Under the pieces are notes generated by a model, which saw only the letters and a list, made by a program, of their open reading frames with translations, ran no database searches and was not told where the DNA came from. 64,000 bases of DNA, taken from positions 33,091 to 97,090 of the IMG/VR virus record IMGVR_UViG_3300045993_000281, one strand, 5' to 3'. A program made the position numbers and the translations under genes. This document shows positions 1 to 64,000 of the stretch, piece after piece (position 1 is the first letter of the stretch; every line of letters begins with the position of its first letter). The stretch comes from a virus. Its lineage: Duplodnaviria; Heunggongvirae; Uroviricota; Caudoviricetes.

Positions 1-3000
1 GTCGTTATTATCAACAAACGCCACTTTGAAGCCATCCTTTAACGCCTGAATATCGTCGCGTTGCGCAAGTGCATCTTTATACAAAGTGTCCTTGAGCGCC
101 GCTGGCATAGCATTAAATTCTGATAAGGCCAGCTTAAAATCGCTACCAAACTGGACGTCTAACGTTTCGCTTATTTTCGCGATATTGTTAGTCTTATCGC
201 CCACGCGCGACAGATCATATGTCTGCCAGTATATTTCTTTTGCGTACGCATCTACCTGTCCTTGTTTGTTATCTTTACGCGCTTGCTCCATATATGCTTT
301 GAGTTTGGCGATTTCAGCGCCACCTTTACGGTAGCTATCCAACACCTCTGTGGGCAGGGAGAAGAGCTTCCCGATGTCCATTTGGACGCCAGCATCATTG
401 AGCCATTGTATCATTTGTACAGCGGAGTCTTGGACTTGCGACAATGTAGCATCAATTGCCTTATACGCGGCCTTGCTCATTGATTCCGCAGCCGCCACTA
501 GGAGTCCTTTGTTCTTTTGCGAATAGTCTTTTCCTAACTCAACTTGTATACGAGCGACTTCATCGCTCGCCTTAGTCAAGTTTGTCCTGACGCTATCTGG
601 CAACGACAACAGTGTCGCCAAGTTAAAATTAGCGCCAATAGCAGAAAGATCTGAAAGTTGCTGCGTAAGATTTAATATACGCGGATTTATCCATTGAGTT
701 AATTGCCGGCCTAACGCATAAGACTTTTGGTAATCTCTAGTCTGTGCAGCTGCGTCTCCACCGTACGGATTGGGTACTTTTAAGGTAGGATCCTCTCTGC
801 TAATTCCGGTTACTGATTCAAGCAATTTAGCGTCTATATCCGCCTTGTCTTGCGCGATCTTTGAGAATCTGTTGCGAGTAGATGTACTTGCGTTGGCCTC
901 CAGACCTTCGGGTAGTGTTATACCCTTCGCCTGTAGAACCCTACGATCGCCCATCTCGTCGCCAGTTTTAAGCGCCTCCTGAATCGTTTCTCTGATTAAT
1001 TTGGCTCTTTGGACTACTAACGCAATCGCAGCGTCCAGCTTTTCGGCAAACGCCTTTTTCACATCAGGCATGGCGTTTGGATCTATGGTGAACTTAGCAC
1101 TACTCAACTCTAACTTAGCCCTCTCTAACTCTTGTAACGAACGATTAACGTTGAGTTTAGCCTGTATTGGCATATCCCCCGCAAAGTTAATATCGATGGC
1201 TTTGAAGCCAGCCCTCTCAGCTGTCTTTTGCAAGAGTGCATAGGGATTGTAAGAAACGTTGTCCGCAGCTTGCGTTTTATCTAATTTGGTATTCGCATCC
1301 TTATCGCGCTTCTGCAAGAACGCAGAAGTACGGGTAGCTGCGTCATAAGTTTTATTTATCAGCTTATCGTAAAGATCTTCCGTACTCGCTATATTTTTCT
1401 TAAGATCCACAAGATCTGCGTTAGTACCAAGAAACATAGGCTCATCAAATGTCAATTTAACTTTTTCAGCCGTCGTTTCTAAGGTTGTCATTTCTGTGTC
1501 GAACTTATTTACTTTGTCCGACAATATCGTTAAATCAGCCAATGCGCGCGCAGATAGCTTGAACATCTCGGCGTATCTACTGCGAATCTCTGTAAGCCGC
1601 TTTTCAGCTGCGTCGCCCTTTGTACCTGCTGCAGAATTAATCAATTTCTCTTGCGTAAGCTCTAGAGATGACCGTGCCCAATTGTTAAAATCATCCTGTG
1701 CACGTTTCTTAACAGCTGCAATATCTGTTTCCTTACCTCTCAGATTTACACTACTGTCGAAATACTTAGTAATGTCCTGAAGTGCAGCTGTCTGTGGATC
1801 AGACTTTTGATAGCCTACTTTGAATTCCGTTTCCAAAGATGCCTTGAACTTATCTAACTCCGACTGCGCCACCTTGTCGTTTGGAGCGTTTCTCTGGCGC
1901 TTCTGCAGAACACTTAGTCTAAATTTACTTGCCTGATTTAGCGCCAAGCCTGTAGTTACATCGCCCGCTTCTGTGTACCACCCACTGCGGTCGCCCTGAT
2001 TAAACTGGTTTAGATTCTTAGTGTCTTTGAAGAAGTCCTTGCCTGTAGCGGCTTCACCCCTTGCCATCGTAGCCGCCAAATCCTTCATGGCGATTATCAA
2101 TTCCTTACGAGTAGCCTCTGTCTCCACGCCCTTATCATTACGCTCGTCATCACGTTTTTTACGTAATTCGTCTACGCGGCCCGCCTGTTTGAAGATAGAC
2201 TCTTTTAGTGCTGGCGTAACTTTGTTAAAGTCGATATTTTTAGGATTCAGGTCATCGGGCTTGAGACCTATTTTGCGAATCTCTTCATCAGATGGAATCA
2301 GGTTCTTTAGTTTACGTTGAACTGTAGTCATACCGCCCGCAACAGCACCAACCTTCACTAGAATACGTCCCCAGGTGTCTTCAAACTTTTCAAGTACAGT
2401 ATTACCCTCGCCCATGCTGGTTACGATAATCGCGCCTATTGCGGTGATACCTGCAATTATCCAACCAATCGGGCCGGTTAACGCTACCCAAAACCTAGTA
2501 GCAGCAGTTGCAGCAGACTCGGCAGTTATCGCAAAAGATAAAAACCAACCCACAATGGCTATAACGCCCTTGCGAATAGCGGCAACCATGCCCGACGCCA
2601 TGGTGGCAAACATTATATTATTAGCTATTGCTAACTGAAAGAATCCAGTCAATGCGGCAGTAAGACCGCCTATCCATAATTGGGCTTCTGAGCTTGCGCC
2701 TGTAAGAGCCGCGATTCCAGCCGTTATAGCACCAAATCCAGCCATCTTGCCGACTACGGTTAGTATTGGAATCCACCTTACCAACATAGCTTGCGCGGCT
2801 AACATGGGGCCTAGCTTAAATGCTCCAAACATTGTTGTAAATGCCATAAACGCACCACTGGTGGTCACTGCTATCATCGCAGTACGAAATCCGCCAAACG
2901 CCACGGTAGCGGCAATTGCAGCAATACCGGCTGTTGTAAACATCACTTTCAATGGGTTCTCTTTAGCATAATCAAAGAAGGTTGACATGAGTGTATCAAA

Positions 3001-6000
3001 AGCGCTCATGCTACCGTCGGCGGTACGATCAGCTTCCTGACGAATAGATATCAGAACAGAGCCAATAGCAGCTATTCCAAGCCCTGCAAGAACAGTCTTG
3101 CCTATGAGACCAAGATTTCCGAATATCATCTTACCCAACAACCCTAGCGGACCAACAGCCCCACCCACCGCGATACTCGCCTTTGCTGCAGACGTAGTAA
3201 CAATTGTTGTTACAGCAGCGGAGGCGGCAGCAACGTTGGATACGGCGTACGCGCTACCTGCTGCTATGGCGGTAGATACCTTTGCGATTTCGCCTACCAT
3301 TACTCCTGACGACGTCTTCGTGACACCCACCATGCCATTCATAGCATCGAATTGGGCGCGTGTAATCATAGAAGATTGGACAGTGAAAGAGTTAGTCGCA
3401 GCGATTGCGCCAGAAGCTATTTCCGCAACAATAACCTTACTTGTATACGTTGAGCTTTTAGCGATATCTTCCATTGCCTTCTTGGTCTTCTCTGATATTT
3501 TGTCCGCAGAACCCTGGATAGCGTCCAACCCTGCCGAATTAACAGCATTGCTAGCAAACGCAGTTGTGCCGATCGCGGTGGCAAGATATGGTGTCGAAGA
3601 CGCCCTTGCGCCTTGCTGTTGGGACGGTGTAGCTTGTTGCGCACCGCGCATCCTAAATGCGTTCTTTACTTCCGCAACACGTGTTCTTAAGCCTACAAGA
3701 TCACCGCCATCACCCTCCCACATCTTCTTCATAAAGTTATTACGGAGTATGAACTCACCGATACTTGTCATGGCCGATACAACAACACGCTTAGCCGAAT
3801 CGAATGCTTTCTGTAAAGCCGCTACCGCCTTCGCCTCGTCACCGCCGAAGAACATCTGCACAGCTATATTAGTGCCCTTTTTGACAAGTGAGTCTACAAA
3901 CTTACTGATTGCTTTGTAGGTAGAATCGAATACCTCGATAGCTGTTTTCGCAAGGTTTCCTTGGGTGCTGCCCGCTACACCGTACAGCATATTATACAGC
4001 AATCCCTTGCCACCCGTCAGTTCTTTCATCACTTCTTTTATAAACATAAATACAGGTGCGGATACTACAATGATTTGGTTCTTCAAAGAGGCAACGCCGC
4101 TGCTACCAAAAATGAACAGATATAGCAACCCACCTTCTAGCGCCATCTTAAGAATTAGCGAGTTTCCGAGCAGGGAATCAAATGACCCTAATGCCGTGAA
4201 TAACAGTCCAATGCCACCAAATACACTGGCCATACCTAACGGACCAAATAGATACTTGCCGATAATGCCTGACGAAGCGCCGAGTCCTGTTATCCATGTA
4301 TGGAACTTACCGATATGCTCCGCAAAGCTTTTCGTAGCCTTGAATTGTAGCATAAGTGGTCCTATTGCACCACCGAAGAAATACAATCCAACTAGGCCGA
4401 GAGGCCCAGCTAAACCAAACGCAGAGGCCACCGAGAATATCGCAGAAATCGCACCACTTATTACTGGCATTTGATCGAGAAAGCCCTGCACAAAAGCGCC
4501 TGTCATAATAGTGAGTGAGTTAAGTATCTGCGGAATCTCTCGTATAAAGCTGCCTACGAAATACCCAACAGATTCACCCATTGCTCTTCCAAGTTTTTCT
4601 GAAAAGCTGCCACCAACTAATGCCACACTGAATTTCTCGGCGATTAAAACGGCGCCAGCTAACAATGAACCAGCTATCAGGAGCAGCAAGTGCGAACGAA
4701 TAGCAGATATCGGAAATATAGCGGCTACAAGAAGACCACCAATCGCAACCAGGACTGTCCTCAATGTCTCTGGAAATTTAGTTGCAACCGCGCTAAAGGC
4801 ATCTGATACCCGCGAAGTAAGGTCAACTGTACTGACACGGAAATGCAATGCGTTTGCACCCATATTCTTCAACGAATCAGTAGCTACCCCTAAGCCGACC
4901 TTTTGGGAGAATGTATTCTTTACCAATTCTTTGAATTTCTTAAATGGCTCGGCTAGACGTGCTGGCAGTCCCTTTGCCTGATCCACTACGCCGTCCATCG
5001 TATCTGTCCACCAAGAGTGGCCTATGACTTTGTCGTATATAGTGGCAAACTCTTGTATTACAGCATTACTCCATTTCTTTATAACACGCAAGGCTTCGGC
5101 AAGTTTCACCATAGCCATCTCTTTTACTTTATCAAAGAGCGCTATAATCTTATCGATAGCTTTGTAGTTTCTCTCGGGAGCAACAGCTATTCCCAGCGCA
5201 GTGTAGAATACGCCTAATGCGGACGCTGCCATTACCGCTGCAGTGCCTATTCCTGGGAATACTACTTGAAAAGCCATCAGCAAACCTAGTGTGGACAGTA
5301 TGGCACCTTCTAAACGCATTACCACAGTCCCCACATTACGTTGCAAGCGTTCAAGCGCACTCATCGGTGTCAACGCTTTTTGTACGCTACCTATAAAGTT
5401 GTCGATAGCTTTTGCTACACCATGAAAATAGCCCTTGGCCTTTTCAACTATCCCAAGCCCTTTCAAGCTAGTCAATAATTTATTAAGCATCGCTGTAATA
5501 GTGTCAAACCCCATATTCGCTGAAATAGCAAAAGACGGTAGTTTGATCTTGGCGAATGCCTTGGACGCTATATCTTTTAGTTTATTAAACTGGTCTTCGA
5601 CTTTTTGTAAAAATCCCTTGAAATCCACGTCAAACTTTATTACAGGCATGTCTGGAATATCTATTTGGAAGAAACTTTCCAGTATCGCTACTATCCCAGG
5701 GATTGCCCGCTTTACTAAATCGGCAATGGTCACTAGCGTATTTCCAATCATTCCTGGTAGTGCTTTGAATACATCGGACATTGCAATTTTAAGACGATTG
5801 GTAGTCGGTCCGAAGACTTCACGTAGCAAATGTCCTAACTCGTACACCTTAAGCTGCACACCCGTAACCCCGCGTAGCATTTCCGCCATGGAATAAATCA
5901 TACTGTCGATGTTGCCAACACGTAATGTAAACAGGGTGTCCCTGAGAAGACCCACGTATCGCGCAGCGTCAAGAAATGTATATCCAACCTTCCGCATAAC

Positions 6001-7275
6001 AATAGCGAAGTTAGGCCAGAAACCAGTACTATTCTCATGTAATGCCGCGGCCAATGCGGAAAACGCATCTCCGTACTTATGTAGGGTATCGATACTAAAG
6101 AAACGTTTAATCGTCTGCGAATCAAATCCGCCGGTCGCCCAATTAGATGGACTTAATCTTTTCAAAGTCTTTAATGCCTTTTCAACATCACTGTCCCAAG
6201 ATATGAGATCGGTTAACCCAAATCTTGCTAAATTCGATAGACTAGAGAATATACCGCCGGTTGCATCGTCAATCTGGCGCAATCCTTCTTTCATATCGCC
6301 AATAACAGTACGTGTGAAGAATCCTTGCGGTAGTGCCTCTCGTATTTGGATTCCGATCGTTTTAAGTATAGAGAGGATTGGTGCACCTATAATTGCAGCA
6401 CCATCTAAGAATTCACGTACATGGCTTGCAAACAAGGCAGATGTGGCACGTATCTCTACGGAAGCGCCGCGAAGTTTTACTGCGGAAGCCCCTAATGCCC
6501 GCCCAAGATTCTCCGATATGCCGAGCCCCTTATCCAGTTCATTGATAAAGATACTTAATGAGGTGGAGGCCTGTTGAAAACCTTGCGATAATGTTGGATC
6601 TAAACTAGCGAACTCTTTATTGATCTTTTCCGATTGGGATAAAATACCCTTGTACACCACATCAGTGGTCAGTTTACCGGCAAGAGCTGCCGCACGAAGG
6701 CCACCAATATTGACATTTAAACTATCTGCTAAGGCTTGCGCCAAACGCGGCGTTTGTTCCATAACAGAGTTCAGTTCTTCACCACGAAGTGCGCCAGCAG
6801 ATAAGCCCTGCCCTAGTTGAATTATAGCCGCATTAGCTGACTCAATAGAGCCGCCAGATAGCGCTATTGACTTTTGTATTGTGGATGTGGCTAGCAGCAT
6901 CATCGACATATTTTTCTGAGAGTCTTTCAAAGACTTTCCCAGGGTACTGAAGATAGTAGCTGTACCACCTATTGCGCTTCTAGTCTCTATCGCGGTATTC
7001 AGTAAAGCCTCTTGTACAATTACAAGTTCCTTCGTACGGCCTGTAACCAGCGCGATTCTGTTGCTTAAATTCGTAAATTCATTGTTAACTTTAACTAAAA
7101 AGCCAACGCCTACACCTGCACTCGCAAGACCAACGAGAGAGGCTGCGAAGTTTTTCAAAGTAGATGCGGTCGACTCGGAAGATTTCTTGATACCATCCAG
7201 AGTACCCTTAATCTGCTCTAAATCACGTCGCGCCTTGTCTGAATCGGTCTTGACATCAATAATAACGCCTGACAT
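1..7275 (-). CDS. Tail tape measure protein; gene start is in the window and the C-terminus runs past position 1 (>2,420 aa visible)
   Basis: Minus-strand ATG at 7275 with RBS AAAGGAAAG just upstream. Translation MSGVIIDVKTDSDKARRDLEQIK... contains the classic tape-measure stretch ...GQGLSAGALRGEELNSVMEQTPRLAQALADSL.... No complete minus ORF is listed across 1-7270 apart from two short alternate-frame ones, consistent with one open frame to the edge. The plus-strand ORFs there look like antisense low-complexity artefacts. Confidence 0.85.
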   Translation of the reverse strand, partial: MSGVIIDVKTDSDKARRDLEQIKGTLDGIKKSSESTASTLKNFAASLVGLASAGVGVGFLVKVNNEFTNLSNRIALVTGRTKELVIVQEALLNTAIETRSAIGGTATIFSTLGKSLKDSQKNMSMMLLATSTIQKSIALSGGSIESANAAIIQLGQGLSAGALRGEELNSVMEQTPRLAQALADSLNVNIGGLRAAALAGKLTTDVVYKGILSQSEKINKEFASLDPTLSQGFQQASTSLSIFINELDKGLGISENLGRALGASAVKLRGASVEIRATSALFASHVREFLDGAAIIGAPILSILKTIGIQIREALPQGFFTRTVIGDMKEGLRQIDDATGGIFSSLSNLARFGLTDLISWDSDVEKALKTLKRLSPSNWATGGFDSQTIKRFFSIDTLHKYGDAFSALAAALHENSTGFWPNFAIVMRKVGYTFLDAARYVGLLRDTLFTLRVGNIDSMIYSMAEMLRGVTGVQLKVYELGHLLREVFGPTTNRLKIAMSDVFKALPGMIGNTLVTIADLVKRAIPGIVAILESFFQIDIPDMPVIKFDVDFKGFLQKVEDQFNKLKDIASKAFAKIKLPSFAISANMGFDTITAMLNKLLTSLKGLGIVEKAKGYFHGVAKAIDNFIGSVQKALTPMSALERLQRNVGTVVMRLEGAILSTLGLLMAFQVVFPGIGTAAVMAASALGVFYTALGIAVAPERNYKAIDKIIALFDKVKEMAMVKLAEALRVIKKWSNAVIQEFATIYDKVIGHSWWTDTMDGVVDQAKGLPARLAEPFKKFKELVKNTFSQKVGLGVATDSLKNMGANALHFRVSTVDLTSRVSDAFSAVATKFPETLRTVLVAIGGLLVAAIFPISAIRSHLLLLIAGSLLAGAVLIAEKFSVALVGGSFSEKLGRAMGESVGYFVGSFIREIPQILNSLTIMTGAFVQGFLDQMPVISGAISAIFSVASAFGLAGPLGLVGLYFFGGAIGPLMLQFKATKSFAEHIGKFHTWITGLGASSGIIGKYLFGPLGMASVFGGIGLLFTALGSFDSLLGNSLILKMALEGGLLYLFIFGSSGVASLKNQIIVVSAPVFMFIKEVMKELTGGKGLLYNMLYGVAGSTQGNLAKTAIEVFDSTYKAISKFVDSLVKKGTNIAVQMFFGGDEAKAVAALQKAFDSAKRVVVSAMTSIGEFILRNNFMKKMWEGDGGDLVGLRTRVAEVKNAFRMRGAQQATPSQQQGARASSTPYLATAIGTTAFASNAVNSAGLDAIQGSADKISEKTKKAMEDIAKSSTYTSKVIVAEIASGAIAATNSFTVQSSMITRAQFDAMNGMVGVTKTSSGVMVGEIAKVSTAIAAGSAYAVSNVAAASAAVTTIVTTSAAKASIAVGGAVGPLGLLGKMIFGNLGLIGKTVLAGLGIAAIGSVLISIRQEADRTADGSMSAFDTLMSTFFDYAKENPLKVMFTTAGIAAIAATVAFGGFRTAMIAVTTSGAFMAFTTMFGAFKLGPMLAAQAMLVRWIPILTVVGKMAGFGAITAGIAALTGASSEAQLWIGGLTAALTGFFQLAIANNIMFATMASGMVAAIRKGVIAIVGWFLSFAITAESAATAATRFWVALTGPIGWIIAGITAIGAIIVTSMGEGNTVLEKFEDTWGRILVKVGAVAGGMTTVQRKLKNLIPSDEEIRKIGLKPDDLNPKNIDFNKVTPALKESIFKQAGRVDELRKKRDDERNDKGVETEATRKELIIAMKDLAATMARGEAATGKDFFKDTKNLNQFNQGDRSGWYTEAGDVTTGLALNQASKFRLSVLQKRQRNAPNDKVAQSELDKFKASLETEFKVGYQKSDPQTAALQDITKYFDSSVNLRGKETDIAAVKKRAQDDFNNWARSSLELTQEKLINSAAGTKGDAAEKRLTEIRSRYAEMFKLSARALADLTILSDKVNKFDTEMTTLETTAEKVKLTFDEPMFLGTNADLVDLKKNIASTEDLYDKLINKTYDAATRTSAFLQKRDKDANTKLDKTQAADNVSYNPYALLQKTAERAGFKAIDINFAGDMPIQAKLNVNRSLQELERAKLELSSAKFTIDPNAMPDVKKAFAEKLDAAIALVVQRAKLIRETIQEALKTGDEMGDRRVLQAKGITLPEGLEANASTSTRNRFSKIAQDKADIDAKLLESVTGISREDPTLKVPNPYGGDAAAQTRDYQKSYALGRQLTQWINPRILNLTQQLSDLSAIGANFNLATLLSLPDSVRTNLTKASDEVARIQVELGKDYSQKNKGLLVAAAESMSKAAYKAIDATLSQVQDSAVQMIQWLNDAGVQMDIGKLFSLPTEVLDSYRKGGAEIAKLKAYMEQARKDNKQGQVDAYAKEIYWQTYDLSRVGDKTNNIAKISETLDVQFGSDFKLALSEFNAMPAALKDTLYKDALAQRDDIQALKDGFKVAFVDNND

Positions 7276-7339
7276 TTTCTTTCCTTTAAAAAAATTACCC
7301 CTGACAGAACCTGTAGGTACAGGCGCCATCAGGGGCTGG

Positions 7340-7663
7340 TCAGCGATATTCTACTATCGTTCCATTGGGAATTACGTGTGGGTTTTCTAACAAAACTTTT
7401 TCTACAAAAAATCCAGGTGCTTGCTTAGAGCTACCAGCATTTAGTTCTTCTATATAATCTTTGCTGTTGGATATGACTAATCCATGCGCAGTTACTTCTA
7501 CTTTCCACGCACGGCTAGCCTCTCCTGTATCTTTTGGGGTAGCTTCCTCTAATCGGCCAACGAGTTCGTTAGCAACCGCCAGAAGTTTAGTCCGCTTGGA
7601 CTTCGCTATTTCAACATCTAGGAAGGACATTGTTTCTGAGATACCGCGTATTGTGATACTCAT
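7340..7663 (-). CDS. Hypothetical small protein just upstream of the tape measure gene (tail assembly chaperone-like by position)
   Basis: 107-aa ORF; start overlaps the stop of the preceding ORF (ATGA); position typical of chaperone genes before a tape measure gene. Confidence 0.45.
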   Translation of the reverse strand: MSITIRGISETMSFLDVEIAKSKRTKLLAVANELVGRLEEATPKDTGEASRAWKVEVTAHGLVISNSKDYIEELNAGSSKQAPGFFVEKVLLENPHVIPNGTIVEYR

Positions 7664-8001
7664 GATTTAATCCCTGGTATAGAGTCCCCACCAACAGCGC
7701 CCATCATTTTCGCAAATAAGACAGAGCCTTTGAATTTATTTCCATCTATCTGACTTGCAGTCGGTTTCTCTTCGACTTGCACTGTAGTTGTTTTGCTAGT
7801 CACACTCTCATACATCTTGAGTTTCCTTAGAGATTCAAAGATAGCCTCTCCTGGTTCCTTAACACCTTGCGCCTGTAAGAGTCGCATTGCGCGGTTATCA
7901 TCGCGCCATCCAGGAGGCCGTCTTTCGAAATATTCAATCCACTTCTGGAACTCATCATAGGACATTTCCTCCATGAGTTCGTAGGCAGATTTACCTAACA
8001 T
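7660..8001 (-). CDS. Hypothetical small protein (tail assembly chaperone-like by position)
   Basis: 113-aa ORF between the major tail protein gene and the tape measure gene; the arrangement resembles a G/T-like chaperone pair. Confidence 0.45.
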   Translation of the reverse strand: MLGKSAYELMEEMSYDEFQKWIEYFERRPPGWRDDNRAMRLLQAQGVKEPGEAIFESLRKLKMYESVTSKTTTVQVEEKPTASQIDGNKFKGSVLFAKMMGAVGGDSIPGIKS

Positions 8002-8039
8002 ATAGGCTACTTCGAAGACAGCTATCTCTTCGTCTGGTA

Positions 8040-8399
8040 TTAGGACTTTCCCTTTTGCTCTTCTCCGCCAGTAATACCGGAGAATTTCATAATCTCATTT
8101 GAGAGGCGTGAAAGTTCATCCATCGGGAATCCCGCGAAGTCTTCATCGCTCAGTTCCGTGGCGTCTGCTACAGACGAGCGAATAATAGTCTTAAGAATAT
8201 TAAGACCCTTCGCTTCATCGTTCGCGGCTTCTTTTGCCTCTTCTTGAATCTTCATCACTTCGGACACAGACAGCTTGTTGATTGTAATCTCAGCGTCCAT
8301 GAACTTGTATTTCTTTGACATTTTCTTGCCAACTAACTCTTTGATGCCAGCCATTTTAGTTCCTTGTGTTTTTGGGAGGTTGAATTTCAGATTGGACAT
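8040..8399 (-). CDS. Hypothetical tail-module protein
   Basis: 119-aa ORF in a tightly packed minus-strand operon. Confidence 0.4.
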   Translation of the reverse strand: MSNLKFNLPKTQGTKMAGIKELVGKKMSKKYKFMDAEITINKLSVSEVMKIQEEAKEAANDEAKGLNILKTIIRSSVADATELSDEDFAGFPMDELSRLSNEIMKFSGITGGEEQKGKS

Positions 8400-8401
8400 G
8401 A

Positions 8402-8710
8402 TTATCCTTCTGTAAACGCCTCAATATTTGCCGATTGAAAATTATCCATTTCCTTACGCAATGCGTGTAACTTCGTAAGTGTTTGAAAAACTTCCGATGA
8501 TTTAACCTGATTATCCTTAAATTCAGCCATGCGCTCGAATGTTTTCGAGATGCTCATATCAACGCTCTTACGCATATGCTTAAGCGTAGTCCGCAGCACA
8601 TATGCTTGACTAAAAGGCTTAGGGGTCATATTCTCCATTATATCCTTCAATATTTTAAATAAGGGCGACTGTAACCAACGTGGTGACGGTTCGTTTAAGA
8701 ATGAGTCCAC
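8402..8710 (-). CDS. Hypothetical tail-module protein
   Basis: 102-aa ORF immediately downstream of the major tail protein gene. Confidence 0.4.
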   Translation of the reverse strand: MDSFLNEPSPRWLQSPLFKILKDIMENMTPKPFSQAYVLRTTLKHMRKSVDMSISKTFERMAEFKDNQVKSSEVFQTLTKLHALRKEMDNFQSANIEAFTEG

Positions 8711-8735
8711 CGAACGACTCCCCTTAGTGCAACTG

Positions 8736-9311
8736 TTAGGCGTGAGTGTACGCGCCGTAGAAGTCAGACTGGATAGACAAGGTCAAGGTCGCCATAGCAG
8801 CGTCCGAAACCGATGGCTTAACCAACAGCGCTTCCATCTTACCAACCCAATAGAACACAGTGTGTTCCTTGCTACCGTAACCCGCCGAAGAACTGGCGTA
8901 TGTTGCAGACGAACCTGGGTCTGCTTGCAACAGAGTGAAACGATAAGCACGAGCAACACCGTCGCCCACGAAGAAACCCAAACCAGCGGTACGATCCCAA
9001 TCTGCTGGAATAAAGTTCAATTCGATTTCGAGCTGAGGTGCATCTGCTTGGCCTTGAATCGTCTTGGATTGTTTCTGACCGTAGACAGGAACCTTGACGA
9101 TGTTTGGCGGGGTACCCATTGCAGGAAAGTCGCGTACGTTCGTAATACGAACGAAACCGCCAGCGACTGCCGTGGCGACAGGTGTCGTATCAATAGCAGT
9201 GAACAGTGCAGCAAAGCCAGCGGCATCGAAGGTCGTTGGCACAAGTGACGTACCAATGGCCATCGACAAGTCCGAAAACATTACTGCGCCGATTGTTGAA
9301 ATGTGAGACAT
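8736..9311 (-). CDS. Major tail (tube) protein candidate
   Basis: 191-aa Ala/Thr/Gly-rich protein located between the neck genes and the chaperones/tape measure gene; position and size fit a non-contractile tail tube subunit. Confidence 0.55.
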   Translation of the reverse strand: MSHISTIGAVMFSDLSMAIGTSLVPTTFDAAGFAALFTAIDTTPVATAVAGGFVRITNVRDFPAMGTPPNIVKVPVYGQKQSKTIQGQADAPQLEIELNFIPADWDRTAGLGFFVGDGVARAYRFTLLQADPGSSATYASSSAGYGSKEHTVFYWVGKMEALLVKPSVSDAAMATLTLSIQSDFYGAYTHA

Positions 9312-9314
9312 TGT

Positions 9315-9725
9315 TTAAACTCCAAAGAAATTGAAAGGCAAAGTGTATTGCGAGCGATACAGACTGAAATTGTCTTTATCGGCCCCAAGATGAGTAAGCG
9401 CACTTGTGGAGAACTGCGTGCTTCCAGCAGCTCCCGTCTTAAGCGTCTTACCTGCTAGATATGAATCTAGTTTATCCGCAATCTGAGAAGCGCGCAATGC
9501 GCCACTACCTGCAGGTATAAATATATCAATCAGCAATACCCCTGCCACAGATGCCAGGAAATTGGCTATCTGCCGACTACTAGGTATTACGGTAACTCTT
9601 ATGTATTCAGTACCAAGACCAGTCCCTACAAAGTTATTAGGAACTGTAGGAATGTTTTCGGCTTTCCAACCTACTGAAGAAAAGACGGAATAGACATCAT
9701 TATTTAACGCGGCATATTTAGACAT
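9315..9725 (-). CDS. Neck/tail completion protein candidate
   Basis: 136-aa ORF between capsid and tail genes. Confidence 0.4.
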   Translation of the reverse strand: MSKYAALNNDVYSVFSSVGWKAENIPTVPNNFVGTGLGTEYIRVTVIPSSRQIANFLASVAGVLLIDIFIPAGSGALRASQIADKLDSYLAGKTLKTGAAGSTQFSTSALTHLGADKDNFSLYRSQYTLPFNFFGV

Positions 9726-10093
9726 TATGCATTCCTCATCACATCAGCGGTGATAATATACCCATCGCTTTTGCTAGGCGGAACTATCGTCCAAACATCG
9801 CCGTTGGACATTGTGATAGTATCATAAATATCTGGGTCATCCAGATCTTCCGCCAAGAATAACATCTGCATAGCCTTGCTAGAGCCCATTTCAACGTTTC
9901 CTGCATGGGTTCTGCCTTTTTCCATTAACAGTCCTTTGATTGTCTTTGATACAGGACTTGTCGATGTCGGCAAATTCGTATCAAAATTATAGACTGTATT
10001 GTTTTTCTGAGTAAGCGTCACCAAATCCACTAGGTCTTTTGCCATTGCAAAGGCCTTCCTAGCACTCGATTTAACGATGCTTTTGTAGCCCAT
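9725..10093 (-). CDS. Neck/head-tail joining protein candidate
   Basis: 122-aa ORF; its start overlaps the upstream stop (ATGA). Confidence 0.4.
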   Translation of the reverse strand: MGYKSIVKSSARKAFAMAKDLVDLVTLTQKNNTVYNFDTNLPTSTSPVSKTIKGLLMEKGRTHAGNVEMGSSKAMQMLFLAEDLDDPDIYDTITMSNGDVWTIVPPSKSDGYIITADVMRNA

Positions 10094-10572
10094 TAGTTAG
10101 CCCTCCACCAGCCATTCGCGCCGGAGTTTATCAGAAGTGGCTTGATTAACCTTTTCACATTTGCGGGTATCAAATTTGGCGGTGACATTGCAGTGAGTTT
10201 TATACTGCCCACACTAAGGTCAACTACACGACCTGTGTCATCTAACAAACCATCGTTATTTAGAAGATGGTGTGCCATTTCAATATTTGCAATTACTATG
10301 CGATTAGGAACTACGCCTTCTGAAAGCACAACATTGGTGCCTAGCCTAGGGTCAAAATAAGAGCCACTTCTAGGGAATGCCAGTGGTTGAGACTCACTTA
10401 TAGCTGTACCTGTCCAAGGCTGATCGTCTAGAATACTAGTACCTGTAACTAATGCGAGCGCCTTATCACCATCGCTGGCGGCTACCCATGCGGCTATATC
10501 TAACCTATCCGCAAAGTAGACACCAGCTTCGGCGACAGTCGCATAGGCATTAGTACCTTTGACTAAAGCCAT
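10093..10572 (-). CDS. Head-tail adaptor/connector protein candidate
   Basis: 159-aa ORF directly downstream of the major capsid gene. Confidence 0.45.
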   Translation of the reverse strand: MALVKGTNAYATVAEAGVYFADRLDIAAWVAASDGDKALALVTGTSILDDQPWTGTAISESQPLAFPRSGSYFDPRLGTNVVLSEGVVPNRIVIANIEMAHHLLNNDGLLDDTGRVVDLSVGSIKLTAMSPPNLIPANVKRLIKPLLINSGANGWWRAN

Positions 10573-10586
10573 AAGTGCCTCTTCAA

Positions 10587-11774
10587 TTAAGAGTGGAAAA
10601 TCGGGAGAATGCCAAGACTCAAGCAGGTTGCCGTCTTACGTGCCCAGTTACCTGTGGTCGTTGCGCCGACAAGAGCGCCAGCAATAGTTGCGTCTTGTAC
10701 ACCGCCAGTACGGATAGCAACGTAATCGGCATCCGACGGGAACACAGTCGAAGAACCAATCCAATCGTAACCACCTGGATGTGCAACATAGCCCCAACGA
10801 TACCAAATATCCGTAGAGCCACCACCGTTAAATGCGCGAGCATCACGGTAGATCTCAACAGGAGTTGGGACAGCCAACGACTCCATTGCAATTGCACCAG
10901 GCAATACAATAAAAGAAGTTTTAGCACCAACGATATTTGGGCCAGCACCGACGTTAAGCGATGTGATCTCAGCACCAGAGAAGCCCTGCGAAGCACGAGT
11001 TTGAATCAAACGGAACTTACCGCCGAAAATCGTGGTAAACATTACGTTAGCTTCTTGCACGCCATCTTCGTCAACCAAATTGGCGGAACGCAAAGAGGCG
11101 ATAATCTCAGGCGAGGTCACCAGATAAGCGTACTCTGGTTCGTAGTCCTTCCAAGCCATAGCGATCGCTGTCAAAAAGCCTTCAGCGCGTGCAGCGCCTT
11201 GGATTGCAGCTGTGGCGGCAATAACTGGTGCCACACCGCCTAGATCGACGTAGAAGCCAAATTTCTTGTCGGCAGGGTCATTCACAAAGGTTTGCCCACC
11301 AGTACCCGTACCACCGCCAGCGGAAGCGGCACCCATGAGCACTTCGCTCACAGCCACACCACGCAATACAGCCAGAAGAGCGTTATGCTCATCTTGAGCG
11401 CGGGTTTCACCGAAGTCACGAGAAATCTTAGCCAAGCCGTCAACTTGCGAGATGACTTGCTGCAGATTCACTTGAGTAGCACCGTGCGTACGGACGGTTT
11501 TGACATACGAACTGAAGTCAGAAGCGTACGTAGTACCAGTACCGTTTGCTGAGTTCGTCAACGATGCAATGTTGATGGTTGGGTTGAGAGGTTTGAACCA
11601 ACGAACTTGACCGATAAACGTCTCAGTCGAAGTGTTGATACCTGGGTTCGGACCAACGATGCCTGTACCAGACAATTTCTTTGCCGTGGTATAAGCTTCA
11701 TCGCTATACGCGCCAAGTGCCAGTTGTAGCGCATAGGTATTTGAACCGTTAATGTTACTTACAATTGCAGTCAT
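10587..11774 (-). CDS. Major capsid protein
   Basis: 395-aa protein encoded right after a coiled-coil scaffold gene and before the neck genes. Gly/Ala/Thr-rich composition is typical of HK97-fold capsid proteins. The call rests on position, size and composition only. Confidence 0.65.
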   Translation of the reverse strand: MTAIVSNINGSNTYALQLALGAYSDEAYTTAKKLSGTGIVGPNPGINTSTETFIGQVRWFKPLNPTINIASLTNSANGTGTTYASDFSSYVKTVRTHGATQVNLQQVISQVDGLAKISRDFGETRAQDEHNALLAVLRGVAVSEVLMGAASAGGGTGTGGQTFVNDPADKKFGFYVDLGGVAPVIAATAAIQGAARAEGFLTAIAMAWKDYEPEYAYLVTSPEIIASLRSANLVDEDGVQEANVMFTTIFGGKFRLIQTRASQGFSGAEITSLNVGAGPNIVGAKTSFIVLPGAIAMESLAVPTPVEIYRDARAFNGGGSTDIWYRWGYVAHPGGYDWIGSSTVFPSDADYVAIRTGGVQDATIAGALVGATTTGNWARKTATCLSLGILPIFHS

Positions 11775-11785
11775 TTCTTATTTCC

Positions 11786-12535
11786 TTAAAAAGTGGGAAC
11801 TGGCCCAAATTCTCCCTTAGCGGCCCTTGCTATGACCTCTTCCTGGGAAAGCTTGAACAGTGATGGTTTTTCATTTACGACGCCAGCTTTGGCGTCTGGA
11901 TTTGGATTTGTAGTACCGCCACCTGAGTTAACCTTGACCTTAAATAGGAATTCATTTTCGCTGTCTTTTGCGAACGTAGATGCGTAGTCCCGAATGGATA
12001 CACCTGAACGATGGACCCATTGGCCCGCATCATTCTGTACCAGATTCGAACAAAGCTCTCTGAACGCCATGTCAGAAGATTTATCATTCTTAAACTCGAA
12101 GCTCTTCAGTGCTTCGCGCACCGAAACATCACGGCTTAGTTCCGTGTTTTTCTTTTGAAGGGCTTCGTTTTTGGCATTCGCCTCGGCCAGACGCATCTCA
12201 TAAGCTTCCTTATGCTTGCCTTCTGATTCGAGTTGTTTGAGAGTTGCATCACGTTCTTTCTGCTCCAATATAGCTGCCTTCGCTAACGCCTCATCGCGTT
12301 GCGCAAAAGCCTTATCAAGATTTTGCTTGATAGTCAATAATTGAGCATCTACTTTCTCTTGCACGACTTTTGCTACCATATCAGCGTCGCGCTCAGCTTG
12401 TGATTTTCCTTGATTCGCTGCAGCCTCAGCGGCTTTACGTGTTTCTTCTGCAGCAGCAGCCTCTTGTGCTTGTTTTGCAGCAGCAGCCGCAGCATTGGCA
12501 TCGAGGGTTACTTGGTCGTTTACGGGATCAGCCAT
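11786..12535 (-). CDS. Scaffolding protein
   Basis: 249-aa protein with a highly charged, Ala/Glu/Lys/Gln-rich predicted coiled coil (AAAAAKQAQEAAAAEETRKAAEAAANQ...), located immediately upstream of the capsid gene. Confidence 0.6.
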   Translation of the reverse strand: MADPVNDQVTLDANAAAAAAKQAQEAAAAEETRKAAEAAANQGKSQAERDADMVAKVVQEKVDAQLLTIKQNLDKAFAQRDEALAKAAILEQKERDATLKQLESEGKHKEAYEMRLAEANAKNEALQKKNTELSRDVSVREALKSFEFKNDKSSDMAFRELCSNLVQNDAGQWVHRSGVSIRDYASTFAKDSENEFLFKVKVNSGGGTTNPNPDAKAGVVNEKPSLFKLSQEEVIARAAKGEFGPVPTF

Positions 12536-12679
12536 TTTCTTACTTCCTTATAATTTTGGGTACAACCCAGAATGATACCTAAAAGCACAGCTTCTAGGGT
12601 GCAACAAATAAAATAGGGTTACTGTGCCACAGTCGCCACAGTGATTTAACAGTTATACTTCGGTTAACTGCCCAGTAAA

Positions 12680-15600
12680 TTAACCTATTCCATACCAATA
12701 CCTGTTCTTGTCGAAGTTTTCATCAACATTTCGCAGTATATCAGCACGCGTTAGGATATCCTTCTCTGTCAGAAGCTTACCATCGATACGTGACCGTCCT
12801 ACCACAGGTATCAGGCCGGTATCAATAGCTTCGTTCAGATACTTATCATACAATTCTTTAGGCAAGCCTCTGTTCAGCATCTCTTGAAGGGTGGCTTTAA
12901 TTGACTCGGACTCGACGGCATCGCCGTATATTCCGCGTAACGCGCCACGTGCTCTGAGCATGTCGGAAACATTGGTAAAGAAAGCATCATGAATAGTTGA
13001 AGTACCCACATCAATCTTCTTTCCCCACAGATGAAACTGTTTAACCAATGTAGCGTCATTTGAGTGATTACCATTAACAGCAAAAGCTGTCCTGGCCTTG
13101 TTAGTATCAGTAATTGCGTTTATCTTTCCAGATTTGCCTCTGAACTCTTCCCACCAAGTCGGGTTAGTCTTCTGGGGTACCTGCAAAATATTAGTAACCC
13201 AATGACCATCTTTGTCTTTGTAGTTCAGACGCTCTTCAAACACTTGCGTAAAGTTTTGCTCTATGACTTTTCCGTCAAAGTTAACCCAAGGTATATTATT
13301 CCATTGTTTAGGCAACTTGTTAGGAATGCCGATTTCCATTCCTTGCGTAATGTCCTCAGAGAACAATGAGAAGTTCCCTATCTTGAAACCAGTACGTCTA
13401 GTCGCTGGCGGTGCTACGCCGTTCAACAATTCTGCAGAGATACTAGATGGTAAATAACCCGGAATTCTGTTAAGTAATTTTGTGCGAATAGGCTCATCTT
13501 TGATGGCAAGAATGCGGCTCAACCATTTTGGTAAACGGTCTCCACCATGCTTTTCCCCAAGTAAATACGTTCGCAGGGCAGTGTTGTAGTCCAAGCTACT
13601 GGCCTTTGGCTTCGCATGTAATGCAAAATCATCGGCCAGCCTACCGAAGAACTTAGTGAAGTCACGTAGTATCGGGACTTGAGTGCTCAAATGCTCACTC
13701 ATTATCTTTGCTATCTGCTGGAAATCGTCTGGAGTAACAACTCTTTCATATTCCCTGCTAAGTTTTTCAACAACGTCACGTGTCTGCGAGTCGAGAAAAT
13801 AGAGTTGATCCATAATCTCGTCGCCTGGGTTTAGCCCTTTGTTGAATATATCCTTGACATCTTGTCTTAATGCCTTGAGTTCCAGATACTTATCTTGATC
13901 GAACTTCTCGTATCTGGCCATTCGCGCACTTATTTCGTTTAGTATTTTGTCACGATCAACAGCCTTAACCACAAGCGTTGTGTCTGACTTCTCCAATACC
14001 TTTGCTAGTTTGCCTTCTACGTTCAGGATTCCAGTTCTTTCTCCTGCGCCGTAGAATGTAACCATGTTCTGCGCCTTACTAGCCTTACGTAGATCCTTCT
14101 CAGTCAATCCCAGCTTGACATTAAGTTTCTTGAAGCGTGGGTCATTAAAAGTAGAGTGCGCGATTTCATCATACAATCTTTGCTTTTGATCAGTCGGGAT
14201 TACGTTGCTCAACGCAGCTAACTGTTTGTTCTTGGTTGTGAGTGCAATAATCTGCGCACCCGAGGACGACGCGTCTTGCTCTAACGCTAATGCAGTACTG
14301 TAATCTTTCAACCTTAATAGACTGTTTGCGCTGTAATCGCCCCGTAGAAACTCATCAATCTTGGACATCTCTAAAGCAAATCGTAGTACTTTCCCTTGTT
14401 CTTCACCGTCAATTTGCGCTAAGAACTTTGAGTCAAGCACTCTGCGAATATCCGCAGGTTTTCCTCTTCGCATCGCATCTCCAAGCATTATTAGATCTTT
14501 ACGGTGTTGCATGGCAATTTGTTGACGACCGAGTACAGAAAGAGAATTATACTTACCCTCTAACGCATCCGATGTGCCGCCCAGAAAGCCTCCAATTTGG
14601 TCTTGCAAGTTCTTAAACCCAAGCGCACTGAAATTCTTACTTTCAGCTGTACTCAGAAATGGACGAAACGTCTCGCCCGATTGTGGACTTATAAAGCCTC
14701 TCTCGTAGATACGACCACGGTGGTCTAGAAAGGGATGATTGCTAAACGCAGCATCTTTCGCTCTCAGCCATTCCATGGACTTTAACCGCTCATATGCGTC
14801 TCCACGTTCAACCATGAACTCACGGTATTTGTTTAAGTTATTATAGTACTCAGCCTTGCCCTTGTCATCCTGAAAGTTTATCAGTTTAACTATAAAATCG
14901 TGGAAGTCTGCGTCTATCTTATATTTTGTCTTTGCAGCCCAATTAAGCGCATCCGTCAAATCTTTGTCGATCAGCCCTAATGGGACTTCACTCGAAGCAA
15001 TCTCGATGCGCGTATCATACAAGCCCAACAAACCATCATCCACGTGGTATGTGTTATACCCTTCGCGAATCAGTAATTCGTTCTTCTTGGTGGTAACACC
15101 AATCCTTAAACCAACGTCCACCTTTCTGGTTAGCTTGGCGTACTCTTGTATGCGTGGGTCTGTTATTCTAAGGTTAACCGCGAATGTATCATAGTATGGC
15201 CCGAAATAAGCGCCAAAATTCCTGCTTTTCATACGACGCTTCTGTACACCAAAGGTTTCCAACTCGTAGAAACCCTTGTTATTTGCATCGTCAAGAATCT
15301 TTACACCTAGATTGTACCATTCGTTACGGCTACCTCTGTAGTTGGCCATATTGTACAAATCACGACCGAGTGCAACAGCAAGCTGATCTCTATCAGGATT
15401 GTCAGCTAGGCTCAATCTCCTCGCAAACTTCAAATAGAAATGCTCTAAGTCGTGGTCTTCAATTCTTCTTTTTAATTTAACGGGTATCTTGTAATCCAAT
15501 ACATTTCGTAATTGCTTAGCTATTCGAGGCGCTGTGCGATCTTCCCAATCATTCTTAGCTTTTATGTTTGCTATAAACCCGTCAGATAGAGATTGCAACT

Positions 15601-17287
15601 GAACAGGCCCCAAGACAGGGTCAATATAATTGGCTTGTTTTAGCTTCAACAAAAGGTTGGCATCACGTCGTATCTGTGTCTCCATATAGTCAGATACGTT
15701 CATAATATCGAACTTAATCTGACCTTGAAGGACAGCCTTGAAGTTAGCCCATGCCTCTTTGTTGTCCCTGAAACGACTGAACGTTATGCGCAAGTTTTCT
15801 GTAACGACAGCGCGCTCATTTACGCCCATCCTGTCTTCTAAACCATCGACGAAACCTTTTATGAATTCCTTGTCCTTTGGCTTCAACAGGATACTTTCAT
15901 CCACGTTCTTGTAAGCATTCTCAAGCGTGGCTGGGCTTGGCTGATACATACGCGCATCTTCATATCTACTGGTAATCGGATTGAACTTAAGATTAGCCTC
16001 AGAAGGTGGCGTCGATAGTACACGTGTCTTAGTAGCCTTCTTGGTATGTAACAACGCACCGCGATAATTGGTAAGCGACAGTGTTCCGTCTAATTCGCCT
16101 GCCTGTAACATGTAGTACTCTTTAAGCGCCTTTTGAAGCTCCAAATCGCCATAAAAGTCATCAGGTCGTGCAGCACCTAATTTAATAGTATCAAGTCGAT
16201 CCTTTGCAGCTGCAAACCTTCTGGTGTCTCCAGGTATTCCGTAACCTGAAGTCGTGAGCCTGTTAAGTTCTTTAATCCCAATAGAGTTGCCTGAGGAGTT
16301 GGTGAACTGACTGACGGTAAGTTGCCCGGCCTGGTATGCTTCAACCTTTTTAAGATCACCGAGGTGCTTAAGCTGTACTTGCGTAGGCTGTCGCTGCAAC
16401 CATTCATTGTAGGATTCCTTTAACGGCGTCTGCCCGTCATAAAATGCAATCTGTTTTTCTGTAAGCCCTGCCAAGTTACGTTTACGTATCTGGGCAATGC
16501 CTTCTGACTTGGCAAGCTCATCGTAACTTTTAGTGATAGGCGTGGTTGAAGAACGACAGTACCAATGTGCTGGTGGCAGGTGTTCTGTGTCGCCTACAGG
16601 GTAAATTGTTCCATCACGTCCTGCACATAGCGGCGTAGTACGAGTGTCCAGCACTGCCACATATTGCCATCCTTGCAAGACTTTAGCGTTAGCCTTATAG
16701 ACTTCCTGGTCGGCTTGCGAATACACAGAAGTGGTTGCGGTGACAACAAGCCCCTTTGCTTGATTCTTAGTGATCGCGAAGGTACTTTTAGTAATTTCTT
16801 TGGCGATGTCGCCAGTAGGTAAACCTTCAGCGATACCTTTACGGATTATTCCTTCAATACGAATCTTTTCATTCTTACCGACACCCGCCCAACCCTCTGA
16901 AAGCGTTAGGTTCTGATACAAAGGTTTATGAAGCACGACCTCCTCCGCAACACGGCGTGGAGGTGTAGCTACATGCCATATATCAGACACGGCTTCGCTA
17001 AGGTTGTTAACTGTATGGGATATCTGACTTTTGAACAAGTCAAGCAAGGCTCTAGAAGTCGTATTATGAGCATTAGACATGGTCTTAATGATCTCTGCGT
17101 CTAGCGCCTTCTGGAAACTAGCGAAATCTTTTCCTTGTAGTTTAGATTCTCTTACTAGTTTGTCTACGCGTATGGCGTGACCATCTACGATAAGTTCGAC
17201 TTTCGAAGAGGTGCGTTGCTCATATAAGCGAACCATTGCGGCTCTATCGACACTTTTATCATAGATAAGTGTATTGGCGTTAGTCAT
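12680..17287 (-). CDS. Fusion of a Mu-F-like minor head protein with a T7-like single-subunit RNA polymerase (1535 aa)
   Basis: An N-terminal Mu-F/SPP1 gp7-like motif is present at residues ~205-250 (GWQYVAVLDTRTTPLCAGRDGTIYPVGDTEHLPPAHWYCRSS). C-terminal single-subunit RNAP signatures, in order:
- FLDHRGRIYERGF (compare T7 RNAP DWRGRVYAVSMF)
- DASSSGAQIIALTT (motif A, compare DGSCSGIQHFSAML)
- KASKAQNMVTFYGAGERTG (motif B with Lys and YG)
- TIHDAFFT (motif C, compare IHDSFGT). Confidence 0.8.
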   Translation of the reverse strand: MTNANTLIYDKSVDRAAMVRLYEQRTSSKVELIVDGHAIRVDKLVRESKLQGKDFASFQKALDAEIIKTMSNAHNTTSRALLDLFKSQISHTVNNLSEAVSDIWHVATPPRRVAEEVVLHKPLYQNLTLSEGWAGVGKNEKIRIEGIIRKGIAEGLPTGDIAKEITKSTFAITKNQAKGLVVTATTSVYSQADQEVYKANAKVLQGWQYVAVLDTRTTPLCAGRDGTIYPVGDTEHLPPAHWYCRSSTTPITKSYDELAKSEGIAQIRKRNLAGLTEKQIAFYDGQTPLKESYNEWLQRQPTQVQLKHLGDLKKVEAYQAGQLTVSQFTNSSGNSIGIKELNRLTTSGYGIPGDTRRFAAAKDRLDTIKLGAARPDDFYGDLELQKALKEYYMLQAGELDGTLSLTNYRGALLHTKKATKTRVLSTPPSEANLKFNPITSRYEDARMYQPSPATLENAYKNVDESILLKPKDKEFIKGFVDGLEDRMGVNERAVVTENLRITFSRFRDNKEAWANFKAVLQGQIKFDIMNVSDYMETQIRRDANLLLKLKQANYIDPVLGPVQLQSLSDGFIANIKAKNDWEDRTAPRIAKQLRNVLDYKIPVKLKRRIEDHDLEHFYLKFARRLSLADNPDRDQLAVALGRDLYNMANYRGSRNEWYNLGVKILDDANNKGFYELETFGVQKRRMKSRNFGAYFGPYYDTFAVNLRITDPRIQEYAKLTRKVDVGLRIGVTTKKNELLIREGYNTYHVDDGLLGLYDTRIEIASSEVPLGLIDKDLTDALNWAAKTKYKIDADFHDFIVKLINFQDDKGKAEYYNNLNKYREFMVERGDAYERLKSMEWLRAKDAAFSNHPFLDHRGRIYERGFISPQSGETFRPFLSTAESKNFSALGFKNLQDQIGGFLGGTSDALEGKYNSLSVLGRQQIAMQHRKDLIMLGDAMRRGKPADIRRVLDSKFLAQIDGEEQGKVLRFALEMSKIDEFLRGDYSANSLLRLKDYSTALALEQDASSSGAQIIALTTKNKQLAALSNVIPTDQKQRLYDEIAHSTFNDPRFKKLNVKLGLTEKDLRKASKAQNMVTFYGAGERTGILNVEGKLAKVLEKSDTTLVVKAVDRDKILNEISARMARYEKFDQDKYLELKALRQDVKDIFNKGLNPGDEIMDQLYFLDSQTRDVVEKLSREYERVVTPDDFQQIAKIMSEHLSTQVPILRDFTKFFGRLADDFALHAKPKASSLDYNTALRTYLLGEKHGGDRLPKWLSRILAIKDEPIRTKLLNRIPGYLPSSISAELLNGVAPPATRRTGFKIGNFSLFSEDITQGMEIGIPNKLPKQWNNIPWVNFDGKVIEQNFTQVFEERLNYKDKDGHWVTNILQVPQKTNPTWWEEFRGKSGKINAITDTNKARTAFAVNGNHSNDATLVKQFHLWGKKIDVGTSTIHDAFFTNVSDMLRARGALRGIYGDAVESESIKATLQEMLNRGLPKELYDKYLNEAIDTGLIPVVGRSRIDGKLLTEKDILTRADILRNVDENFDKNRYWYGIG

Positions 17288-17360
17288 TTGTCTCTCCGTT
17301 GTTAGGAATGGATTCTGTCACAATACATTCCTAAGTGCTCTTGGTAGAGCACATTAGGTA

Positions 17361-17759
17361 CTAAAAGTTTATTACTTTGTTAACACATGTAGCGGTATCA
17401 GGGAATGGGATTACATAAGCGTTAATGTTACGTTCCCATCTATCTTTCCCTAATGGCGCTAATACTTTCAAGCCATTAGGGAGCCATTGCAGATTCCACA
17501 CGGCATCATAGCCACCACAAGCGAGCGGAATTATGTGGTCCATTGACCACCCAGGACACGTCCCTACGTATGATAATGTAGATGGACAAACGTGGACTTT
17601 CCTAAATGCGACAAGGATATCATTACGGCGTAGTATCACACCCGTAGTAGGGTTCCTTTTTGGGGAGCCATAATACCGATATTCTGTAAGTGGATCGGGT
17701 GGATGTCCGAGCACTTGCGTTGAAGCTAGCAACACTGCCAGCATTAAAAGATATTTCAT
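17361..17759 (-). CDS. HNH-motif nuclease with an N-terminal signal peptide
   Basis: MKYLLMLAVLLASTQVLG looks like a signal peptide. The HNH core is ...HVCPS...CPGWSMDHIIPLACGGYDAVWNLQWL. A stem-loop at 17303-17334 lies between this gene and the next. Confidence 0.6.
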   Translation of the reverse strand: MKYLLMLAVLLASTQVLGHPPDPLTEYRYYGSPKRNPTTGVILRRNDILVAFRKVHVCPSTLSYVGTCPGWSMDHIIPLACGGYDAVWNLQWLPNGLKVLAPLGKDRWERNINAYVIPFPDTATCVNKVINF

Positions 17760-18073
17760 CTAAACTCCGAAGTTCCATGCCTTGATAGCATGCTGATGTT
17801 TATGAAATTGCCTTCCGGAAGTGGTATTCGCCACGTCCTACGGCCATGAGGATTTCTAGTTTTAACAAGAGTGCTTGCATTTGGTAGGTCACATATATCA
17901 AGAAGAGAGTCTAGCATATCCCTTGGGTCTATTGCATTCATGGTCCAGGGTAATACCACTAGCTCTCTATCTGAACTGTCGCTCGCCGAGATATGCATGG
18001 CGACCATCCAACCATTACGCATGCTTTCTTGCTGCATAAGAGCATACAGCATTGAATAGTCGTATTTTCCCAC
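17756..18073 (-). CDS. Hypothetical protein
   Basis: 105-aa ORF tightly packed between the two HNH genes. Confidence 0.4.
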   Translation of the reverse strand: MGKYDYSMLYALMQQESMRNGWMVAMHISASDSSDRELVVLPWTMNAIDPRDMLDSLLDICDLPNASTLVKTRNPHGRRTWRIPLPEGNFINISMLSRHGTSEFR

Positions 18074-18075
18074 GG

Positions 18076-18552
18076 TTAACTCTCTTTCGCAAAGTCTCCG
18101 TGATGCACGGCGGTAAGTTTATCTCTAGCTGCTTTTGCCTCTTCGATAGTACTGAAAAGCCCTATTGTCTCTCGCTTACCATCCACGACTATGCGTGCTC
18201 TTGCCTTGCCGCGATAAACATCAATCCCTTTCGCGCCAGTCGTATTATTAACTGGTGTCGACCTGTTCTGTGCATTCTCTACACTAGTAGCTGCACGTAG
18301 GTTGCCAGGATTGTTGTTTAGTCGATTGGTGTCTTCATGATCTACTAATGGCGGCAGTGTGCCGTACTCCATCAGATAGATTAATCGATGCACCTTATAG
18401 GTTTGACCCTGATATTTTACCTGCAGATAACCTTCGCCATTTTTTGTTCCGACTTCGGTATCTCTGACTATCGACGGCCCCATGCTTACTCGCCAATACA
18501 ATTTACCACCTTTGTGGTACCATATTTTCTCTGCTTTGGCTTTTGTTAACAT
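18076..18552 (-). CDS. HNH homing endonuclease (HNH_3 plus AP2 DNA-binding domain)
   Basis: VHRLIY...LVDHEDTNRLNNNPGNLRAATSVENAQN is an HNH_3 motif. GAKGIDVYRGKARARIVVDGKRETIGLFSTIEEAKAARD is AP2-like. It is inserted between the portal and head-morphogenesis genes. Confidence 0.85.
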   Translation of the reverse strand: MLTKAKAEKIWYHKGGKLYWRVSMGPSIVRDTEVGTKNGEGYLQVKYQGQTYKVHRLIYLMEYGTLPPLVDHEDTNRLNNNPGNLRAATSVENAQNRSTPVNNTTGAKGIDVYRGKARARIVVDGKRETIGLFSTIEEAKAARDKLTAVHHGDFAKES

Positions 18553-18554
18553 GA

Positions 18555-20249
18555 CTATTTCTTAGACGGCACTGGAGGAGGTGGATTATCTAAGGCATGT
18601 TGATCCAACTCAGCCTGGCGTTTAGCAGCATGCATCTTCGATACGGCTGGATCTATTCCTGCATCTCTAGCAATAGCATCAGCGTAGCTAGGATCAGCAG
18701 TAGGCGTAGCAATAAGTTCGTCCGTTAACATCTCAGTACGACCTGCAGCGTCATCGTAATCCGGTGCTAGCATGTCATTTGACTTAATCATCTGCAGCCA
18801 TGCACTACGTGGTAATAGTTTCTTCTCGTACCATTCAGTAGCAAGACGTAACCAATCAGCGCCTAGTGGAGCAGGATTAAAGTCAGCAGATAACTCAAAG
18901 CATACATCGGCAGTTCTTAACGTTAAATCATAACGCCAATTTACCATAAAGGCAATGACGCTAGCAAGTGTATTGCTAATCTTTACATTAAGAGTACCTA
19001 ACTGTGCAGTTTGTGTAGCATTCCGAATATCCAAAGCTACACCCGATTGGGCAGTCTCTGGTGTCAGCATGCGAATACCTAGCTTAGCCAGCTCATCAAT
19101 CGTTGCAACAATGCTCCTGTCCATATCAGCAAGAGCTTCTGTGGGGGTATCTAGCACAGTCAGTGTATCGCCTGTACGTAGATGTATCCATGAGCCTAAC
19201 CCGCCACCGACAACGTCTGTGAACTGGTCATCAGTCATATCAGATGCTAATACAGGTGTATACGTAGATGCGCCATACAGTAGATGGTTACGACGGCTAA
19301 CCTTGTTATACAAGGATACTTCCCTGTCCACCAAGGGTGTAAGCATCGGCTCTACAATATCGATACTTCCATTTAAAGGCCATGCAGGGATGAATGTTAG
19401 GCGCTGTCCATTGCATACAATATTCGTATTTGTTTCTAGTAGCGCGTATGCGGTAAGCTTTGGGTCAGCACCTGCAGCACTATACTTGTAATCCTGTATG
19501 ATTTTACCATTTTGGATTAGTGTTTGCGCATCCTGAGTAGGCTTTTGATACTTACGTATCTGATAATACCCACCAACAAGTTCATGAACCCAGACCGTAT
19601 CTAGGTAAGACGGATGGAACGCGCCATCAGCATATACTTCCTCATAATTGCGGGTAATGACCTGGATAAGTTCTTGTTCTCCAGTCACTTCGTTCACAGA
19701 GACACGCCAATTAATAACGGTCTCTGCGTTCCATAATACAGGGAATGGCTTCAGGGCATCTCGATCTTCAGTAGACATCCCCTCTAGCATCTTTTCAGTC
19801 ACCTTAGGGTAATCGACATAGACCCATGCACGGTTAGTCTGCATTTCTTCCCAAAGAGCGGTATCTAGAAAGGATATCAAAGGTGAGCTATCTTGCGAAA
19901 ACTCATTAAGAATCCAATCCTTAGCGTCCTCGGGAACGTCAGTTTTAAAAGTTAGTTGCGGTTGTTTTCGTAGCAGCCCACCTACAATGATCTTCGCATA
20001 CTGCGCAATAATACCTGGCAGTTCAGCTTCTGCTTTAAAGAAATTGTACTGCGCAGGAGTCATTGAGGGCGAGAAAGGTAGCAATATATTCGAAAAGGTG
20101 ATCAGGTCTAGAAAGCTGTCAAAGTCCTTAACGTAACGTTCGCCACCTAAGATAGCCCTTGCCCGATCCCATGCAGGACGCATTGATACATATGCGGAGG
20201 TGGGGTCTGCCACACTCTTCTTAATTACGCTGGCATTGACAACTGTCAT
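18555..20249 (-). CDS. Portal protein
   Basis: 564-aa protein encoded upstream (in transcription order) of the Mu-F-like gene, scaffold and capsid. The size and its placement right after the terminase/fiber block fit a portal; the call is positional plus general features. Confidence 0.65.
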   Translation of the reverse strand: MTVVNASVIKKSVADPTSAYVSMRPAWDRARAILGGERYVKDFDSFLDLITFSNILLPFSPSMTPAQYNFFKAEAELPGIIAQYAKIIVGGLLRKQPQLTFKTDVPEDAKDWILNEFSQDSSPLISFLDTALWEEMQTNRAWVYVDYPKVTEKMLEGMSTEDRDALKPFPVLWNAETVINWRVSVNEVTGEQELIQVITRNYEEVYADGAFHPSYLDTVWVHELVGGYYQIRKYQKPTQDAQTLIQNGKIIQDYKYSAAGADPKLTAYALLETNTNIVCNGQRLTFIPAWPLNGSIDIVEPMLTPLVDREVSLYNKVSRRNHLLYGASTYTPVLASDMTDDQFTDVVGGGLGSWIHLRTGDTLTVLDTPTEALADMDRSIVATIDELAKLGIRMLTPETAQSGVALDIRNATQTAQLGTLNVKISNTLASVIAFMVNWRYDLTLRTADVCFELSADFNPAPLGADWLRLATEWYEKKLLPRSAWLQMIKSNDMLAPDYDDAAGRTEMLTDELIATPTADPSYADAIARDAGIDPAVSKMHAAKRQAELDQHALDNPPPPVPSKK

Positions 20250-20250
20250 A

Positions 20251-20538
20251 TTAACCCTTTATGTGTGCTGAGAACTCCTTACGGGTTCCTCTAAATGTGT
20301 CGCCGGTTGTAGTATTTCTACATATAACGGTGGGTTCTTCGTCCACTGTTATTTCCCAATACGCTGGCTGATAGAAAGCAATAGGACGTGTCCTGGGTGC
20401 AGCAAAGCCTACCTGTATGGGAGGTGGCGGTGGTGCTGGAGGTGCTACAATAACAGCAGGTGGAGGTACAGAAGGCTTGACCTCTTTACCGTCAACTACT
20501 GGATTATTCAATGGGGGTACTTTAACGTCGGTTGTCAT
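20251..20538 (-). CDS. Proline-rich hypothetical protein
   Basis: 95 aa with PPPAVIVAPPAPPPPPIQ. Confidence 0.45.
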   Translation of the reverse strand: MTTDVKVPPLNNPVVDGKEVKPSVPPPAVIVAPPAPPPPPIQVGFAAPRTRPIAFYQPAYWEITVDEEPTVICRNTTTGDTFRGTRKEFSAHIKG

Positions 20539-20712
20539 TTGTGTTCCTAGGGGTTAATCGTGGAGCCGTTCCTAATAGGTAGGACGGCATTCTAGCGGCA
20601 ATCTGTCTGCCAGCGGTGATTGTCAAGATTGCTATAGTATCGAAAATACCATTACTACTGGCACTTCGACCAGACACTCCTATGCCAAGTAGACTTATTC
20701 GTCTTGATCTTA

Positions 20713-22923
20713 TCATAGTCGTGTTACCGTGGTCGAAGGGCCGGTTGTAATTATCGTTTGATGCACTGTGCCAGCATCTCTACTATTATTGGTATCATTA
20801 ATAACTGCAGGATTACCCTGGACTAGCCCATTAATGAGCGCCAATTCAGACAATCTTAGTAGTTCTGGAGACAGCTCAGTACGAACTGCTACCGCCAGTT
20901 CTGCAGGTGTCATATTAAATAGTCCTTGTAGAGCAACATACATTTGATAAAGTTGCACTTCTGTCAGCGGCGTGAACACTGTTACTGACATGTCAGAAGT
21001 AGACGCGTTCTGAGAGGCAGTCAATGTTCCCTGTATTAGGGTAGAGGCTACGTTAGCGTTTATAATGCTAGTATTCGCAGCCCCTAGACTTTGCAGGATT
21101 GCAGCTATTGCAACAGAGCCTGATACGATAATCGTATCTGTGGCGGATGTTACGCTAGCGCTGCCTGAAATGCCAACGCCAGCAGATATGGATACACCTC
21201 CCTTCGATTGGACTGAAACAATCGTTCCGGCAAGCAATAACGTCGAAGCTATCGAGGACGTTTGCTTTGCACTTACAATAGTCATGCCGCCCGTTATGGC
21301 CGCAGCACTGGCAATGCTAGATGTATTTGCCGCTTGTGTAGCTGCAACTGTCCCTGCACTGCCACTTGCAACACTTGCCGAGATACTTGATGTGTTGGCC
21401 GCAGCAACCCTTACGATGGAACCCGCAACAGAAACTCCAGAGTTAACAACTGAGGTGTTCTTTTGTTGCAGCGAGGACATACCGCCTTGCACCGCATTTG
21501 CAGCGTTGATGACAGAGGTATTAGCCGTTTGTGTTGCAGCCATTCCGCCACTTATGACGTTTGAGCCAGTGATCGCAGTTGTGTTCGCATTTTGGGTTCT
21601 AGCTTCAGTGCCACTAATAGCATTTGCAGCAGCTATGGCAGAGCTGTTTGCAGCTTGTGTCGCTGCCACTGTCCCTGCTGTGCCTGTAAAGACAGATGCG
21701 TTTATGACCGATGTGTTTGCGACTTGAGTTGCCGCTTCTGTTCCACTAATGGCGTTCGCAGAGTTGATTACGGAAGCGTTCTTGGCTTGCGTTGAGGCTT
21801 CTGTTCCACTAATGGCATTAGCTGAATTGATTACAGAAGTGTTAGCACCCTGTGTAGCTGTTATCGTTGCTGTGAGACCTGGACTCGCTACTGTCGCATT
21901 TATGACAGAAGTGTTTGCGGCTTGTGTTGCAGCTTCTGTTCCACTTATAGCATTCGCAGAATTAATGACCGCTGTGTTCGCAGCTTGTGTTGCAGCCTCA
22001 GCGCCACTGATAGCGTTAGCAGAGTTGATTACTGATGTGTTAGCAGCCTGTGTCGATGCTACTGCACCTGAAGCACCAGACGAAGGGATGCTAAATATTA
22101 CAATCGATGAGTTGTAAGTGCCAGAGCCCGCCCACGTCCAACCGCCTGTTTGTGCTGCCGTAGCGTATACTACCTTATAACTGGAATTGCCGCAGGCGTG
22201 TGTCGCGTTGTCCGCCGTAGTAGCTATTGCTGAGAACCCCGTTGTCGCTGGAGATGACAACGCACTGATTCCGCTACCACCGTCGTCAAGGACGATTTGG
22301 GCAATAACAAGGGCATCAGCTTGTGTATTACTGACCGATGGCGTCGTTGCAGACGTTGCGGTTAATCCTTCGTTCGTGCTGTGAACGTCCAATACGCCCG
22401 TAACCGCAAGTGAAAACTCGCTGATCTCTGCCTCTGCATAACTACTAGCAGCGAAATTAACCGTAGCGCTCTCTGTACCACCTGCTGGACTTGCCTTGTA
22501 GAAAGTACCTGTTAGGTGATAAAAGGTGCCAGTTTGGTTTACGCCAGCGGCAGCTTCTGCAACAGACCAACCAGCAGGGGTTGCTATGGCAGTAGGGAAT
22601 GCGGCCTGGGTTAGTCTGACTGTGAGAACAACGAGATTTCCCGCCGTTACGCCAGCCAGAGATGGAGCAATTGACGCCACATTGTCTGCGTATAGCTGTG
22701 TAGATTTTTGAACGAATACAATGCCACTCTTAGCAGTGATCGCACTGGTTTGTGCAGCCTGTGTTCGCGCTACCGTACCTGACAAAGATAGTGTAGCCGC
22801 CACAACAGACGTGTTCTTAGTTTGGGTAGAAGCAATAGTGCCAAGGGCTGCTCCCCCCGATATGTCGAGGTTGATATCAAACGTGCCAGCACCATTGTCT
22901 ACTAATTTGATATCAAAGGCCAT
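20713..22923 (-). CDS. Fiber-like structural protein with ~14 tandem 21-aa repeats
   Basis: 736 aa. The central region is built of ...ATQAANTSVINSANAISGTEA... units repeated many times with small variations, flanked by distinct N- and C-terminal domains. Confidence 0.6.
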   Translation of the reverse strand: MAFDIKLVDNGAGTFDINLDISGGAALGTIASTQTKNTSVVAATLSLSGTVARTQAAQTSAITAKSGIVFVQKSTQLYADNVASIAPSLAGVTAGNLVVLTVRLTQAAFPTAIATPAGWSVAEAAAGVNQTGTFYHLTGTFYKASPAGGTESATVNFAASSYAEAEISEFSLAVTGVLDVHSTNEGLTATSATTPSVSNTQADALVIAQIVLDDGGSGISALSSPATTGFSAIATTADNATHACGNSSYKVVYATAAQTGGWTWAGSGTYNSSIVIFSIPSSGASGAVASTQAANTSVINSANAISGAEAATQAANTAVINSANAISGTEAATQAANTSVINATVASPGLTATITATQGANTSVINSANAISGTEASTQAKNASVINSANAISGTEAATQVANTSVINASVFTGTAGTVAATQAANSSAIAAANAISGTEARTQNANTTAITGSNVISGGMAATQTANTSVINAANAVQGGMSSLQQKNTSVVNSGVSVAGSIVRVAAANTSSISASVASGSAGTVAATQAANTSSIASAAAITGGMTIVSAKQTSSIASTLLLAGTIVSVQSKGGVSISAGVGISGSASVTSATDTIIVSGSVAIAAILQSLGAANTSIINANVASTLIQGTLTASQNASTSDMSVTVFTPLTEVQLYQMYVALQGLFNMTPAELAVAVRTELSPELLRLSELALINGLVQGNPAVINDTNNSRDAGTVHQTIITTGPSTTVTRL
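21246..22101 (-). repeat. Intragenic tandem repeat (~63-bp period) encoding the 21-aa units of the fiber-like protein
   Basis: The repeated peptide units map to this DNA segment. Ala-rich artefact ORFs on the plus strand (21065-21727, 21749-22117) are a by-product. Confidence 0.7.
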
Positions 22924-22924
22924 A

Positions 22925-24862
22925 TTATACCGCCACGCCGTTAGCGGAGCGCCCTATGTGAGTTCCATCTTCAAATGCTTCCGTATAGACTTGCCCGACG
23001 TTGTCATACCAAACGATCGAGTATGCCCCATCACCTACCCTGCTAGTACCACCGACCTCTGCACCATCTGAAATTCGATGTGCATCGATAGTCACTGTAC
23101 CGCCAGCACTGGTTGTAATAGCACCGCCAATAGCGAACGTAATTGCATGGTAAGTAAAGAACATGCTCATCTGGAAGATAATAGCGGCAGTAAGACCACA
23201 ATCAAATCGGTAGTCCCTTGCCGTTTCTAGATTGCACCCGCCAGAAGTATCTTGAGGCCAACGTAAGAACTCATCCAATGTAGCCCCGTAGGACTGCATA
23301 ATACCGACTTCAGCATCAGATTCAAAGAGTCCAGTATAGACGGCTTTCCATCCTGCTTGTGAGCCCTCACCAGTTTGTCTTTCAAGAAGACAACTATAAC
23401 CGAGAGTCGATGCGGTAGTACCTGAGGTCAACGTTATTATGTCGAGCCCGATACCATTCAGCCAATGATCGACTTCGGGTATGATAGGTACTTGCGCCGG
23501 AACCACTTGTAACCTTTGAACGAGACCGCCTGTTGCGTATGGACGAATACAATACTGAACTGTATGATTATGCACCCCATCGCCACTTGCGTGTAAGTTT
23601 GATGTATAGTTAATATATGCAATACCTGACACAGCAGAGGCAATGTTACCGGCAGTCGCAGAAGTGCTAAATGAGTCTACATCGAATGCATTCACGCCTC
23701 TGGCAATGGTGAAAGCGGCTACAGCGCCTGACTCACCAGCATCAATACGACGCATATGTTGCATCCCGCCACAGTGGGCAGAAGCAGCATGGGTGTACGT
23801 ACGTGTAGCTTGACCGCCTGACCTTACGTCCATTGTAATTGCGCCAGAGCATATAGCAGTTATTGCTATTGCTGACTGAACAAGAACAGGTGTGCCTGGC
23901 TCTTCAATATAGAACTCTCTGTGGAACCTTGATTTGTCACCTGTAGCTATGCCGCCATTAAGAGCAGGCTCGCTATCCAGTGGTAATTGAATCGAATTCA
24001 AAACTGACGTGGTCGTGCTATGGTCATACTCATATGTCACAACCAATACGCCACTTAAGCATGGACACGGTTTACCTGTAGCTGATGTGGCTTTAGCTTG
24101 CAAGTTACCTGCAGCAGATGTGCTAAGAGATGCAGTTAAATCGTCAATGCGACGATAGAAGGTGTCACTGTTAAGTGTATGTCCCCATGTAAGATCAGAG
24201 ACAGTAGTAGTGCCACCATCATAGCTAATATCAAGGGTACTTGCAGCTGCAACAGTAGTGCCTGTATGAGTCGTCCACTCGAAGAATATAGAGCGGTATA
24301 CCTTAGTTGCCTCTGGGAGGAAAGTGCTAAGGTTTGGTATCTGGTTAGCGACACCACCTAAGTTAGCAAAGGTAGTTGTCAAAGCACCAATGTTACCATC
24401 AATTGGTATCTTGACTGTCTTAATACGAGTTGTCTGAGCAGTGTCAGAGTATTCGTAAGTCAAGATTAGTTTGGCGTAGGCATTCTGTGTAGCCACGCCT
24501 GTAACAGTCATTGCTGCTGTTATGGAATGCGACGTGCCTGTAAAGTTAGTAACGAAGTATGCTGTAACGTCCTTACGCCATTCCCATGACTGATTCTCGC
24601 CTGAGTTAACAGGGGTCATTGTCACAGTAGCAGTAGAGACAGCAACAGCGTCTACTTGAATACTTAATGCAACTGCAGTCATAGACGCAGCTACACCGAC
24701 GTTGTCAACACAGCCATATACTATCGTGGCTGATCTAATTGTACGTGATGTGTTCTCAGGTATGCTGACTGTCTTAGCTGTAAATGTTCTTGCCACAGCA
24801 GTTGCCACCGACGCTGTACTCTGAGGAAAGGCATACTCTACTGTCTTTAATCGTTGTGCCAT
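22925..24862 (-). CDS. Large Thr/Ser/Gly-rich structural protein (tail fiber or receptor-binding candidate)
   Basis: 645 aa, translationally coupled to the repeat fiber gene (stop/start 22923/22925). Confidence 0.5.
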   Translation of the reverse strand: MAQRLKTVEYAFPQSTASVATAVARTFTAKTVSIPENTSRTIRSATIVYGCVDNVGVAASMTAVALSIQVDAVAVSTATVTMTPVNSGENQSWEWRKDVTAYFVTNFTGTSHSITAAMTVTGVATQNAYAKLILTYEYSDTAQTTRIKTVKIPIDGNIGALTTTFANLGGVANQIPNLSTFLPEATKVYRSIFFEWTTHTGTTVAAASTLDISYDGGTTTVSDLTWGHTLNSDTFYRRIDDLTASLSTSAAGNLQAKATSATGKPCPCLSGVLVVTYEYDHSTTTSVLNSIQLPLDSEPALNGGIATGDKSRFHREFYIEEPGTPVLVQSAIAITAICSGAITMDVRSGGQATRTYTHAASAHCGGMQHMRRIDAGESGAVAAFTIARGVNAFDVDSFSTSATAGNIASAVSGIAYINYTSNLHASGDGVHNHTVQYCIRPYATGGLVQRLQVVPAQVPIIPEVDHWLNGIGLDIITLTSGTTASTLGYSCLLERQTGEGSQAGWKAVYTGLFESDAEVGIMQSYGATLDEFLRWPQDTSGGCNLETARDYRFDCGLTAAIIFQMSMFFTYHAITFAIGGAITTSAGGTVTIDAHRISDGAEVGGTSRVGDGAYSIVWYDNVGQVYTEAFEDGTHIGRSANGVAV

Positions 24863-24864
24863 TG

Positions 24865-25197
24865 TTATTCTCCAGTGTATGGCGGTAGATCACGCCTAAC
24901 AACTTTCACTAAAATCCTTTCGACAGGTATAGCCGTATATTCAACCATAACCTTCCATTCTTCAGAAAGTATCTGGTGTCTAAATCCTGCCCTGCCATCG
25001 AAATCGGTAATGGCAGCATCAATACATTCTGCTATTTGTGTTGCTAGTAATGATAGTGCCATGTTAGTGCTCCTAATAAGAAAGTTGGAAGGGTCACCTT
25101 TCAGTAACCCTTCGGGCTTTACGACTAGTCTAATACGATTAGTTAGCGTTCGTAAATGTGTTCGTGCCAGTGATAGATACGGTTTGACCAGTTGCAA
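24865..25197 (-). CDS. Hypothetical protein
   Basis: 110-aa ORF; its 5' end overlaps the upstream gene by 59 nt, so the true start may be internal. Confidence 0.3.
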   Translation of the reverse strand: MQLVKPYLSLARTHLRTLTNRIRLVVKPEGLLKGDPSNFLIRSTNMALSLLATQIAECIDAAITDFDGRAGFRHQILSEEWKVMVEYTAIPVERILVKVVRRDLPPYTGE

Positions 25198-25558
25198 TGT
25201 TGGTATTGTTAATGTTAAGGTCGCAGGCAGAGATACCTACAGTGCCATCAATATGAGCAGTAGCACCGCCAGACACTGTCATCCTGAACCACGTACATAC
25301 AGTACCTGCACCTGCTCCTGCAGTGCCTGTGCCGTTAGCAATAGCGTTCAGTGTAAGGACACCTACAGCTGCAGCAGGGGCAAACGTAGCATTCATGATA
25401 CATGTAGCAAGCAAGACTTGAGCGCCAACAGCTGTATCTGGGTTAGCAGGTTGTGCGCCTGAATAGAGCCGCAATTCACCAGATGCCCCAATACGTGTAG
25501 TCAACGCGTCCATCTGCAAATTCTTGAGAGAAGCAGAGTATTTAAGATTTGATGCCAT
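25139..25558 (-). CDS. Hypothetical Gly/Thr/Ala-rich protein
   Basis: 139 aa. Confidence 0.45.
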   Translation of the reverse strand: MASNLKYSASLKNLQMDALTTRIGASGELRLYSGAQPANPDTAVGAQVLLATCIMNATFAPAAAVGVLTLNAIANGTGTAGAGAGTVCTWFRMTVSGGATAHIDGTVGISACDLNINNTNIATGQTVSITGTNTFTNAN

Positions 25559-25559
25559 T

Positions 25560-25814
25560 TCAGTTCCTTATAATTTGTTGATGTAAGAGTTCATTCTCAG
25601 CTCGCAACGCGTTATTTGCTAAGATTAGTCGATCGTTTTCTTCACGTAATGAGGTTATTATTGAACCGTACGCATTAGAAGTGGACTCACCTGCCTTGTC
25701 TTCGCGGAGATCTTTTCGAGTGCTTAGATACGTCTTGAAGCCGTACAATACTGCTAATATTAAACCAGCAATAGCAGCCTGCCAGCCCTTTACGAAGACA
25801 CTCAGGTCATCCAT
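25560..25814 (-). CDS. Small membrane protein with one TM helix plus a coiled coil (holin/antiholin- or spanin-like candidate)
   Basis: 84 aa; N-terminal hydrophobic helix (WQAAIAGLILAVLYGF), then a charged coiled coil. Confidence 0.4.
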   Translation of the reverse strand: MDDLSVFVKGWQAAIAGLILAVLYGFKTYLSTRKDLREDKAGESTSNAYGSIITSLREENDRLILANNALRAENELLHQQIIRN

Positions 25815-25815
25815 G

Positions 25816-26235
25816 CTATCCCCTTTCTTTGGGTAGCGCCAGTATGTTCATTGAAGATAATACCAACATGACTGCACAGGCTGCAAAAGCTGCAGCTGGT
25901 AGTTGAGGGAGAAACATGAATAGGCCGACGACAGTGTATATCCATAAAAAGGACATAGCTACATCAGCTAACTTGCTCCACATGTTGGCAACCACTTGTC
26001 TGCAAGTATGTACTAGAGAGTACAAACAAATTACAACACCAGTAGCAGCCCATACGTCTTCTGGTATAAAGCTGAGAGGCTGATAGACCCGCCCTAATGC
26101 TTGCTCATACCAGAGTACCACTAAACAAAAGATAAATGTACCCAGTATTGTGGCCAACCTTGCAACTAGATTGGCACCACTTAGCGTCTTGTGAGGGTAC
26201 ATTCGAAACATCGGTGTAATTTCCATCGTGTTCAT
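25816..26235 (-). CDS. Multi-pass membrane protein (holin-like candidate)
   Basis: 139 aa with about four hydrophobic helices; encoded directly after the terminase genes. Confidence 0.4.
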   Translation of the reverse strand: MNTMEITPMFRMYPHKTLSGANLVARLATILGTFIFCLVVLWYEQALGRVYQPLSFIPEDVWAATGVVICLYSLVHTCRQVVANMWSKLADVAMSFLWIYTVVGLFMFLPQLPAAAFAACAVMLVLSSMNILALPKERG

Positions 26236-26249
26236 TTAAACTCCATAAA

Positions 26250-27596
26250 TTAAAAACCGAAGCCTCGACCACTGGTTTTGTGTCCCGATAAAATTGGGAA
26301 AAGATATTCAGTTGAGTATCGAATGCCGTCTGAGAAGTGCTCGACACCCTCAGTTTTGTCTATAGTGAGTGTATCGGGGTTCTTGTCAACCCAGGAGGTA
26401 CGCTCTAGGGATGTAATAATGCCACTACATGAGGGGAGCGCAAACATGTTACACTCACCAGCTGCAGTCATTAACATACGATTTACAGCGGCTACACTGT
26501 CTACAATAGCAGGTGATTTGTTACGTGCCCTTAGAATGTAATTAAAGGGCTGACCTGATAATATTGTAAAGTCAGTAACACCTACAGGTGCGCTTGTTTT
26601 TCTCGATTTACCCGTTGGATCTGGGTATACGAATATTCTTGGATGTTTATCTTTAGGATACCGGCCTCTTATTGCAATAGCAAGTGTTTCTGTATCAGGA
26701 TGCCCTTTGAACTCGTCAATGAAGTGCATTTGTTTACCCCGTAAGGCAAACACGCTACTACACTGCAGACCTACGTTAAAGTCAATCCCGATATGAACGT
26801 CCTCACCCTCAGCGAATGGAGGGATATCTTTTCTAACATGAATCTTTCGATTAAAGCAATAGAATACATTATTACCTGAGTCTTCAAATGAGGCCTTGTA
26901 CTCTCGTGCGAATCTGATAGGATCAATCGTATGTCTGATTTTCTCTATCTCATCGGGGTCGAGCAAGGGTGATTGTGTATAATCGAAATGATATGATTTA
27001 TAACTCTTGTCGAGCTCTTGCATATTAAACATATCATACAAGAAATTGAAGCCTGTCGGTGTGCCAATAGTTAGCGACCGTCCTGGACTCTTAGCGCCAA
27101 AGAATTTAGCCCTCATAGGAGACCAACGAGTAGATATACAAGGTTGTATAACTGCTTGCCAAGCTTCCTTAAAGCCTAATCCCTTTGTCCATGAACAGGG
27201 TTCGTCATTAACTACAAAATAAGCGCCCTTACCACGCATGCGCTCAACGGCCTCAAACGAAACCATTCGTAGTTCTACATTCTTGGGAAACCAAAGCTTC
27301 CCATCGAACTTACTATGTTTTGATACATAACTCTCCATTCCTAATTGATACATTAACAATGGATAGTAAATGTCTGTCACTTGATCGAATGTTGGTGCTA
27401 TAATGTAGACGTGCTTATTAGGAACACTCTCGTCTAACTCTAGCAATTCAGTAATAGCTGTAATGGCAGCAACTCCTGCCATATGAGACTTACCCCAGCC
27501 ACGAGAGGTCACAGCTACTGCATTAAGGACGTTCTTATCAACGAACATATCCTTAAATATTGTCGACTGGCCTGGGTGGAGTAGAATATTAGACAT
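26250..27596 (-). CDS. terL: Terminase large subunit
   Basis: 448 aa. Walker A-like AVTSRGWGKSHMA, Walker B-like YFVVNDEP, and a C-terminal nuclease-like acidic region. Confidence 0.85.
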   Translation of the reverse strand: MSNILLHPGQSTIFKDMFVDKNVLNAVAVTSRGWGKSHMAGVAAITAITELLELDESVPNKHVYIIAPTFDQVTDIYYPLLMYQLGMESYVSKHSKFDGKLWFPKNVELRMVSFEAVERMRGKGAYFVVNDEPCSWTKGLGFKEAWQAVIQPCISTRWSPMRAKFFGAKSPGRSLTIGTPTGFNFLYDMFNMQELDKSYKSYHFDYTQSPLLDPDEIEKIRHTIDPIRFAREYKASFEDSGNNVFYCFNRKIHVRKDIPPFAEGEDVHIGIDFNVGLQCSSVFALRGKQMHFIDEFKGHPDTETLAIAIRGRYPKDKHPRIFVYPDPTGKSRKTSAPVGVTDFTILSGQPFNYILRARNKSPAIVDSVAAVNRMLMTAAGECNMFALPSCSGIITSLERTSWVDKNPDTLTIDKTEGVEHFSDGIRYSTEYLFPILSGHKTSGRGFGF

Positions 27597-28060
27597 TATT
27601 CGTTCGGGCCTCTCATTGGAGTCTCGGCATCGGGGTCAGCTGCACTTGCAACTTCGAGTTCTTGTTCGCGTAAGATTAAAGTCGATGTATCAAACTCAAC
27701 CTTAGAGCCAGTCAGATTAATCTGAAGGGCTGGCATGGGTTTGCCCTCGCCCATTGTTGATTCGGGCGTCCTGGCGTAACCATAACGCATTAATTCTGTG
27801 ACACATTTCTGTTTTGTAGAAAGTAAATTCGAATAGGCTATCTGAGAGTACCCTCTAGAATTACCGTCTTCATCGACAGCAGTTGTCATTTCTTCTAATT
27901 GAGTATTTATATCATCATGTAGCTTGATCATCTCAGCGATAGGATCAAAACCTAGCTCTTCCAGCTTCTTAGCCGCTCTGCGGGATGCTATATTAACACT
28001 TCCGGTCGGTCTGCCGGTACGCCTTATCGCTGGAACTGGGCGAACATCGGGATTAGCCAT
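27596..28060 (-). CDS. Terminase small subunit candidate
   Basis: 154-aa basic N-terminus (RRTGRPTG... helix-turn-helix-like); its stop overlaps the large terminase start. Confidence 0.5.
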   Translation of the reverse strand: MANPDVRPVPAIRRTGRPTGSVNIASRRAAKKLEELGFDPIAEMIKLHDDINTQLEEMTTAVDEDGNSRGYSQIAYSNLLSTKQKCVTELMRYGYARTPESTMGEGKPMPALQINLTGSKVEFDTSTLILREQELEVASAADPDAETPMRGPNE

Positions 28061-28207
28061 TTATTTGTCTCAGTTGGTTATATGGAATGAATTCTCTGGG
28101 GACAGGCGGCGATATACTTAAACCACCTGCTAAAACGCTCTTTAAAACTTTACGAGGAACTCTCAACAAGAAATGTGAAGAGTTCCTTCCAAAGTTCTAC
28201 TTAAAGG

Positions 28208-28492
28208 CTAACCTCCAACAACACTGAAGCTAACATAGAACTGCTTTCCAACTAATCCTGGAAGCTTATCTACGAGTTCAGGATTCATAATAGTTGCAGT
28301 GAACTCTGCTTGTGGTGTATTTTCACCAAAGATCGCGTTCTCAGACTTCCTTTGATTCTCCTGACTTCCTTCCCACACTGCTCCAAATCTAACCTTTGCG
28401 CCGCGCAGTGTAAGGGAATCCTTGACGTACGGAAATACACCGCACTCGTGTAACCACAATTTGCAAAGCATTACTCCGGTATTTTGACTCAT
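28208..28492 (-). CDS. Hypothetical protein
   Basis: 94-aa ORF. Confidence 0.4.
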   Translation of the reverse strand: MSQNTGVMLCKLWLHECGVFPYVKDSLTLRGAKVRFGAVWEGSQENQRKSENAIFGENTPQAEFTATIMNPELVDKLPGLVGKQFYVSFSVVGG

Positions 28493-28591
28493 TTACGTCT
28501 CCTATTAGAACCAGACATGATTATCTTAGTTCAGTTAACAGGCTTCTGTCTTGCCAACTCTTCTTTCAGCCTTAAATTGTTGAATCTCAAA

Positions 28592-29035
28592 TCATAAAAG
28601 TCCGCAGAACTGTCTGTAGACTTCATCAACCTTCGGCGCAAGGTATCCCTGATTGCCACGGCGGGCAAACACACTGAACCCAGCAGGAACAACAAAACTC
28701 CGAGCAAAACATTCTCTAACTGCATCTTCGAACTCCCGCATCTCTTTGCATTTGTAATAGTCTGGTTCGAGTATCTCAATAAAGACACCACCCCTGCGGG
28801 TCTTCATAAAGTAACGTAGGTCATTATGTTTATCGTAACCATAAAGAGACCAGACCTCGAAGTTATCTAGACCTCGCAAATGCTCCAACTCGTAGGCCAC
28901 TTTGTATTGAAGCGGCCCGAGACCTAATGCGCGTGCAACATATACTGCGATTGATGCACGCCCCATCAAGTATACCGGCTTCTTATCCATTAGTTCCTCA
29001 CATAGAGGAACGGGTAGTAGCGGCCTGTACGACAA
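28592..29035 (-). CDS. Hypothetical protein
   Basis: 147-aa ORF. Confidence 0.45.
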   Translation of the reverse strand: MSYRPLLPVPLCEELMDKKPVYLMGRASIAVYVARALGLGPLQYKVAYELEHLRGLDNFEVWSLYGYDKHNDLRYFMKTRRGGVFIEILEPDYYKCKEMREFEDAVRECFARSFVVPAGFSVFARRGNQGYLAPKVDEVYRQFCGLL

Positions 29036-29141
29036 TTAGCATCAAATGTGTAAGTGCAACAGTTATAAACAAACCTGACAGGTGCTGTAATTATACCTCC
29101 GTGCAGCAAAGCTGTAGGCAACTGTTTCCATCTTGACGGGG

Positions 29142-29495
29142 CTAGCATGTCCGTGCTCCTTTTCTCACGCGCTTAATTCTACGCTTAACAGGAACACCAT
29201 TGCCGCCGTTCTTAAGTGGAAAGATTTTAATTTTCTTAACAGGGAAAGGTTCGCCTGCAGCCTTGAGATCTTTTATAATCTTTGCAGCGATATAGCAGGG
29301 TTCACCGCAGGTCACTATGTAGGTAACTTGCCGATTTTGTTTATCAATCTTACCTCTATGTAACTGCCGAGTTACCTTGACAGTGAATTTAGGAGATACA
29401 AACTTGATAGCTTGACGCGCTTCATTGTTGTTAAGAAGCTCAATGCATTGATCCACATATGCGAGCATGCTTGGATCTATTGTGGCAAAGTTCAT
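29142..29495 (-). CDS. Hypothetical protein with a basic C-terminus
   Basis: 117 aa, ending ...KRRIKRVRKGARTC. Confidence 0.45.
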   Translation of the reverse strand: MNFATIDPSMLAYVDQCIELLNNNEARQAIKFVSPKFTVKVTRQLHRGKIDKQNRQVTYIVTCGEPCYIAAKIIKDLKAAGEPFPVKKIKIFPLKNGGNGVPVKRRIKRVRKGARTC

Positions 29496-29509
29496 GGTTA
29501 CGTCCTATA

Positions 29510-29773
29510 TTATGTTCTGAAAGGGATTAATGTTTTGATTCGATGACCGCTATTTATAGGGTTCATCAAGCGAATGTTACGTGGCTTTCGAGGCCATTTG
29601 ACTGTACCTGCTTCTCTACTGATTCTTTGTTTCTCTGTGTCGATTGTCGTAGGCTTAGTTGGTAAGTAGACAGCCGGTCTTTGGGGAAACCAAGGATTAA
29701 TAGCTGTGCTACCTACGTGGTAGTAATACATAACTGTCGTTACTTGTCCACAATCTCCGTAGGCCATGCTCAT
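29510..29773 (-). CDS. Hypothetical protein
   Basis: 87-aa ORF. Confidence 0.4.
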   Translation of the reverse strand: MSMAYGDCGQVTTVMYYYHVGSTAINPWFPQRPAVYLPTKPTTIDTEKQRISREAGTVKWPRKPRNIRLMNPINSGHRIKTLIPFRT

Positions 29774-29774
29774 A

Positions 29775-30191
29775 TTATCCCTTTTGCATTTCCATTGTTA
29801 TATGGAGACCCATAGCGTTACGTGGCCCCTTGTGCGTAAGGTTGGCCTGTGTTTGGGGTTGGAATTGGAAGTCAATGGGCAATCCTGTCTGCTTTGAGAG
29901 GAATTGTGATATAGACACAGTCATCAATATCCAACGTGCATCACATTCCCAGTATTCGCCAGCATCAGGAAACAGTTCAGCAAACCCTGCATCAGACATT
30001 ATCAAGCGCACATCTACATCACGCCAATCAGGGCGTTCTAGACAAGACCCGACGGTGTAACAGCCATAAGCGTCAGCACCGAAGGCCTCATTTATAATTC
30101 TACACTCGCGTTCTAAGATGAACACTGCAGGAGCGCCTATATAACAACCCTTTTTACGCGGTTTGCCTATATCCATATCAACACCCTGCAT
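29775..30191 (-). CDS. Minimal nucleotidyltransferase-fold protein candidate
   Basis: 138 aa with VGSCLERPDWRDVDVRL, matching the G[GS]-x8-12-DxD pattern. Confidence 0.4.
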   Translation of the reverse strand: MQGVDMDIGKPRKKGCYIGAPAVFILERECRIINEAFGADAYGCYTVGSCLERPDWRDVDVRLIMSDAGFAELFPDAGEYWECDARWILMTVSISQFLSKQTGLPIDFQFQPQTQANLTHKGPRNAMGLHITMEMQKG

Positions 30192-31038
30192 TTTTGTTGG
30201 TTATCAGGTTGCCATACTTACAATATGTTGGTAGCATGCCGTTATAGCCTATCCCTATATACTTAGCCTCAGCTGTTATATAGGCGAACGCGACAATTGC
30301 AGCCACGCGGTCGTTTTGTATAGCGTAATTGTAGAATGGCGCTGGGTCTTGCATCCATGGGGATGAGCCTCCAGGGACTACTATTAATCTTTGTTGTGGT
30401 GACATCTTAGATAACATGTCGGGGTATCTGTCAACTAATACATCAGATTTGGCAAAGTAATCGTCAAGACCTACCCAATCGACGTAAGCGATACCAGGAT
30501 AGGTAGTCTCGGCGGGGTAGATCACTGCTATGACAGCTACGGCCAGTTCAGGGTACTCTCCCATTACCTCTCTCAAGTCTTTATAAGCTTGTGAGACGTC
30601 TGTGGGATTGTTTAGGTTTATATCCGGTTCGTCGAGTGGATAAAAGCCCTTGACGTTACCAAGTAGGCCTGAAGTCCTAACGGTATTCAAGTAGTCGCGA
30701 ATATCTTGTTTAGTGCCCATGTATTGTCTATTTCTAAACATGACATGGTTAGTGAACAGGATAGCCTGGGGTATTCCAGACGCGATACCCTGGCGCATAC
30801 TATTAAGCTGGTAATTAGTCGTAGCTAGACGCCCTTCAGGTGTACTGTCATCGCCCCACGCAGGTACCCACATAAGGTTACCATGGTTTATCTTTGGATA
30901 GCAGTTCCCATCATTCCCACAATCGCCATAGTAGCCGTAGTATATACCGGCCCTTGTTTGGGTTGTAGGTGTTGTGTTCTCAGAATGGTTACAGCCCGCT
31001 AGTATTATTGGTAGCAGTAATGCCTTTAGCCATTTCAT
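30178..31038 (-). CDS. Lipoprotein
   Basis: MKWLKALLLPIILAGC contains a lipobox (LAGC). 286 aa with an acidic LDEPD segment. Confidence 0.6.
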   Translation of the reverse strand: MKWLKALLLPIILAGCNHSENTTPTTQTRAGIYYGYYGDCGNDGNCYPKINHGNLMWVPAWGDDSTPEGRLATTNYQLNSMRQGIASGIPQAILFTNHVMFRNRQYMGTKQDIRDYLNTVRTSGLLGNVKGFYPLDEPDINLNNPTDVSQAYKDLREVMGEYPELAVAVIAVIYPAETTYPGIAYVDWVGLDDYFAKSDVLVDRYPDMLSKMSPQQRLIVVPGGSSPWMQDPAPFYNYAIQNDRVAAIVAFAYITAEAKYIGIGYNGMLPTYCKYGNLITNKNAGC

Positions 31039-31079
31039 AGATTTCTTTATGTAGTTATTACAACAATGAACAATAGTAC

Positions 31080-31265
31080 CCTATTATGACCCTTAAGTAA
31101 TAGTATTGATTACTTAAATGATAGTATAAGGTTACCTCAAGGATAGTTGAATGATCCCATAGGGGCAGTTAAAGAGTAGTATTGATTAATGTAGTATGAA
31201 TCATTAATCAAATGATAAGCTTGAGGGGTGGCTCAGGGGTGGTATTAGGGTAGTATTAAAGGGGG
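31080..31265. promoter_or_regulatory. Cluster of five TAGTAT(T/A/G)(G/A)A repeats upstream of the lipoprotein gene
   Basis: Copies: aaTAGTATTGATTAc, gaTAGTATAAGG, gaGTAGTATTGATTAat, gTAGTATGAAtc, ggTAGTATTAAAgg. Confidence 0.5.
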
Positions 31266-31273
31266 GAGCGGCC

Positions 31274-31293
31274 TTATCATTAATCTAACGGGG
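31274..31293 (-). promoter_or_regulatory. Conserved 20-nt motif, copy 1 (CTTATCATTAATCTAACGGG on plus)
   Basis: A near-identical copy lies at 49888-49906. Both sit between a hairpin and the start of the next minus-strand gene. Confidence 0.45.
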
Positions 31294-31340
31294 TCTGGCA
31301 TGCGTTATGTTGCACCCGCCGTAAAGAAACCGTGTCAACG

Positions 31341-31407
31341 AAAAAAAAAAAAAAAATAAAGCCACCCACACAACTATCCCATAAGGGACGGTTGTGTGGG
31401 TGGCTTT
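31341..31407 (-). terminator. Intrinsic terminator: perfect 17-bp stem flanked by an A16 tract and a T-run (bidirectional potential)
   Basis: aaagccacccacacaac ... gttgtgtgggtggcttt at 31358-31407. A16 at 31341-31356 gives the U-tract for minus-strand transcripts. ttgctaatattttttt follows on the plus strand. Confidence 0.8.
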
Positions 31408-31411
31408 ATTG

Positions 31412-31810
31412 CTAATATTTTTTTGCTTCTTCCAGCGCAGCGAGCATGGGCAACGGGTTAGCGTTATCTGTCAATGCGTTCCAGGGAGATATCTCCTCAT
31501 ACATCCGGCGTTCACCGCAGTTAGTACCACCACGAGCCAACGATAATGGACACGCTGCACAAGTATCTAACAGAGTTCGATCGTAATACAGCTGGCATAA
31601 GGCGCAATTATGCGAACTAATCCACAGCGAACCTCCTTCGACAGTCGTACCCCGTAAGGACTTACCGACTAGTAGCATCCCATGCTTAGCCAAATTTTCC
31701 TTTTTGAGGCCAGTCCACTTTAGAATGGAATGCTCAATAGCTGGCATTCTCTCCTTCACAAACTCTGCAGCTAGCGGGTAAAACTCATTTCTCCACGTTT
31801 CTAAGCTCAT
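31412..31810 (-). CDS. Cys-rich hypothetical protein, paralog A
   Basis: 132 aa: MSLETWRNEFYPLAAEFV...SNCALCQLYYD...CAACPLS. Clearly homologous to the next gene. Confidence 0.55.
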   Translation of the reverse strand: MSLETWRNEFYPLAAEFVKERMPAIEHSILKWTGLKKENLAKHGMLLVGKSLRGTTVEGGSLWISSHNCALCQLYYDRTLLDTCAACPLSLARGGTNCGERRMYEEISPWNALTDNANPLPMLAALEEAKKY

Positions 31811-32195
31811 TTTGCCTTGCCTCCTCTAGAACAGCAATCATAGGCGCGGGATCGTTCCGAAGAAATGAGCCCCACGGAGTAGCGACGCTATCATCACTAG
31901 CGGAAGTACACGATACACCACGTGATACTGTGATAGGACACTCAACGCACTCTCTCTGTGTAAAGGGTAGGTCTCTGTACAACACACACAATGCGCAATT
32001 AGAAGGGGTGAATAAGAACTTCGCACCAGTCCCATCGATTATAGTACCGTCGTTCAGGCTAACGTTATGCTTATCCAGGTTCTTTTTAGAAACCCCCTCC
32101 CATTTGAGAATGGAATGCTCCACAGCAACCAACCGTCCTTCGATAAAATCTGCAGCTACTGGGTAGAACTCTGCTTTCCATGTCTCTGTGCTCAT
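31785..32195 (-). CDS. Cys-rich hypothetical protein, paralog B
   Basis: 136 aa: MSTETWKAEFYPVAADFI...SNCALCVLYRD...CVECPIT. Tandem duplicate of the gene at 31412-31810. Confidence 0.55.
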   Translation of the reverse strand: MSTETWKAEFYPVAADFIEGRLVAVEHSILKWEGVSKKNLDKHNVSLNDGTIIDGTGAKFLFTPSNCALCVLYRDLPFTQRECVECPITVSRGVSCTSASDDSVATPWGSFLRNDPAPMIAVLEEARQNELRNVEK

Positions 32196-32590
32196 TTTTT
32201 GACGCCTTTACGGGTTAACATCTTGTTGTGGGCGGCTACCATGATAGCTACTGCTGTCTCATAGTTAGGCGTGAATAGGTAAGACCTTTGCTTGTCATCT
32301 GTAAAATATCTGCGGCGCGCAATCGTACGGCCTATTTTGCGATCATACTTAGTGACATCGTCCGGAGATAACACTGCCGTGGTCGCGTACCATGGCTTTA
32401 CTTCACCGCCATCCTTCACTTTTATTACTTCTTGCCGCATGAATACTGTGCCCAGTTCCGGAAACTGGAAGAACTTCTCCAGATGTGTTCGACCTGCCTC
32501 TTGCTCTCGTCTCTTCTCTGCAGCACTGGGCTTTTTAGGCGGAGTGGGCAGTGAGGAGAGCGTATTCAGAGCTGTACTTAATTCTGTCAT
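32192..32590 (-). CDS. Hypothetical protein
   Basis: 132-aa ORF. Confidence 0.45.
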   Translation of the reverse strand: MTELSTALNTLSSLPTPPKKPSAAEKRREQEAGRTHLEKFFQFPELGTVFMRQEVIKVKDGGEVKPWYATTAVLSPDDVTKYDRKIGRTIARRRYFTDDKQRSYLFTPNYETAVAIMVAAHNKMLTRKGVKK

Positions 32591-32756
32591 GGCTGCTCCT
32601 GTGTCTTCGGTTTATGTATTTCGTAAAACTCTAACGCGTCTAGCACAGTCCTACACTTCTCTGCTGGCCATGTTAGATTGCTGTTTTCACACTTTACTAA
32701 AAATCTTTCGTAGTCGGCTATAGTTTTATCTATTGGCGCTCGTTTGCCAATCATAA

Positions 32757-33068
32757 TCAACCGCCTGACCGCACAATCTTGCCGTCTCCTACGATTTCTG
32801 TACCGGCTTCACCTTTTGCACAATCATCTGGCAGTTTACCGCCGTTTGCCTTTACTTCTATCGCAGCCAGTTCTGCCATGACGTTTATCAAGGCTACAGT
32901 AGCTAGGTTTCTGCGTAGATCAATCAAATGAATTATCTCGCCTGGCGTGGGCGGCGCCTTGCCGAGCAGCGGGTTAAACTGTGCCTGAAAACCATCAAGC
33001 AAAGACTTCTCAGCCGCCTGAAACTCCCTGAACATCTTTGTGAACGACATTACTCTTCTCCATACCAA
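32757..33068 (-). CDS. Hypothetical protein
   Basis: 103-aa ORF. Confidence 0.4.
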   Translation of the reverse strand: MVWRRVMSFTKMFREFQAAEKSLLDGFQAQFNPLLGKAPPTPGEIIHLIDLRRNLATVALINVMAELAAIEVKANGGKLPDDCAKGEAGTEIVGDGKIVRSGG

Positions 33069-33345
33069 AAATTACACCGACACCCATGTCCATCCCTAAT
33101 TCGCCTATTAATTCGAATTTAAGACAGTGAGTTACTTTACCACACACACCTATTTTTGTTGGTGGCGTTGTTTGCGTCCCTTCAGGATACTGACTATGTA
33201 TCGTAGCGGTTATAGAGTCCCCAGGTAGCATATAAATAGGGTCTCCAAAATCGTAACGCTTTATATTTATCGGGCGTATTACAGGCGCGTTATCACCATT
33301 ATTTAATGCAAAGTCCGTCCATTTGCCTAATACTATTTCGCTCAT
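33010..33345 (-). CDS. Hypothetical protein
   Basis: 111-aa ORF; its 5' end overlaps the upstream gene. Confidence 0.4.
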   Translation of the reverse strand: MSEIVLGKWTDFALNNGDNAPVIRPINIKRYDFGDPIYMLPGDSITATIHSQYPEGTQTTPPTKIGVCGKVTHCLKFELIGELGMDMGVGVIFGMEKSNVVHKDVQGVSGG

Positions 33346-33592
33346 ACTCTTCCTTGTTGATCTGAACTTGCCATTCTCTCAGTCCGAAGCCGCCTACATA
33401 TCCATCCTTGTCAACCGTCATAACATAATACCGCATAGCATCTGTGAAATGGTTATCAATAACGCATGCAGTAGATAGCAACTCGGTCAGCGTATCAATA
33501 ATAGGCAGCGGGGTAGCAACAGCCGGAACAGCCGGAACAGCCATACTAACAACTGCTCCAGTTGCTGCTTTTAAGAAACCCCTACGGTTCAC
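33299..33592 (-). CDS. Small protein with a twin-arginine (Tat) type signal peptide
   Basis: MNRRGFLKAATGAVVSMAVPAVPAVA. 97 aa. Confidence 0.5.
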   Translation of the reverse strand: MNRRGFLKAATGAVVSMAVPAVPAVATPLPIIDTLTELLSTACVIDNHFTDAMRYYVMTVDKDGYVGGFGLREWQVQINKEEYERNSIRQMDGLCIK

Positions 33593-34488
33593 TTACTTAC
33601 GTTGAGGAAGGGGATAGGCGCACCTGCGTAGATTGCTTGTGGTAACGCGCCATTCCATTTCTCAGCCTTTGTTGCGTCAACCTTGATACGTTCCAGCTCA
33701 AGAATGGCTGGGTTCGCTGCGATTGCCGAGGCTTGGATGCGGAGAGACTCAGCTGTTGCAGTTGCCATCTTGATATTGTAGTACGCCTTCCCATCAGCTT
33801 CCTTTCGCATTGCGTCGGCTTCAGCCTCAGCCACGGCAACTTTCTGTTTCTGTTGTGAGACTACAGTTAGCAGGGTGTTATCTGCCGCCAGTTTCTTTTG
33901 TTCTTGAGTCACCTTCTCATTGATAGCATCCGTGTACGACTTACTGAATGCAAAGTTGGTCATGTCAATGTTAATGATCTGCACACCGTATGGCGCCACC
34001 TTAGCCTTCAAAGCATTGCCAATTGCAGCAGACACAAGAGGACGTTTACCAATCAGGTCTGGCGCAGTGTACATTGCTGTTACAGCTTTGAATACCTCAG
34101 CAGTGGCTGTTTGAACATACGATGCCATATTGCCGTCATGAGAGTACTTCTCATACACCTCAGCAACCCTATCAACAGCAATCGAATAACGTACCATCAT
34201 ACTCACATGTACAGCCTGAGTGTCACTTGTAGCACCTTCAGCATCCTTCACAGGCGCTTCTTCCGCCCGAATATTGAACACAGCAAGGCGCTGCCAAGGT
34301 GGTAGTACAGTAAGTCCTTCGCCCTCAACACCGACGATCTTGCCGAATTGAGTGACAACGCCACGGTATCCTGTAGGTGTCTTCCAGAAGGGCCACCATA
34401 TCATTGTCAGGATAAATACAAACAGAAAGATAACAGCGCGCACTGCATACTTCTTGCCTCTTGCAATTTCAGTTTCTGTGTAGTTCAT
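33589..34488 (-). CDS. SPFH/band-7 (prohibitin/stomatin-like) membrane protein
   Basis: 299 aa. N-terminal TM helix (VIFLFVFILTMIWWPF), then an SPFH-like domain (...GVQIINIDMTNFAFSKSYTDAINEKVTQEQ...) and a coiled-coil tail. Confidence 0.7.
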   Translation of the reverse strand: MNYTETEIARGKKYAVRAVIFLFVFILTMIWWPFWKTPTGYRGVVTQFGKIVGVEGEGLTVLPPWQRLAVFNIRAEEAPVKDAEGATSDTQAVHVSMMVRYSIAVDRVAEVYEKYSHDGNMASYVQTATAEVFKAVTAMYTAPDLIGKRPLVSAAIGNALKAKVAPYGVQIINIDMTNFAFSKSYTDAINEKVTQEQKKLAADNTLLTVVSQQKQKVAVAEAEADAMRKEADGKAYYNIKMATATAESLRIQASAIAANPAILELERIKVDATKAEKWNGALPQAIYAGAPIPFLNVSK

Positions 34489-35162
34489 TTGGTTCCTTTG
34501 AGTTTGTCGTTAAGTTGGACGTTCTCTTGCATTAATGCACGATTCAGGGTAATGTATTGGAAATTTGCTGCTGTTGACACTTCAAGTCTATCTTGCAAGT
34601 CTTGCACTACGGCGCGCAGGTTCTCGCTATTGAACTTATGATTCTCCTGCCTCAAACCGTCATTCTCTTCAGAAAAGATTTTGTTTGCGCCAATGGCAGT
34701 ATCCAGGTCGTGACGCAACCGCCTATTAGTGATACCCAGACTGATTATTTCACGACCTGCATCGTGTAATGTATCTGCCATGTTAGCGTACAGTTGCTCT
34801 ACGCTAGAGTAGCAGCTCATTACGTACGTCTTGGAAAAACATCGCTGCACTATGTCTGCCGCATCACCAGGATTCAGAGTGTCTCTCAACATAAACTCTG
34901 TCAACTTTCCCTCAGCGCGCTGTATAGAACTGTCAGCAGGACGTGGCCCACGTAAGCCTTTTACGCCCACATTGACCAAGTCCTGCAGACATTGAGCAAG
35001 CTCGATTGCGTCAGCGCTTAGGAGGTCCATTGCGATCTTGTCACTCCTGATCTCTGCAGCCGCCCACTTCCCTAAATCGTCCCTTTGAAAGCAGTTCATG
35101 CTGTCAGTGAACATAGGTGCTTCTAGTGCTTTTAAATTACGTTCCTTTGTATCACTGTTCAT
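34485..35162 (-). CDS. Hypothetical coiled-coil protein
   Basis: 225-aa ORF. Confidence 0.5.
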   Translation of the reverse strand: MNSDTKERNLKALEAPMFTDSMNCFQRDDLGKWAAAEIRSDKIAMDLLSADAIELAQCLQDLVNVGVKGLRGPRPADSSIQRAEGKLTEFMLRDTLNPGDAADIVQRCFSKTYVMSCYSSVEQLYANMADTLHDAGREIISLGITNRRLRHDLDTAIGANKIFSEENDGLRQENHKFNSENLRAVVQDLQDRLEVSTAANFQYITLNRALMQENVQLNDKLKGTK

Positions 35163-35445
35163 TGTATCCTCACGGGTTGATCTTCGGGTTCGCCTTGTAG
35201 ATTAGGCACATTGGCAAGTATTGCTGGGCATGTCTTACAATAAAACTTATGCCACAGCAACTTGCCGGTCACAGTACTATACTGATTGTAGATTAGACTT
35301 GGCGTCTTGTGCCTACACTCCACTTTTCACCTTTGGGACTTTCGGAGTTGCTGCAAGACACCCTTCAATAATACTAGCCATGTCTTGCGAACCTTCTTGT
35401 CTTGACAACGCCCTGGCTAAATCTAGTCTGGCCTTCGATACATTG

Positions 35446-35715
35446 TTACCCTCCCACGCCAACCGATTTTGCATTGTCTGTCGGAGCGACTTTATCTTTG
35501 ATTGGTTCAACGTAGTTTCCTCTCGCGATTAATTTGTCTGCCATCTGAAATGATCTGTCAGCTACCTTGTCCAAAGAATGCTCAGAAGGAGGTCCTGGCA
35601 TTGCGGCCAGAATCCCCTTCATTGCTTCCACTGCGACATATGTGCGTAAATCAATGCCACGCCTCATATACTCGGTGTTATTAGACGGAAATACGGGGTC
35701 ATACGGATCTATCAA
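35446..35715 (-). CDS. Hypothetical protein
   Basis: 89-aa ORF; overlapping alternative ORFs exist on both strands. Confidence 0.35.
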   Translation of the reverse strand: MIDPYDPVFPSNNTEYMRRGIDLRTYVAVEAMKGILAAMPGPPSEHSLDKVADRSFQMADKLIARGNYVEPIKDKVAPTDNAKSVGVGG

Positions 35716-35727
35716 TTTGTCTCTCCT

Positions 35728-36369
35728 TTAGTTTGGCAAAGCTGGTAAGACAAACTCATGAAGTATCTTCGCTTGGTGTTTGTTCGCTAAGCTAAGAAAG
35801 TGCTCTTCATCATGCTCTAGCGTAAGTTTCTGCGCCAGCATAGAATCGCCAATAGGGACACCGTTAGGCTGTGCACACAGACGGTGCTTGATACGACCGT
35901 CACGACCGACCACATCGATGTTACCATGTGAGCCGCGACGGATGCGATAGCGATCAACCCTGCCTTGGACAATGAAATGACCCTTTTCCAAGAACTCATT
36001 ACGTTCCTTCAAGGTGACATTGGCAAGTAACAACTCCTCAGCAAGTTTATCCGCTGCGGCTTGTTTCTTAAGCAGGGCGGCATAACGTGCCTCAGCCGCT
36101 TCCTCGGCTTGGCGTGCGGCAACAATGTCAGCTGCGCTTGGAGTCCGCTGTTTTATCGTCTTAAATACTATAGGCTGTGTCTCTTCCACATAGTCGCATG
36201 TATACCAAGTACGCCAAATAACATCGTCCATGATAGAAGTGGTTGTAGAACCTCCCGTACCGACCCAATTAGTCCAGATAGCACTTGTAGAAGCAGTCGA
36301 AGAGGTTGCGCACCAATCCGTCCAAATGGTATTATTGGCAGTGTTCTGGTAAAGAATCACTTTGGACAT
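35728..36369 (-). CDS. Hypothetical protein with N-terminal Trp-containing repeats
   Basis: 213 aa with IWTDW / IWTNW / IWRTW repeats, then a coiled coil. Confidence 0.5.
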   Translation of the reverse strand: MSKVILYQNTANNTIWTDWCATSSTASTSAIWTNWVGTGGSTTTSIMDDVIWRTWYTCDYVEETQPIVFKTIKQRTPSAADIVAARQAEEAAEARYAALLKKQAAADKLAEELLLANVTLKERNEFLEKGHFIVQGRVDRYRIRRGSHGNIDVVGRDGRIKHRLCAQPNGVPIGDSMLAQKLTLEHDEEHFLSLANKHQAKILHEFVLPALPN

Positions 36370-36370
36370 G

Positions 36371-36607
36371 TTAGCCGCCAGCGATAGGTGGTACTGCGAT
36401 CATCCTTCCGATAGTTTTGTCGAACTCGGTCAGCTTCTCGCCCTTGGCGCCTTCTTTGTCCGTAGAGTAGATCAGATAGCCCTTCTTTTTGAAGCGATCG
36501 AAGGTTTCACGGGCGATTTCAACTTCGTCTTTGTTCTTTGGGTCCCACAAAGTCTTTGTGTCGCCTGTTGCGTCCATTACTGCTAAGGAGTTCTTTGCTG
36601 TGTTCAT
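36371..36607 (-). CDS. Hypothetical protein
   Basis: 78-aa ORF. Confidence 0.45.
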   Translation of the reverse strand: MNTAKNSLAVMDATGDTKTLWDPKNKDEVEIARETFDRFKKKGYLIYSTDKEGAKGEKLTEFDKTIGRMIAVPPIAGG

Positions 36608-36617
36608 TTAATACCTC

Positions 36618-36800
36618 TTAGTGAGTTGATGTGGTTTTACTGCAGATCGCCATAATTTCTAATGCTGGCCGATCTTTGAAAGTTTGACGGCATTCAGTTA
36701 GCATTGTCTGCGATCTATAGACTTCGCCTATAATTGCGGACAGTCCAAATACGAATAACCCTGCTATTACATACAATACAGACTTACCGAAATCATCCAT
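36618..36800 (-). CDS. Small membrane protein
   Basis: 60 aa with one hydrophobic helix. Confidence 0.4.
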   Translation of the reverse strand: MDDFGKSVLYVIAGLFVFGLSAIIGEVYRSQTMLTECRQTFKDRPALEIMAICSKTTSTH

Positions 36801-37159
36801 TAAGTTTTCCTCGGTGGTACGAGCGGTTGATCGAAGATTACTGCCAGTCGCTTGATAACTCCTGCGAATAACTCTGGACCTACATCAAACGCTGCCGCCC
36901 AGAAGTTAGCTGCTGGACAGACTGAGACGATTGCTCGCCCAATCAATGTGCCTACTGTATCTGTTGGGTTGTAATATACTGCAACGCTCTTTGCATCTGC
37001 TGTCATTTCGCGCCTGATGATGTCTTTCTGGTAATTTCGCCAGGTACGTATTGTGTAACCTACTACGCAAATAATAAGTGGACCCCAATACAGCAAAAAT
37101 GCCATATACGTATTGAACGCCAATTGCGCACTAATCCATGCCGTTGCTGTATCAATCAT
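36800..37159 (-). CDS. Membrane protein
   Basis: 119 aa with two or three hydrophobic helices. Confidence 0.45.
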   Translation of the reverse strand: MIDTATAWISAQLAFNTYMAFLLYWGPLIICVVGYTIRTWRNYQKDIIRREMTADAKSVAVYYNPTDTVGTLIGRAIVSVCPAANFWAAAFDVGPELFAGVIKRLAVIFDQPLVPPRKT

Positions 37160-37550
37160 GACTGCTCCTGTTTGGGATTCTTACCATTTCGTCTTCTACG
37201 AACCAAGCGCTTCCGGTCTTCAAATTGCATATACAAATGTTACCACGCGTGAGATTCTCCGACACAAGCGTACTCATGAGAATATGCCCACACAAGCGCA
37301 GACGCATGCACAGTTGCCCATTACGAAGAAACTGTGCGCCTAGCGGGAATGTGCTAAGCATACGTGTATCGTCGTCCTTAAGGAGTGCGTCTTGGATGCG
37401 TATCTTCAGTGCTGAGGCGTCTTTCCCAAAAACTTGTGCAGCCTCCTTCAGGGCATCCATATTTCTGATCTGGTCGTCCAGGCTACCAAGCAGATCGACT
37501 AGCTTGGTCTTCGTCTTTGAAGGCATTTCGTATAGTCCTTTCGTTAACAA
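37152..37550 (-). CDS. Hypothetical protein
   Basis: 132-aa ORF. Confidence 0.45.
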   Translation of the reverse strand: MLTKGLYEMPSKTKTKLVDLLGSLDDQIRNMDALKEAAQVFGKDASALKIRIQDALLKDDDTRMLSTFPLGAQFLRNGQLCMRLRLCGHILMSTLVSENLTRGNICICNLKTGSAWFVEDEMVRIPNRSSHD

Positions 37551-37701
37551 TTATAGCAGCAAGCGTGATGACTACTATAATCAGAGTGCACATCACGCCT
37601 ATAATCAGTGCTTCCATCCAGGCTAGCACTATGAGAAATAGCAGACAGGCTACTATCGTTAGTAGTAACCCTATTTTAAACCATCTCAAAACTTTCAACA
37701 T
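37483..37701 (-). CDS. Small membrane protein
   Basis: 72 aa, hydrophobic; its 3' end overlaps the downstream gene. Confidence 0.35.
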   Translation of the reverse strand: MLKVLRWFKIGLLLTIVACLLFLIVLAWMEALIIGVMCTLIIVVITLAAIIVNERTIRNAFKDEDQASRSAW

Positions 37702-37963
37702 CAGTAAGAACTCCTTCCTCGCTAAGTTTTATGAACCGCTTACTCCACCACTGAACTTCGCTAGGTATATAGCTTAAACATCGGGCGCAGCTTGAACCTA
37801 GCGGGCATATGTAACTCGCCACGCCCTTCAGTTTGATTCGTGAATCACAACCACATCCATCGCCTACCGAATCTACTACATACGTTGCGCCAACTTTTGG
37901 GGAGCCAGGGGTATTGAATTCTGACACACAAAGCACTGTATCGCCTATCTTAAATGCGCTCAT
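37676..37963 (-). CDS. Small Cys-containing protein, paralog of 40551-40886
   Basis: FKIGDTVLCV...GATYVVDSVGDGCGCDSRIKLK...CLSYIPSEVQWWSKRFIKL aligns with the 40551-40886 product. Confidence 0.5.
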   Translation of the reverse strand: MSAFKIGDTVLCVSEFNTPGSPKVGATYVVDSVGDGCGCDSRIKLKGVASYICPLGSSCARCLSYIPSEVQWWSKRFIKLSEEGVLTDVESFEMV

Positions 37964-38238
37964 ACTGTGCTCTCCAATTCAATTCTTTTTCCATTGACCT
38001 CCAGAAAGATAGGTGTATTGGAACTACGTAAAACACATACGCCGTTCAAGTTCACATGGACAATTCTGGTGGACTGGTTTATTGATATTTCCAAGGCCAA
38101 TCCGCCGTTGATATCCGTGAGGTTAATTACTTGCCCCTCCATGACTAGCGAGGGGCTGGTGTTAATTTTCATATTGTTTTCCTTCTGTTGTACATACTCG
38201 GTAGCACACAAGTTCCGTTCGTGTCTGCATCGCCACAT
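37960..38238 (-). CDS. Hypothetical protein
   Basis: 92-aa ORF. Confidence 0.4.
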   Translation of the reverse strand: MWRCRHERNLCATEYVQQKENNMKINTSPSLVMEGQVINLTDINGGLALEISINQSTRIVHVNLNGVCVLRSSNTPIFLEVNGKRIELESTV

Positions 38239-38300
38239 CCCGTCGGTGTTTCCATGCAGTCTCCAGGTTTTGTCGCTACCGGCTAGGTACTACAGCGCGT

Positions 38301-38861
38301 TTACCCCGCGCTGAGTGTAGCTATCTCAGCTGAGAGTTCTTTAAGCATGTTCACTGAGGCTAACTTTACTAGCGCCGGATGCCCATGCTGTAATACTTGT
38401 AACAGTAATTCTTTTTCTTGCAGGTACACTTTGGCAAAATTAGGGTCATTCGCAACGATATCACTTGTGTTACTGATTAGATCAGCTAGTTTGATCGTCG
38501 CCCCCCATTTAGAACTATGCGATAGATGCGCCCTATCCATGGCCTTTCTAGCGGCACGATTTCCATGCTCTGGAGTAGACACATCAGTTACTTCCGACAC
38601 TAACATGCTAACGTTTCTTCCAAATTTCGAACTGATTTGGAGTAACGTTACAGACGTATCTTCTACTAGGTCATGGAAGAGACCGCCGATAATTATATCT
38701 TCGCGAAGTTCTTCGCTGATATCGTCATGAAGCGTCTTATTGAGAATCGTGGCAACCTCTAACGGATGGACGGCGTAAGGCTCCCCTGTGAACTTCCTTT
38801 TCTGGCTTCCGTGCGCTGCTATCATGAAACTGATCGCGCCCAACATTCTTTCACTTACCAT
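38301..38861 (-). CDS. Small alarmone hydrolase ((p)ppGpp hydrolase; HD domain of the RelA/SpoT family)
   Basis: AAHGSQKRKFTGEPYAVHPLEVATIL...IIGGLFHDLVEDT matches the RelA/SpoT HD hydrolase signature. 186 aa with no synthetase domain. Confidence 0.8.
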   Translation of the reverse strand: MVSERMLGAISFMIAAHGSQKRKFTGEPYAVHPLEVATILNKTLHDDISEELREDIIIGGLFHDLVEDTSVTLLQISSKFGRNVSMLVSEVTDVSTPEHGNRAARKAMDRAHLSHSSKWGATIKLADLISNTSDIVANDPNFAKVYLQEKELLLQVLQHGHPALVKLASVNMLKELSAEIATLSAG

Positions 38862-38997
38862 ATTCTTCCTTTACCCTTGGTGGTTCTTCTTTTATACGTT
38901 CACGGTAGTAATACGGGCCGTAACCACCCATTGCGTAACCGAATCCGATCTTCCGTGGACCATATCTGTAAACTTTACGTTTCTTCATTAGTGCCCT

Positions 38998-39462
38998 TTA
39001 AAAGAAATATTCGATTACGTCGGCGATTTGTGGGAATGTTAGTCCCTCGTCGTTGAGCATGGACAGACTTATGGCCATCAACTCATCATCACCAGGGTTT
39101 CTACGCACCGACAGTACTGGCACATAGGGGTCTCTTGACGTAAAATTGCCCAGTTCAGTAAGTTCACGGGACAGATAATTGGCGTGGTGCTCTCCGCTAA
39201 TTGAGCATAGTGTGTTATCCAACCAGACACTCTTAGTTCTATCCGAACAGACGTCTTCTAAGACACCGAGACAACACATAAACTTTTCCGAACACCCTGA
39301 TATGCTACTCCTGAGTACACCTTCTGTTTGATAGTACCCGTCACCACGAAGCGCGGCTAACCATAACGCTTTTAATTCGGGATTCATTCTGCCTTGTTCG
39401 CCGCCTATTTCAGGGATTTGCTCTATCACGATGTTCTCCTTGTTGTGAATAATTCTAACCAC
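38998..39462 (-). CDS. Hypothetical protein
   Basis: 154-aa ORF. Confidence 0.5.
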   Translation of the reverse strand: MVRIIHNKENIVIEQIPEIGGEQGRMNPELKALWLAALRGDGYYQTEGVLRSSISGCSEKFMCCLGVLEDVCSDRTKSVWLDNTLCSISGEHHANYLSRELTELGNFTSRDPYVPVLSVRRNPGDDELMAISLSMLNDEGLTFPQIADVIEYFF

Positions 39463-39917
39463 TACTCATATATTCGCCAATGTATCGCCGACTGTACTAT
39501 ACTCAGATAACCACTACGATATCTGATTAGTCCTAGATCAGTGTAACCTAGGTTATGAGCAGCAGTTAACACTATTCCGCTGTTAAGTTGCGTACTAGCT
39601 TAATTTCTTCTTGAAAGTGTTCATTTTTTAAAATACTCCTTTAGAATGCGCGGTTTCTATCCACTGCGCGAAGTCTTAATAGCTGTTTATCTTTTGCTCA
39701 GCCACTCTATCCATTGTAGGATAATCAGCTTCAGAAACAACCAGTTTCGGGCTTCTGTTTATAGTCCAAGCAGGCTTTCCTTAAATATTCGCTGCGTGAA
39801 GAGTCGATTACTTACCTGGTGGTCCCATGTTATCTCCTGCGTTACGCGATTAAGTGTTTAGACTAGAAGTGACTCCTTGCTAAAGGGAGGTGCAACGCAC
39901 TGGTGCTGTACAGTGCT

Positions 39918-40160
39918 TTAAATCACTATGAACACGCAAATAACGCTAATAATAGCCGTGCAGGTTAGACCGACCACGAGACTAGCGTCAAATGCGATCA
40001 CGATTAACGTTATTACAGACGCTAAGAACACTAGCAAACTGACGATAAAGAACCACAACTTAACTTTTCCGATGTTCATATTCCCTCCATGTAATGTGTA
40101 CTCGGTAAACTTACAACACTCATAAGGCTCATTTGTATTGCGCAAGTCATGCACTTGCAC
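39918..40160 (-). CDS. Small membrane protein
   Basis: 80 aa with a C-terminal hydrophobic helix. Confidence 0.35.
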   Translation of the reverse strand: MQVHDLRNTNEPYECCKFTEYTLHGGNMNIGKVKLWFFIVSLLVFLASVITLIVIAFDASLVVGLTCTAIISVICVFIVI

Positions 40161-40550
40161 TCAAAACTCGCAGCAGAGCGTTGGGTCTACCGGCTAAACA
40201 TTATCAGTCCGGCTATCTTTGTGCGCACGGTGAGTACCACGCCACATGTTTCACCGTTGATTCGAGTATGTCTAACTACGTTGCAACGCGTTTCTTTACT
40301 GGTAGTACGACGTCATGTATGGCGCCAGACAAACTCTTCGCCCTACGTCGGCGTAGGAAGTGTGTGGTTGCGCAGTACGCGCCATTTTTGCCACTCTTGC
40401 AAGGCTCTCCTGAGCTGCTTCTGCACACAGGACAGGACGTTAAGATAACAGAACGATCTGTTCGCATGTACCGACCAACTTCATCCGGTACAGCTACGAA
40501 TATAAAAGCTGGTTGTCTGCTTTCAAATGCTACGAGATGAATTTTAGGTA

Positions 40551-40886
40551 TCACGACATACACTCCTCTAGGAATTTTTTAGTTGCTGTTACCTCTTCGT
40601 CCTGAATGGACACATCTCCGAGTTTGATAAACTTACGCGCAATCCAACCGGCGGATGGGTATGCTTTGCGGCAGTCAATACATATGACAGTTTTAGCCTT
40701 AAATAAAAAATGCTCAGGCATGATATCCAGGATTTCTTTTAAACTAATCCTCGTAGCGCAGCAACCACTCACTGCTGCGACCGTGTATGATTTACCTAGC
40801 TCTGGCTCAGGACCGAAATATGACGAAAAGAATCCACCTCTTTTGCGGTAGTCATGAATGCACATTACAACATCGCCTACTTTCAT
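40551..40886 (-). CDS. Small Cys-containing protein, paralog of 37676-37963
   Basis: MKVGDVVMCI...GKSYTVAAVSGCCATRISLK...CRKAYPSAGWIARKFIKL. Confidence 0.5.
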   Translation of the reverse strand: MKVGDVVMCIHDYRKRGGFFSSYFGPEPELGKSYTVAAVSGCCATRISLKEILDIMPEHFLFKAKTVICIDCRKAYPSAGWIARKFIKLGDVSIQDEEVTATKKFLEECMS

Positions 40887-40942
40887 AAAGACCTTTCTAT
40901 TAAGTATTTACTCGGATCAAACTTAGATTTATAGGTTCGTAA

Positions 40943-40959
40943 CAAGGATTCGATCCTTG
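40943..40959. other. Perfect 7-bp hairpin with a 3-nt loop (caaggat-tcg-atccttg) in a 540-bp non-coding region
   Basis: Seen directly in the sequence. Confidence 0.6.
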
Positions 40960-41430
40960 CTCGTAGCACGTCGCTAGATCTGGCTATAGTTGCCCAAATT
41001 AGCAGTCATTTCCTCTAAGTCTTTCACCGGCTAGACACTTATCACGTTTTAAACACTGGCTACCCAAGAGAGGGAGTACTCAATTTACGCCAGAAGTCGT
41101 AGTCTAACTAACCTGCAGGTGTTCAACACGGCCTTCACCACATGTGTGCTTTGCATACAGTGTCACATGGCGAATTTGTTAGGCGCCAGGCCGTACGGTT
41201 GTCTCGTAAATCATAGCTATGCAGCCACAATCAACGTCTATCCTAACTTTTACAAGAGATCGGCCACTAGTTAGGCTCTTCTCGTGTTCATTTACTCATT
41301 TCATGGAAGTTCTTTGCTACGTGCACAAAATAGCATACCGCACCACCCGCAATCCACCAACCTGATAGACCGAATTGCGTTACTAGTATAATCAGTATCA
41401 TGAAGTTTATTAACATTTATTTCCTTTAAT

Positions 41431-41506
41431 TGGCAGCCGGTGATGGATTCGAACCACCGCATAATGGGATCAAAACCCACGGCCTTAACCGCTTGGCTAA
41501 CCGGCT
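41431..41506 (-). tRNA. tRNA-Gln (anticodon UUG)
   Basis: Cloverleaf with a 7-bp acceptor stem, D-loop AGCCAAGCGGTTAAGGC, anticodon loop TTTTGAT, T-loop GGTTCGAATCC, and a 3' ACCA-less CCA end encoded. Confidence 0.8.
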
Positions 41507-41577
41507 ATTGATTGGTGGAGGCCTTTCACCCCCAGGTATGAACAGAACTGTGATATTCTGAGCACATCTTTACAACT

Positions 41578-41653
41578 TGGTAAAGTGTACGGGATTCGAA
41601 CCCGTGATGCTGCCTTGAAAGGGCAGAGACTTAGGCCTCTTGTCGAACACTTT
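41578..41653 (-). tRNA. tRNA-Glu (anticodon UUC)
   Basis: Acceptor AAAGTGT/ACACTTT, D-loop containing AGAGGCC, anticodon stem-loop CTGCC-CTTTCAA-GGCAG, T-arm ACGGGTTCGAATCCCGT, CCA end. Confidence 0.75.
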
Positions 41654-41892
41654 ATTTGTTAATAACAGCTCTAGGCATGTGGTCAAACAGGACTTGTCCT
41701 GCTCTTGTTGGAAACCAAACACGGTGCGATTGATAACTTTGCGTACCGTACTTTACAAAACGACATGAGGCAACGAATGTAAATTCGGACGCCCAATGAT
41801 ATTCGGTTAGTAACCAGAGCAACGCGTCTTTATGTTCTTCTGCCGCATACAATTCAATTTCTCGTCGGACTTTCATGTCAAGCCTCTCATGT

Positions 41893-41967
41893 TGGTGGTT
41901 GTGGATAGAATCGAACTATCGGCTAACGGCTTATCGGGCCGCTACTCTACCGCTGAGTTACACAACC
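41893..41967 (-). tRNA. tRNA-Ile (anticodon GAU)
   Basis: Acceptor GGTTGTG/CACAACC, anticodon stem-loop GCGGC-CCGATAA-GCCGT, T-arm GATAGTTCGATTCTATC, CCA end. Confidence 0.7.
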
Positions 41968-41971
41968 TTGT

Positions 41972-42047
41972 TGGTGGATCAGGTTGGAATCGAACCAACG
42001 ACCCTCTCGCTACCTTCGCGAGGCTCTACCTGCTGAGCTACTGACCC
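41972..42047 (-). tRNA. tRNA of uncertain isotype (atypical anticodon loop GAAGGTA)
   Basis: Acceptor GGGTCAG/CTGATCC (one G-U pair), D-arm GCTCAGCAGGTAGAGC, T-arm GTTGGTTCGATTCCAAC, CCA end. The best anticodon stem, CTCGC/GCGAG, leaves a loop GAAGGTA that lacks U33. Confidence 0.55.
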
Positions 42048-42464
42048 GTTTAATGCCTTTGGTGTTTTCAACTTATGGTGTTCTACAAAAGTAGCAATAT
42101 GGTCTTTGAATCGAGGTATGAACACCTCTCCAGAAATAGGTTTGCCCATGACTGACGCTGCCCTGTCGTGACACGCTTGCAAATGTTCAAGAAAGCTTGC
42201 GTCAGAAATACCATGTGTCTCTTTAATAATATTAGAAATACTTTTGGCCCTGTTGTTCAACATTAGCGATCTGGCGCCCATGCCTTCGATCAACTGAAAG
42301 TCGTAAGCTGTCAATGTATCTGGAAGAAGATGCCCGATAGCACATTTCAGTTCCCCAAATTTGTATCGACAAGCGCCCCTTTCTGTTATCGACGGCGCGC
42401 CTTGCAAAAGAATAGCCGCGACAACCTTGTTGAGCACTGCTTGTTTCTCTTCAATCGTGTTCAT
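41979..42464 (-). CDS. Hypothetical protein, paralog of 42474-42932
   Basis: 161 aa; ...AAILLQGAPS...C.Y.....C.IGHLL... pattern is shared with the neighbour. The last ~23 codons overlap the adjacent tRNA, so the true C-terminus is uncertain. Confidence 0.5.
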   Translation of the reverse strand: MNTIEEKQAVLNKVVAAILLQGAPSITERGACRYKFGELKCAIGHLLPDTLTAYDFQLIEGMGARSLMLNNRAKSISNIIKETHGISDASFLEHLQACHDRAASVMGKPISGEVFIPRFKDHIATFVEHHKLKTPKALNGSVAQQVEPREGSERVVGSIPT

Positions 42465-42473
42465 AAGCTCCTC

Positions 42474-42932
42474 TTAGGTTTCCAATACATTTGTTTTCAA
42501 GTGGTATCTCAAGGCTATTTCTTCTACCTTTATCCTGAAAGCATTTATAAAATCTGCATCGGTTAAGTAAAGGCGGCTACGATCTCTGGCGGCGCTGTCA
42601 TGCGCTGCTTGTAGTGCACCTATGAAAGTCGTCTCCAGTGGCCCATAGTTATTACGAATATCGTTCTGTACAACCTTCGCAGCCTCTTTTACATCATTAC
42701 CGAATATATCTGCGCCGTCTATTGTCATGATCGATTCCGCGCGTTTACCTTCGAGAAGCTCCATAGACAGTCCTTCGGAAACGAGATGTCCAAAGGCGCA
42801 TCTACGAGTGCCTTCGATGTAACTGCACATGTAAGTATTCTTGGTCGGGCCAGCGTGTCCTGAAGGGCCACCTTGCGCGAGTATTCCTGATACTGCCTTA
42901 TCAAAGGCTTTTTGCATTCCTTCTTTATTCAT
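42474..42932 (-). CDS. Hypothetical protein, paralog of 41979-42464
   Basis: 152 aa: ...SGILAQGGPS...CSYIEGTRRCAFGHLV.... Confidence 0.5.
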   Translation of the reverse strand: MNKEGMQKAFDKAVSGILAQGGPSGHAGPTKNTYMCSYIEGTRRCAFGHLVSEGLSMELLEGKRAESIMTIDGADIFGNDVKEAAKVVQNDIRNNYGPLETTFIGALQAAHDSAARDRSRLYLTDADFINAFRIKVEEIALRYHLKTNVLET

Positions 42933-43113
42933 AATATCCTCTTAGAATTGGGGTGTCGTCGGTAGCCTCGAATGACCACCGACGACTGTTAGCTGTTTAC
43001 TGCGATGGCCAGCTAAGACCACAAAAGCACGATACTGGCGTCAAGGAGTTCGCTTCGATCAGGATCCTCCTCAGTGTAGCCAGTGTCAGTTGACGCGTGC
43101 TGACTTCGTGCGA

Positions 43114-43353
43114 TTACTGATATTCAGGAGGAATTGGTAAGCTGCACGTCTCTTCCTTACCCGCCTTTAACAACCACAACTTCAGGGAGGTGCCATCATC
43201 TGACAACTTCCAGAACCAATGACAGCCACGATGATAGATCAAATTGTCGCCAATCTGGTCTTTCAACAGCAATTGCCATATTTTTGTCCAGAAGATATCT
43301 TCAAGTGTTGCTAGTGAAGTTGGGTCAGCTGGATACGAGATACTTCGTGCCAT
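43114..43353 (-). CDS. Hypothetical protein
   Basis: 79-aa ORF. Confidence 0.4.
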   Translation of the reverse strand: MARSISYPADPTSLATLEDIFWTKIWQLLLKDQIGDNLIYHRGCHWFWKLSDDGTSLKLWLLKAGKEETCSLPIPPEYQ

Positions 43354-43567
43354 GTCAATCTCCTCTTGGTTAAGTGGCGCTACTTGTTGGGGACGCCTTT
43401 AAACACACAAACGGCTGCACTTCCGCTCACTTTAGTTTTCACCACAGTAAGAGCATCAGTACACGCGCTATGTGAATTGAATTCGGCGGTTGTGATAGCG
43501 GTGCTGCCTGCATGACCAAACATCCAAACAATCAATATCCATTGCATTTGCTTCTCCTCTTGGTTAA

Positions 43568-43855
43568 TTACAAAGTTGAACTCCAGTTACTACAGTCTAA
43601 TACATCAATACGAAGGTCATAACCATACTGCTTGTCAGGGTTCCGAGTAAGCCAAACATCACCCATTCTGCTACAACCAATACATCTGAAACGTTCCCCT
43701 TTGTATGTGCAGAATAGCTTAAAGGGCGCCATGATCTCGGCGTAAAGCATCTTCTTCCAAGCGGGAAACCGGAAGATCTCCAGCCACCACCTAGCATATT
43801 CTTCTCCAGGTGGCACTCTTGGGGTTGCTGCGTCTAACCAGTCATCCACATGCAT
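43568..43855 (-). CDS. Hypothetical protein
   Basis: 95-aa ORF. Confidence 0.45.
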   Translation of the reverse strand: MHVDDWLDAATPRVPPGEEYARWWLEIFRFPAWKKMLYAEIMAPFKLFCTYKGERFRCIGCSRMGDVWLTRNPDKQYGYDLRIDVLDCSNWSSTL

Positions 43856-43971
43856 TATGCGATACTCCTTTGAATGCTAGGAAGGTATGATGGTGAGCAA
43901 CTTAGCTTTAGCTCACTAAGTCTCGTAACGTTGCCATCGCGTATCCTCTGAACTCAATACCCTCTTCGCAA

Positions 43972-44175
43972 TTATATTATGCGCTTACCATCTGCGCCGT
44001 AGTATTTGGGGCATGTCCAGAAGCCCTGTGGTGTTCGCCCATCAAGCATGTCGAGGAGCGTTGTTGGAGCCTGTATCCAATGCAACCCACGAAGCCCACA
44101 ATTACTACATGTGTGGGCTTCGTATTGCAATTTCTTCGCAGTCTCACGGTTCTTGAAACGCTGTTTACGGTTCAT
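43972..44175 (-). CDS. Small zinc-ribbon-like protein
   Basis: 67 aa with CSNCG...CPKY. Confidence 0.4.
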   Translation of the reverse strand: MNRKQRFKNRETAKKLQYEAHTCSNCGLRGLHWIQAPTTLLDMLDGRTPQGFWTCPKYYGADGKRII

Positions 44176-45587
44176 TGTATGGCAGCGTACCGTGGTGAGT
44201 TAATAACACTCCACATCATGCCTTCTGGTGTCAATGACTCATCGTCGCAAGCCAAGATCGACTTCATGATAGCTGGAGAGAATCCTGAAACCAACATGAC
44301 ACCTTGTTCGTTGGCAGTAGCAGGAACGTTATTATACGCACCATTCAGATTCCAAAACACGATGGTCGGTGGGGTGTAACCTGCTGTTTCATAACGCGCC
44401 CGAATCATTTCCAACCCAGACTGGTTTCCACACTGATTGAACTGCATGTCGCTTAGAATCAGTAACACTTTGGGCATCTGCTCCTGTGTTGCACCCGCTG
44501 AAATAGTACGGCTTAAGAGCAAGTTGAATGCGGACGTAATATCCGTGGTCATCCCCCAAGGGCAATTTTGCAACTGCATACGACGTTCGTCTAGCGTGCC
44601 TACCAGTTTGATCATTGAAGGTGTTTCGCTGAACGTAATGATCTCGTCCTTGAAAGTCCCCTGCTGACGTTCGGAAATGTACAATCCGAGAGCCAGCGCA
44701 ATGTCCATGCAACTTGCATTTCCACCGGCTTTTGCACTAGACATGCTGCCGCTGACGTCTACCATTGGAATCATGCCACTGCTACCTTCCATGTAATTCG
44801 GAAGTGCAGCCCATTGCGCTTCAGCTGTCACAATGTCGCCATTCCTAAGTCCGACAATTACGTCGTGTGGAAAGATAGCTGCGGCATTAACTTTAGTCTC
44901 GCCGGTAGCCAATCCCTTCTGCCATTCTTCATAGCGGGTTGCCTGATGCTTCTTGAAGGCCTTTTGATAGGCTTTGGACGCGATGGATGGAACGTGAGAG
45001 AAGTTTATGTCATCCCATTTACGGGCACACATTTGCTGCTCGACCGTTTTGCTGAGTGACGCGATGGTCTTGCGGTATTCCTTTGGGGACATGCCGAGCC
45101 CTTCACGCAACGCCACAGCTACTCTACCCTTGCGTGGCATCCATTTGGCACATAAGGCGTCTCCATTGCTGAGACCAGATTTTACCAGCGTCACACTGAT
45201 TGGCATCAGGCCTTCTGAGATCGTAGTGATCTTTTCAGAGACTACGCGTTCCGCAGTTATCGCCAGCACATCATCCCAACGACCATATTCTGGGATATGT
45301 GGGATAAAACGATTAACGGCATGCGGGTCGACACGTTGTAGCAAGTTAAGACAGTCGCGAAAGACCTTGCGTTCGCCTGCACCGCCACGGACATCGCGCG
45401 CCCAGAAAAGAATCTTCATAGCGTGGATGCCGTGTGCCTGGTAGGTGTTCACAAATTGTGAAGCAATGTTGGGGTTGTTGCGTGCTGCACCTATTCCAAA
45501 GAAGAGGTCAACTAATGAACTTGTGGTGCTTACCAACGCTTTCATGCCGTTGGTTGTTTCGGTTTCGTTTTCAGTTAAGAATGACAT
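44172..45587 (-). CDS. von Willebrand factor A (vWA) domain protein, possibly Ro60/TROVE-like
   Basis: 471 aa. MIPMVDVSGSMSS is a MIDAS-type motif (DxSxS) in a vWA-like context. A ~260-aa helical domain lies N-terminal to it. Confidence 0.55.
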   Translation of the reverse strand: MSFLTENETETTNGMKALVSTTSSLVDLFFGIGAARNNPNIASQFVNTYQAHGIHAMKILFWARDVRGGAGERKVFRDCLNLLQRVDPHAVNRFIPHIPEYGRWDDVLAITAERVVSEKITTISEGLMPISVTLVKSGLSNGDALCAKWMPRKGRVAVALREGLGMSPKEYRKTIASLSKTVEQQMCARKWDDINFSHVPSIASKAYQKAFKKHQATRYEEWQKGLATGETKVNAAAIFPHDVIVGLRNGDIVTAEAQWAALPNYMEGSSGMIPMVDVSGSMSSAKAGGNASCMDIALALGLYISERQQGTFKDEIITFSETPSMIKLVGTLDERRMQLQNCPWGMTTDITSAFNLLLSRTISAGATQEQMPKVLLILSDMQFNQCGNQSGLEMIRARYETAGYTPPTIVFWNLNGAYNNVPATANEQGVMLVSGFSPAIMKSILACDDESLTPEGMMWSVINSPRYAAIQ

Positions 45588-45629
45588 TTTTTTCCTTTTA
45601 AGTTAGCAGAATCTACATAGTCTTTTTCA

Positions 45630-46075
45630 TAGAAAGGGTTGGAGTTGCTGTAGAGATTCTATTGTTTATATCGGTATCCTTGTATGGGGTACGACCCACT
45701 CTCCGTAGACCAAAGGTCCTAGATTAAACCAAGGGTGTTGCTGAAAAGATACCATTTATAGCGGAAGCCATGCCAACACTCTCGTGTTAGCGGTTCTATT
45801 AAAAGTAGAGGGCATTGTGTGCAGAATGGCTTCCATTTAATTACAAATCAGGATGTACGTCTTTTTAGCAGAAAGGGAGATTGCTGAAGACATCCTGTTT
45901 TAATTACGTAGACAGAGTCTCTTTGATACGCGGATGCCCTTACGGGCGAGAGGGTTTGCTGTATAGACTCTAAAGTTATTTCGGTTATCGGGATTTTATT
46001 CACATCTCCTAGGGTAATTGCTGTATAAATCCCATTGTACTACTTCGGCTTTATCGGTTGGGTATGCTGAAAACA
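45630..46075. repeat. Six dispersed copies of a GGG-N(1-7)-TTGCTG-(T/A)A motif, several followed ~17 nt later by T(A/T)TCGG, in a 558-bp non-coding spacer
   Basis: Copies: aaagggttggagTTGCTGTAgag, aagggtgTTGCTGAAaag, aaagggagaTTGCTGAAgac, gagggtTTGCTGTAtag, tagggtaaTTGCTGTAtaa, gttgggtaTGCTGAAaac. Also an 8-bp inverted repeat caggatgt...acatcctg, and catcct...aggatg. Confidence 0.6.
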
Positions 46076-46145
46076 TCCTACCTAATCAGGATGGTTACTA
46101 CATCAACCAACCTCTTGGACGTTAACACCCAATAGGTCAGCTAAT

Positions 46146-47627
46146 TCATTTGCTCTGAATTCGAGCACGTATTTCTGACAGTGTTTGAATTGGACCAATT
46201 CGGAAACCGTCTTCAAACACCACCTTTAACTGATCACCTGTTATGTCGCCATGTAGCGGTAATTCGTCTTCATAATAGTAGTCGCCATAGCCGTCTTTCA
46301 AAACCACAACACGACCTTTCTGCGACTTCTTTGTACCATCATCGGTCTTCGGATTCTTGAAGATATGGCGCTCCTGCCCATTTACTACAACTACTGTGGA
46401 CTTTAGAGCGAATCCGAAAGTGTCGCGTGTGTTGTACTGATACGTGAAGCTGCCAATACCAAACACACAATTGATCGATGCAAATCCCTTCAGGTACAGC
46501 AGATTGACGATCTGTCGGGCGCGATCGATAGTAATTGAATCACCATAGATTGCGCCGATATGGGAGTCCAATAGCTTAAATCCCTTGGGCGATAATGTAC
46601 CACCAAAGAGATCCCACAGACACTCAATAACGCCTTTGTAGACCATGGTGCCAGGTTGTGCATCAGAGTCACCGCAGATGATCTTGACAGGGTCGCCTGA
46701 ATCAGGACGTATAACCAACTTACCGTCACGCGCCATGATGTCATCCTTAAGTAGCGGCAGCACACGCCCGATAACATCCCACAAATCCCATGTATCGGAC
46801 ACAACAGAGAGGAAGCCTGTAGGGTACACGTCGTTAATCAGACGTTTAAAACTGACCATATCGTCTTCATACGCACACATGACGCTATGCTCAGTTGCCG
46901 GTATGGAAGTGCCGACCAACTCTTCGTCCACATTTGCACCATAGTACTGCTCTAAATACGGAATTGCAGGAACAGTATCAGTGCCCTGGAAGCTTGTCAA
47001 GTGTGCAGCGCCTGAACGGGATGCAGCAGAGATGCTTGACAGACCACGCATAGAGAAATCATGTCCCTGAAAAGGTACGAAATCCGTATTACCGACAGTC
47101 AACATTGCCGCTTCATTTAGTAACTGGCGATACTGATCAGCAATCGTTGCACTTGTGTAACCAAGCCACAATTCTGAAGACATAAGTGTCTCTAGATTGT
47201 TGGTCAACCAAGCGAATTTCTTGTCTGTATTATGCACGGTAAACGCAGGGCAGCGAATAGGGCAACGTGAGCCTTCGGGAAGTGCCTTAATCAACAGTGG
47301 GAGATATCCGAGAAAGTGCAAATCCCGTATGTGTTGTGTTTCGACATCTTTGATACCCAATGATTTGCCAACAGTACGTGCGTAGTCGTCCACGATGATA
47401 TCAATCGGAGCATCGAAGAAGTTATCATTGAAGTAATCAATCAGCCACTCTTGAATAAATCCCTGCAGTCCGAAGACCACGACCGCGTCGACTCCTGGCA
47501 AACGTGTTGATCTTGGTGTCCATGTCGAGTACACTACCTCTGTACCTGGTGGATACTGGACGCGGTGAAATAGTTTGTAGAAGTCGGTCAGACACATCGG
47601 ATTAAGCTTTTTCAAATTGTTCTCCAT
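46146..47627 (-). CDS. nadV: Nicotinamide phosphoribosyltransferase family protein (NadV/NAMPT-like; possibly a Namat-type enzyme)
   Basis: 493 aa. MCLTDFYKLFH matches (TDxYK), and VIRPDSGDPVKII matches the NAMPT RPDSGD motif. Confidence 0.8.
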   Translation of the reverse strand: MENNLKKLNPMCLTDFYKLFHRVQYPPGTEVVYSTWTPRSTRLPGVDAVVVFGLQGFIQEWLIDYFNDNFFDAPIDIIVDDYARTVGKSLGIKDVETQHIRDLHFLGYLPLLIKALPEGSRCPIRCPAFTVHNTDKKFAWLTNNLETLMSSELWLGYTSATIADQYRQLLNEAAMLTVGNTDFVPFQGHDFSMRGLSSISAASRSGAAHLTSFQGTDTVPAIPYLEQYYGANVDEELVGTSIPATEHSVMCAYEDDMVSFKRLINDVYPTGFLSVVSDTWDLWDVIGRVLPLLKDDIMARDGKLVIRPDSGDPVKIICGDSDAQPGTMVYKGVIECLWDLFGGTLSPKGFKLLDSHIGAIYGDSITIDRARQIVNLLYLKGFASINCVFGIGSFTYQYNTRDTFGFALKSTVVVVNGQERHIFKNPKTDDGTKKSQKGRVVVLKDGYGDYYYEDELPLHGDITGDQLKVVFEDGFRIGPIQTLSEIRARIQSK

Positions 47628-48369
47628 CTTTGGTGAATATGCGTTTTATACCTGCTTCACGCAGGATTGCGGTACCCTTTGAGAAGATGCCATGTGATAC
47701 GTATAGGCTTATCTCTCTGTCAGGCATTAATTTTGCGAGACTGATAAATGTTGCACCACCATCACAAATGTCGTCAACCATAAGAACAGATTGTCCTGGT
47801 GGTAATTCCGGCATTGCTGTCGTGATTATTTTACCAGTACTACGATCTCGTAACTTCATTGCGGATATTACAACTACCCCTGAAAGCAGAAGATCTTTGT
47901 ACCTTTCTTGAGCGCCTTCGTCAGGAAACACAACGATGTCTGCCATTACTGAACGCATGGCTTCCTGTATTTCTAGCCCTGGAGTGAGAATTAGGACATT
48001 CGATAAGCAGAGCCTAACGTAAGGAGGATTGTGTGGATCGAATACGGACACCTTATCGAACCCAATATCCTTAATTATCTGCAAGAATACAGACAACGCA
48101 AATGTTTCTGTATTACCTACTGCCTTGTCTTGCCTGGCATACGGGAGATATGGTAGGTGGAGATTAATCTCAACAAACGCATTTCTCTTTTTACCAAAGT
48201 CATACAATAACCTATACAACTGTGCTAAGTGCATCAATTCACCCTCGTGCTCAAACTTCCATTCTATGTTATAGCAGCGAGCATATTGATCAACTAGCAA
48301 GTGCCAAACTTGGCTTGTCTTGTCGGGAAACATTGTTACAGGTACGGGTGCGCCATCCAGATATAGCAT
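47602..48369 (-). CDS. Ribose-phosphate pyrophosphokinase family protein (PRPP synthetase-like; possibly an ADPR-PP synthetase)
   Basis: 255 aa with the PRTase motif LMVDDICDGGATF and a VSHGIFSKG loop. Its 3' end overlaps the downstream NAMPT gene. Confidence 0.8.
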   Translation of the reverse strand: MLYLDGAPVPVTMFPDKTSQVWHLLVDQYARCYNIEWKFEHEGELMHLAQLYRLLYDFGKKRNAFVEINLHLPYLPYARQDKAVGNTETFALSVFLQIIKDIGFDKVSVFDPHNPPYVRLCLSNVLILTPGLEIQEAMRSVMADIVVFPDEGAQERYKDLLLSGVVVISAMKLRDRSTGKIITTAMPELPPGQSVLMVDDICDGGATFISLAKLMPDREISLYVSHGIFSKGTAILREAGIKRIFTKDGEQFEKA

Positions 48370-48558
48370 TCAGCCTCCACTTAGATTAACTACTTCGACG
48401 GGTTTAAATTCAGGTGCAGGTATTCCTAGCACCATTGGGGCAAGTAATATGTTTCCTTTTACCATGAGTGTTGCGGCGATCTTTGCTTGCATGGCATTGC
48501 AGCCTTGCTTAAATGCTTCTTCGTTTGTCATGTGGTTCTCCTTATAGTTAAAGACCAC
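48370..48558 (-). CDS. Hypothetical small protein
   Basis: 62 aa, coupled to the upstream gene. Confidence 0.35.
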   Translation of the reverse strand: MVFNYKENHMTNEEAFKQGCNAMQAKIAATLMVKGNILLAPMVLGIPAPEFKPVEVVNLSGG

Positions 48559-48995
48559 AACTCGTTACTACAAGTAATGGGTACAGTCCATTAGTGCTTT
48601 CATCTCGGTGATCTTTAATTCAGCTGTCACACACATTGTTGGTCTCAGGCGACGTAGTTCGGTAGCGACCCGCCTTACATCGTTGCTCAATATGTCCAAG
48701 TTTGCAGGTAACAGCTGAATTAAAAACCCTGGAGCATACACGAGCAATCTCGTATATACATCCAGGGAAATTAAACTAAATTATTTTAGACAACATTGCT
48801 AACGGTTACTTAGCAGGAGAGTCTTGGAGTCATTTAGTGACTCACACGTTGTGCAAGGTTTTTTAGCCAGAATGGATCATCAGGGAGGAGTACCTGCACT
48901 CTAGCTGGGAAAACCTGCAAACCGAAATAGGAATCTCTAATCGTATCTTTTGTTTGCCATAGGATGACGAGTAGGGATTCCCCACAATCGGTTCC

Positions 48996-49661
48996 TTATT
49001 TGGCAGCAGCTTCTGCAGCTTTCTTAGCAGCTTTTGCGGCTTCAGCAACAGCTTTCGCTGGAGCTTCGGCAAGTTTCTTCGCATCGGAGATTACCTTCTG
49101 TGCAGCACGGTGCACAGCTAGGGCTTCCATTGCTTTAGGATTTACAACACGCTTTTCAACACCGGCGTCGAATGCTTTCAAGATTGCTTCTTTGTTAGCA
49201 ACAATCCAAGTAGCAGCTTCTGCGCTTGACAGAGTTGTGAGAACGCGCAATGTTTCAGCGGCTTTCTCAGCATCGTCCATACGTTTCACAGCTGGCCAAC
49301 GGAACGATCCTTCGACCGCGTCAGCGTTTTCTTGCAAGAAGCGAAGTTTCGGGTCATCAACAGTTTTCAGATGCTCCAATGCTTTCTTCAGTTTATTCTT
49401 TTCAACTTTGGTTACACGGGATACAGTACCCGCTTCAAACGCTCCGGCAATATCTTCGCTGTTTTCAAACAGGAAAGTAGAGAGTTTGCTGTCACCACCT
49501 GCGACTGCCAGCAATGCGGCTGTTACTTGAGGCTTACGCAAGTGATTGCGGGCATCTGCAGCGGTTGCGTGGACGACGTTATCTGGTGTGATGTAACCTT
49601 GTTTTACTTGATTGGTGCTCATTGCTTTGATATCCTCAAATTTTAACATGGACAGCATCAT
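48996..49661 (-). CDS. Hypothetical protein with an Ala/Lys-rich tail
   Basis: 221 aa, ending ...AKKLAEAPAKAVAEAAKAAKKAAEAAAK, resembling a histone H1-like basic tail. Confidence 0.5.
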   Translation of the reverse strand: MMLSMLKFEDIKAMSTNQVKQGYITPDNVVHATAADARNHLRKPQVTAALLAVAGGDSKLSTFLFENSEDIAGAFEAGTVSRVTKVEKNKLKKALEHLKTVDDPKLRFLQENADAVEGSFRWPAVKRMDDAEKAAETLRVLTTLSSAEAATWIVANKEAILKAFDAGVEKRVVNPKAMEALAVHRAAQKVISDAKKLAEAPAKAVAEAAKAAKKAAEAAAK

Positions 49662-49887
49662 TGATGCCCATATAAGATACCCTACGCCCCGATGGGAATA
49701 AGGCTAATGTAGCAGTTTCTCTCCAACTACCAAAGTCAAGTTTACTGCGCGTGATTGTTAGGATACTTTTTCCTAACAAATTCTACCACTATTGTTACAG
49801 TCCCGCGACTTGTTATTATTACACATTGCGGTTAGCAATGGGCATCGCGGCGCACCAAGAGTGGAGGCCAAACCGCCATACTACGGG

Positions 49888-49906
49888 TTATCATTAATTT
49901 AACGGG
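49888..49906 (-). promoter_or_regulatory. Conserved 20-nt motif, copy 2 (GTTATCATTAATTTAACGGG on plus)
   Basis: Matches 31274-31293 at 18 of 20 positions. Lies between a stem-loop (49955-49995) and the start of the gene at 48996-49661. Confidence 0.45.
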
Positions 49907-50025
49907 TTCCCGCGTGTAGCGGTTTTCGACGCTGTTTCGAACTACTGACACAGAAAAGGCCAACCGCCACGTTTTGACGATGGTAGTTGGCCTTTCTGCG
50001 CCACTTCAAGGGGCAGCTATCGGAC

Positions 50026-50244
50026 TCACTTGTAGCCGATAGGCGCCACTTTTGACGAACCCCGCACTGCCTGGAAGACAGCACTTAGTGCAAGTGTAGC
50101 TCTTTCATGCCCTTCTTGGGCGATTACGAGAGCATTAGAAGCCTTCGTAAATGTTGATTGAGCGGCTTTTAACGTCTTAGTCGCTGCCTCAATATCCGCC
50201 TGTGCTTTCCCTAGGGAAGACACTTCTGCATTCTTTCTTAGCAT
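50026..50244 (-). CDS. Hypothetical protein
   Basis: 72-aa ORF. Confidence 0.4.
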   Translation of the reverse strand: MLRKNAEVSSLGKAQADIEAATKTLKAAQSTFTKASNALVIAQEGHERATLALSAVFQAVRGSSKVAPIGYK

Positions 50245-50245
50245 T

Positions 50246-51112
50246 TCAAATCCTTGATAACGTGTGCCTGCGATCTACCTTGAATCCTGCGGAGTGTTTA
50301 TGACCACCGCCGCCGAATCTTACTGCTATCTCACTTACATCTAATGCGTCTGGATTAGAGGAGTGAGACCTCAACCCAAAGTTCCTGTAGTCTTTCGTGT
50401 CATAATACAACGCGACAAAACGATTCGTTCGTGTCAATCTTTCTGCCACATCATTGAAGAACAGGCTAGGCGCGTTTACTAGGACAGTCGGATGATCGTC
50501 AATAACAGCATCTCTGAGCGAAGTTTCTGCTATTCTAGCACAATCCTGCTGCTGCTTCCTTTCGAGTAGTCCACCGTCTTTGATCATTCTAACCAGGCCA
50601 GCCTTAGTGACACTCATCATCTTGTCCCATACTTTGAATTCAAAATCTTGAAGTGTAACGTACGCCATTATTTCTTTGGTATACAGTAAGTTAAACTTCC
50701 ACAGATCGTAATCCTCTACATGCGCTAATACTTGCGGCATCTTTTTCGGCTTGCCCAGACTCAGTCTATGTGCCCATTGTACGTAATTCCATGCCAATAC
50801 AGCGCCGGAATGTTCTTGTGAGCTATGCTTCATGCTGAGTCCAGCAGTCTCCAAATCCCAAAGATCTTCCAACGCCGACTTGTGGTGATCAATGAGAGTG
50901 ACACTTTTGGCTGCAGAAAGAATGTCCTCTACTACGTTCCTTTTGTAGCTGAAATCCACTAGGAACACGTCCCTGTCAACTACATCTGGAACCTTGCCCT
51001 GATATACGCCTGGGTGATAATCATATGTATCTTTGTATTGGTTCCAGAAACACCATGCTGCACCAAAACCATCCGTACAGCCCTTGTGATAAATTACGAT
51101 CGGCTTGTTCAT
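50246..51112 (-). CDS. DHH-family phosphoesterase (NrnA-like nanoRNase/pAp phosphatase type)
   Basis: 288 aa with LVDFS..., VTLIDHHKS (DHH motif) and FGGGGHKHSAGF (DHHA1 GGGH motif). Confidence 0.75.
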   Translation of the reverse strand: MNKPIVIYHKGCTDGFGAAWCFWNQYKDTYDYHPGVYQGKVPDVVDRDVFLVDFSYKRNVVEDILSAAKSVTLIDHHKSALEDLWDLETAGLSMKHSSQEHSGAVLAWNYVQWAHRLSLGKPKKMPQVLAHVEDYDLWKFNLLYTKEIMAYVTLQDFEFKVWDKMMSVTKAGLVRMIKDGGLLERKQQQDCARIAETSLRDAVIDDHPTVLVNAPSLFFNDVAERLTRTNRFVALYYDTKDYRNFGLRSHSSNPDALDVSEIAVRFGGGGHKHSAGFKVDRRHTLSRI

Positions 51113-51115
51113 TCT

Positions 51116-51436
51116 TCACCCTTGTTGTGTTGACGCGGTTATTAAATTTCTTGGATCTTCATACCTCTGGACTGGAAAGGGAGTTGTGCATAGCATCTGC
51201 ACAAACGCGCCACCCATTTCAGTTACATCATAACTAGAACCGTATTTCGATTGCACAGCCCGCCTAGCCATCAGCCCTTGGTTAACAAACATGCTGATAG
51301 ACGCCTCAACCGCAGGGGCGTGTAGTCTGGGGTGCTCTGTATGCTCTAAGTCCAGCTCATACGGTGATACATAATAGTGCAACAATACTTCAAGGTCGCA
51401 CGGCGTTAGTGACATAATAGTTCTGCTCCGACACAT
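51116..51436 (-). CDS. Hypothetical protein
   Basis: 106-aa ORF. Confidence 0.4.
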   Translation of the reverse strand: MCRSRTIMSLTPCDLEVLLHYYVSPYELDLEHTEHPRLHAPAVEASISMFVNQGLMARRAVQSKYGSSYDVTEMGGAFVQMLCTTPFPVQRYEDPRNLITASTQQG

Positions 51437-51647
51437 ATCTGGCCTCCAACCTTTCTTTAAGATCTACTGCAATTCCATGCCAGGCTATCTCACTTACTAT
51501 CGAGCGCGGGTTATCTACAGGTGTGGTCTTGGAGATTATGTCCGCGTAAAACCGAATAGCCTCTAGAATAAATGTCTGGCATAAGTCCCCATGTGGTGAA
51601 CGTTGCATAAGGTCTGCAACAAATGCTTCATTGGTTACTCGTGGCAA
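51390..51647 (-). CDS. Hypothetical protein
   Basis: 85-aa ORF. Confidence 0.4.
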   Translation of the reverse strand: MPRVTNEAFVADLMQRSPHGDLCQTFILEAIRFYADIISKTTPVDNPRSIVSEIAWHGIAVDLKERLEARYVSEQNYYVTNAVRP

Positions 51648-51858
51648 GCTTTCTCTCCTTAAATTGATAACAAGTACCTAGATGATTTACTGTCTTCTTT
51701 TTAACACTACAACGAGTGAGACCGAATCGGGTCGCACTATGTCCACACTTTTCACAAGTATTACAACTCGCTTGGTTGGCTTTCTCTAATTTACGTCTGT
51801 CAGCATTTTCGCTAGCTAACATACGCCCCTCATGCGCCATGGACTCTGTCATATACAT
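51628..51858 (-). CDS. Small zinc-ribbon-like protein
   Basis: 76 aa with CNTCEKCGH...C..K. Confidence 0.4.
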   Translation of the reverse strand: MYMTESMAHEGRMLASENADRRKLEKANQASCNTCEKCGHSATRFGLTRCSVKKKTVNHLGTCYQFKERKLATSNQ

Positions 51859-52661
51859 TATATTTCTGGCTCAAAATGATCGTCTTCGCTGAAGTCTTCT
51901 TCAGTACCGTCTATCGCTGCAAATATATCGGAAACGAACTCACCGTAGTTAACCGGAAGACTGTCCTCATATTTATCAGGGAATCGATTAAGAAGACCCT
52001 GCAGGAACATTGTGTCTATCCCCATCAACTGCTCTTTCAGCTGCTTGTACGTATGTATCTTCAGCTGTACAATGGAGAGGGCAATATGCATGAGCGTGCT
52101 GCCTGAGACTGTGTATCCACGTGCGCCATACTTCTTGGTACGATAGAGGGCGCAAATCGGATACTTTGAACTGCCAGCGTATACCAATCTACGCGCTACT
52201 AGGTCTGGAAAGAATCGCTCGCCCAGCTCAAAGATATCTGCGGAGAAGTTGAATGCGCCATGTGTTATCGTGAAATCGAAATCATCGAAGATTTTAGCAG
52301 GGGTTCCAGAGAATCGTGTGATCAACTGTACTGTCCATACTTTACGGCTTTTTGTAGACTTGCGTTTGTAGGTAATAGCGTTTTCTGTCTTAAAGGGCGT
52401 CTCTAAAAATATTGTCGCTAGGAATTGTTTGGCTTCTTCAAGTTTGCTAGGGTCTTGTAGATAGAAGTCCAGATCGTTAACCGATCGGCCTGTCATCAGA
52501 CTATTGATAGCGCCCCCACAAAGTAGGATGGACAGTTCACCTAATCGGTGCGTCCCAATCTCAGTATTTGCATCGAATCCGAAGAATTGATTTACTACAC
52601 GCCTAAGTTTTGCTTTCTCTTTCTCAAGCGACATGTACGTCGCTGTTAACAGTTTCGTCAT
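51858..52661 (-). CDS. Nucleotidyltransferase-fold protein candidate
   Basis: 267 aa. LLCGGAINSLMTGRSVNDLDFY fits GG-x11-DxD. Confidence 0.45.
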   Translation of the reverse strand: MTKLLTATYMSLEKEKAKLRRVVNQFFGFDANTEIGTHRLGELSILLCGGAINSLMTGRSVNDLDFYLQDPSKLEEAKQFLATIFLETPFKTENAITYKRKSTKSRKVWTVQLITRFSGTPAKIFDDFDFTITHGAFNFSADIFELGERFFPDLVARRLVYAGSSKYPICALYRTKKYGARGYTVSGSTLMHIALSIVQLKIHTYKQLKEQLMGIDTMFLQGLLNRFPDKYEDSLPVNYGEFVSDIFAAIDGTEEDFSEDDHFEPEI

Positions 52662-52893
52662 TCTGTGTTTCCTCTAAAGGTAGTTCTAACTGTTTCTCGA
52701 GTTGTTTGATTAGTTCTTTAAACTGTTCTAATACCTTTGCCTTAGTTCCCTTTAGATTGAACTCTTGTTTAATTGTGCTGTATGCACTACGTCCACGGCT
52801 GCGTTGCATTCCCTTTACTTCCAGGGATAATGCGCCTTTTAGTGCAAACAAACGCGCCAGACGAATGGCCTTTGAATCCGTAATAATCGTCAT
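52624..52893 (-). CDS. Hypothetical protein
   Basis: 89-aa ORF. Confidence 0.35.
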   Translation of the reverse strand: MTIITDSKAIRLARLFALKGALSLEVKGMQRSRGRSAYSTIKQEFNLKGTKAKVLEQFKELIKQLEKQLELPLEETQNDETVNSDVHVA

Positions 52894-53207
52894 TTCAGTA
52901 GTCCGAAGTCATCACGTATCTTGCTGTCTATCAATGTATTTTCTATCTTGTAACGAGTGCTATCAAACCCATTTACTTTTGTTTCAGTAATGAAAAATCT
53001 AGTCCTATCTAAGACATCTTTGAACACCGTTCCACGAGTAGTGCAAAAGGTATCTATGGAATTTGTCATGTTCATGTTAAGAAGCCTTGCCAACCTGAAC
53101 CCGTGAAACTGGCAAATTTTCTCTAGCAAGTCTCTGAAATCAGGACTAATCGGTTTAAAGTTTACATGACACTCGAAGTACAATTTAGTCGTGTAATTAA
53201 TCCCCAT
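52890..53207 (-). CDS. Hypothetical protein
   Basis: 105-aa ORF. Confidence 0.4.
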   Translation of the reverse strand: MGINYTTKLYFECHVNFKPISPDFRDLLEKICQFHGFRLARLLNMNMTNSIDTFCTTRGTVFKDVLDRTRFFITETKVNGFDSTRYKIENTLIDSKIRDDFGLLK

Positions 53208-54163
53208 TAGAAGTCTCCTGGATCTCTGAAACCTGTTGCTCTTGCCATCCGAAAGGTATCCTTAGCACCGTGAGGAAAGTGGCGAAACTTGACATACGCC
53301 TTGTTCAGGTACTTATCCTGCTCATTCCAAATTGCCAGCCTTTCTGGATGTGTAAAGTTTCCTGGAGGAACGTTAGCTATCTTGCCACGAACATCTAAAA
53401 TAAACTTTCCGAGTGTCCCCGCAGGGATAAGCCCTTCAGCAGCCTTAGACCTCTTCGAAGTGCCAGTGTTGCTTCGGATATCGGGATTTATATTGTCAGT
53501 CGCTTCAATAAATCCAACGACTAGGCCCTCATCGTCCTCGAACCGCTTTAACTTGTAAATCAGACCTTCCTTGAAAGTTGCGCGATTCGGCGGTGTACCG
53601 TCACCTCCTTTGTACTTACCCAAGGGATTACGCATCATAATCCCCTCAAATCCCAATGCAAGTTGGTCTTCCTCATACTCAATCAGATCTTCGTAATTAG
53701 TGATCAGAGTATGTGGTATTGTATGAAATATATCTCGGCCATATGTTGACAACCCAGCGGCATTGAACTCTCGGACTCTATCTGATGCATACTGAAAACG
53801 TTTCTCAAAAGGTAACAGAATGATCTCAGGCGACGTCCAATCAAATAAATGATAGCCAATGTCATCTGCGGGCTGATCAAATGCGGTGACACTACTACTT
53901 GTAAGATTGAAGACATTAAATACGTTGGGCTCACCAACTATCAGTTCGCCATCGGAGTGATTTGCAAAACCGAACATATCCTGTACTTGATGAGAGCGCA
54001 AGATATTGTAGTCTCTCGACCTGACCTTATTGTCTTTCGTGCTGCCCCTTATACCATCGTATTTAGGGGAGCACGAAAGAGGATACCTAATACCCCTTGT
54101 GGGGTGGAAAAAATCGGGATTCTTTTTAGGATCATCCCTTGGTGATAGCATTACTCTGAACAT
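53207..54163 (-). CDS. ATP-dependent DNA ligase (small, phage-type)
   Basis: 318 aa. Motif I at residues ~33-39, SPKYDGIRGST (KxDGxR), in the same N-terminal position as the T7-type ligase lysine. Confidence 0.7.
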   Translation of the reverse strand: MFRVMLSPRDDPKKNPDFFHPTRGIRYPLSCSPKYDGIRGSTKDNKVRSRDYNILRSHQVQDMFGFANHSDGELIVGEPNVFNVFNLTSSSVTAFDQPADDIGYHLFDWTSPEIILLPFEKRFQYASDRVREFNAAGLSTYGRDIFHTIPHTLITNYEDLIEYEEDQLALGFEGIMMRNPLGKYKGGDGTPPNRATFKEGLIYKLKRFEDDEGLVVGFIEATDNINPDIRSNTGTSKRSKAAEGLIPAGTLGKFILDVRGKIANVPPGNFTHPERLAIWNEQDKYLNKAYVKFRHFPHGAKDTFRMARATGFRDPGDF

Positions 54164-54175
54164 CGTTTTTCCTTG

Positions 54176-54490
54176 TTAATGAGCGCCTAGTGGGGTTTCG
54201 CCTTCGTCAAACACATGCCATGCGGCGCATGAAGAGACCTCACCGGCATATTGCGGCACATATTGTGGCATGATCACCGTCCCTAAATATTCTCCAGGGA
54301 CTTTAGACAGCTCCCAGCCGGTACCATATACATTGAAGCGTCTATGGCAAATCTTCGCGTCCACATCCATCTTTGCAAACACAGATACATGCCGCCCTTT
54401 CGGTATGATATGAAGTATCTTCGCACCGACTGGCATTACAACCTTCTGCTGTCCTGCGACTGGTAATATGAACTCTTGAATGATTTGCAT
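54176..54490 (-). CDS. Hypothetical protein
   Basis: 104-aa ORF. Confidence 0.45.
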   Translation of the reverse strand: MQIIQEFILPVAGQQKVVMPVGAKILHIIPKGRHVSVFAKMDVDAKICHRRFNVYGTGWELSKVPGEYLGTVIMPQYVPQYAGEVSSCAAWHVFDEGETPLGAH

Positions 54491-54687
54491 AAATTCCTCT
54501 TAGTATTTAGAAGGGATGACAACTACCTTTGTTTGCTCTGTTGCGAACTTTCTTGCAGCTGCTTCCACAGCCTCTGTAACGCTTGTTGCGAATACCTCTG
54601 TCCTTCTGTTGTTAAAGTACGCGTCATATGGACGCACAACACCCTTGTGGTTTACATCACTACGAGCGAGATCGGACATGTGGATTC

Positions 54688-55002
54688 CTATAGTATTTCG
54701 CCTGGTACGTAATCTTCGTCTGTGCCGCGTCCTGCTGATGCCAAAGCTTCCGCGTCTGATAGTTCTGGTTCTGCTAGTTCTTCATCAGGGCCTTGATAAT
54801 TGAAATGTGTCTCAATCCCTTCAATAATCTTTTCGACATCAGCATGGTCTACATCAATGCTGGCTAAAACATCAACACCATAAATATCTAGCTGGCGCAT
54901 CATTGTCAATACCTTGTCGAGCACCTCCATCTGCTCTGGCGATAGCTTTGCTGCAGCCTCATTCTCAGCAATCTTTGCATTTCTTGCATCAAAATAGTCC
55001 AT
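54688..55002 (-). CDS. Acidic hypothetical protein
   Basis: 104-aa ORF, Asp/Glu-rich. Confidence 0.4.
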   Translation of the reverse strand: MDYFDARNAKIAENEAAAKLSPEQMEVLDKVLTMMRQLDIYGVDVLASIDVDHADVEKIIEGIETHFNYQGPDEELAEPELSDAEALASAGRGTDEDYVPGEIL

Positions 55003-55004
55003 TG

Positions 55005-55604
55005 TTACCTCTGAAATGAAAGTATTTGGGCGTGGAACACTTCTCGCGGCTTGCTAGTCATGTACTCACGTAATCGGTTATCTTTTCTGATGCGCTCTTG
55101 TTCAGGTGCTTGTATCTCCTTTATCTTTTCCAGAAGGCTCATTACGGTGTCCGGCTCGACGATGATTTCTTCCGTCCTTGTCAGGTTAGGTGCAAAGCAA
55201 GTGAAGTCCTCCACATTCATCGTTTTTGTATCCATGAAGTGAAATTGAGGCTTGGCGTCTATCGGGACAAAGCTGCTCAAGGGCTCAATATCGTGCATGC
55301 GTAACAACATCTTTGAAGAGATGTATCTAACGTGAAATACGGGCCGGTCATCCGTCAAATACATCTTATTTCTTGAATAGAGCCCTGAGCGGTCTAAGTG
55401 CGCGTACTGTGCAGTCTCAGATATGCCCATTAGCCCCATCTCATCGTGTCGCATTGCTATACGAAGACGCCCGTCATATACATCCTCCTCCGCAGCTAAA
55501 GACCATCCATTATTCTGGAGGGTGTAAGTGTCGCTAGACCACCCACACCACTTGACAGGGCAAGGGACGCTTAGAAGGTGTCTGTCAGACAGCGCCATCT
55601 GCAA
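55005..55604 (-). CDS. Hypothetical protein
   Basis: 199-aa ORF. Confidence 0.45.
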   Translation of the reverse strand: MQMALSDRHLLSVPCPVKWCGWSSDTYTLQNNGWSLAAEEDVYDGRLRIAMRHDEMGLMGISETAQYAHLDRSGLYSRNKMYLTDDRPVFHVRYISSKMLLRMHDIEPLSSFVPIDAKPQFHFMDTKTMNVEDFTCFAPNLTRTEEIIVEPDTVMSLLEKIKEIQAPEQERIRKDNRLREYMTSKPREVFHAQILSFQR

Positions 55605-55809
55605 TCCGCTGTTGAATATCAGCCAGTTTCATTTTTTCTACATTAAGACTTTGCTCCATCGTAGCGATGACGCGCAACTGCGCCTTAAGAAGCCCCTTGG
55701 CGCGTTCTGCCATTTCCTTGTCAATTTCAGCTTGCGCTTCGTTGAGCAGGGCGGCCTCACGTGAGATTGGGGTTGGTGTTTTCGATGTTCCTGAAGTTCC
55801 TACAGTCAT
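55585..55809 (-). CDS. Hypothetical coiled-coil protein
   Basis: 74-aa ORF. Confidence 0.35.
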   Translation of the reverse strand: MTVGTSGTSKTPTPISREAALLNEAQAEIDKEMAERAKGLLKAQLRVIATMEQSLNVEKMKLADIQQRIADGAV

Positions 55810-55824
55810 GTTATTTCCTTTGGT

Positions 55825-56310
55825 TTAGCGTTCGAAGAGAACTCTTAGTTGTTGGTATACTGCCTGTGCTTCTGTGACGGTGAATGTGACTGATTGGTTG
55901 TTTCCGTGAGGAATAACCACCAGGACGTCACTGCTCACCTTTGCAGGTATCTCACCTGGAATTGCTATCCCGCCCATCTTGCCATGCGCAAGGCCAACCT
56001 TAGTGCGCCGCTTACCTGCGTCATTTCTGTGCCCTTCGCGTTCTGAATTGACGTAAGCTGTTGCGGTCTTAGACGGTGTTTTGCTGAAATACAAAGCGCC
56101 AGGCGGTGCCACGTCTCGCATCCAGTATCGGAAAGAAGCCTTCACTGGCGACCTAGCGATTTTCAAGGAGGCGTACAGTGTAGACATCCAAGACGAGAAT
56201 GTTGCGTATCGTTCTTCCGGACACGTTTTCTTGTGGATGTCAACCGCCACAATACCTGGGTTAGTCTTGATTACATCGAGTATCTTACTGAATCTTTCAG
56301 CTATTGTCAT
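55825..56310 (-). CDS. Hypothetical protein
   Basis: 161-aa ORF. Confidence 0.45.
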   Translation of the reverse strand: MTIAERFSKILDVIKTNPGIVAVDIHKKTCPEERYATFSSWMSTLYASLKIARSPVKASFRYWMRDVAPPGALYFSKTPSKTATAYVNSEREGHRNDAGKRRTKVGLAHGKMGGIAIPGEIPAKVSSDVLVVIPHGNNQSVTFTVTEAQAVYQQLRVLFER

Positions 56311-56617
56311 AGGCCCTTGTGATTGTAAGTTTGAATGGAAATAGACGTTGATACCACGGCTTTCTGTTCTTGATTCTAACCTTCATTGCTGCTACATTCT
56401 TATCAAACTCTTCCCAGCCTATTTCCCGCTCTGCTTGCAAACGGATTATGATAGGATCGATAGACGCTTTGTTGGTTTCCCTCAACTGCACTGCAGATTC
56501 TATGAGAGTCTCTTCCACTGCCTTGTACAGTAAGATAGCTTCGTCTGACAGTCCGCCTTTCAGCCTCTCGGCCCACAGAAGATTCGCTTGGAAGTATATC
56601 CTTTCAATTAATGTCAT
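56297..56617 (-). CDS. Hypothetical protein
   Basis: 106-aa ORF. Confidence 0.4.
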   Translation of the reverse strand: MTLIERIYFQANLLWAERLKGGLSDEAILLYKAVEETLIESAVQLRETNKASIDPIIIRLQAEREIGWEEFDKNVAAMKVRIKNRKPWYQRLFPFKLTITRAYDNS

Positions 56618-56634
56618 AGGCTCCTCTTGGTTGG

Positions 56635-56940
56635 TTAAGCTCTTTCGTAAGTCTTCTCGAAAATAGCCGGTTTACAGGGGTATATTTCACCTTCAACACC
56701 CTGGATGATCCAATCGCAGACACTTCCGTGCATGACGCCTTCTAGTGTATTTATGTGGATTGAGCCGTCAGGTAGTGCGGTTATCTTGCCAGATACCAAC
56801 GCGTCTACAAACCATTTAGGCGGAAGTGGACGTGTCTTATCATCGTCTGGTGGTAATAAATACGCGTCAATCTCTACAGGTTTCTTTCTAAATTTCATTT
56901 GATTTCCTTTGAATTTCATTGACACATTGGCCAATTCCAA
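56635..56940 (-). CDS. Hypothetical protein
   Basis: 101-aa ORF. Confidence 0.4.
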   Translation of the reverse strand: MELANVSMKFKGNQMKFRKKPVEIDAYLLPPDDDKTRPLPPKWFVDALVSGKITALPDGSIHINTLEGVMHGSVCDWIIQGVEGEIYPCKPAIFEKTYERA

Positions 56941-57157
56941 TGGTCATGCCGTCACCTTTTTTAATCGTCGCCTCGCAAATGTATACACTTTGCTCCAGTC
57001 CATTTTTCAAACCGGATTTAAATATTTCGAAGTGCTCCTGATAATCTATTGCGAACATGGCGGAAGAATAACCACCCGTCCCGACATACGCGTTTCCATC
57101 CCACCTAACGTCATGCGGCATTGTGTGCGCTGCTTCAAACAATTCACGTGTGTTCAT
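56888..57157 (-). CDS. Hypothetical protein
   Basis: 89-aa ORF; its 5' end overlaps the upstream gene. Confidence 0.35.
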   Translation of the reverse strand: MNTRELFEAAHTMPHDVRWDGNAYVGTGGYSSAMFAIDYQEHFEIFKSGLKNGLEQSVYICEATIKKGDGMTIGIGQCVNEIQRKSNEI

Positions 57158-57636
57158 TTGAACCTCAGTTGGTCTTTAGCTAGTTTTAAGCCAGACATCG
57201 CGAGTCGGATACAACTTGGGCATAACGAAATACTCTCGTGCTCGCCGCTATCCTTTAGATCGAACTTAGCTAAGAATTCAGGTTTGCCTCCGCACTCACC
57301 ACATTGCTCTGGCATCACCCAAGATTCATTCCCAATAGCTTCCGCGACATCTTCGGGCATGGCTACTGCTACGTTGAGAGCCTTGAGTTTATTATATACA
57401 GCCAACGAACTTCCTGAAACTATACCAGTCCAATGTCCATTCTTGAAATATTGATCACGCCATCTCTGCGCTACGGTACGAATGTCTTCACGTAGTTCAT
57501 CTTTGCAGCTTATGATCTTCATAGGCTCCTCTTGGTTAATTAAAAAGGGCAACCCGTAGGTCACCCTTTTGCTCTTACTTGATCGGACACGCACCAGTTG
57601 CACACTCATCACCACCTTCAAAGGCAGCAGATGCAA
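57154..57636 (-). CDS. Hypothetical Cys-containing protein
   Basis: ORF with CGECGG...CPSC. The annotated start overlaps the RNR gene, so an internal start (MKIISCKD...) is more likely. Confidence 0.4.
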   Translation of the reverse strand: MHLLPLKVVMSVQLVRVRSSKSKRVTYGLPFLINQEEPMKIISCKDELREDIRTVAQRWRDQYFKNGHWTGIVSGSSLAVYNKLKALNVAVAMPEDVAEAIGNESWVMPEQCGECGGKPEFLAKFDLKDSGEHESISLCPSCIRLAMSGLKLAKDQLRFK

Positions 57637-59494
57637 CAGATAATATGGGACGTGTTTTGGCTACTAATTCCTCGTATTGCGCTTGTGTAATTTCTTCGTA
57701 TGGCGCTTGCTTAAATCCGTGCTCTGAGTGGAGCAGGAACGATAAACTCTTATGATTATTTTTATAATGTTTCGCTAGGTAGTCTCTGATCCCTGGCAGT
57801 TCCTCTTGACGATAATATATCGTACAGGATACTGAGTTATCTGACCATACCTCTTGCAATCTCTTAATCTCGCCTAATTGGTCTAACGCAGTCATATCCT
57901 TCGCCAATTTAGTCCCAGCAGGGTAGGAGAAAGGAAAGCTTACAATCATGGAGCCGTAATCTTCAGTACCGTCCAAATTCAACTTGTACTCCATTGGATA
58001 GCCATGTTCTTTGCATATCTTGATTAGCGGATTCTCTGAAGCAATTGTAATACGGCGAATCATGTATTGTGCATAACCTGGATGTATTCCTGGGGTGATG
58101 CCTGGAAGCAATGATAGCGTACCTGATGGTTTTACGGTTGTGAGTTTAATGGATATTGCGAAACCATGGATCTCAGAATACCGTTTGTCGTAATCTCTTA
58201 ATTTTACATATGCGTCATCTAGCCATTTGTTTTGTTCCTTGCTGGCCATCTCAATCCCAGACATTCCAATGCCCATCCGCATATTCTGATGGACTATCTT
58301 GTCTGTTTCGGGGTGATGGCAGGGTAGCATTAACGAGTGCTTGCAGACACGGTACAAAAGCATTAAGACGTCGTCTAATTCTTCTTTTGATTTGATATTC
58401 GGGAGGAAAACCTCAGCGAGACAGCATGTTTCATACGGGGCTAGACTCTGTTCAGCGCATGGGTTATAGCCCATGACCTCTGGGTCAGGGTACTGCTCTT
58501 CGCCAAGTCTACCGATCTTGCGTGATAACCTCAGATTGATTAACCCGTATGGCTCGCCTTTGCCGCGATACCCATCCCAGAAGTATTCATGCAAGTCTCT
58601 AATGTCGTCACATGCTACACTGTTATTCGACATTCCGCGCCACTTTGGAAGTGTGCCTAAATCCCAGCGTTTCGCAAGCAAAAACTCAATATCATCACAA
58701 TCTCCTATTGCGAGTTGCGCTGACCTACGAACGTTCCCAGCCACAATGATATAGCCGATAATGTTCATAATATCAAGCGCATCTATGGGACGAATTTTAC
58801 GCCCACTACGCCTGATCAATATTTCCGAGATTTTTCCAATACCCCAGACAAGATCTTCTGGACCTGAGGCAACTCCTCCAAAGCTTTTAATTGGGGTCCC
58901 TTTACCTCGCACAACCTGTGTAGAGTATGTAAAAGTTCCCTTCTCTTTTCGTTCGCTAAGGAAAGCAGCTTTAAGCGTCTTCGCCAGGAATCTAACCCAT
59001 CCTTCTCGCGAATCTGGGATAATAAAGTCAGCTCCTCCGTGGTCAACTCTTGTAGGCGCTTTAAACCATTCGCGAACAGCTGGCAACTTCTCGACATGTT
59101 CCCTCTGTATATTGTAACCAACACCTGAACCTAGCGCTAGCATATCCATGCACCATGTGAATGGTACGATCGGATGATCTACGACTGTAAACGCACAGTT
59201 CTGTAAAGACGCTAACCCTAAACGGTCCACCGTCCTTGTACCCATTTGCCAAAGGAACCGTCCAGCGACGCTTCCCTTTAGTTGAAGTGAATACAGTCTA
59301 AGTCTTTCTTCTTCCTCGGTACTAAATCCTACACCCAATTGGTCTCTACAAGATTTTATCACTCTCTCGATTGTATCAGGAAATTCTTCTGTGGGCGACC
59401 CGTCAGGATCACTCTCATTAAACTTCCTGGAGTACGTTCTTTTATAAGTCAACAAACCTACTGTTGACCATGGTGTTTGTACTTGCGTTGACAT
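57575..59494 (-). CDS. nrdJ: Ribonucleotide reductase (class II-like; motif NPCAEQS)
   Basis: RNR active-site region ...GYNPCAEQSLAPYETCCLAEV; 640 aa from ATG 59494. The RNR family call is stronger than the class assignment. The ORF-track start at 59533 is a GTG; ATG at 59494 (MSTQVQ) has a GAGGA RBS and is preferred. C-terminal Cys pair GGDECATGACP. Confidence 0.7.
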   Translation of the reverse strand: MSTQVQTPWSTVGLLTYKRTYSRKFNESDPDGSPTEEFPDTIERVIKSCRDQLGVGFSTEEEERLRLYSLQLKGSVAGRFLWQMGTRTVDRLGLASLQNCAFTVVDHPIVPFTWCMDMLALGSGVGYNIQREHVEKLPAVREWFKAPTRVDHGGADFIIPDSREGWVRFLAKTLKAAFLSERKEKGTFTYSTQVVRGKGTPIKSFGGVASGPEDLVWGIGKISEILIRRSGRKIRPIDALDIMNIIGYIIVAGNVRRSAQLAIGDCDDIEFLLAKRWDLGTLPKWRGMSNNSVACDDIRDLHEYFWDGYRGKGEPYGLINLRLSRKIGRLGEEQYPDPEVMGYNPCAEQSLAPYETCCLAEVFLPNIKSKEELDDVLMLLYRVCKHSLMLPCHHPETDKIVHQNMRMGIGMSGIEMASKEQNKWLDDAYVKLRDYDKRYSEIHGFAISIKLTTVKPSGTLSLLPGITPGIHPGYAQYMIRRITIASENPLIKICKEHGYPMEYKLNLDGTEDYGSMIVSFPFSYPAGTKLAKDMTALDQLGEIKRLQEVWSDNSVSCTIYYRQEELPGIRDYLAKHYKNNHKSLSFLLHSEHGFKQAPYEEITQAQYEELVAKTRPILSVASAAFEGGDECATGACPIK

Positions 59495-59698
59495 TACTAT
59501 CCTCTGTTTTAATAATAACCATATAATGGCCACCCTGTGTTCGGATTATTTTAATCTTACATAATTACAAACTGGCAGTTAACAGTTTCCTCTGAATGCA
59601 CTTAGGAGCCCTACTACAAATATGCCTATAAAACACACTGCTATAAGCACAGCGCCTATTGTCATCCAGAATACCTGCTTATCATCCTGTTTACTCAT

Positions 59699-61345
59699 TT
59701 AAAATTCGCTCACTTGTGTATGCACTGGCTCGAATTGTTCCTCAGAGAGTGCAGTTAACCGTCCAGTCGCATGATTGTAGGTAGCGCCTGGCACCATCCC
59801 AGTAAGTCCTATTGTTCTGCTCTTCAGCACAGCCATAAGCAGGGTGTTCTTAACAAATTCGTCCGCAGCCAGCGAATTCCTCGCAAATGCAATAATGTCA
59901 AACGAAACTTGCTTTATACTACCACTACCACGAATATCATCTAGGCTTGGTAATCGTCCTTCTTCAAAGGACTTCCCGCCTGTCTGTACTTTTCGTAAGT
60001 GGCTAATCAAACCTATCCATGCATTGTGTCTCTTGACTACACGCAGGAGGTCATTCATTATTTTGTCAATTGCTTCGTTACCTGTCAAACCTTCAGCGCC
60101 CTCGCTCACCAGTATGGTAATGTGATCTATGACTAAGTATTTGCATCCCATGAGACACATGTACTCTAGCTGGGTGATGATAGATTCGTCTTTAATTGAG
60201 CCTTGATGGTCAAGGACTATTACACGATCATCGCCGAATACCTTGTCAAAACCAACCTTTAAATCTTCCTCGATAATCTCTTCATTGGCAGGATTCCGAT
60301 GGATCATCATCGCAGCGAGTTTAATTCCAGTCTCACCAGGAGACTCCTCTAAAGAAATAATACCAACCTTGTCGCCAGTTGTCTCGATAATGTGCAAGAC
60401 AATCTCACGAATCAGCGTGCTTTTCCCAGCACCCGTTCCGCTAATAAACAAAGCGATTTCACCGCCACGCATGCCCTTGACCTTAGAGTTCACACCTGCC
60501 ATACATGCAGGGTAAGGTACGCTTGGTGTGTTGTTTCTCTCTACAATCTGTTTCCAGATGTCCTCTTTAGAAATGATGCCTACAGGCGACCACTTCTCAG
60601 CGTCCCAGATGCACTGTAACAATGTCAGTCCATCCTTTTTCGTAAACACTTCGCTTGCGTCTTTGAACGGCATCTTGCAAAGTCTTACTTTGTCAATCCC
60701 TATAATCTTGATCGCTTTCTCGGTAGCTTCTGTACCCGCGTCATCCATATCAAAACATAGGACGACCTCCTCAAAGCTTCTTATCCAGTCGCGGTGTGGC
60801 AGCAATTCTTGCGTGCCCTTAGAACTGGGTAGCGATATTACAGGATAAAACTTACCATACTTATGAAACTGGGCTTGTGCAACTGTTAGTGCGTCAATTT
60901 CGCCCTCGGTTATTACTAACCGCTTCCCACCACCATTGAATAGGTCTCTTCCAAATAGGCCACCAGCTTTCCCAATCCAATTGAAAACTTTAGGTAACCT
61001 GCGCTGCTTGTAACCACCACCTGAATAGGGGTAATAATGGGAGTCTATCTTTCCATCTGAACCGTAACTCACCTTTACATTATAAAATTCACAAACATCT
61101 TTCTCAATCAGACGTTCTATAAATCCCCGAGAATGTAGGGCTTCGATCTCTGTCAAGCTTGTTTCCGACATATCCTGCACCTCGTCCCTTGGTATAAATA
61201 AAAAGTCCGCATCGTGGTCTTTCCTAAAGAATTTACTACAGCTGAAACAATAGCTGGTGCCTTCTTCATATAACCTACGAGCGTCAGATGAACCACAGCC
61301 TTTTACATCAAGACAGGGGAGGTTTGACTTTACTATCTTGCTCAT
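59699..61345 (-). CDS. Primase-helicase (T7 gp4-like)
   Basis: 548 aa, with three parts in order:
- N-terminal zinc ribbon CLDVKGCGSSDARRLYEEGTSYCFSC
- TOPRIM/primase LVITEGEIDALT
- DnaB-like helicase with Walker A ISGTGAGKST. Confidence 0.85.
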   Translation of the reverse strand: MSKIVKSNLPCLDVKGCGSSDARRLYEEGTSYCFSCSKFFRKDHDADFLFIPRDEVQDMSETSLTEIEALHSRGFIERLIEKDVCEFYNVKVSYGSDGKIDSHYYPYSGGGYKQRRLPKVFNWIGKAGGLFGRDLFNGGGKRLVITEGEIDALTVAQAQFHKYGKFYPVISLPSSKGTQELLPHRDWIRSFEEVVLCFDMDDAGTEATEKAIKIIGIDKVRLCKMPFKDASEVFTKKDGLTLLQCIWDAEKWSPVGIISKEDIWKQIVERNNTPSVPYPACMAGVNSKVKGMRGGEIALFISGTGAGKSTLIREIVLHIIETTGDKVGIISLEESPGETGIKLAAMMIHRNPANEEIIEEDLKVGFDKVFGDDRVIVLDHQGSIKDESIITQLEYMCLMGCKYLVIDHITILVSEGAEGLTGNEAIDKIMNDLLRVVKRHNAWIGLISHLRKVQTGGKSFEEGRLPSLDDIRGSGSIKQVSFDIIAFARNSLAADEFVKNTLLMAVLKSRTIGLTGMVPGATYNHATGRLTALSEEQFEPVHTQVSEF

Positions 61346-61529
61346 CGTCTTTCTTTATAGTGCCCCAAATGAGTCCCGCTACAAAAATTGAAGCTACCAT
61401 AATCAACAAGTAGTCCGCAGACTGCATATGCGAGAAGTTCATTGAATAAATACCCATACCTATCGCCACAAAGGACGCTAGGAACAGAATGATTACGACG
61501 AGTTCTTTCATGGTTTCCTTTTGGGGCAC
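61308..61529 (-). CDS. Small membrane protein
   Basis: 73 aa with two hydrophobic helices. Confidence 0.4.
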   Translation of the reverse strand: MPQKETMKELVVIILFLASFVAIGMGIYSMNFSHMQSADYLLIMVASIFVAGLIWGTIKKDDEQDSKVKPPLS

Positions 61530-61553
61530 GACAATACGCGCCCCAGTGTTTGA

Positions 61554-63929
61554 TTAGATTATTGTTTTCTCTACCGTATACAACGATACTCCGTGACTAC
61601 ACAACAGACGCCACAAACCTATCGCGTACTGAATTGGCCACAACACATTCTCCTCTACCTTAGGCAAATCCGAATTCTGTCTTTGCACATAAAAGTTTTT
61701 AGAGGCGTGGTCATAAACAACCTCCAGCACCTTCGGGCATGTTTCACTGAAGTGCAGCGTCCAATTTGTGAAATCTAGCGCCAACTTCACTTGAGAGTAA
61801 CCTGCTGCTCTGAGTGCCCTTATAACTTCGGCCAATTCACCGGAATTACTTACAAGAACGGCTTGTGAACCTATCTTGTATTCTTTGAACTCCTCTTTGC
61901 CAAGACGTCCAGTCACGAGATAACGAACATACTCCGATTTGTGATACTTAAACATACTACGGAATCTCTCGTCTTCCTTAAGAAGAAGTGACATTATCCA
62001 TTTCTGTTTCGACGGAAACTCTTCCTGTATCAGCACCAGATTGTTCAACTCATCACCGGTCAAGATGGTGGGTTTAATGGTATAGTACTGCAGCAGTTCG
62101 AGAATATTAGCTTCGGTAGGCCTTTCGTACGCTAATGGCGGATTCTCCAGGAGTCGTTTGTAATTACCAAGCACCCACTTAGCCTCATCGTAGTCAAAGT
62201 TCTTCTTAAACGCCACGATACTGGAATTAGCGTCTACAGGTGGTTTGGCATTCTCTGCAATAAATCTCTCGAATCCGATCTGGCGGAGTTCGCCGAGCAA
62301 TTCTACCGAGTCAACTTTATACCGTAGTCCAACTGGAAGAAATACCAGTTGTTTTAGATTAGCGCTGTAGTCGCCTGAAAACGTCCTTACTTTTTCCAAA
62401 TTTACACTAATGCCATAGTACGCCAATTGAACAGCGATGTCCTCTACTGTTTTGTCCATCTCACCCTTGTCATGCCCGAACAGCAGTATATCGTCAACAA
62501 AGGAATAGCAGTCAACGGCATTTCGTAGCAAGTACGACATTACAATCGTGGACAGTGCATGCTCATAATTAGAGTCAATTGTGAGTTTGTCCAAACAACC
62601 GTTTGCAGTCATTGCTTTTCTGATCAAGGACAGTGCGCGTTGGCATCCGTCTCTTTGCTCTTCGTTGCAAAAATACATAACTGCGTCTTCTACTAGCTTG
62701 TAGGTAACCTTGTTAAAGAAGTCACTTAAATCAAAATACATGCAATGTTGGAACTTCCCACTAGCCTTAACACCAAGCTCCCTGTACAGGTTGTAGGTGT
62801 AGATATACGGTATTAGTCTCCCGTCATTGATGCGGCTACCAAGGTTGGACGTCGGTATATTGAGCAATCCATACAGCTTGTCTACACCTACTGCCATTAG
62901 AATGTTGTCGAAGTCCGACCGAAATTCCATAAGGCGGTTTCCTGCAAACTTCTCACCATTTTTGGGGACAAACCGTGAAGGCTTTATAGAGAACATCGTG
63001 TCCAGCGTCCGAACACTGTCCGTGAAACGTGAACGGAAGACTTGATATGCTGCGTCGTCAGTTGTCTCCAGCGCCTCAAACAGAAGCGCGGTGAAGTTAT
63101 CCTGATAGACGGAATAGCCCAAATGGTCGTACTGAATATGCTTAGAGATATTTGTGCGTAGTGAGGACACCACCCGTTTCAATTCTTTGTACGAGGCGTA
63201 TTTGGCATACGTCATGCCCAGCCCCAGCTGGTTCGCGTAGAACTCTGTCAAGTCCTTCGGCAAGTCGCCTACAAGACATGTGCCTTGTTCAACTAATCCG
63301 TACAACAGAAAACTAGGCTGTGACGTCATATTTTTGGGGTTGGAGTACACAACTATTCCAGTCTCAGGCTGTAAGTACTTTCCAATCAACTGTGAATCTT
63401 TTGCGTAGAACTTGTTTTCGTCAGATGATGAAACGAACTCCTTGACTTTGTTATTACCACCGACAATCTGATACTCGAATAGAATATCTTCCGCATCTTC
63501 GCCGGATACAAAGCTTTCTATTCTTTCCGCGCGTGTGTTTATTTCAAAATTAAACAACAATTTTGCGCTAGCACCGAACCGGTAACCGGATAACGACATG
63601 TCTTCAAGCTTTACTGCTTGTGATGACATTTGGTAGTCAGCATCACGATACCGATTAATGAAGTACTGAGTACCTTCATCCGTATCAATAGCCTTCCGGA
63701 CAGTCTGCGGCACAAGCCGGATTTGTTCGGTGGCGTGTCCCAGAATCTTGCAAGAGAACCGCTTAGCATTGTCTGCCAAGTACTTCTTGTAGAACCTTTC
63801 AATGTTATCCGTGAGATACACCACCAACTGAGCCGCGCTGGTTCTGCTGTGTATCTCGCGAGCCAACACTAGTGTCATCTTGATTTTCGAATCATTTATT
63901 GTTGCAGTTATCTTTTGCATTTTATTCAC
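61554..63929 (-). CDS. Reverse-transcriptase-like polymerase (791 aa) with large N- and C-terminal extensions
   Basis: RT motifs in canonical order at residues ~319-515:
- Motifs 1/2: RFVPKNGEKFAGNRLM, SDFDNILMAVGVDKL
- Motif A: MYFDLSDFFNKV
- Motif B': HALSTIVMSYLLRNAV (compare QG..SPLLANIYL)
- Motif C: YSFVDDILLFG (YxDD)
- Motif E-like: GISVNLEKVRTF (compare GLxLNxEKT). Confidence 0.75.
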   Translation of the reverse strand: MNKMQKITATINDSKIKMTLVLAREIHSRTSAAQLVVYLTDNIERFYKKYLADNAKRFSCKILGHATEQIRLVPQTVRKAIDTDEGTQYFINRYRDADYQMSSQAVKLEDMSLSGYRFGASAKLLFNFEINTRAERIESFVSGEDAEDILFEYQIVGGNNKVKEFVSSSDENKFYAKDSQLIGKYLQPETGIVVYSNPKNMTSQPSFLLYGLVEQGTCLVGDLPKDLTEFYANQLGLGMTYAKYASYKELKRVVSSLRTNISKHIQYDHLGYSVYQDNFTALLFEALETTDDAAYQVFRSRFTDSVRTLDTMFSIKPSRFVPKNGEKFAGNRLMEFRSDFDNILMAVGVDKLYGLLNIPTSNLGSRINDGRLIPYIYTYNLYRELGVKASGKFQHCMYFDLSDFFNKVTYKLVEDAVMYFCNEEQRDGCQRALSLIRKAMTANGCLDKLTIDSNYEHALSTIVMSYLLRNAVDCYSFVDDILLFGHDKGEMDKTVEDIAVQLAYYGISVNLEKVRTFSGDYSANLKQLVFLPVGLRYKVDSVELLGELRQIGFERFIAENAKPPVDANSSIVAFKKNFDYDEAKWVLGNYKRLLENPPLAYERPTEANILELLQYYTIKPTILTGDELNNLVLIQEEFPSKQKWIMSLLLKEDERFRSMFKYHKSEYVRYLVTGRLGKEEFKEYKIGSQAVLVSNSGELAEVIRALRAAGYSQVKLALDFTNWTLHFSETCPKVLEVVYDHASKNFYVQRQNSDLPKVEENVLWPIQYAIGLWRLLCSHGVSLYTVEKTII

Positions 63930-64000
63930 TTATATTTGATTTGCGTTGCCATACACATCATGTGTAGACGATCCTTGTGTTTCTGTGTTATTGGTTCTTT

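Follow-up and report, generated by a model that had tools for sequence, protein, structure and literature searches.

A predicted NARP1 counter-defence operon in the genome of an uncultivated phage

NARP1 is a two-enzyme counter-defence pathway reported in 859 phage genomes, or 4.3% of those surveyed (10.1101/2024.02.11.579819). The NARP1 of SPβL1 consists of Adps and Namat (Osterman et al., 10.1101/2024.02.11.579819), with structures of the Namat available (9W5W and 9W5X; PMC12774641), and in ICP1 the corresponding proteins are NrsA (Adps; UniProt F1D1Q1) and its partner NrsB (Namat), with Adps structures also reported (PMC13586617). The core pair is extended by a Macro-domain phosphatase, Adpp, in NARP1-AP (10.64898/2026.01.28.702374) and by a RyR-domain glycosidase in NARP1 + RyDEP (10.64898/2026.05.28.727677). 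NARP2 of the KVP40 type, in which a Nampt is paired with a bifunctional NMNAT/Nudix protein, also leads to NAD+ and also counters NAD depletion. Here, we compare these systems with two adjacent genes found in the window, i.e., the whole 64-kb stretch of phage DNA analysed, and conclude that the pair is very probably a NARP1 operon. Among cultured phages the source phage has no close relative: its DNA polymerase does not exceed 37% identity to any of theirs, and a megablast search of 50,697 phage records with the 2.2-kb region as query returned no match.

Both genes are encoded on the minus strand and start with ATG. The upstream gene, which resembles prs (positions 47602–48369; 255 aa), encodes the predicted ADP-ribose pyrophosphate synthetase (Adps), the first enzyme of NARP1, and the downstream NAMPT-like gene (46146–47627; 493 aa) encodes the predicted nicotinamide ADP-ribose transferase (Namat), the second enzyme. 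The preliminary description had given the extent of the pair and its 26-nt overlap, and direct reading of the sequence returned the same boundaries. The 3' end of adps and the 5' end of namat share 26 nt (47602–47627, minus strand), an arrangement suggestive of translational coupling. This overlap holds if namat starts at its first ATG, at 47627; an alternative in-frame ATG at 47597 would leave a gap of 4 nt after the adps stop codon. Whichever start applies, the two genes are tightly coupled. Related loci often have similarly tight junctions (−19 to a few tens of nucleotides), and 77 viral loci have a median gap of 92 nt. The SPβL1 pair has the same adps-then-namat order and a similarly tight junction, whereas in ICP1 the genes are separated by 33 nt rather than overlapping. 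Both protein sequences were already on record from a 97,090-bp JGI contig with identical gene calls.

An open reading frame of 53 codons, called as a gene, precedes adps on the same strand (48370–48531), and its TGA stop codon abuts the adps ATG (GGAGGcTGAATG). It has an AAGGAG motif 7 nt 5' of its ATG, and a GGAGG motif precedes the ATG of adps. This leader ORF is probably on the same transcript as adps, and its role may be limited to delivering ribosomes to that gene. Its product has no Pfam match, and no homolog was found in 80 viral and 80 bacterial Adps loci. A role as an aRES inhibitor of the aRad1 type was rejected, as the peptide contains no tryptophan and has a homolog in 0 of these 160 other Adps loci. 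At the opposite end of the pair, a stem-loop of ~19 bp (46102–46145, minus strand), recovered in the MFE and centroid folds as well as in a palindrome search, starts immediately after the namat stop codon. It is not called an intrinsic terminator because it is not followed by a U-tract, but is a candidate 3' end of the operon or a candidate processing site. The 558-nt gap downstream of namat contained no Rfam family at gathering score, with only noise at E-values up to 5.

Chance similarity is far from explaining the family assignment of either protein. The NAMPT-like protein matches PF04095 (E=4e-43), PF18127 (E=4e-07) and phrog_448 (E=8e-187), and it is 59% identical to the crystallised and biochemically characterised Namat of SPβL1; it scored 630 bits against 9W5W/9W5X and 193–207 bits against the human and Xanthomonas NAMPTs. 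The TDFYK (residues 14–18) and RPDSGD (307–312) motifs quoted in the preliminary description are present, and the catalytic core residues D15, Y17, F191, R194, D217, H247, R307 and D309 are all kept (D13, Y15, F189, R192, D215, the catalytic His, R306 and D308 in SPβL1), a core that is common to the Nampts of NARP2. Overall identity to Namat was tried and rejected as a discriminator because the NadV-like protein of PDB 9ke8 shares 58% identity with SPβL1 Namat yet carries GAQTYQRNTRD, without the aromatic clamp. Membership in phrog_448 was likewise rejected for this purpose since NARP2 Nampts score comparably.

The distinction instead comes from the adenine clamp, for which a consensus restricted to Namat, GSXΦXΦXΦTRD, in which positions 3 and 7 are aromatic, has been published (PMC12774641). 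The window protein carries G392-S-F394-T-Y-Q-Y398-N-T-R-D402, with F394 and Y398 as the aromatics, and in the alignment this clamp helix is exactly that of SPβL1 Namat (VFGIGSFTYQYNTRDTFGF). The ICP1 partner has a clamp of the same type, GSYTYQYVTRD. The second element of the clamp is an extended β1-β2 loop whose stacking residue is Arg, Lys or Tyr; in the window protein this loop, TPRSTR42LPGVD, is equal in length to that of SPβL1, TPRTSR40VEDID, and Arg42 corresponds to Arg40. By contrast, the aromatic clamp is replaced by GG..LLQ..RD in the negative controls, namely the Nampts of the NARP2 examples Acidovorax phage ACP17 and Xanthomonas phage LucasX, Xcc Nampt and human NAMPT (GG(A/G)LLQ..RD in the NMNAT-linked phage and Xanthomonas Nampts), and the β1-β2 loop of the NARP2-type and Xcc enzymes is 5 residues shorter. 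The alignment proposed in the preliminary description thus favours Namat over ordinary Nampt, and the protein is a predicted Namat that would prefer ADPR-pyrophosphate (ADPR-PP) and synthesize NAD+ directly.

The Prs-like protein is more distant from its characterized counterparts. It matches phrog_619 (E=2e-54) and, weakly and below the gathering score, PF00156 (E=2e-4), and is 25–30% identical to the validated Adps of SPβL1 (25–26%), ICP1 (30%) and FADO. Its AlphaFold2 model (pLDDT 94.1, pTM 0.88) has the two-domain PRPS fold, and the top Foldseek matches were all PRPP synthetases (TM 0.71–0.77; 0.77 to 7XMU). Canonical Prs (E. coli, class I PRPS) shares this fold and the R, H, D, K and DD residues, but is only 23–24% identical to the window protein. 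With TIGR01251 the latter scored 74.2 bits against a cutoff of 113, compared with 98 and 106 bits for validated Adps and 423 bits for E. coli Prs; it was far below the cutoff in all ten matching NCBIfam Prs models, in which E. coli Prs reached 423–533 bits. Phrog_619 was rejected as a discriminator because it scores E. coli Prs (193 bits) as high as the window protein (186 bits).

The VDDICDGGAT motif noted in the preliminary description (residues 198–207) covers most of the phosphate-binding (PP) loop, D199-D200-I201-C202-D203-G-G-A-T207-F208, which is of the Adps type: it is nearly identical to DDICDGAASF of ICP1 Adps, and differs from DDMIDTGGTL of E. coli Prs and from the divergent DDLSSFGGTF of SPβL1 Adps. 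In ICP1 Adps this remodelled loop (C215–S220) is where the donor ATP is bound. The threonine of the Prs ribose-5-phosphate loop, T225, is replaced by G204. K172, in the predicted strand 171–174 of a hairpin, aligns with the catalytic lysine of Adps (K185 in ICP1, K162 in SPβL1). Conserved with ICP1 Adps are also F14, R79, H113, D150, D199, D200 and D203 (F18, R87, H121, D161, D212, D213 and D216 in ICP1), and the two proteins have the segment THGIFSKG in common. The published specificity and catalytic residues of the pair are in place, bar Phe92, an adenine contact in ICP1 that is Val84 in the window protein. Most family members have V, I or M at this position, and the validated Adps of SPβL1 and FADO lack it altogether, so Phe92 is probably not required across the family. 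In addition, Phe223 of ICP1 is Ser210 in the window protein, which is 25 residues shorter than ICP1 Adps and 17 residues shorter than SPβL1 Adps. It lacks the N-terminal helix of Prs (~17 aa) and ~40 C-terminal residues, including the α11-α12 module that serves filament formation and regulation in PRPS; the Prs termini are also missing from SPβL1 Adps, the α11-α12 module from ICP1 Adps, and the same C-terminal truncation was seen in all Adps sequences aligned.

In a neighbour-joining (not maximum-likelihood) tree of 18 Adps-like sequences with just 3 canonical Prs as outgroups, of which two are partial, canonical Prs was split from the Adps-like proteins, with the window protein among the latter, in 198 of 200 bootstraps. 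The loop, the lysine and the tree support the earlier proposal of this protein as Adps, and at 25–30% identity to the validated enzymes its ADPR pyrophosphorylation activity stays a prediction from sequence. Within the Adps-like group, the window protein belongs to a short-form subclade (245–265 aa) with a conserved N-terminal FPDKTSQVW and in which Val or Ile replaces ICP1 Phe92. This subclade is large, is seen in metagenomes only, and is ~25–30% identical to every validated Adps. That acceptor or donor specificity is shifted in its members (towards a modified ADP-ribose, for instance), or that the 53-aa leader ORF is a third component of the system, has in our judgement only a slim chance of being correct.

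Linkage between the two genes is the rule in related loci. On each of the 80 viral contigs where an Adps-like gene occurs, a NAMPT-family gene is present too, located just downstream in 77 of them. An Adps-like gene followed by a Namat-type gene was found in 77/80 IMG/VR loci, including 41 of the 43 closest to the window protein, and the same arrangement is present in SPβL1, FADO, ICP1, Av-05, Bantam and PhAER-3 as well as in two metagenomic relatives. In 3 of the 80 viral loci (L138, L164 and L178), the Adps-like gene is paired with a clamp-less, Nampt-type partner, so that mixed pairs of this kind do occur naturally. NMNAT matches were found in 0 of the 80 viral loci. Bacterial genomes and MAGs contained at least 548 Adps-like stretches; among 80 loci retained, linkage to a Namat-type gene was seen in 65, and a Nudix-family gene lay nearby in 47. 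Apparent NMNAT matches in the bacterial loci were rejected, as they cover the Nudix half only.

The search for NMNAT and other NAD-related genes covered ~74 kb of the ~97-kb genome, i.e., the 64-kb window and the 10 kb that adjoin it on the right. The 66 window ORFs and the called genes of the flank contained neither a CTP_transf_like nor a Nudix Pfam domain, and with two phage NMNAT/Nudix proteins as queries the best E-value from tblastn and phmmer was 0.66. Hence, the claim that no NMNAT lies beside the pair extends to the whole of this ~74 kb. In NARP2, the NMNAT/Nudix gene precedes Nampt, a position occupied by the Prs-like gene in the window. We also looked for the partners that define the extended variants, namely a Macro-domain Adpp within two genes, a RyR glycosidase nearby, or the PnuC and NadR pair of NARP3. 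No match to Macro or RyR was obtained in the called genes within ±10 kb or in the window ORFs of at least 100 aa, and Pfam searches of the window and the adjoining 10 kb found neither PnuC nor NadR. The locus has in common with NARP1-AP and NARP1 + RyDEP the core Adps-Namat pair.

The neighbours of the pair are genes of nucleotide metabolism and replication, including RNR, an HD-domain protein and a primase-helicase, and a gene with a precomputed Pfam match to Gad2 (anti-Gabija) is located 3.5 kb upstream. A DHH phosphoesterase was considered as a NARP1 accessory comparable to Adpp and rejected: it is also present in related phages without NARP1 (L213, L218, L021 and L032) and adjoins NARP1 in just 1 of the 80 other viral loci, which counts against an accessory role. 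A literature search on phage DHH enzymes in anti-defence gave nothing specific. Eleven related phages share the flanking backbone but do not carry the pair at the same position; the NARP1 pair is therefore a variable accessory insert, in keeping with an anti-defence cassette.

The generic family annotations of both proteins would fit classical nicotinamide salvage, in which PRPP from the Prs-like enzyme is combined with nicotinamide by the NAMPT-like enzyme to give NMN, with NAD+ finished by the host NadR, NadD or PncC route or by a phage NMNAT outside the ~74 kb, in a NARP2-like or general NAD-boosting role. Namat enzymes do keep PRPP-to-NMN activity in vitro (10.1101/2024.02.11.579819; PMC12774641), phrog_619 does not separate the window protein from E. 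coli Prs, the NMNAT search spanned ~74 of ~97 kb, and the three mixed loci combine an Adps-like protein with a clamp-less Nampt. However, NMNAT-linked Nampts lack the Namat clamp, which is complete in the window protein; the Prs-like protein stays below the cutoff of every curated Prs model and is without the ribose-5-phosphate-loop Thr, the N-terminal helix and the C-terminal module; and NMNAT was found neither in the 74 kb examined nor in 80/80 related viral loci. Furthermore, SPβL1 Adps yielded no measurable PRPP-synthetase product, and Bas63 escaped defence even in a ΔpncC ΔnadR host (10.1101/2024.02.11.579819). We therefore consider salvage improbable, and the clamp, the PP loop and the NMNAT search bear out the preference for NARP1 over NMN salvage that had been expressed before.

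Alternatively, the chemistry could be that of NARP1 and serve housekeeping or auxiliary NAD+ homeostasis, with ADP-ribose from any source being recycled, rather than counter-defence. Consistent with this reading are the many bacterial Adps-like genes, mostly Namat-linked and often near a Nudix gene, the non-prophage bacterial NARP1 of unknown role noted by the original authors (10.1101/2024.02.11.579819), and the placement of the pair among nucleotide-metabolism and replication genes. Against it, the phage copy has no Nudix partner of the kind typical of bacterial clusters, and its absence from the same position in 11 relatives argues for a dispensable, conflict-type accessory gene. Moreover, every phage NARP1 tested to date (Bas63, FADO, SPβL1, ICP1, Gary and DyoEdafos) counters NAD-depleting defence, and the authors of these studies regard ADPR as scarce as long as no defence system is triggered. 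Homeostasis is, in our view, very unlikely.

In the favoured NARP1 reading, adps and namat would be co-transcribed and translationally coupled, with the 53-aa ORF upstream and the strong hairpin after namat. A host NAD+-depleting effector of the SIR2, TIR or SEFIR type would cleave NAD+ to ADP-ribose and nicotinamide, candidate triggers being Thoeris I, DSR1/2, SIR2-HerA and others. Adps, with its stripped-down PRPP-synthetase fold, would transfer the β,γ-pyrophosphate of ATP to the 1'' hydroxyl of ADP-ribose, yielding ADPR-PP, and Namat, with its NAMPT fold and adenine clamp, would let nicotinamide displace the pyrophosphate of ADPR-PP to give NAD+ directly. The pair would regenerate NAD+ without NMN and without an NMN adenylyltransferase. 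Because no Adpp phosphatase accompanies it, the pair is predicted, from what is currently known, not to rescue NAD+ after aRES (ADPR-1''-phosphate) attack.

The window pair is very probably a further, correctly called example of the NARP1 pathway, which is known from hundreds of phage genomes. The automatic names "ribose-phosphate pyrophosphokinase" and "nicotinamide phosphoribosyltransferase" are misleading, and annotation with the NARP1 pathway replaces both. Overall Namat identity and PHROG membership do not discriminate such pairs; the comparison offers instead a rule for sorting them by sequence, combining an Adps PP loop DD[IL][CS]DGGxTF, a Namat clamp GS[FY]x[YF]Q[YF]xTRD and gene adjacency. 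For the phage itself, although uncultivated, the finding predicts that it can escape NAD+-depleting defences such as type I Thoeris, DSR1/2, SIR2-HerA and SEFIR.

Two overlapping minus-strand genes of the window very probably encode a NARP1 pathway, judging from their sequences. NARP1, described by Osterman et al. (10.1101/2024.02.11.579819), consists of Adps, a Prs homolog which pyrophosphorylates ADP-ribose, and Namat, a NAMPT homolog which joins nicotinamide to the ADPR-PP to yield NAD+; in NARP2, by contrast, a true Nampt is paired with an NMNAT (10.1101/2024.02.11.579819). The NARP1 pair has been reported from 859 phage genomes (4.3%), and Namat adjoins 97% of the Adps-clade genes (10.1101/2024.02.11.579819). 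In the proposed pathway, NAD-cleaving immune effectors would release ADP-ribose, onto which Adps would move the β,γ-pyrophosphate of ATP, and Namat would then swap the pyrophosphate for nicotinamide, producing NAD+ directly.

The Prs-like ORF (adps; 47602..48369, 255 aa) and the NAMPT-like ORF (namat; 46146..47627, 493 aa), both read from the sequence, have exactly the coordinates and the 26-nt overlap claimed in the preliminary description, with namat beginning within the 3' end of adps, although an alternative in-frame namat ATG at 47597 would leave a 4-nt gap instead. The motifs claimed there were all found: VDDICDGGAT in the 255-aa protein, and TDFYK (TDxYK) and RPDSGD in the 493-aa protein. 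The latter matches PF04095 (E=4e-43), PF18127 and phrog_448 (E=8e-187); the former matches phrog_619 (E=2e-54), which does not discriminate Adps from Prs, and weakly PF00156. Both exact protein sequences are recorded on a 97,090-bp JGI metagenome contig as "ribose-phosphate pyrophosphokinase" and "nicotinamide phosphoribosyltransferase", and the GC content is unremarkable. A 53-aa ORF (48370..48531) has AAGGAG ahead of its start and a TGA stop abutting the adps ATG, just 5' of which lies GGAGG, and a stem-loop of about 19 bp starts directly after the namat stop. Simple scans for σ70 promoters and intrinsic terminators gave only chance-level results; the phage encodes its own T7-type RNA polymerase domain.

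When the two proteins were aligned as the preliminary description had proposed, the larger showed the clamp helix and extended loop of Namat, not of Nampts, and the smaller an Adps-like PP loop and catalytic Lys. Namat is distinguished by a "selectivity clamp" made up of two elements: a helix whose motif GSXΦXΦXΦTRD is aromatic at positions 3 and 7, and an extended β1-β2 loop, which provides an Arg, Lys or Tyr for stacking (PMC12774641). The NAMPT-like protein is 59% identical to the validated SPβL1 Namat over 484 residues and scores 630 bits against its crystal structures 9W5W/9W5X, versus 193-207 bits against human and Xanthomonas NAMPT. However, 58% identity to SPβL1 Namat is also seen for the NadV-like enzyme of PDB 9ke8, whose sequence at the clamp is GAQTYQRNTRD, with no aromatic at positions 3 and 7, so Namat and NadV-type enzymes cannot be told apart by overall identity. 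(9ke8/9keo is a solved 'nicotinamide phosphoribosyltransferase', and the 9ke8 enzyme is absent from the phage collection searched.) We therefore assembled positive controls, namely eight NAMPT-family proteins encoded beside an Adps-like gene (SPβL1, FADO, ICP1, Av-05, Bantam, PhAER-3 and two metagenomic loci), and negative controls, namely phage Nampts directly 3' of an NMNAT/Nudix gene (ACP17, LucasX) and the Xanthomonas Nampt. In the alignment, GS[FY]T[YT]QYxTRD is present in every Adps-linked control. In the window protein the motif reads GSFTYQYNTRD, within a 19-residue segment that is identical throughout to that of SPβL1 Namat, whereas the NMNAT-linked and canonical Nampts have GG(A/G)LLQ..RD. 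Its β1-β2 loop (TPRSTR42LPGVD) equals that of SPβL1 Namat in length and shares the stacking Arg; the Nampt loops are shorter by 5 residues. The catalytic core is intact (D15, Y17, F191, R194, D217, H247, R307, D309). The protein is thus a predicted Namat.

The Prs-like protein is a predicted but distant Adps, with 25% identity to SPβL1 Adps and 30% to ICP1 Adps; its closest relatives are thousands of metagenomic proteins of 245-275 aa (42-51% identity). In ICP1 Adps, the PP loop, to which the ATP donor binds, is remodelled, a β-hairpin bears the catalytic Lys185, the acceptor groove is conserved, and the C-terminal α11-α12 module of PRPS has been lost (PMC13586617). ICP1 residues map onto the window protein as F14 (F18), R79 (R87), H113 (H121), D150 (D161) and K172 (K185), the last also corresponding to K162 of SPβL1 Adps. 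The PP loop, D199-D200-I-C-D-G-G-A-T-F208, resembles D-D-I-C-D-G-A-A-S-F of ICP1 Adps rather than D-D-M-I-D-T-G-G-T-L of E. coli Prs. ICP1 F92 is replaced by Val84, at a position which is variable family-wide and deleted in the validated SPβL1 and FADO Adps. Prs extends beyond the window protein at both ends, by an N-terminal helix of about 17 aa and by some 40 C-terminal residues, as it does beyond all the Adps sequences aligned. With TIGR01251, the window protein (74 bits), ICP1 Adps (98) and SPβL1 Adps (106) all fall below the cutoff of 113, whereas E. coli Prs scores 423-533 bits with the curated NCBIfam Prs models. In a neighbor-joining tree of 21 sequences, the window protein grouped with metagenomic and MAG sequences in a subclade of the Adps-like clade, and 198/200 bootstraps separated that clade from the Prs of E. 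coli, B. subtilis and S. solfataricus; this placement is supported without being settled, because the outgroup is small and some of its sequences are partial. The AlphaFold2 model (pLDDT 94.1) has a PRPS fold (TM 0.71-0.77 at about 20% identity, against a PDB copy older than the Adps structures) and places K172 on a β-hairpin. Since this short subclade of Adps is known from sequence alone, there is a small chance that its specificity is altered.

The Adps-like gene preceded a Namat-type gene in 6/6 cultured phages inspected and in two metagenomic relatives. Furthermore, when IMG/VR was scanned with an alignment of the subclade to which the window protein belongs, 80 loci were found. Each of them has a NAMPT-family gene, which in 77 (41 of the 43 closest to the window protein) lies no more than 1.5 kb downstream on the same strand and in 77 carries the Namat-type clamp; none had an NMNAT domain within ±6 kb. 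Among the 26 Pfam families found in the 66 window ORFs of at least 100 aa there was no NMNAT, Nudix, Macro, RyR, PnuC or NadR, nor did precomputed Pfam annotations show these families in the 10 kb to either side of the pair and in the 10 kb past the window's right end. With two phage NMNAT/Nudix proteins as queries, tblastn and phmmer reached a best E of 0.66, compared with 1e-54 for a cross-phage control. Thus, the claimed lack of an NMNAT beside the pair extends to all of the 74 kb read, out of a genome of about 97 kb. Together with the clamp, the PP loop and the linkage, it supports the NARP1-type pair initially proposed, and makes classical PRPP/NMN salvage, which would rely on a host NMNAT or an unseen one, improbable.

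It is very improbable that the pair performs NARP1 chemistry in a housekeeping role rather than in defence evasion. Eighteen IMG/VR relatives share the upstream backbone, consisting of a 318-aa gene, a Gad2-like gene, sometimes a DHH gene, and a 221-aa gene, but adps, namat and the DUF2828 gene are absent from all 11 relatives with at least 2.5 kb of downstream sequence. In this lineage the pair is therefore variable, an accessory insert of the kind expected of counter-defence cargo. The DUF2828 gene (44172..45587, minus strand; 471 aa, DUF2828 + DUF7788, phrog_850, annotated 'RNA-binding protein') may have been acquired together with the pair or have entered the same variable slot. The Gad2-like gene (51858..52661, minus strand; 267 aa), in contrast, is a conserved backbone gene, not variable cargo; precomputed Pfam assigns it to PF26128 'Gad2' (anti-Gabija), a local Pfam scan gave no match, and its cultured-phage relatives are 'hypothetical proteins' of 28-32% identity. 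About 1.9 kb separates adps from the upstream DHH/DHHA1 phosphoesterase gene (50246..51112, minus strand; phrog_4771). In an unrelated viral contig (L203), a DHH gene of 37% identity (2517-3326) precedes the contig's Adps-Namat pair by about 700 nt. DHH and NARP1 are unlikely to be functionally linked, however, since DHH also occurs in relatives that lack NARP1. None of these three neighbours is conserved beside NARP1 in other loci.

In three IMG/VR loci (L138, L164, L178), the partner of an Adps-type gene ([VI]DD[IL]CDGG loop) is a NAMPT-family gene whose motif is that of a clamp-less Nampt, GGLLLQ(Q/S)H(N/S)RD, an arrangement which fits neither NARP1 nor NARP2 as defined. Among Adps-linked NAMPT-family genes we also observed the variant clamps GS[FY]VYGMNSRD (L060, L070, L111), GS[FY]TYNM[LI][ST]RD (L093, L106, L108, L114, L116, L176, L199, L202) and GSFSMECLQKD (L082), which may mark subfamilies differing in adenine recognition. 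A NADAR-domain gene (an ADP-ribose-related domain) two genes 3' of namat in a metagenomic relative (L009, 6939-7412) and a 123-aa gene between adps and the namat-like gene of Aeromonas phage PhAER-3 (L005, 4127-4498) are possible additional NARP1 accessories.

Genes with an Adps-type PP loop are widespread in bacteria: at least 548 stretches carry one, in hosts that include Pedobacter, Achromobacter, Flavobacterium, Shewanella, Pseudoalteromonas and Acinetobacter. In 80 loci from bacterial genomes and MAGs (L043-L122), a Namat-type gene followed the Adps-like gene in 65 and a Nudix-family gene lay nearby in 47, in all of which the query matched through its Nudix half, not through its NMNAT half. 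These loci presumably resemble the 'prs-nadV' operons under the ADPR-sensing Nudix-like repressor NrtR; if so, those operons may be bacterial NARP1.

Between namat and the DUF2828 gene lies a 558-nt gap (45588..46145) with no convincing ORF, no Rfam match and a fold z-score of -1.9. It contains ~6 degenerate direct-repeat copies of 25-29 nt (about 45637-45665, 45731-45759, 45874-45902, 45948-45972, 46011-46039 and 46057-46085), irregularly spaced by 46-143 nt and sharing the minus-strand core (T/A)ACAGCAAnnCCC; there are 20 occurrences of this core pattern in the window (5.5±2.5 expected), and 5 distinct sites in the gap. The repeats may act as iterons, phage-RNAP promoters or protein-binding sites, or form a modular RNA.

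Two Logan contigs appear to tile the genome of about 97 kb, so the phage is probably circularly permuted or terminally redundant. It encodes a family A DNA polymerase, a class II RNR, an ATP-dependent ligase, a 1535-aa ORF (12680..17287), four tRNAs (Gln, Glu, Ile, Pro; 41431..42047) and, in another locus of the same phage (L008, 4795-5709), a weakly AcrVA2-like protein. In the replication module, the gene for a 791-aa protein with a weak reverse-transcriptase match (RVT_1; 61554..63929, minus strand) directly precedes the primase-helicase gene (59699..61345) and adjoins a SegE-like GIY-YIG gene, an unusual neighbour for a DNA-phage replisome. The nearest cultured DNA polymerase, from DSS3 roseophages, is at most 37% identical. 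NARP1 is already common and well characterized; what is new here is another predicted copy, in a phage lineage without a cultured relative.

Follow-up and report, generated by a model that had tools for sequence, protein, structure and literature searches.

What a reverse transcriptase (RT) is doing in the replication module of a tailed phage is the question raised by a 791-aa RT-like gene found in a 64,000-nucleotide stretch of a Caudoviricetes genome (hereafter the window). An earlier reading of the same DNA, made from the sequence alone, had offered as candidate roles a replicative or priming polymerase, a phage RT put to some other use, and a captured defence RT. The current study examined the catalytic residues of the protein, the genes surrounding it, its nearest known relatives and its distribution among phages and bacteria.

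Domain layout and catalytic residues

The features of the locus are given in Table 1. A protein identical to the window RT was also called on Logan contig SRR35489147_97066, and the composition of the gene (GC and codon usage) is ordinary for its phage. The sequence-only reading had described large N- and C-terminal extensions around an RT domain, and these were seen as residues 1-246 and 681-791, together with a helical domain following the palm. The N-terminal extension is confined to the close family, within which it is poorly conserved (15-20% identity), and fold assignment yielded none for it. The C-terminal tail is likewise specific to the close family, with an invariant W773 and a model pLDDT mostly below 70, and neither a fold nor a family was matched to it. 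The RT core was predicted with a pLDDT of 80-97 and has a fingers/palm fold, while the helical domain, which has conserved ILxLLQY and PSKQKWI motifs, appears to sit where the thumb/alpha-Rep domain of a Class 1 UG/Abi enzyme would be.

Table 1. Positions of the RT gene, its domains and its neighbours in the window
Feature	Position (nt)	Strand	Basis or character
SegE-like GIY-YIG homing endonuclease, 3' end, runs off window	63926..64000	(-)	PF19835, 65.3 bits
Complete RT-like ORF, 791 aa, GTG start	61554..63929 (including stop codon)	(-)	translation
N-terminal extension, residues 1-246	63192..63929	(-)	beta-rich
RT fingers/palm core, residues 247-536	62322..63191	(-)	motifs, RVT_1, model
Alpha-helical domain after palm, residues 537-680, about 8 helices	61890..62321	(-)	model, alignments
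C-terminal tail, residues 681-791, small alpha/beta region	61557..61889	(-)	alignment, model
73-aa ORF between RT and primase-helicase	61308..61529	(-)	ORF call
T7 gp4-like primase-helicase	59699..61345	(-)	phrog_239, 471 bits

All of the RT motifs quoted in the sequence-only reading are present in canonical order, with positions confirmed by translation. Motifs 1/2 are FVPKNGEKFAGNRLMEF (nt 62922-62972), with VPKNGEK..R at residues 321-332; motif A is CMYFDLSDFFNKV (nt 62706-62744), where D400 is the aspartate of YFDLSDFF; the motif B region includes LTIDSNYEHALSTIVMSYLLRN and LTIDSNYEH (residues 449-457); and motif C is YSFVDDILLFG (nt 62475-62507), where D479 and D480 form the FVDD aspartate pair. 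One label had to be changed, as GISVNLEK, previously taken for a GLxLNxEK-like motif E, is RT motif 6/D and holds the conserved lysine K513, while the equivalent of motif 7/E (the primer-grip) is KQLVFLPVG at residues 526-534. The core also contains an IQYDH motif (residues 265-269) and PYIYTYN (residues 374-380), and the protein matches Pfam RVT_1 at 32.6 bits against a gathering cut-off of 29.6. Across 19 relatives (14-48% identity), K323, N324, R332, D400, D479, D480 and K513 are invariant, the three aspartates among them having been marked earlier for such a check, and Y375 and Y379 of PYIYTYN are invariant in the same alignment. Judged by motifs that go beyond chance, the ORF is a real RT-superfamily protein, and its catalytic machinery is, by its conserved residues, intact.

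Place of the RT gene in the replication module

The RT had been placed immediately after the primase-helicase, in the slot of the DNA polymerase; however, the gene is on the minus strand and is therefore transcribed before the primase-helicase, the order of transcription being GIY-YIG endonuclease, RT, 73-aa ORF, primase-helicase and ribonucleotide reductase (RNR). The suggestion that a DNA polymerase might lie outside the window proved correct when the flanking genome was inspected. A full-length family A DNA polymerase (PolA, 625 aa) lies 6.4 kb past the window end and 6.4 kb upstream of the RT start, and the contig L001, identical to the window over 5973 nt (0 mismatches), places this PolA in the same genome. 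The enzyme aligns end to end with the DNA polymerase of CRP-7, with DxE and HDE motifs conserved, and is T7-type (gp5-type), with conserved exonuclease and polymerase motifs. CRP-7 and DSS3_VP1 carry PolA, exonuclease and primase-helicase in the same order without an RT, and between the exonuclease and the primase-helicase they have at most one small ORF (0-1) and no homing endonuclease. Because the module keeps its order in these phages without the RT, the RT and the GIY-YIG homing endonuclease form an inserted block that separates the 5'-3' exonuclease from the primase-helicase in a module of PolA, exonuclease, primase-helicase and RNR. The stop codon of the endonuclease, which belongs to this block, overlaps the RT start by 4 nt; the primase-helicase is the downstream flank of the insertion and lies outside the RT system.

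These observations bear directly on the proposal that the phage uses the RT as a replicative or priming polymerase. In favour of it, the gene sits within the replication module beside the primase-helicase and in the same orientation, a likeness in module and direction to the T7 gp5-type family A polymerase, from which the RT differs in fold and family, and protein-primed synthesis could in principle prime genome ends. Nevertheless, the proposal is very unlikely, since the phage has a real, intact polymerase of the gp5 type, the relatives sharing the module are without an RT, homologs are found away from replication genes (at Prs-like/NAMPT genes and, in phiR1-37, at the head protease), and the extreme rarity of the family does not suit a core replication function. 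The window RT is an accessory gene and not the genome replicase, and the tempting but wrong idea of an RT serving as phage replicase is removed by this analysis.

Flanking sequences and nearest relatives

An all-against-all BLAST of the ORFs flanking the RT at 10 loci revealed no conserved partner gene. A functional partnership with the GIY-YIG endonuclease was also weighed, and was rejected because the two genes adjoin each other in this genome only. The 73-aa ORF has two hydrophobic stretches, read as putative transmembrane segments, and no Pfam family at its cut-off; because it is not kept beside RT homologs, it could be a local partner or only a passenger. A promoter and terminator scan gave nothing informative around the RT, with promoters scoring no better than shuffled sequence.

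In favour of the protein being the RT of a classical retroelement (a diversity-generating retroelement (DGR), a retron or a group II intron) are weak HMM matches to retron models and to group II maturase (36 bits), yet this reading is exceedingly unlikely in the light of the surrounding DNA. In the 16 kb around the RT there are no direct repeats of at least 25 nt and no template/variable repeat (TR/VR) pair; the repeats in the 64-kb window are unrelated tandem repeats inside one structural-region ORF, plus a weak 44-nt two-copy match with copies 28 kb apart. Rfam searches, covering 9 kb at E-value level and the window and L001 at gathering level, found no flanking ncRNA and neither msr/msd nor, in the window or L001, intron RNA, the only matches being tRNAs and one chance lncRNA match. 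There is also no space for an adjacent ncRNA, as overlaps or gaps beside the RT amount to 0-42 nt in the window (gaps of 18-42 nt in the window and contig L002) and to no more than about 160 nt elsewhere. In addition, the retron HMMs reach at most 18 bits, the group II RT model TIGR04416 scores 33-36 bits, far under its curated cut-off of 300, and retron and DGR RTs are less than half the size of the window protein. As the earlier reading remarked, neither a TR/VR pair nor a retron RNA is nearby, and the RT is not that of a DGR or a retron.

The nearest known relatives of the window RT, at weak similarity, are the Class 1 UG/Abi enzymes DRT4 (UG15), DRT6 (UG12), AbiA, AbiK and Abi-P2. The best 15 structures in Foldseek were all Class 1 UG/Abi enzymes (468-610 alignment columns); alignments to the five named enzymes were near-full-length (468-531 columns for DRT4, DRT6, AbiA and AbiK), with modest TM-scores of 0.22-0.30 by query length and 0.28-0.45 by target length. 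A 19-sequence profile compared with PDB sequences matched DRT6 (E=2e-12) and Abi-P2 (E=3.7e-10), the latter in an alignment that spans the RT core and continues into the helical domain, with group II RTs close behind (E about 1e-9); a 6-sequence profile gave marginal RT matches only and was less informative. The best PADLOC models were mostly of UG/DRT and Abi types (Drt5, Drt8, UG19/20/21/31-34 and AbiA), accompanied by a generic CRISPR-associated RT model, and the alignments to UG19, Drt8 and UG34 reach into the helical domain. All of the UG/Abi matches from PADLOC, NCBIfam and PDB profiles are weak (27-50 bits), the top PADLOC score of any close-family member being 39 bits, and the NCBIfam scores for Drt5 (28.7-37.9 bits) and Drt3b (14.5 bits) compare with cut-offs of 550 and 350. 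The search of RT-clade profiles that had been proposed for this protein returned UG/Abi models as the best matches, all far below family cut-offs, and no score reached the curated threshold of a defined DRT, UG or Abi group (Drt1-9, UG1-39, AbiA/K/P2). A PHROGs search likewise gave no family for the RT.

The differences from named systems are considerable. Sequence similarity to Class 1 enzymes (AbiK, AbiA, Abi-P2, DRT4, DRT6) is only 10-14%, and the window RT is set apart by two added regions, an N-terminal domain of about 250 aa and a C-terminal tail of about 110 aa, as well as by a helical domain that is short (about 140 residues) compared to the Class 1 alpha-Rep. Class 1 enzymes are encoded in bacterial chromosomes, plasmids and prophage defence hotspots, whereas the window RT occurs in lytic-type phages. 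UG27 (Class 2), found in gut phages including crAss-like phages, resembles the window RT in that both are RTs of UG/Abi lineage living in viral genomes, and both are suspected of acting outside defence or against it (PMC9226505). UG27 has three associated gene clusters and a conserved ncRNA, while neither a partner gene nor an ncRNA was found for the window RT family, and the UG27 HMM matched one homolog only, at 12 bits.

Distribution, movement and possible role

The close family comprises 7 members among 1.84 billion representative proteins. All of the contigs on which it was found are either phage-like or very short metagenomic ones, and wherever the context is long enough for a judgement the contig is phage-like and of lytic type. 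Neither close nor second-tier homologs were found in 185,579 bacterial and archaeal species genomes, in scans that relied on short peptide patterns and that distant bacterial homologs could have escaped; encoding in defence islands, plasmids or prophage hotspots was accordingly not seen. The RT had no tblastn match in 50,697 phage records, a further word-indexed search for homologs, run with the 19-sequence alignment, brought back the same five proteins only, and the literature searched held no description of this RT family. On the best reading, the window RT founds a very rare, phage-only group.

Among cultured phages a single relative was found, g096 of the Yersinia jumbo phage phiR1-37, a 690-aa protein annotated as hypothetical, not described as an RT in the literature searched, and belonging to a second-tier sister group (pairwise E 1e-10, 23% identity to the window RT). 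It is collinear with the window RT through the IQYDH motif, the RT core and the C-terminal ILxxLQY/PSK motifs; it differs in its much longer helical insertion and in having neither the C-terminal tail nor the roughly 250-aa N-terminal domain. The gene lies in the structural region of the jumbo phage, adjoining the head protease, and the annotation of its record has it standing alone, with a promoter and a terminator of its own. Other homologs also occupy diverse positions: one (P0005) lies exactly between Prs-like and NAMPT genes that adjoin each other in the window, another (L004) follows a T7-like RNA polymerase gene, and a third (L005) adjoins RNR. Homologs at differing insertion sites in differing phages indicate that the RT gene moves.

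Whether the gene was taken recently from a bacterial defence system, to be carried as inert cargo or kept as an unchanged abortive-infection or superinfection-exclusion module, can be judged from the same data. The earlier suggestion of a captured defence RT stands insofar as the nearest known relatives are bacterial and plasmid UG/Abi defence polymerases; prophages are known to carry Abi-P2 and other UG RTs (PMC9226505), and the adjacent homing endonuclease and variable insertion sites point to horizontal mobility. Recent capture is nonetheless quite improbable. Neither tier of homologs has a bacterial member in the species genomes scanned, homologs 29-48% identical are spread across unrelated lytic-type phage contigs and imply long phage residence, and the composition of the gene is ordinary. 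Because the RT falls in no defined group, has no bacterial homolog and is ordinary in composition, it looks like a long-resident phage lineage rather than a recent capture. The inert-cargo variant conflicts with the conservation of the catalytic residues, which argues that the gene is not inert. The exclusion-module variant overlaps with the explanation preferred here.

That explanation, which we consider moderately probable, is that the window RT represents a new phage-resident group of stand-alone accessory polymerases of UG/Abi type, whose synthesis is probably untemplated and protein-primed and which would act in conflict between phage and host or between phages. Class 1 UG/Abi enzymes make protein-primed, untemplated ssDNA (PMC12783706, PMC9226505), and it is by analogy with them that we infer the chemistry, the priming residue and the biological role. 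The gene would be expressed with the early/middle genes, and the RT would prime from its own tyrosine, as its Class 1 relatives do, and then polymerise dNTPs without a template, giving protein-linked ssDNA. The invariant Y375 and Y379 of PYIYTYN are candidates for the priming tyrosine, a guess given that priming sites vary among Class 1 enzymes. The tyrosine of IQY(D/N)H was also considered and rejected, as it is Phe in several relatives. The phage would most likely use the ssDNA product, or the RT itself, in conflict, a role suggested by analogy and by the accessory, mobile distribution of the gene; host ssDNA-sensing defences or exonucleases might be saturated or decoyed, or competing phages might be excluded.

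It is also conceivable that synthesis is templated, as an RNA template could lie inside a gene or elsewhere in the genome. The RT would then copy a non-adjacent RNA (a phage or host transcript, a tRNA or an ncRNA within a coding region) into a cDNA that is itself the functional product, and would resemble Class 2 DRTs (DRT2, DRT9, DRT10) or repair-type G2L4 RTs; we regard this as unlikely. A more far-reaching version of the preferred, untemplated reading, which is possible but on balance doubtful, is that lytic phages have an ancient Abi-type polymerase lineage of their own and turn untemplated, protein-primed ssDNA synthesis into a means of attack, from a single-gene cassette that moves between phages. 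If so, protein-linked ssDNA would disable the ssDNA-sensing immunity or the exonucleases of the host, as a decoy or sink, or would block co-infecting phages, and the cassette, sometimes travelling alongside a homing endonuclease, would be a counter-defence or inter-phage weapon built on de novo DNA synthesis.

Current work on UG/Abi and DRT polymerases treats them as bacterial antiviral enzymes with unusual chemistries, namely untemplated DNA synthesis, the synthesis of genes de novo and homopolymer synthesis, and UG27 is the only phage-resident UG/Abi group found described in the searched literature. Were a Class 1-like lineage with conserved catalytic residues confined to virulent-type phages, such chemistry would be seen to be in use by phages as well; the lineage in question is marked by a new N-terminal domain, by the lack of a partner gene and by movement, in the manner of a cassette, from one insertion site to another. 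As a relative in a culturable phage, phiR1-37 g096 offers a tractable way to ask what purpose non-genomic DNA synthesis has in a virus.

Genomic setting of the RT gene

The open reading frame proposed for the reverse-transcriptase-like protein (RT) is present. Being on the minus strand, it precedes the primase-helicase in transcription; the sequence-only reading had placed it afterwards. The local transcription order is GIY-YIG endonuclease, RT, 73-aa ORF, primase-helicase and class II RNR. The endonuclease is a free-standing, SegE-like homing enzyme, and its gene runs 4 nt into RT, which places its stop codon across the RT start. A DNA polymerase had been thought possible outside the window, and a family A polymerase (PolA) was found just past its end, on Logan contig SRR35489147_97066 (L001), which encodes an identical RT and reaches 9.9 kb beyond the window; since their 5973-nt overlap contains 0 mismatches, contig and window represent the same genome. 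This PolA and the Roseobacter phage CRP-7 DNA polymerase can be aligned over their full length (E 1e-84), with conserved DxE (N-terminal) and HDE motifs.

Judged by the primase-helicase, CRP-7 (51% identity) and DSS3_VP1 (43%) are the nearest cultured relatives. In each, PolA is followed by small ORFs, the exonuclease, at most one small ORF and then the primase-helicase, with RNR next in DSS3_VP1. Neither module contains the RT or the homing endonuclease; the window phage has both. This comparison of gene order indicates that the endonuclease-RT block, possibly with small flanking ORFs, is an insertion in a conserved replication module, and RT an accessory gene. The suggestion that RT is an RT-fold replicative polymerase in the DNA polymerase slot of a T7-like module is refuted by the PolA in the same genome and by the related CRP-7 and DSS3_VP1 modules, which do without RT.

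A related SegE-like gene lies 6.6 kb from the RT homolog P0008 on its phage contig. No separate T7-like RNA polymerase gene was seen beside the window primase-helicase, where CRP-7 has one. Elsewhere in the window, a Mu F-like minor head/head-morphogenesis domain and a single-subunit T7-type RNA polymerase domain are fused in one 1535-aa ORF, whose product may be a virion-packaged RNA polymerase.

Features of the window and of contigs L001 and L004 (window positions unless a contig is named)
Feature	Position	Strand	Detail
1535-aa ORF	12680..17287	minus	PF04233, residues 144-248, 52.6 bits; PF00940, residues 993-1113, 36.2 bits; phrog_414
Repeat-bearing ORF	20713..22923	minus	736 aa
Repeats	21311..22077		~195-nt unit x3, nested 53-nt unit x6
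HD_4 domain protein	38301..38861	minus	
tRNA cluster (4)	41431..42047	minus	Gln-TTG, Glu-TTC, Ile-GAT, Pro-AGG
phrog_850 'RNA-binding protein'	44172..45587	minus	448 bits
NAMPT	46146..47627	minus	phrog_448, 623 bits
Prs-like phosphoribosyltransferase	47602..48369	minus	weak PF00156 match
DHH-family match, weak	50246..51112	minus	
ATP-dependent DNA ligase	53207..54163	minus	
Class II RNR	57575..59533	minus	
Primase-helicase	59699..61345	minus	
73-aa ORF	61308..61529	minus	directly downstream of RT; overlaps primase-helicase start
RT	61554..63929	minus	791 aa, GTG start
Motif C	62475-62507	minus	YSFVDDILLFG (translation)
Motif A	62706-62744	minus	CMYFDLSDFFNKV (translation)
Motifs 1/2	62922-62972	minus	FVPKNGEKFAGNRLMEF (translation)
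Homing endonuclease	63926..64000; L001 9354-10004	minus	directly upstream of RT
100-aa ORF	L001		third, in transcription order, of the genes upstream of RT
5'-3' exonuclease	L001		second
PolA	L001		first; 625 aa; PF00476 51.3 bits, cut-off 34.3
Fifth tRNA	L001 4700-4771		between PolA and exonuclease, past window end
dATP/dGTP diphosphohydrolase N-terminal domain protein	L004 14285-15064		PF18909; directly before L004 PolA

Motifs, fold and nearest relatives of RT

All of the RT motifs noticed earlier were found, with coordinates checked by translation, and Pfam RVT_1 scores 32.6 bits, above its gathering score of 29.6. GISVNLEK, formerly assigned to motif E, corresponds instead to RT motif 6/D, the motif 7/E equivalent being KQLVFLPVG. 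Positions invariant in 19 aligned sequences include K323, N324, R332, Y375, Y379, D400, F405, H457, D479, D480, K513, K526 and K641, so that the catalytic triad (the motif A and YxDD aspartates D400, D479 and D480, conserved in 19/19) and the dNTP-binding residues are under purifying selection; judged by this conservation, the enzyme is almost certainly active. Proteins of the second tier, a sister group (540-840 aa; P0008-P0016 and others), share a collinear motif set with the close family of seven near homologs: IQY(D/N)H, VPKNxDK..R, PYIxEYN, D(I)SKFF, GLTIESNYQH, YVDD, NxxK, KxLVRLP, ILxxLQY and PSKxxFI. The weakly conserved N-terminal part (15-20% identity; residues 1-250) and the last 110 residues are confined to the close family. 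GC content and codon usage of the gene are ordinary for the phage genome. Among the genes compared, codon usage is most atypical in the repeat-bearing ORF of the structural region, an ORF with no Pfam or PHROG match.

An AlphaFold2 model from the 19-sequence alignment is confident for residues ~247-680 (pLDDT 80-97), and both termini, whose extensions had been singled out for structure prediction, are poorly modelled. Superpositions, tabulated under two unlabelled columns, gave 16.8 and 250 for a DGR RT, 16.4 and 320 for AbiA, 16.0 and 234 for a group II RT domain, 15.3 and 325 for DRT6, 15.1 and 324 for DRT4, 13.3 and 316 for Abi-P2, and 12.4 and 310 for AbiK; the longest are all with Class 1 Abi/DRT enzymes, a class whose defining feature is the fusion of an RT with an alpha-helical repeat domain (PMC9226505). 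The top 15 Foldseek matches are exclusively Class 1 UG/Abi (DRT4, DRT6, AbiA, UG15, AbiK and Abi-P2; E 4e-9 to 7e-7, 468-610 alignment columns). Against PDB sequences, the 19-sequence profile placed DRT6 first (E 2e-12), followed by Abi-P2 (E 3.7e-10), whose alignment runs through the C-terminal helical domain. The best PADLOC models were Drt5/UG16, Drt8/UG7, UG19-21, UG31-34, AbiA and a generic CRISPR-associated RT model, several alignments reaching into the helical domain, with maxima of 39 bits in the close family and 62 bits in the second tier. NCBIfam Drt5 gave 28.7-37.9 bits against a cut-off of 550, and the model of UG27, a known phage-borne group, 12 bits. The profile searches against RT clades thus returned a weak UG/Abi-like signal and no defined group. 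Class 1 fold and profile matches, combined with low scores against every group, place RT as UG/Abi-like, apparently nearest Class 1 and outside the defined groups. RT is an intact RT-fold polymerase, apparently of UG/Abi type.

Distribution, mobility and neighbours

Members of the RT family are extremely rare. Five homologs (29-47% identity) emerged when 5.8 billion proteins were searched through a word index, and exhaustive HMMER profiling of 1.84 billion cluster representatives yielded seven close members; 13 proteins fell below E 1e-10 and 72 below E 1e-3. A repeat homolog search added no new relatives, neither PHROGs nor tblastn against phage records matched RT, and pattern-based scans of 185,579 bacterial and archaeal species, one genome each, detected no relative of either tier. 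All contexts long enough for judgement are phage-like (co-directional small ORFs, exonuclease, RNase H, RusA, ClpP-type head protease, tail-fibre gene, topoisomerase), and across these searches the family is restricted to phages. Among cultured phages, a relative was found only in the Yersinia jumbo phage phiR1-37, as g096. This 690-aa hypothetical protein, annotated with its own promoter and terminator, matches RT at E 1e-10, is collinear with it across every motif block, and makes the family experimentally approachable. No literature description of the family was found. It is a new, very rare, phage-only variant among Abi/DRT-like polymerases, has new terminal domains, and should be of moderate to good interest to those working on DRT/Abi systems.

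Gene order shows that RT can move between phage genomes as a single gene. In two loci, the homolog P0005 lies between Prs-like phosphoribosyltransferase and NAMPT genes with gaps of 0 and 18 nt, exactly interrupting a NAD-salvage pair whose window counterpart is contiguous (NAMPTs 42% identical). On L004, an IMG/VR contig, a T7-like RNA polymerase gene precedes the homolog, with PolA and exonuclease elsewhere in the locus; in another locus, ~0.5 kb separates the homolog from an RNR-like sequence, and no primase-helicase intervenes. RT has neither a partner gene nor a partner RNA: an all-against-all comparison of flanking ORFs at ten loci revealed no conserved partner, the RT flanks are too tight for a DRT- or retron-type ncRNA, and Rfam identified tRNAs only. 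These tight flanks agree with the earlier remark that no retron-like structure is nearby, as do negative repeat searches with that on TR/VR-like pairs, and direct tests contradict the DGR, retron and group II intron readings. A promoter/terminator scan was uninformative.

The 73-aa ORF has two hydrophobic stretches, ELVVIILFLASFVAIGMGIYSM and YLLIMVASIFVAGLIWGTI, read by eye as putative transmembrane segments. Effectors of RT defence systems are frequently small membrane proteins; this ORF is not conserved beside RT homologs at the ten loci.

Predicted chemistry and role

Characterised Class 1 members make protein-primed, untemplated ssDNA, with varying priming tyrosine positions (PMC12783706). 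By analogy, RT would most likely synthesize protein-linked ssDNA. The main alternative, a templated RT copying a distant or embedded RNA, is compatible with the fold scores taken alone; protein-linked synthesis is preferred because the enzymes closest to RT in structure and profile are protein-primed and untemplated, and because no template RNA accompanies the gene. As the priming residue, the invariant pair Y375/Y379 is the candidate; the tyrosine of IQYxH is ruled out, being Phe in several relatives. Because its distribution among virulent-type phages is that of an accessory cassette, a role in conflict is favoured, which could be counter-defence, with the ssDNA serving as a decoy or sink, or the exclusion of rival phages.

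Non-canonical DNA bases are reported both for phiR1-37 and for the Naomviridae, the group that includes DSS3_VP1/PM1, relatives by the window primase-helicase; that the RT superfamily is linked to phages with modified DNA is no more than an impression.
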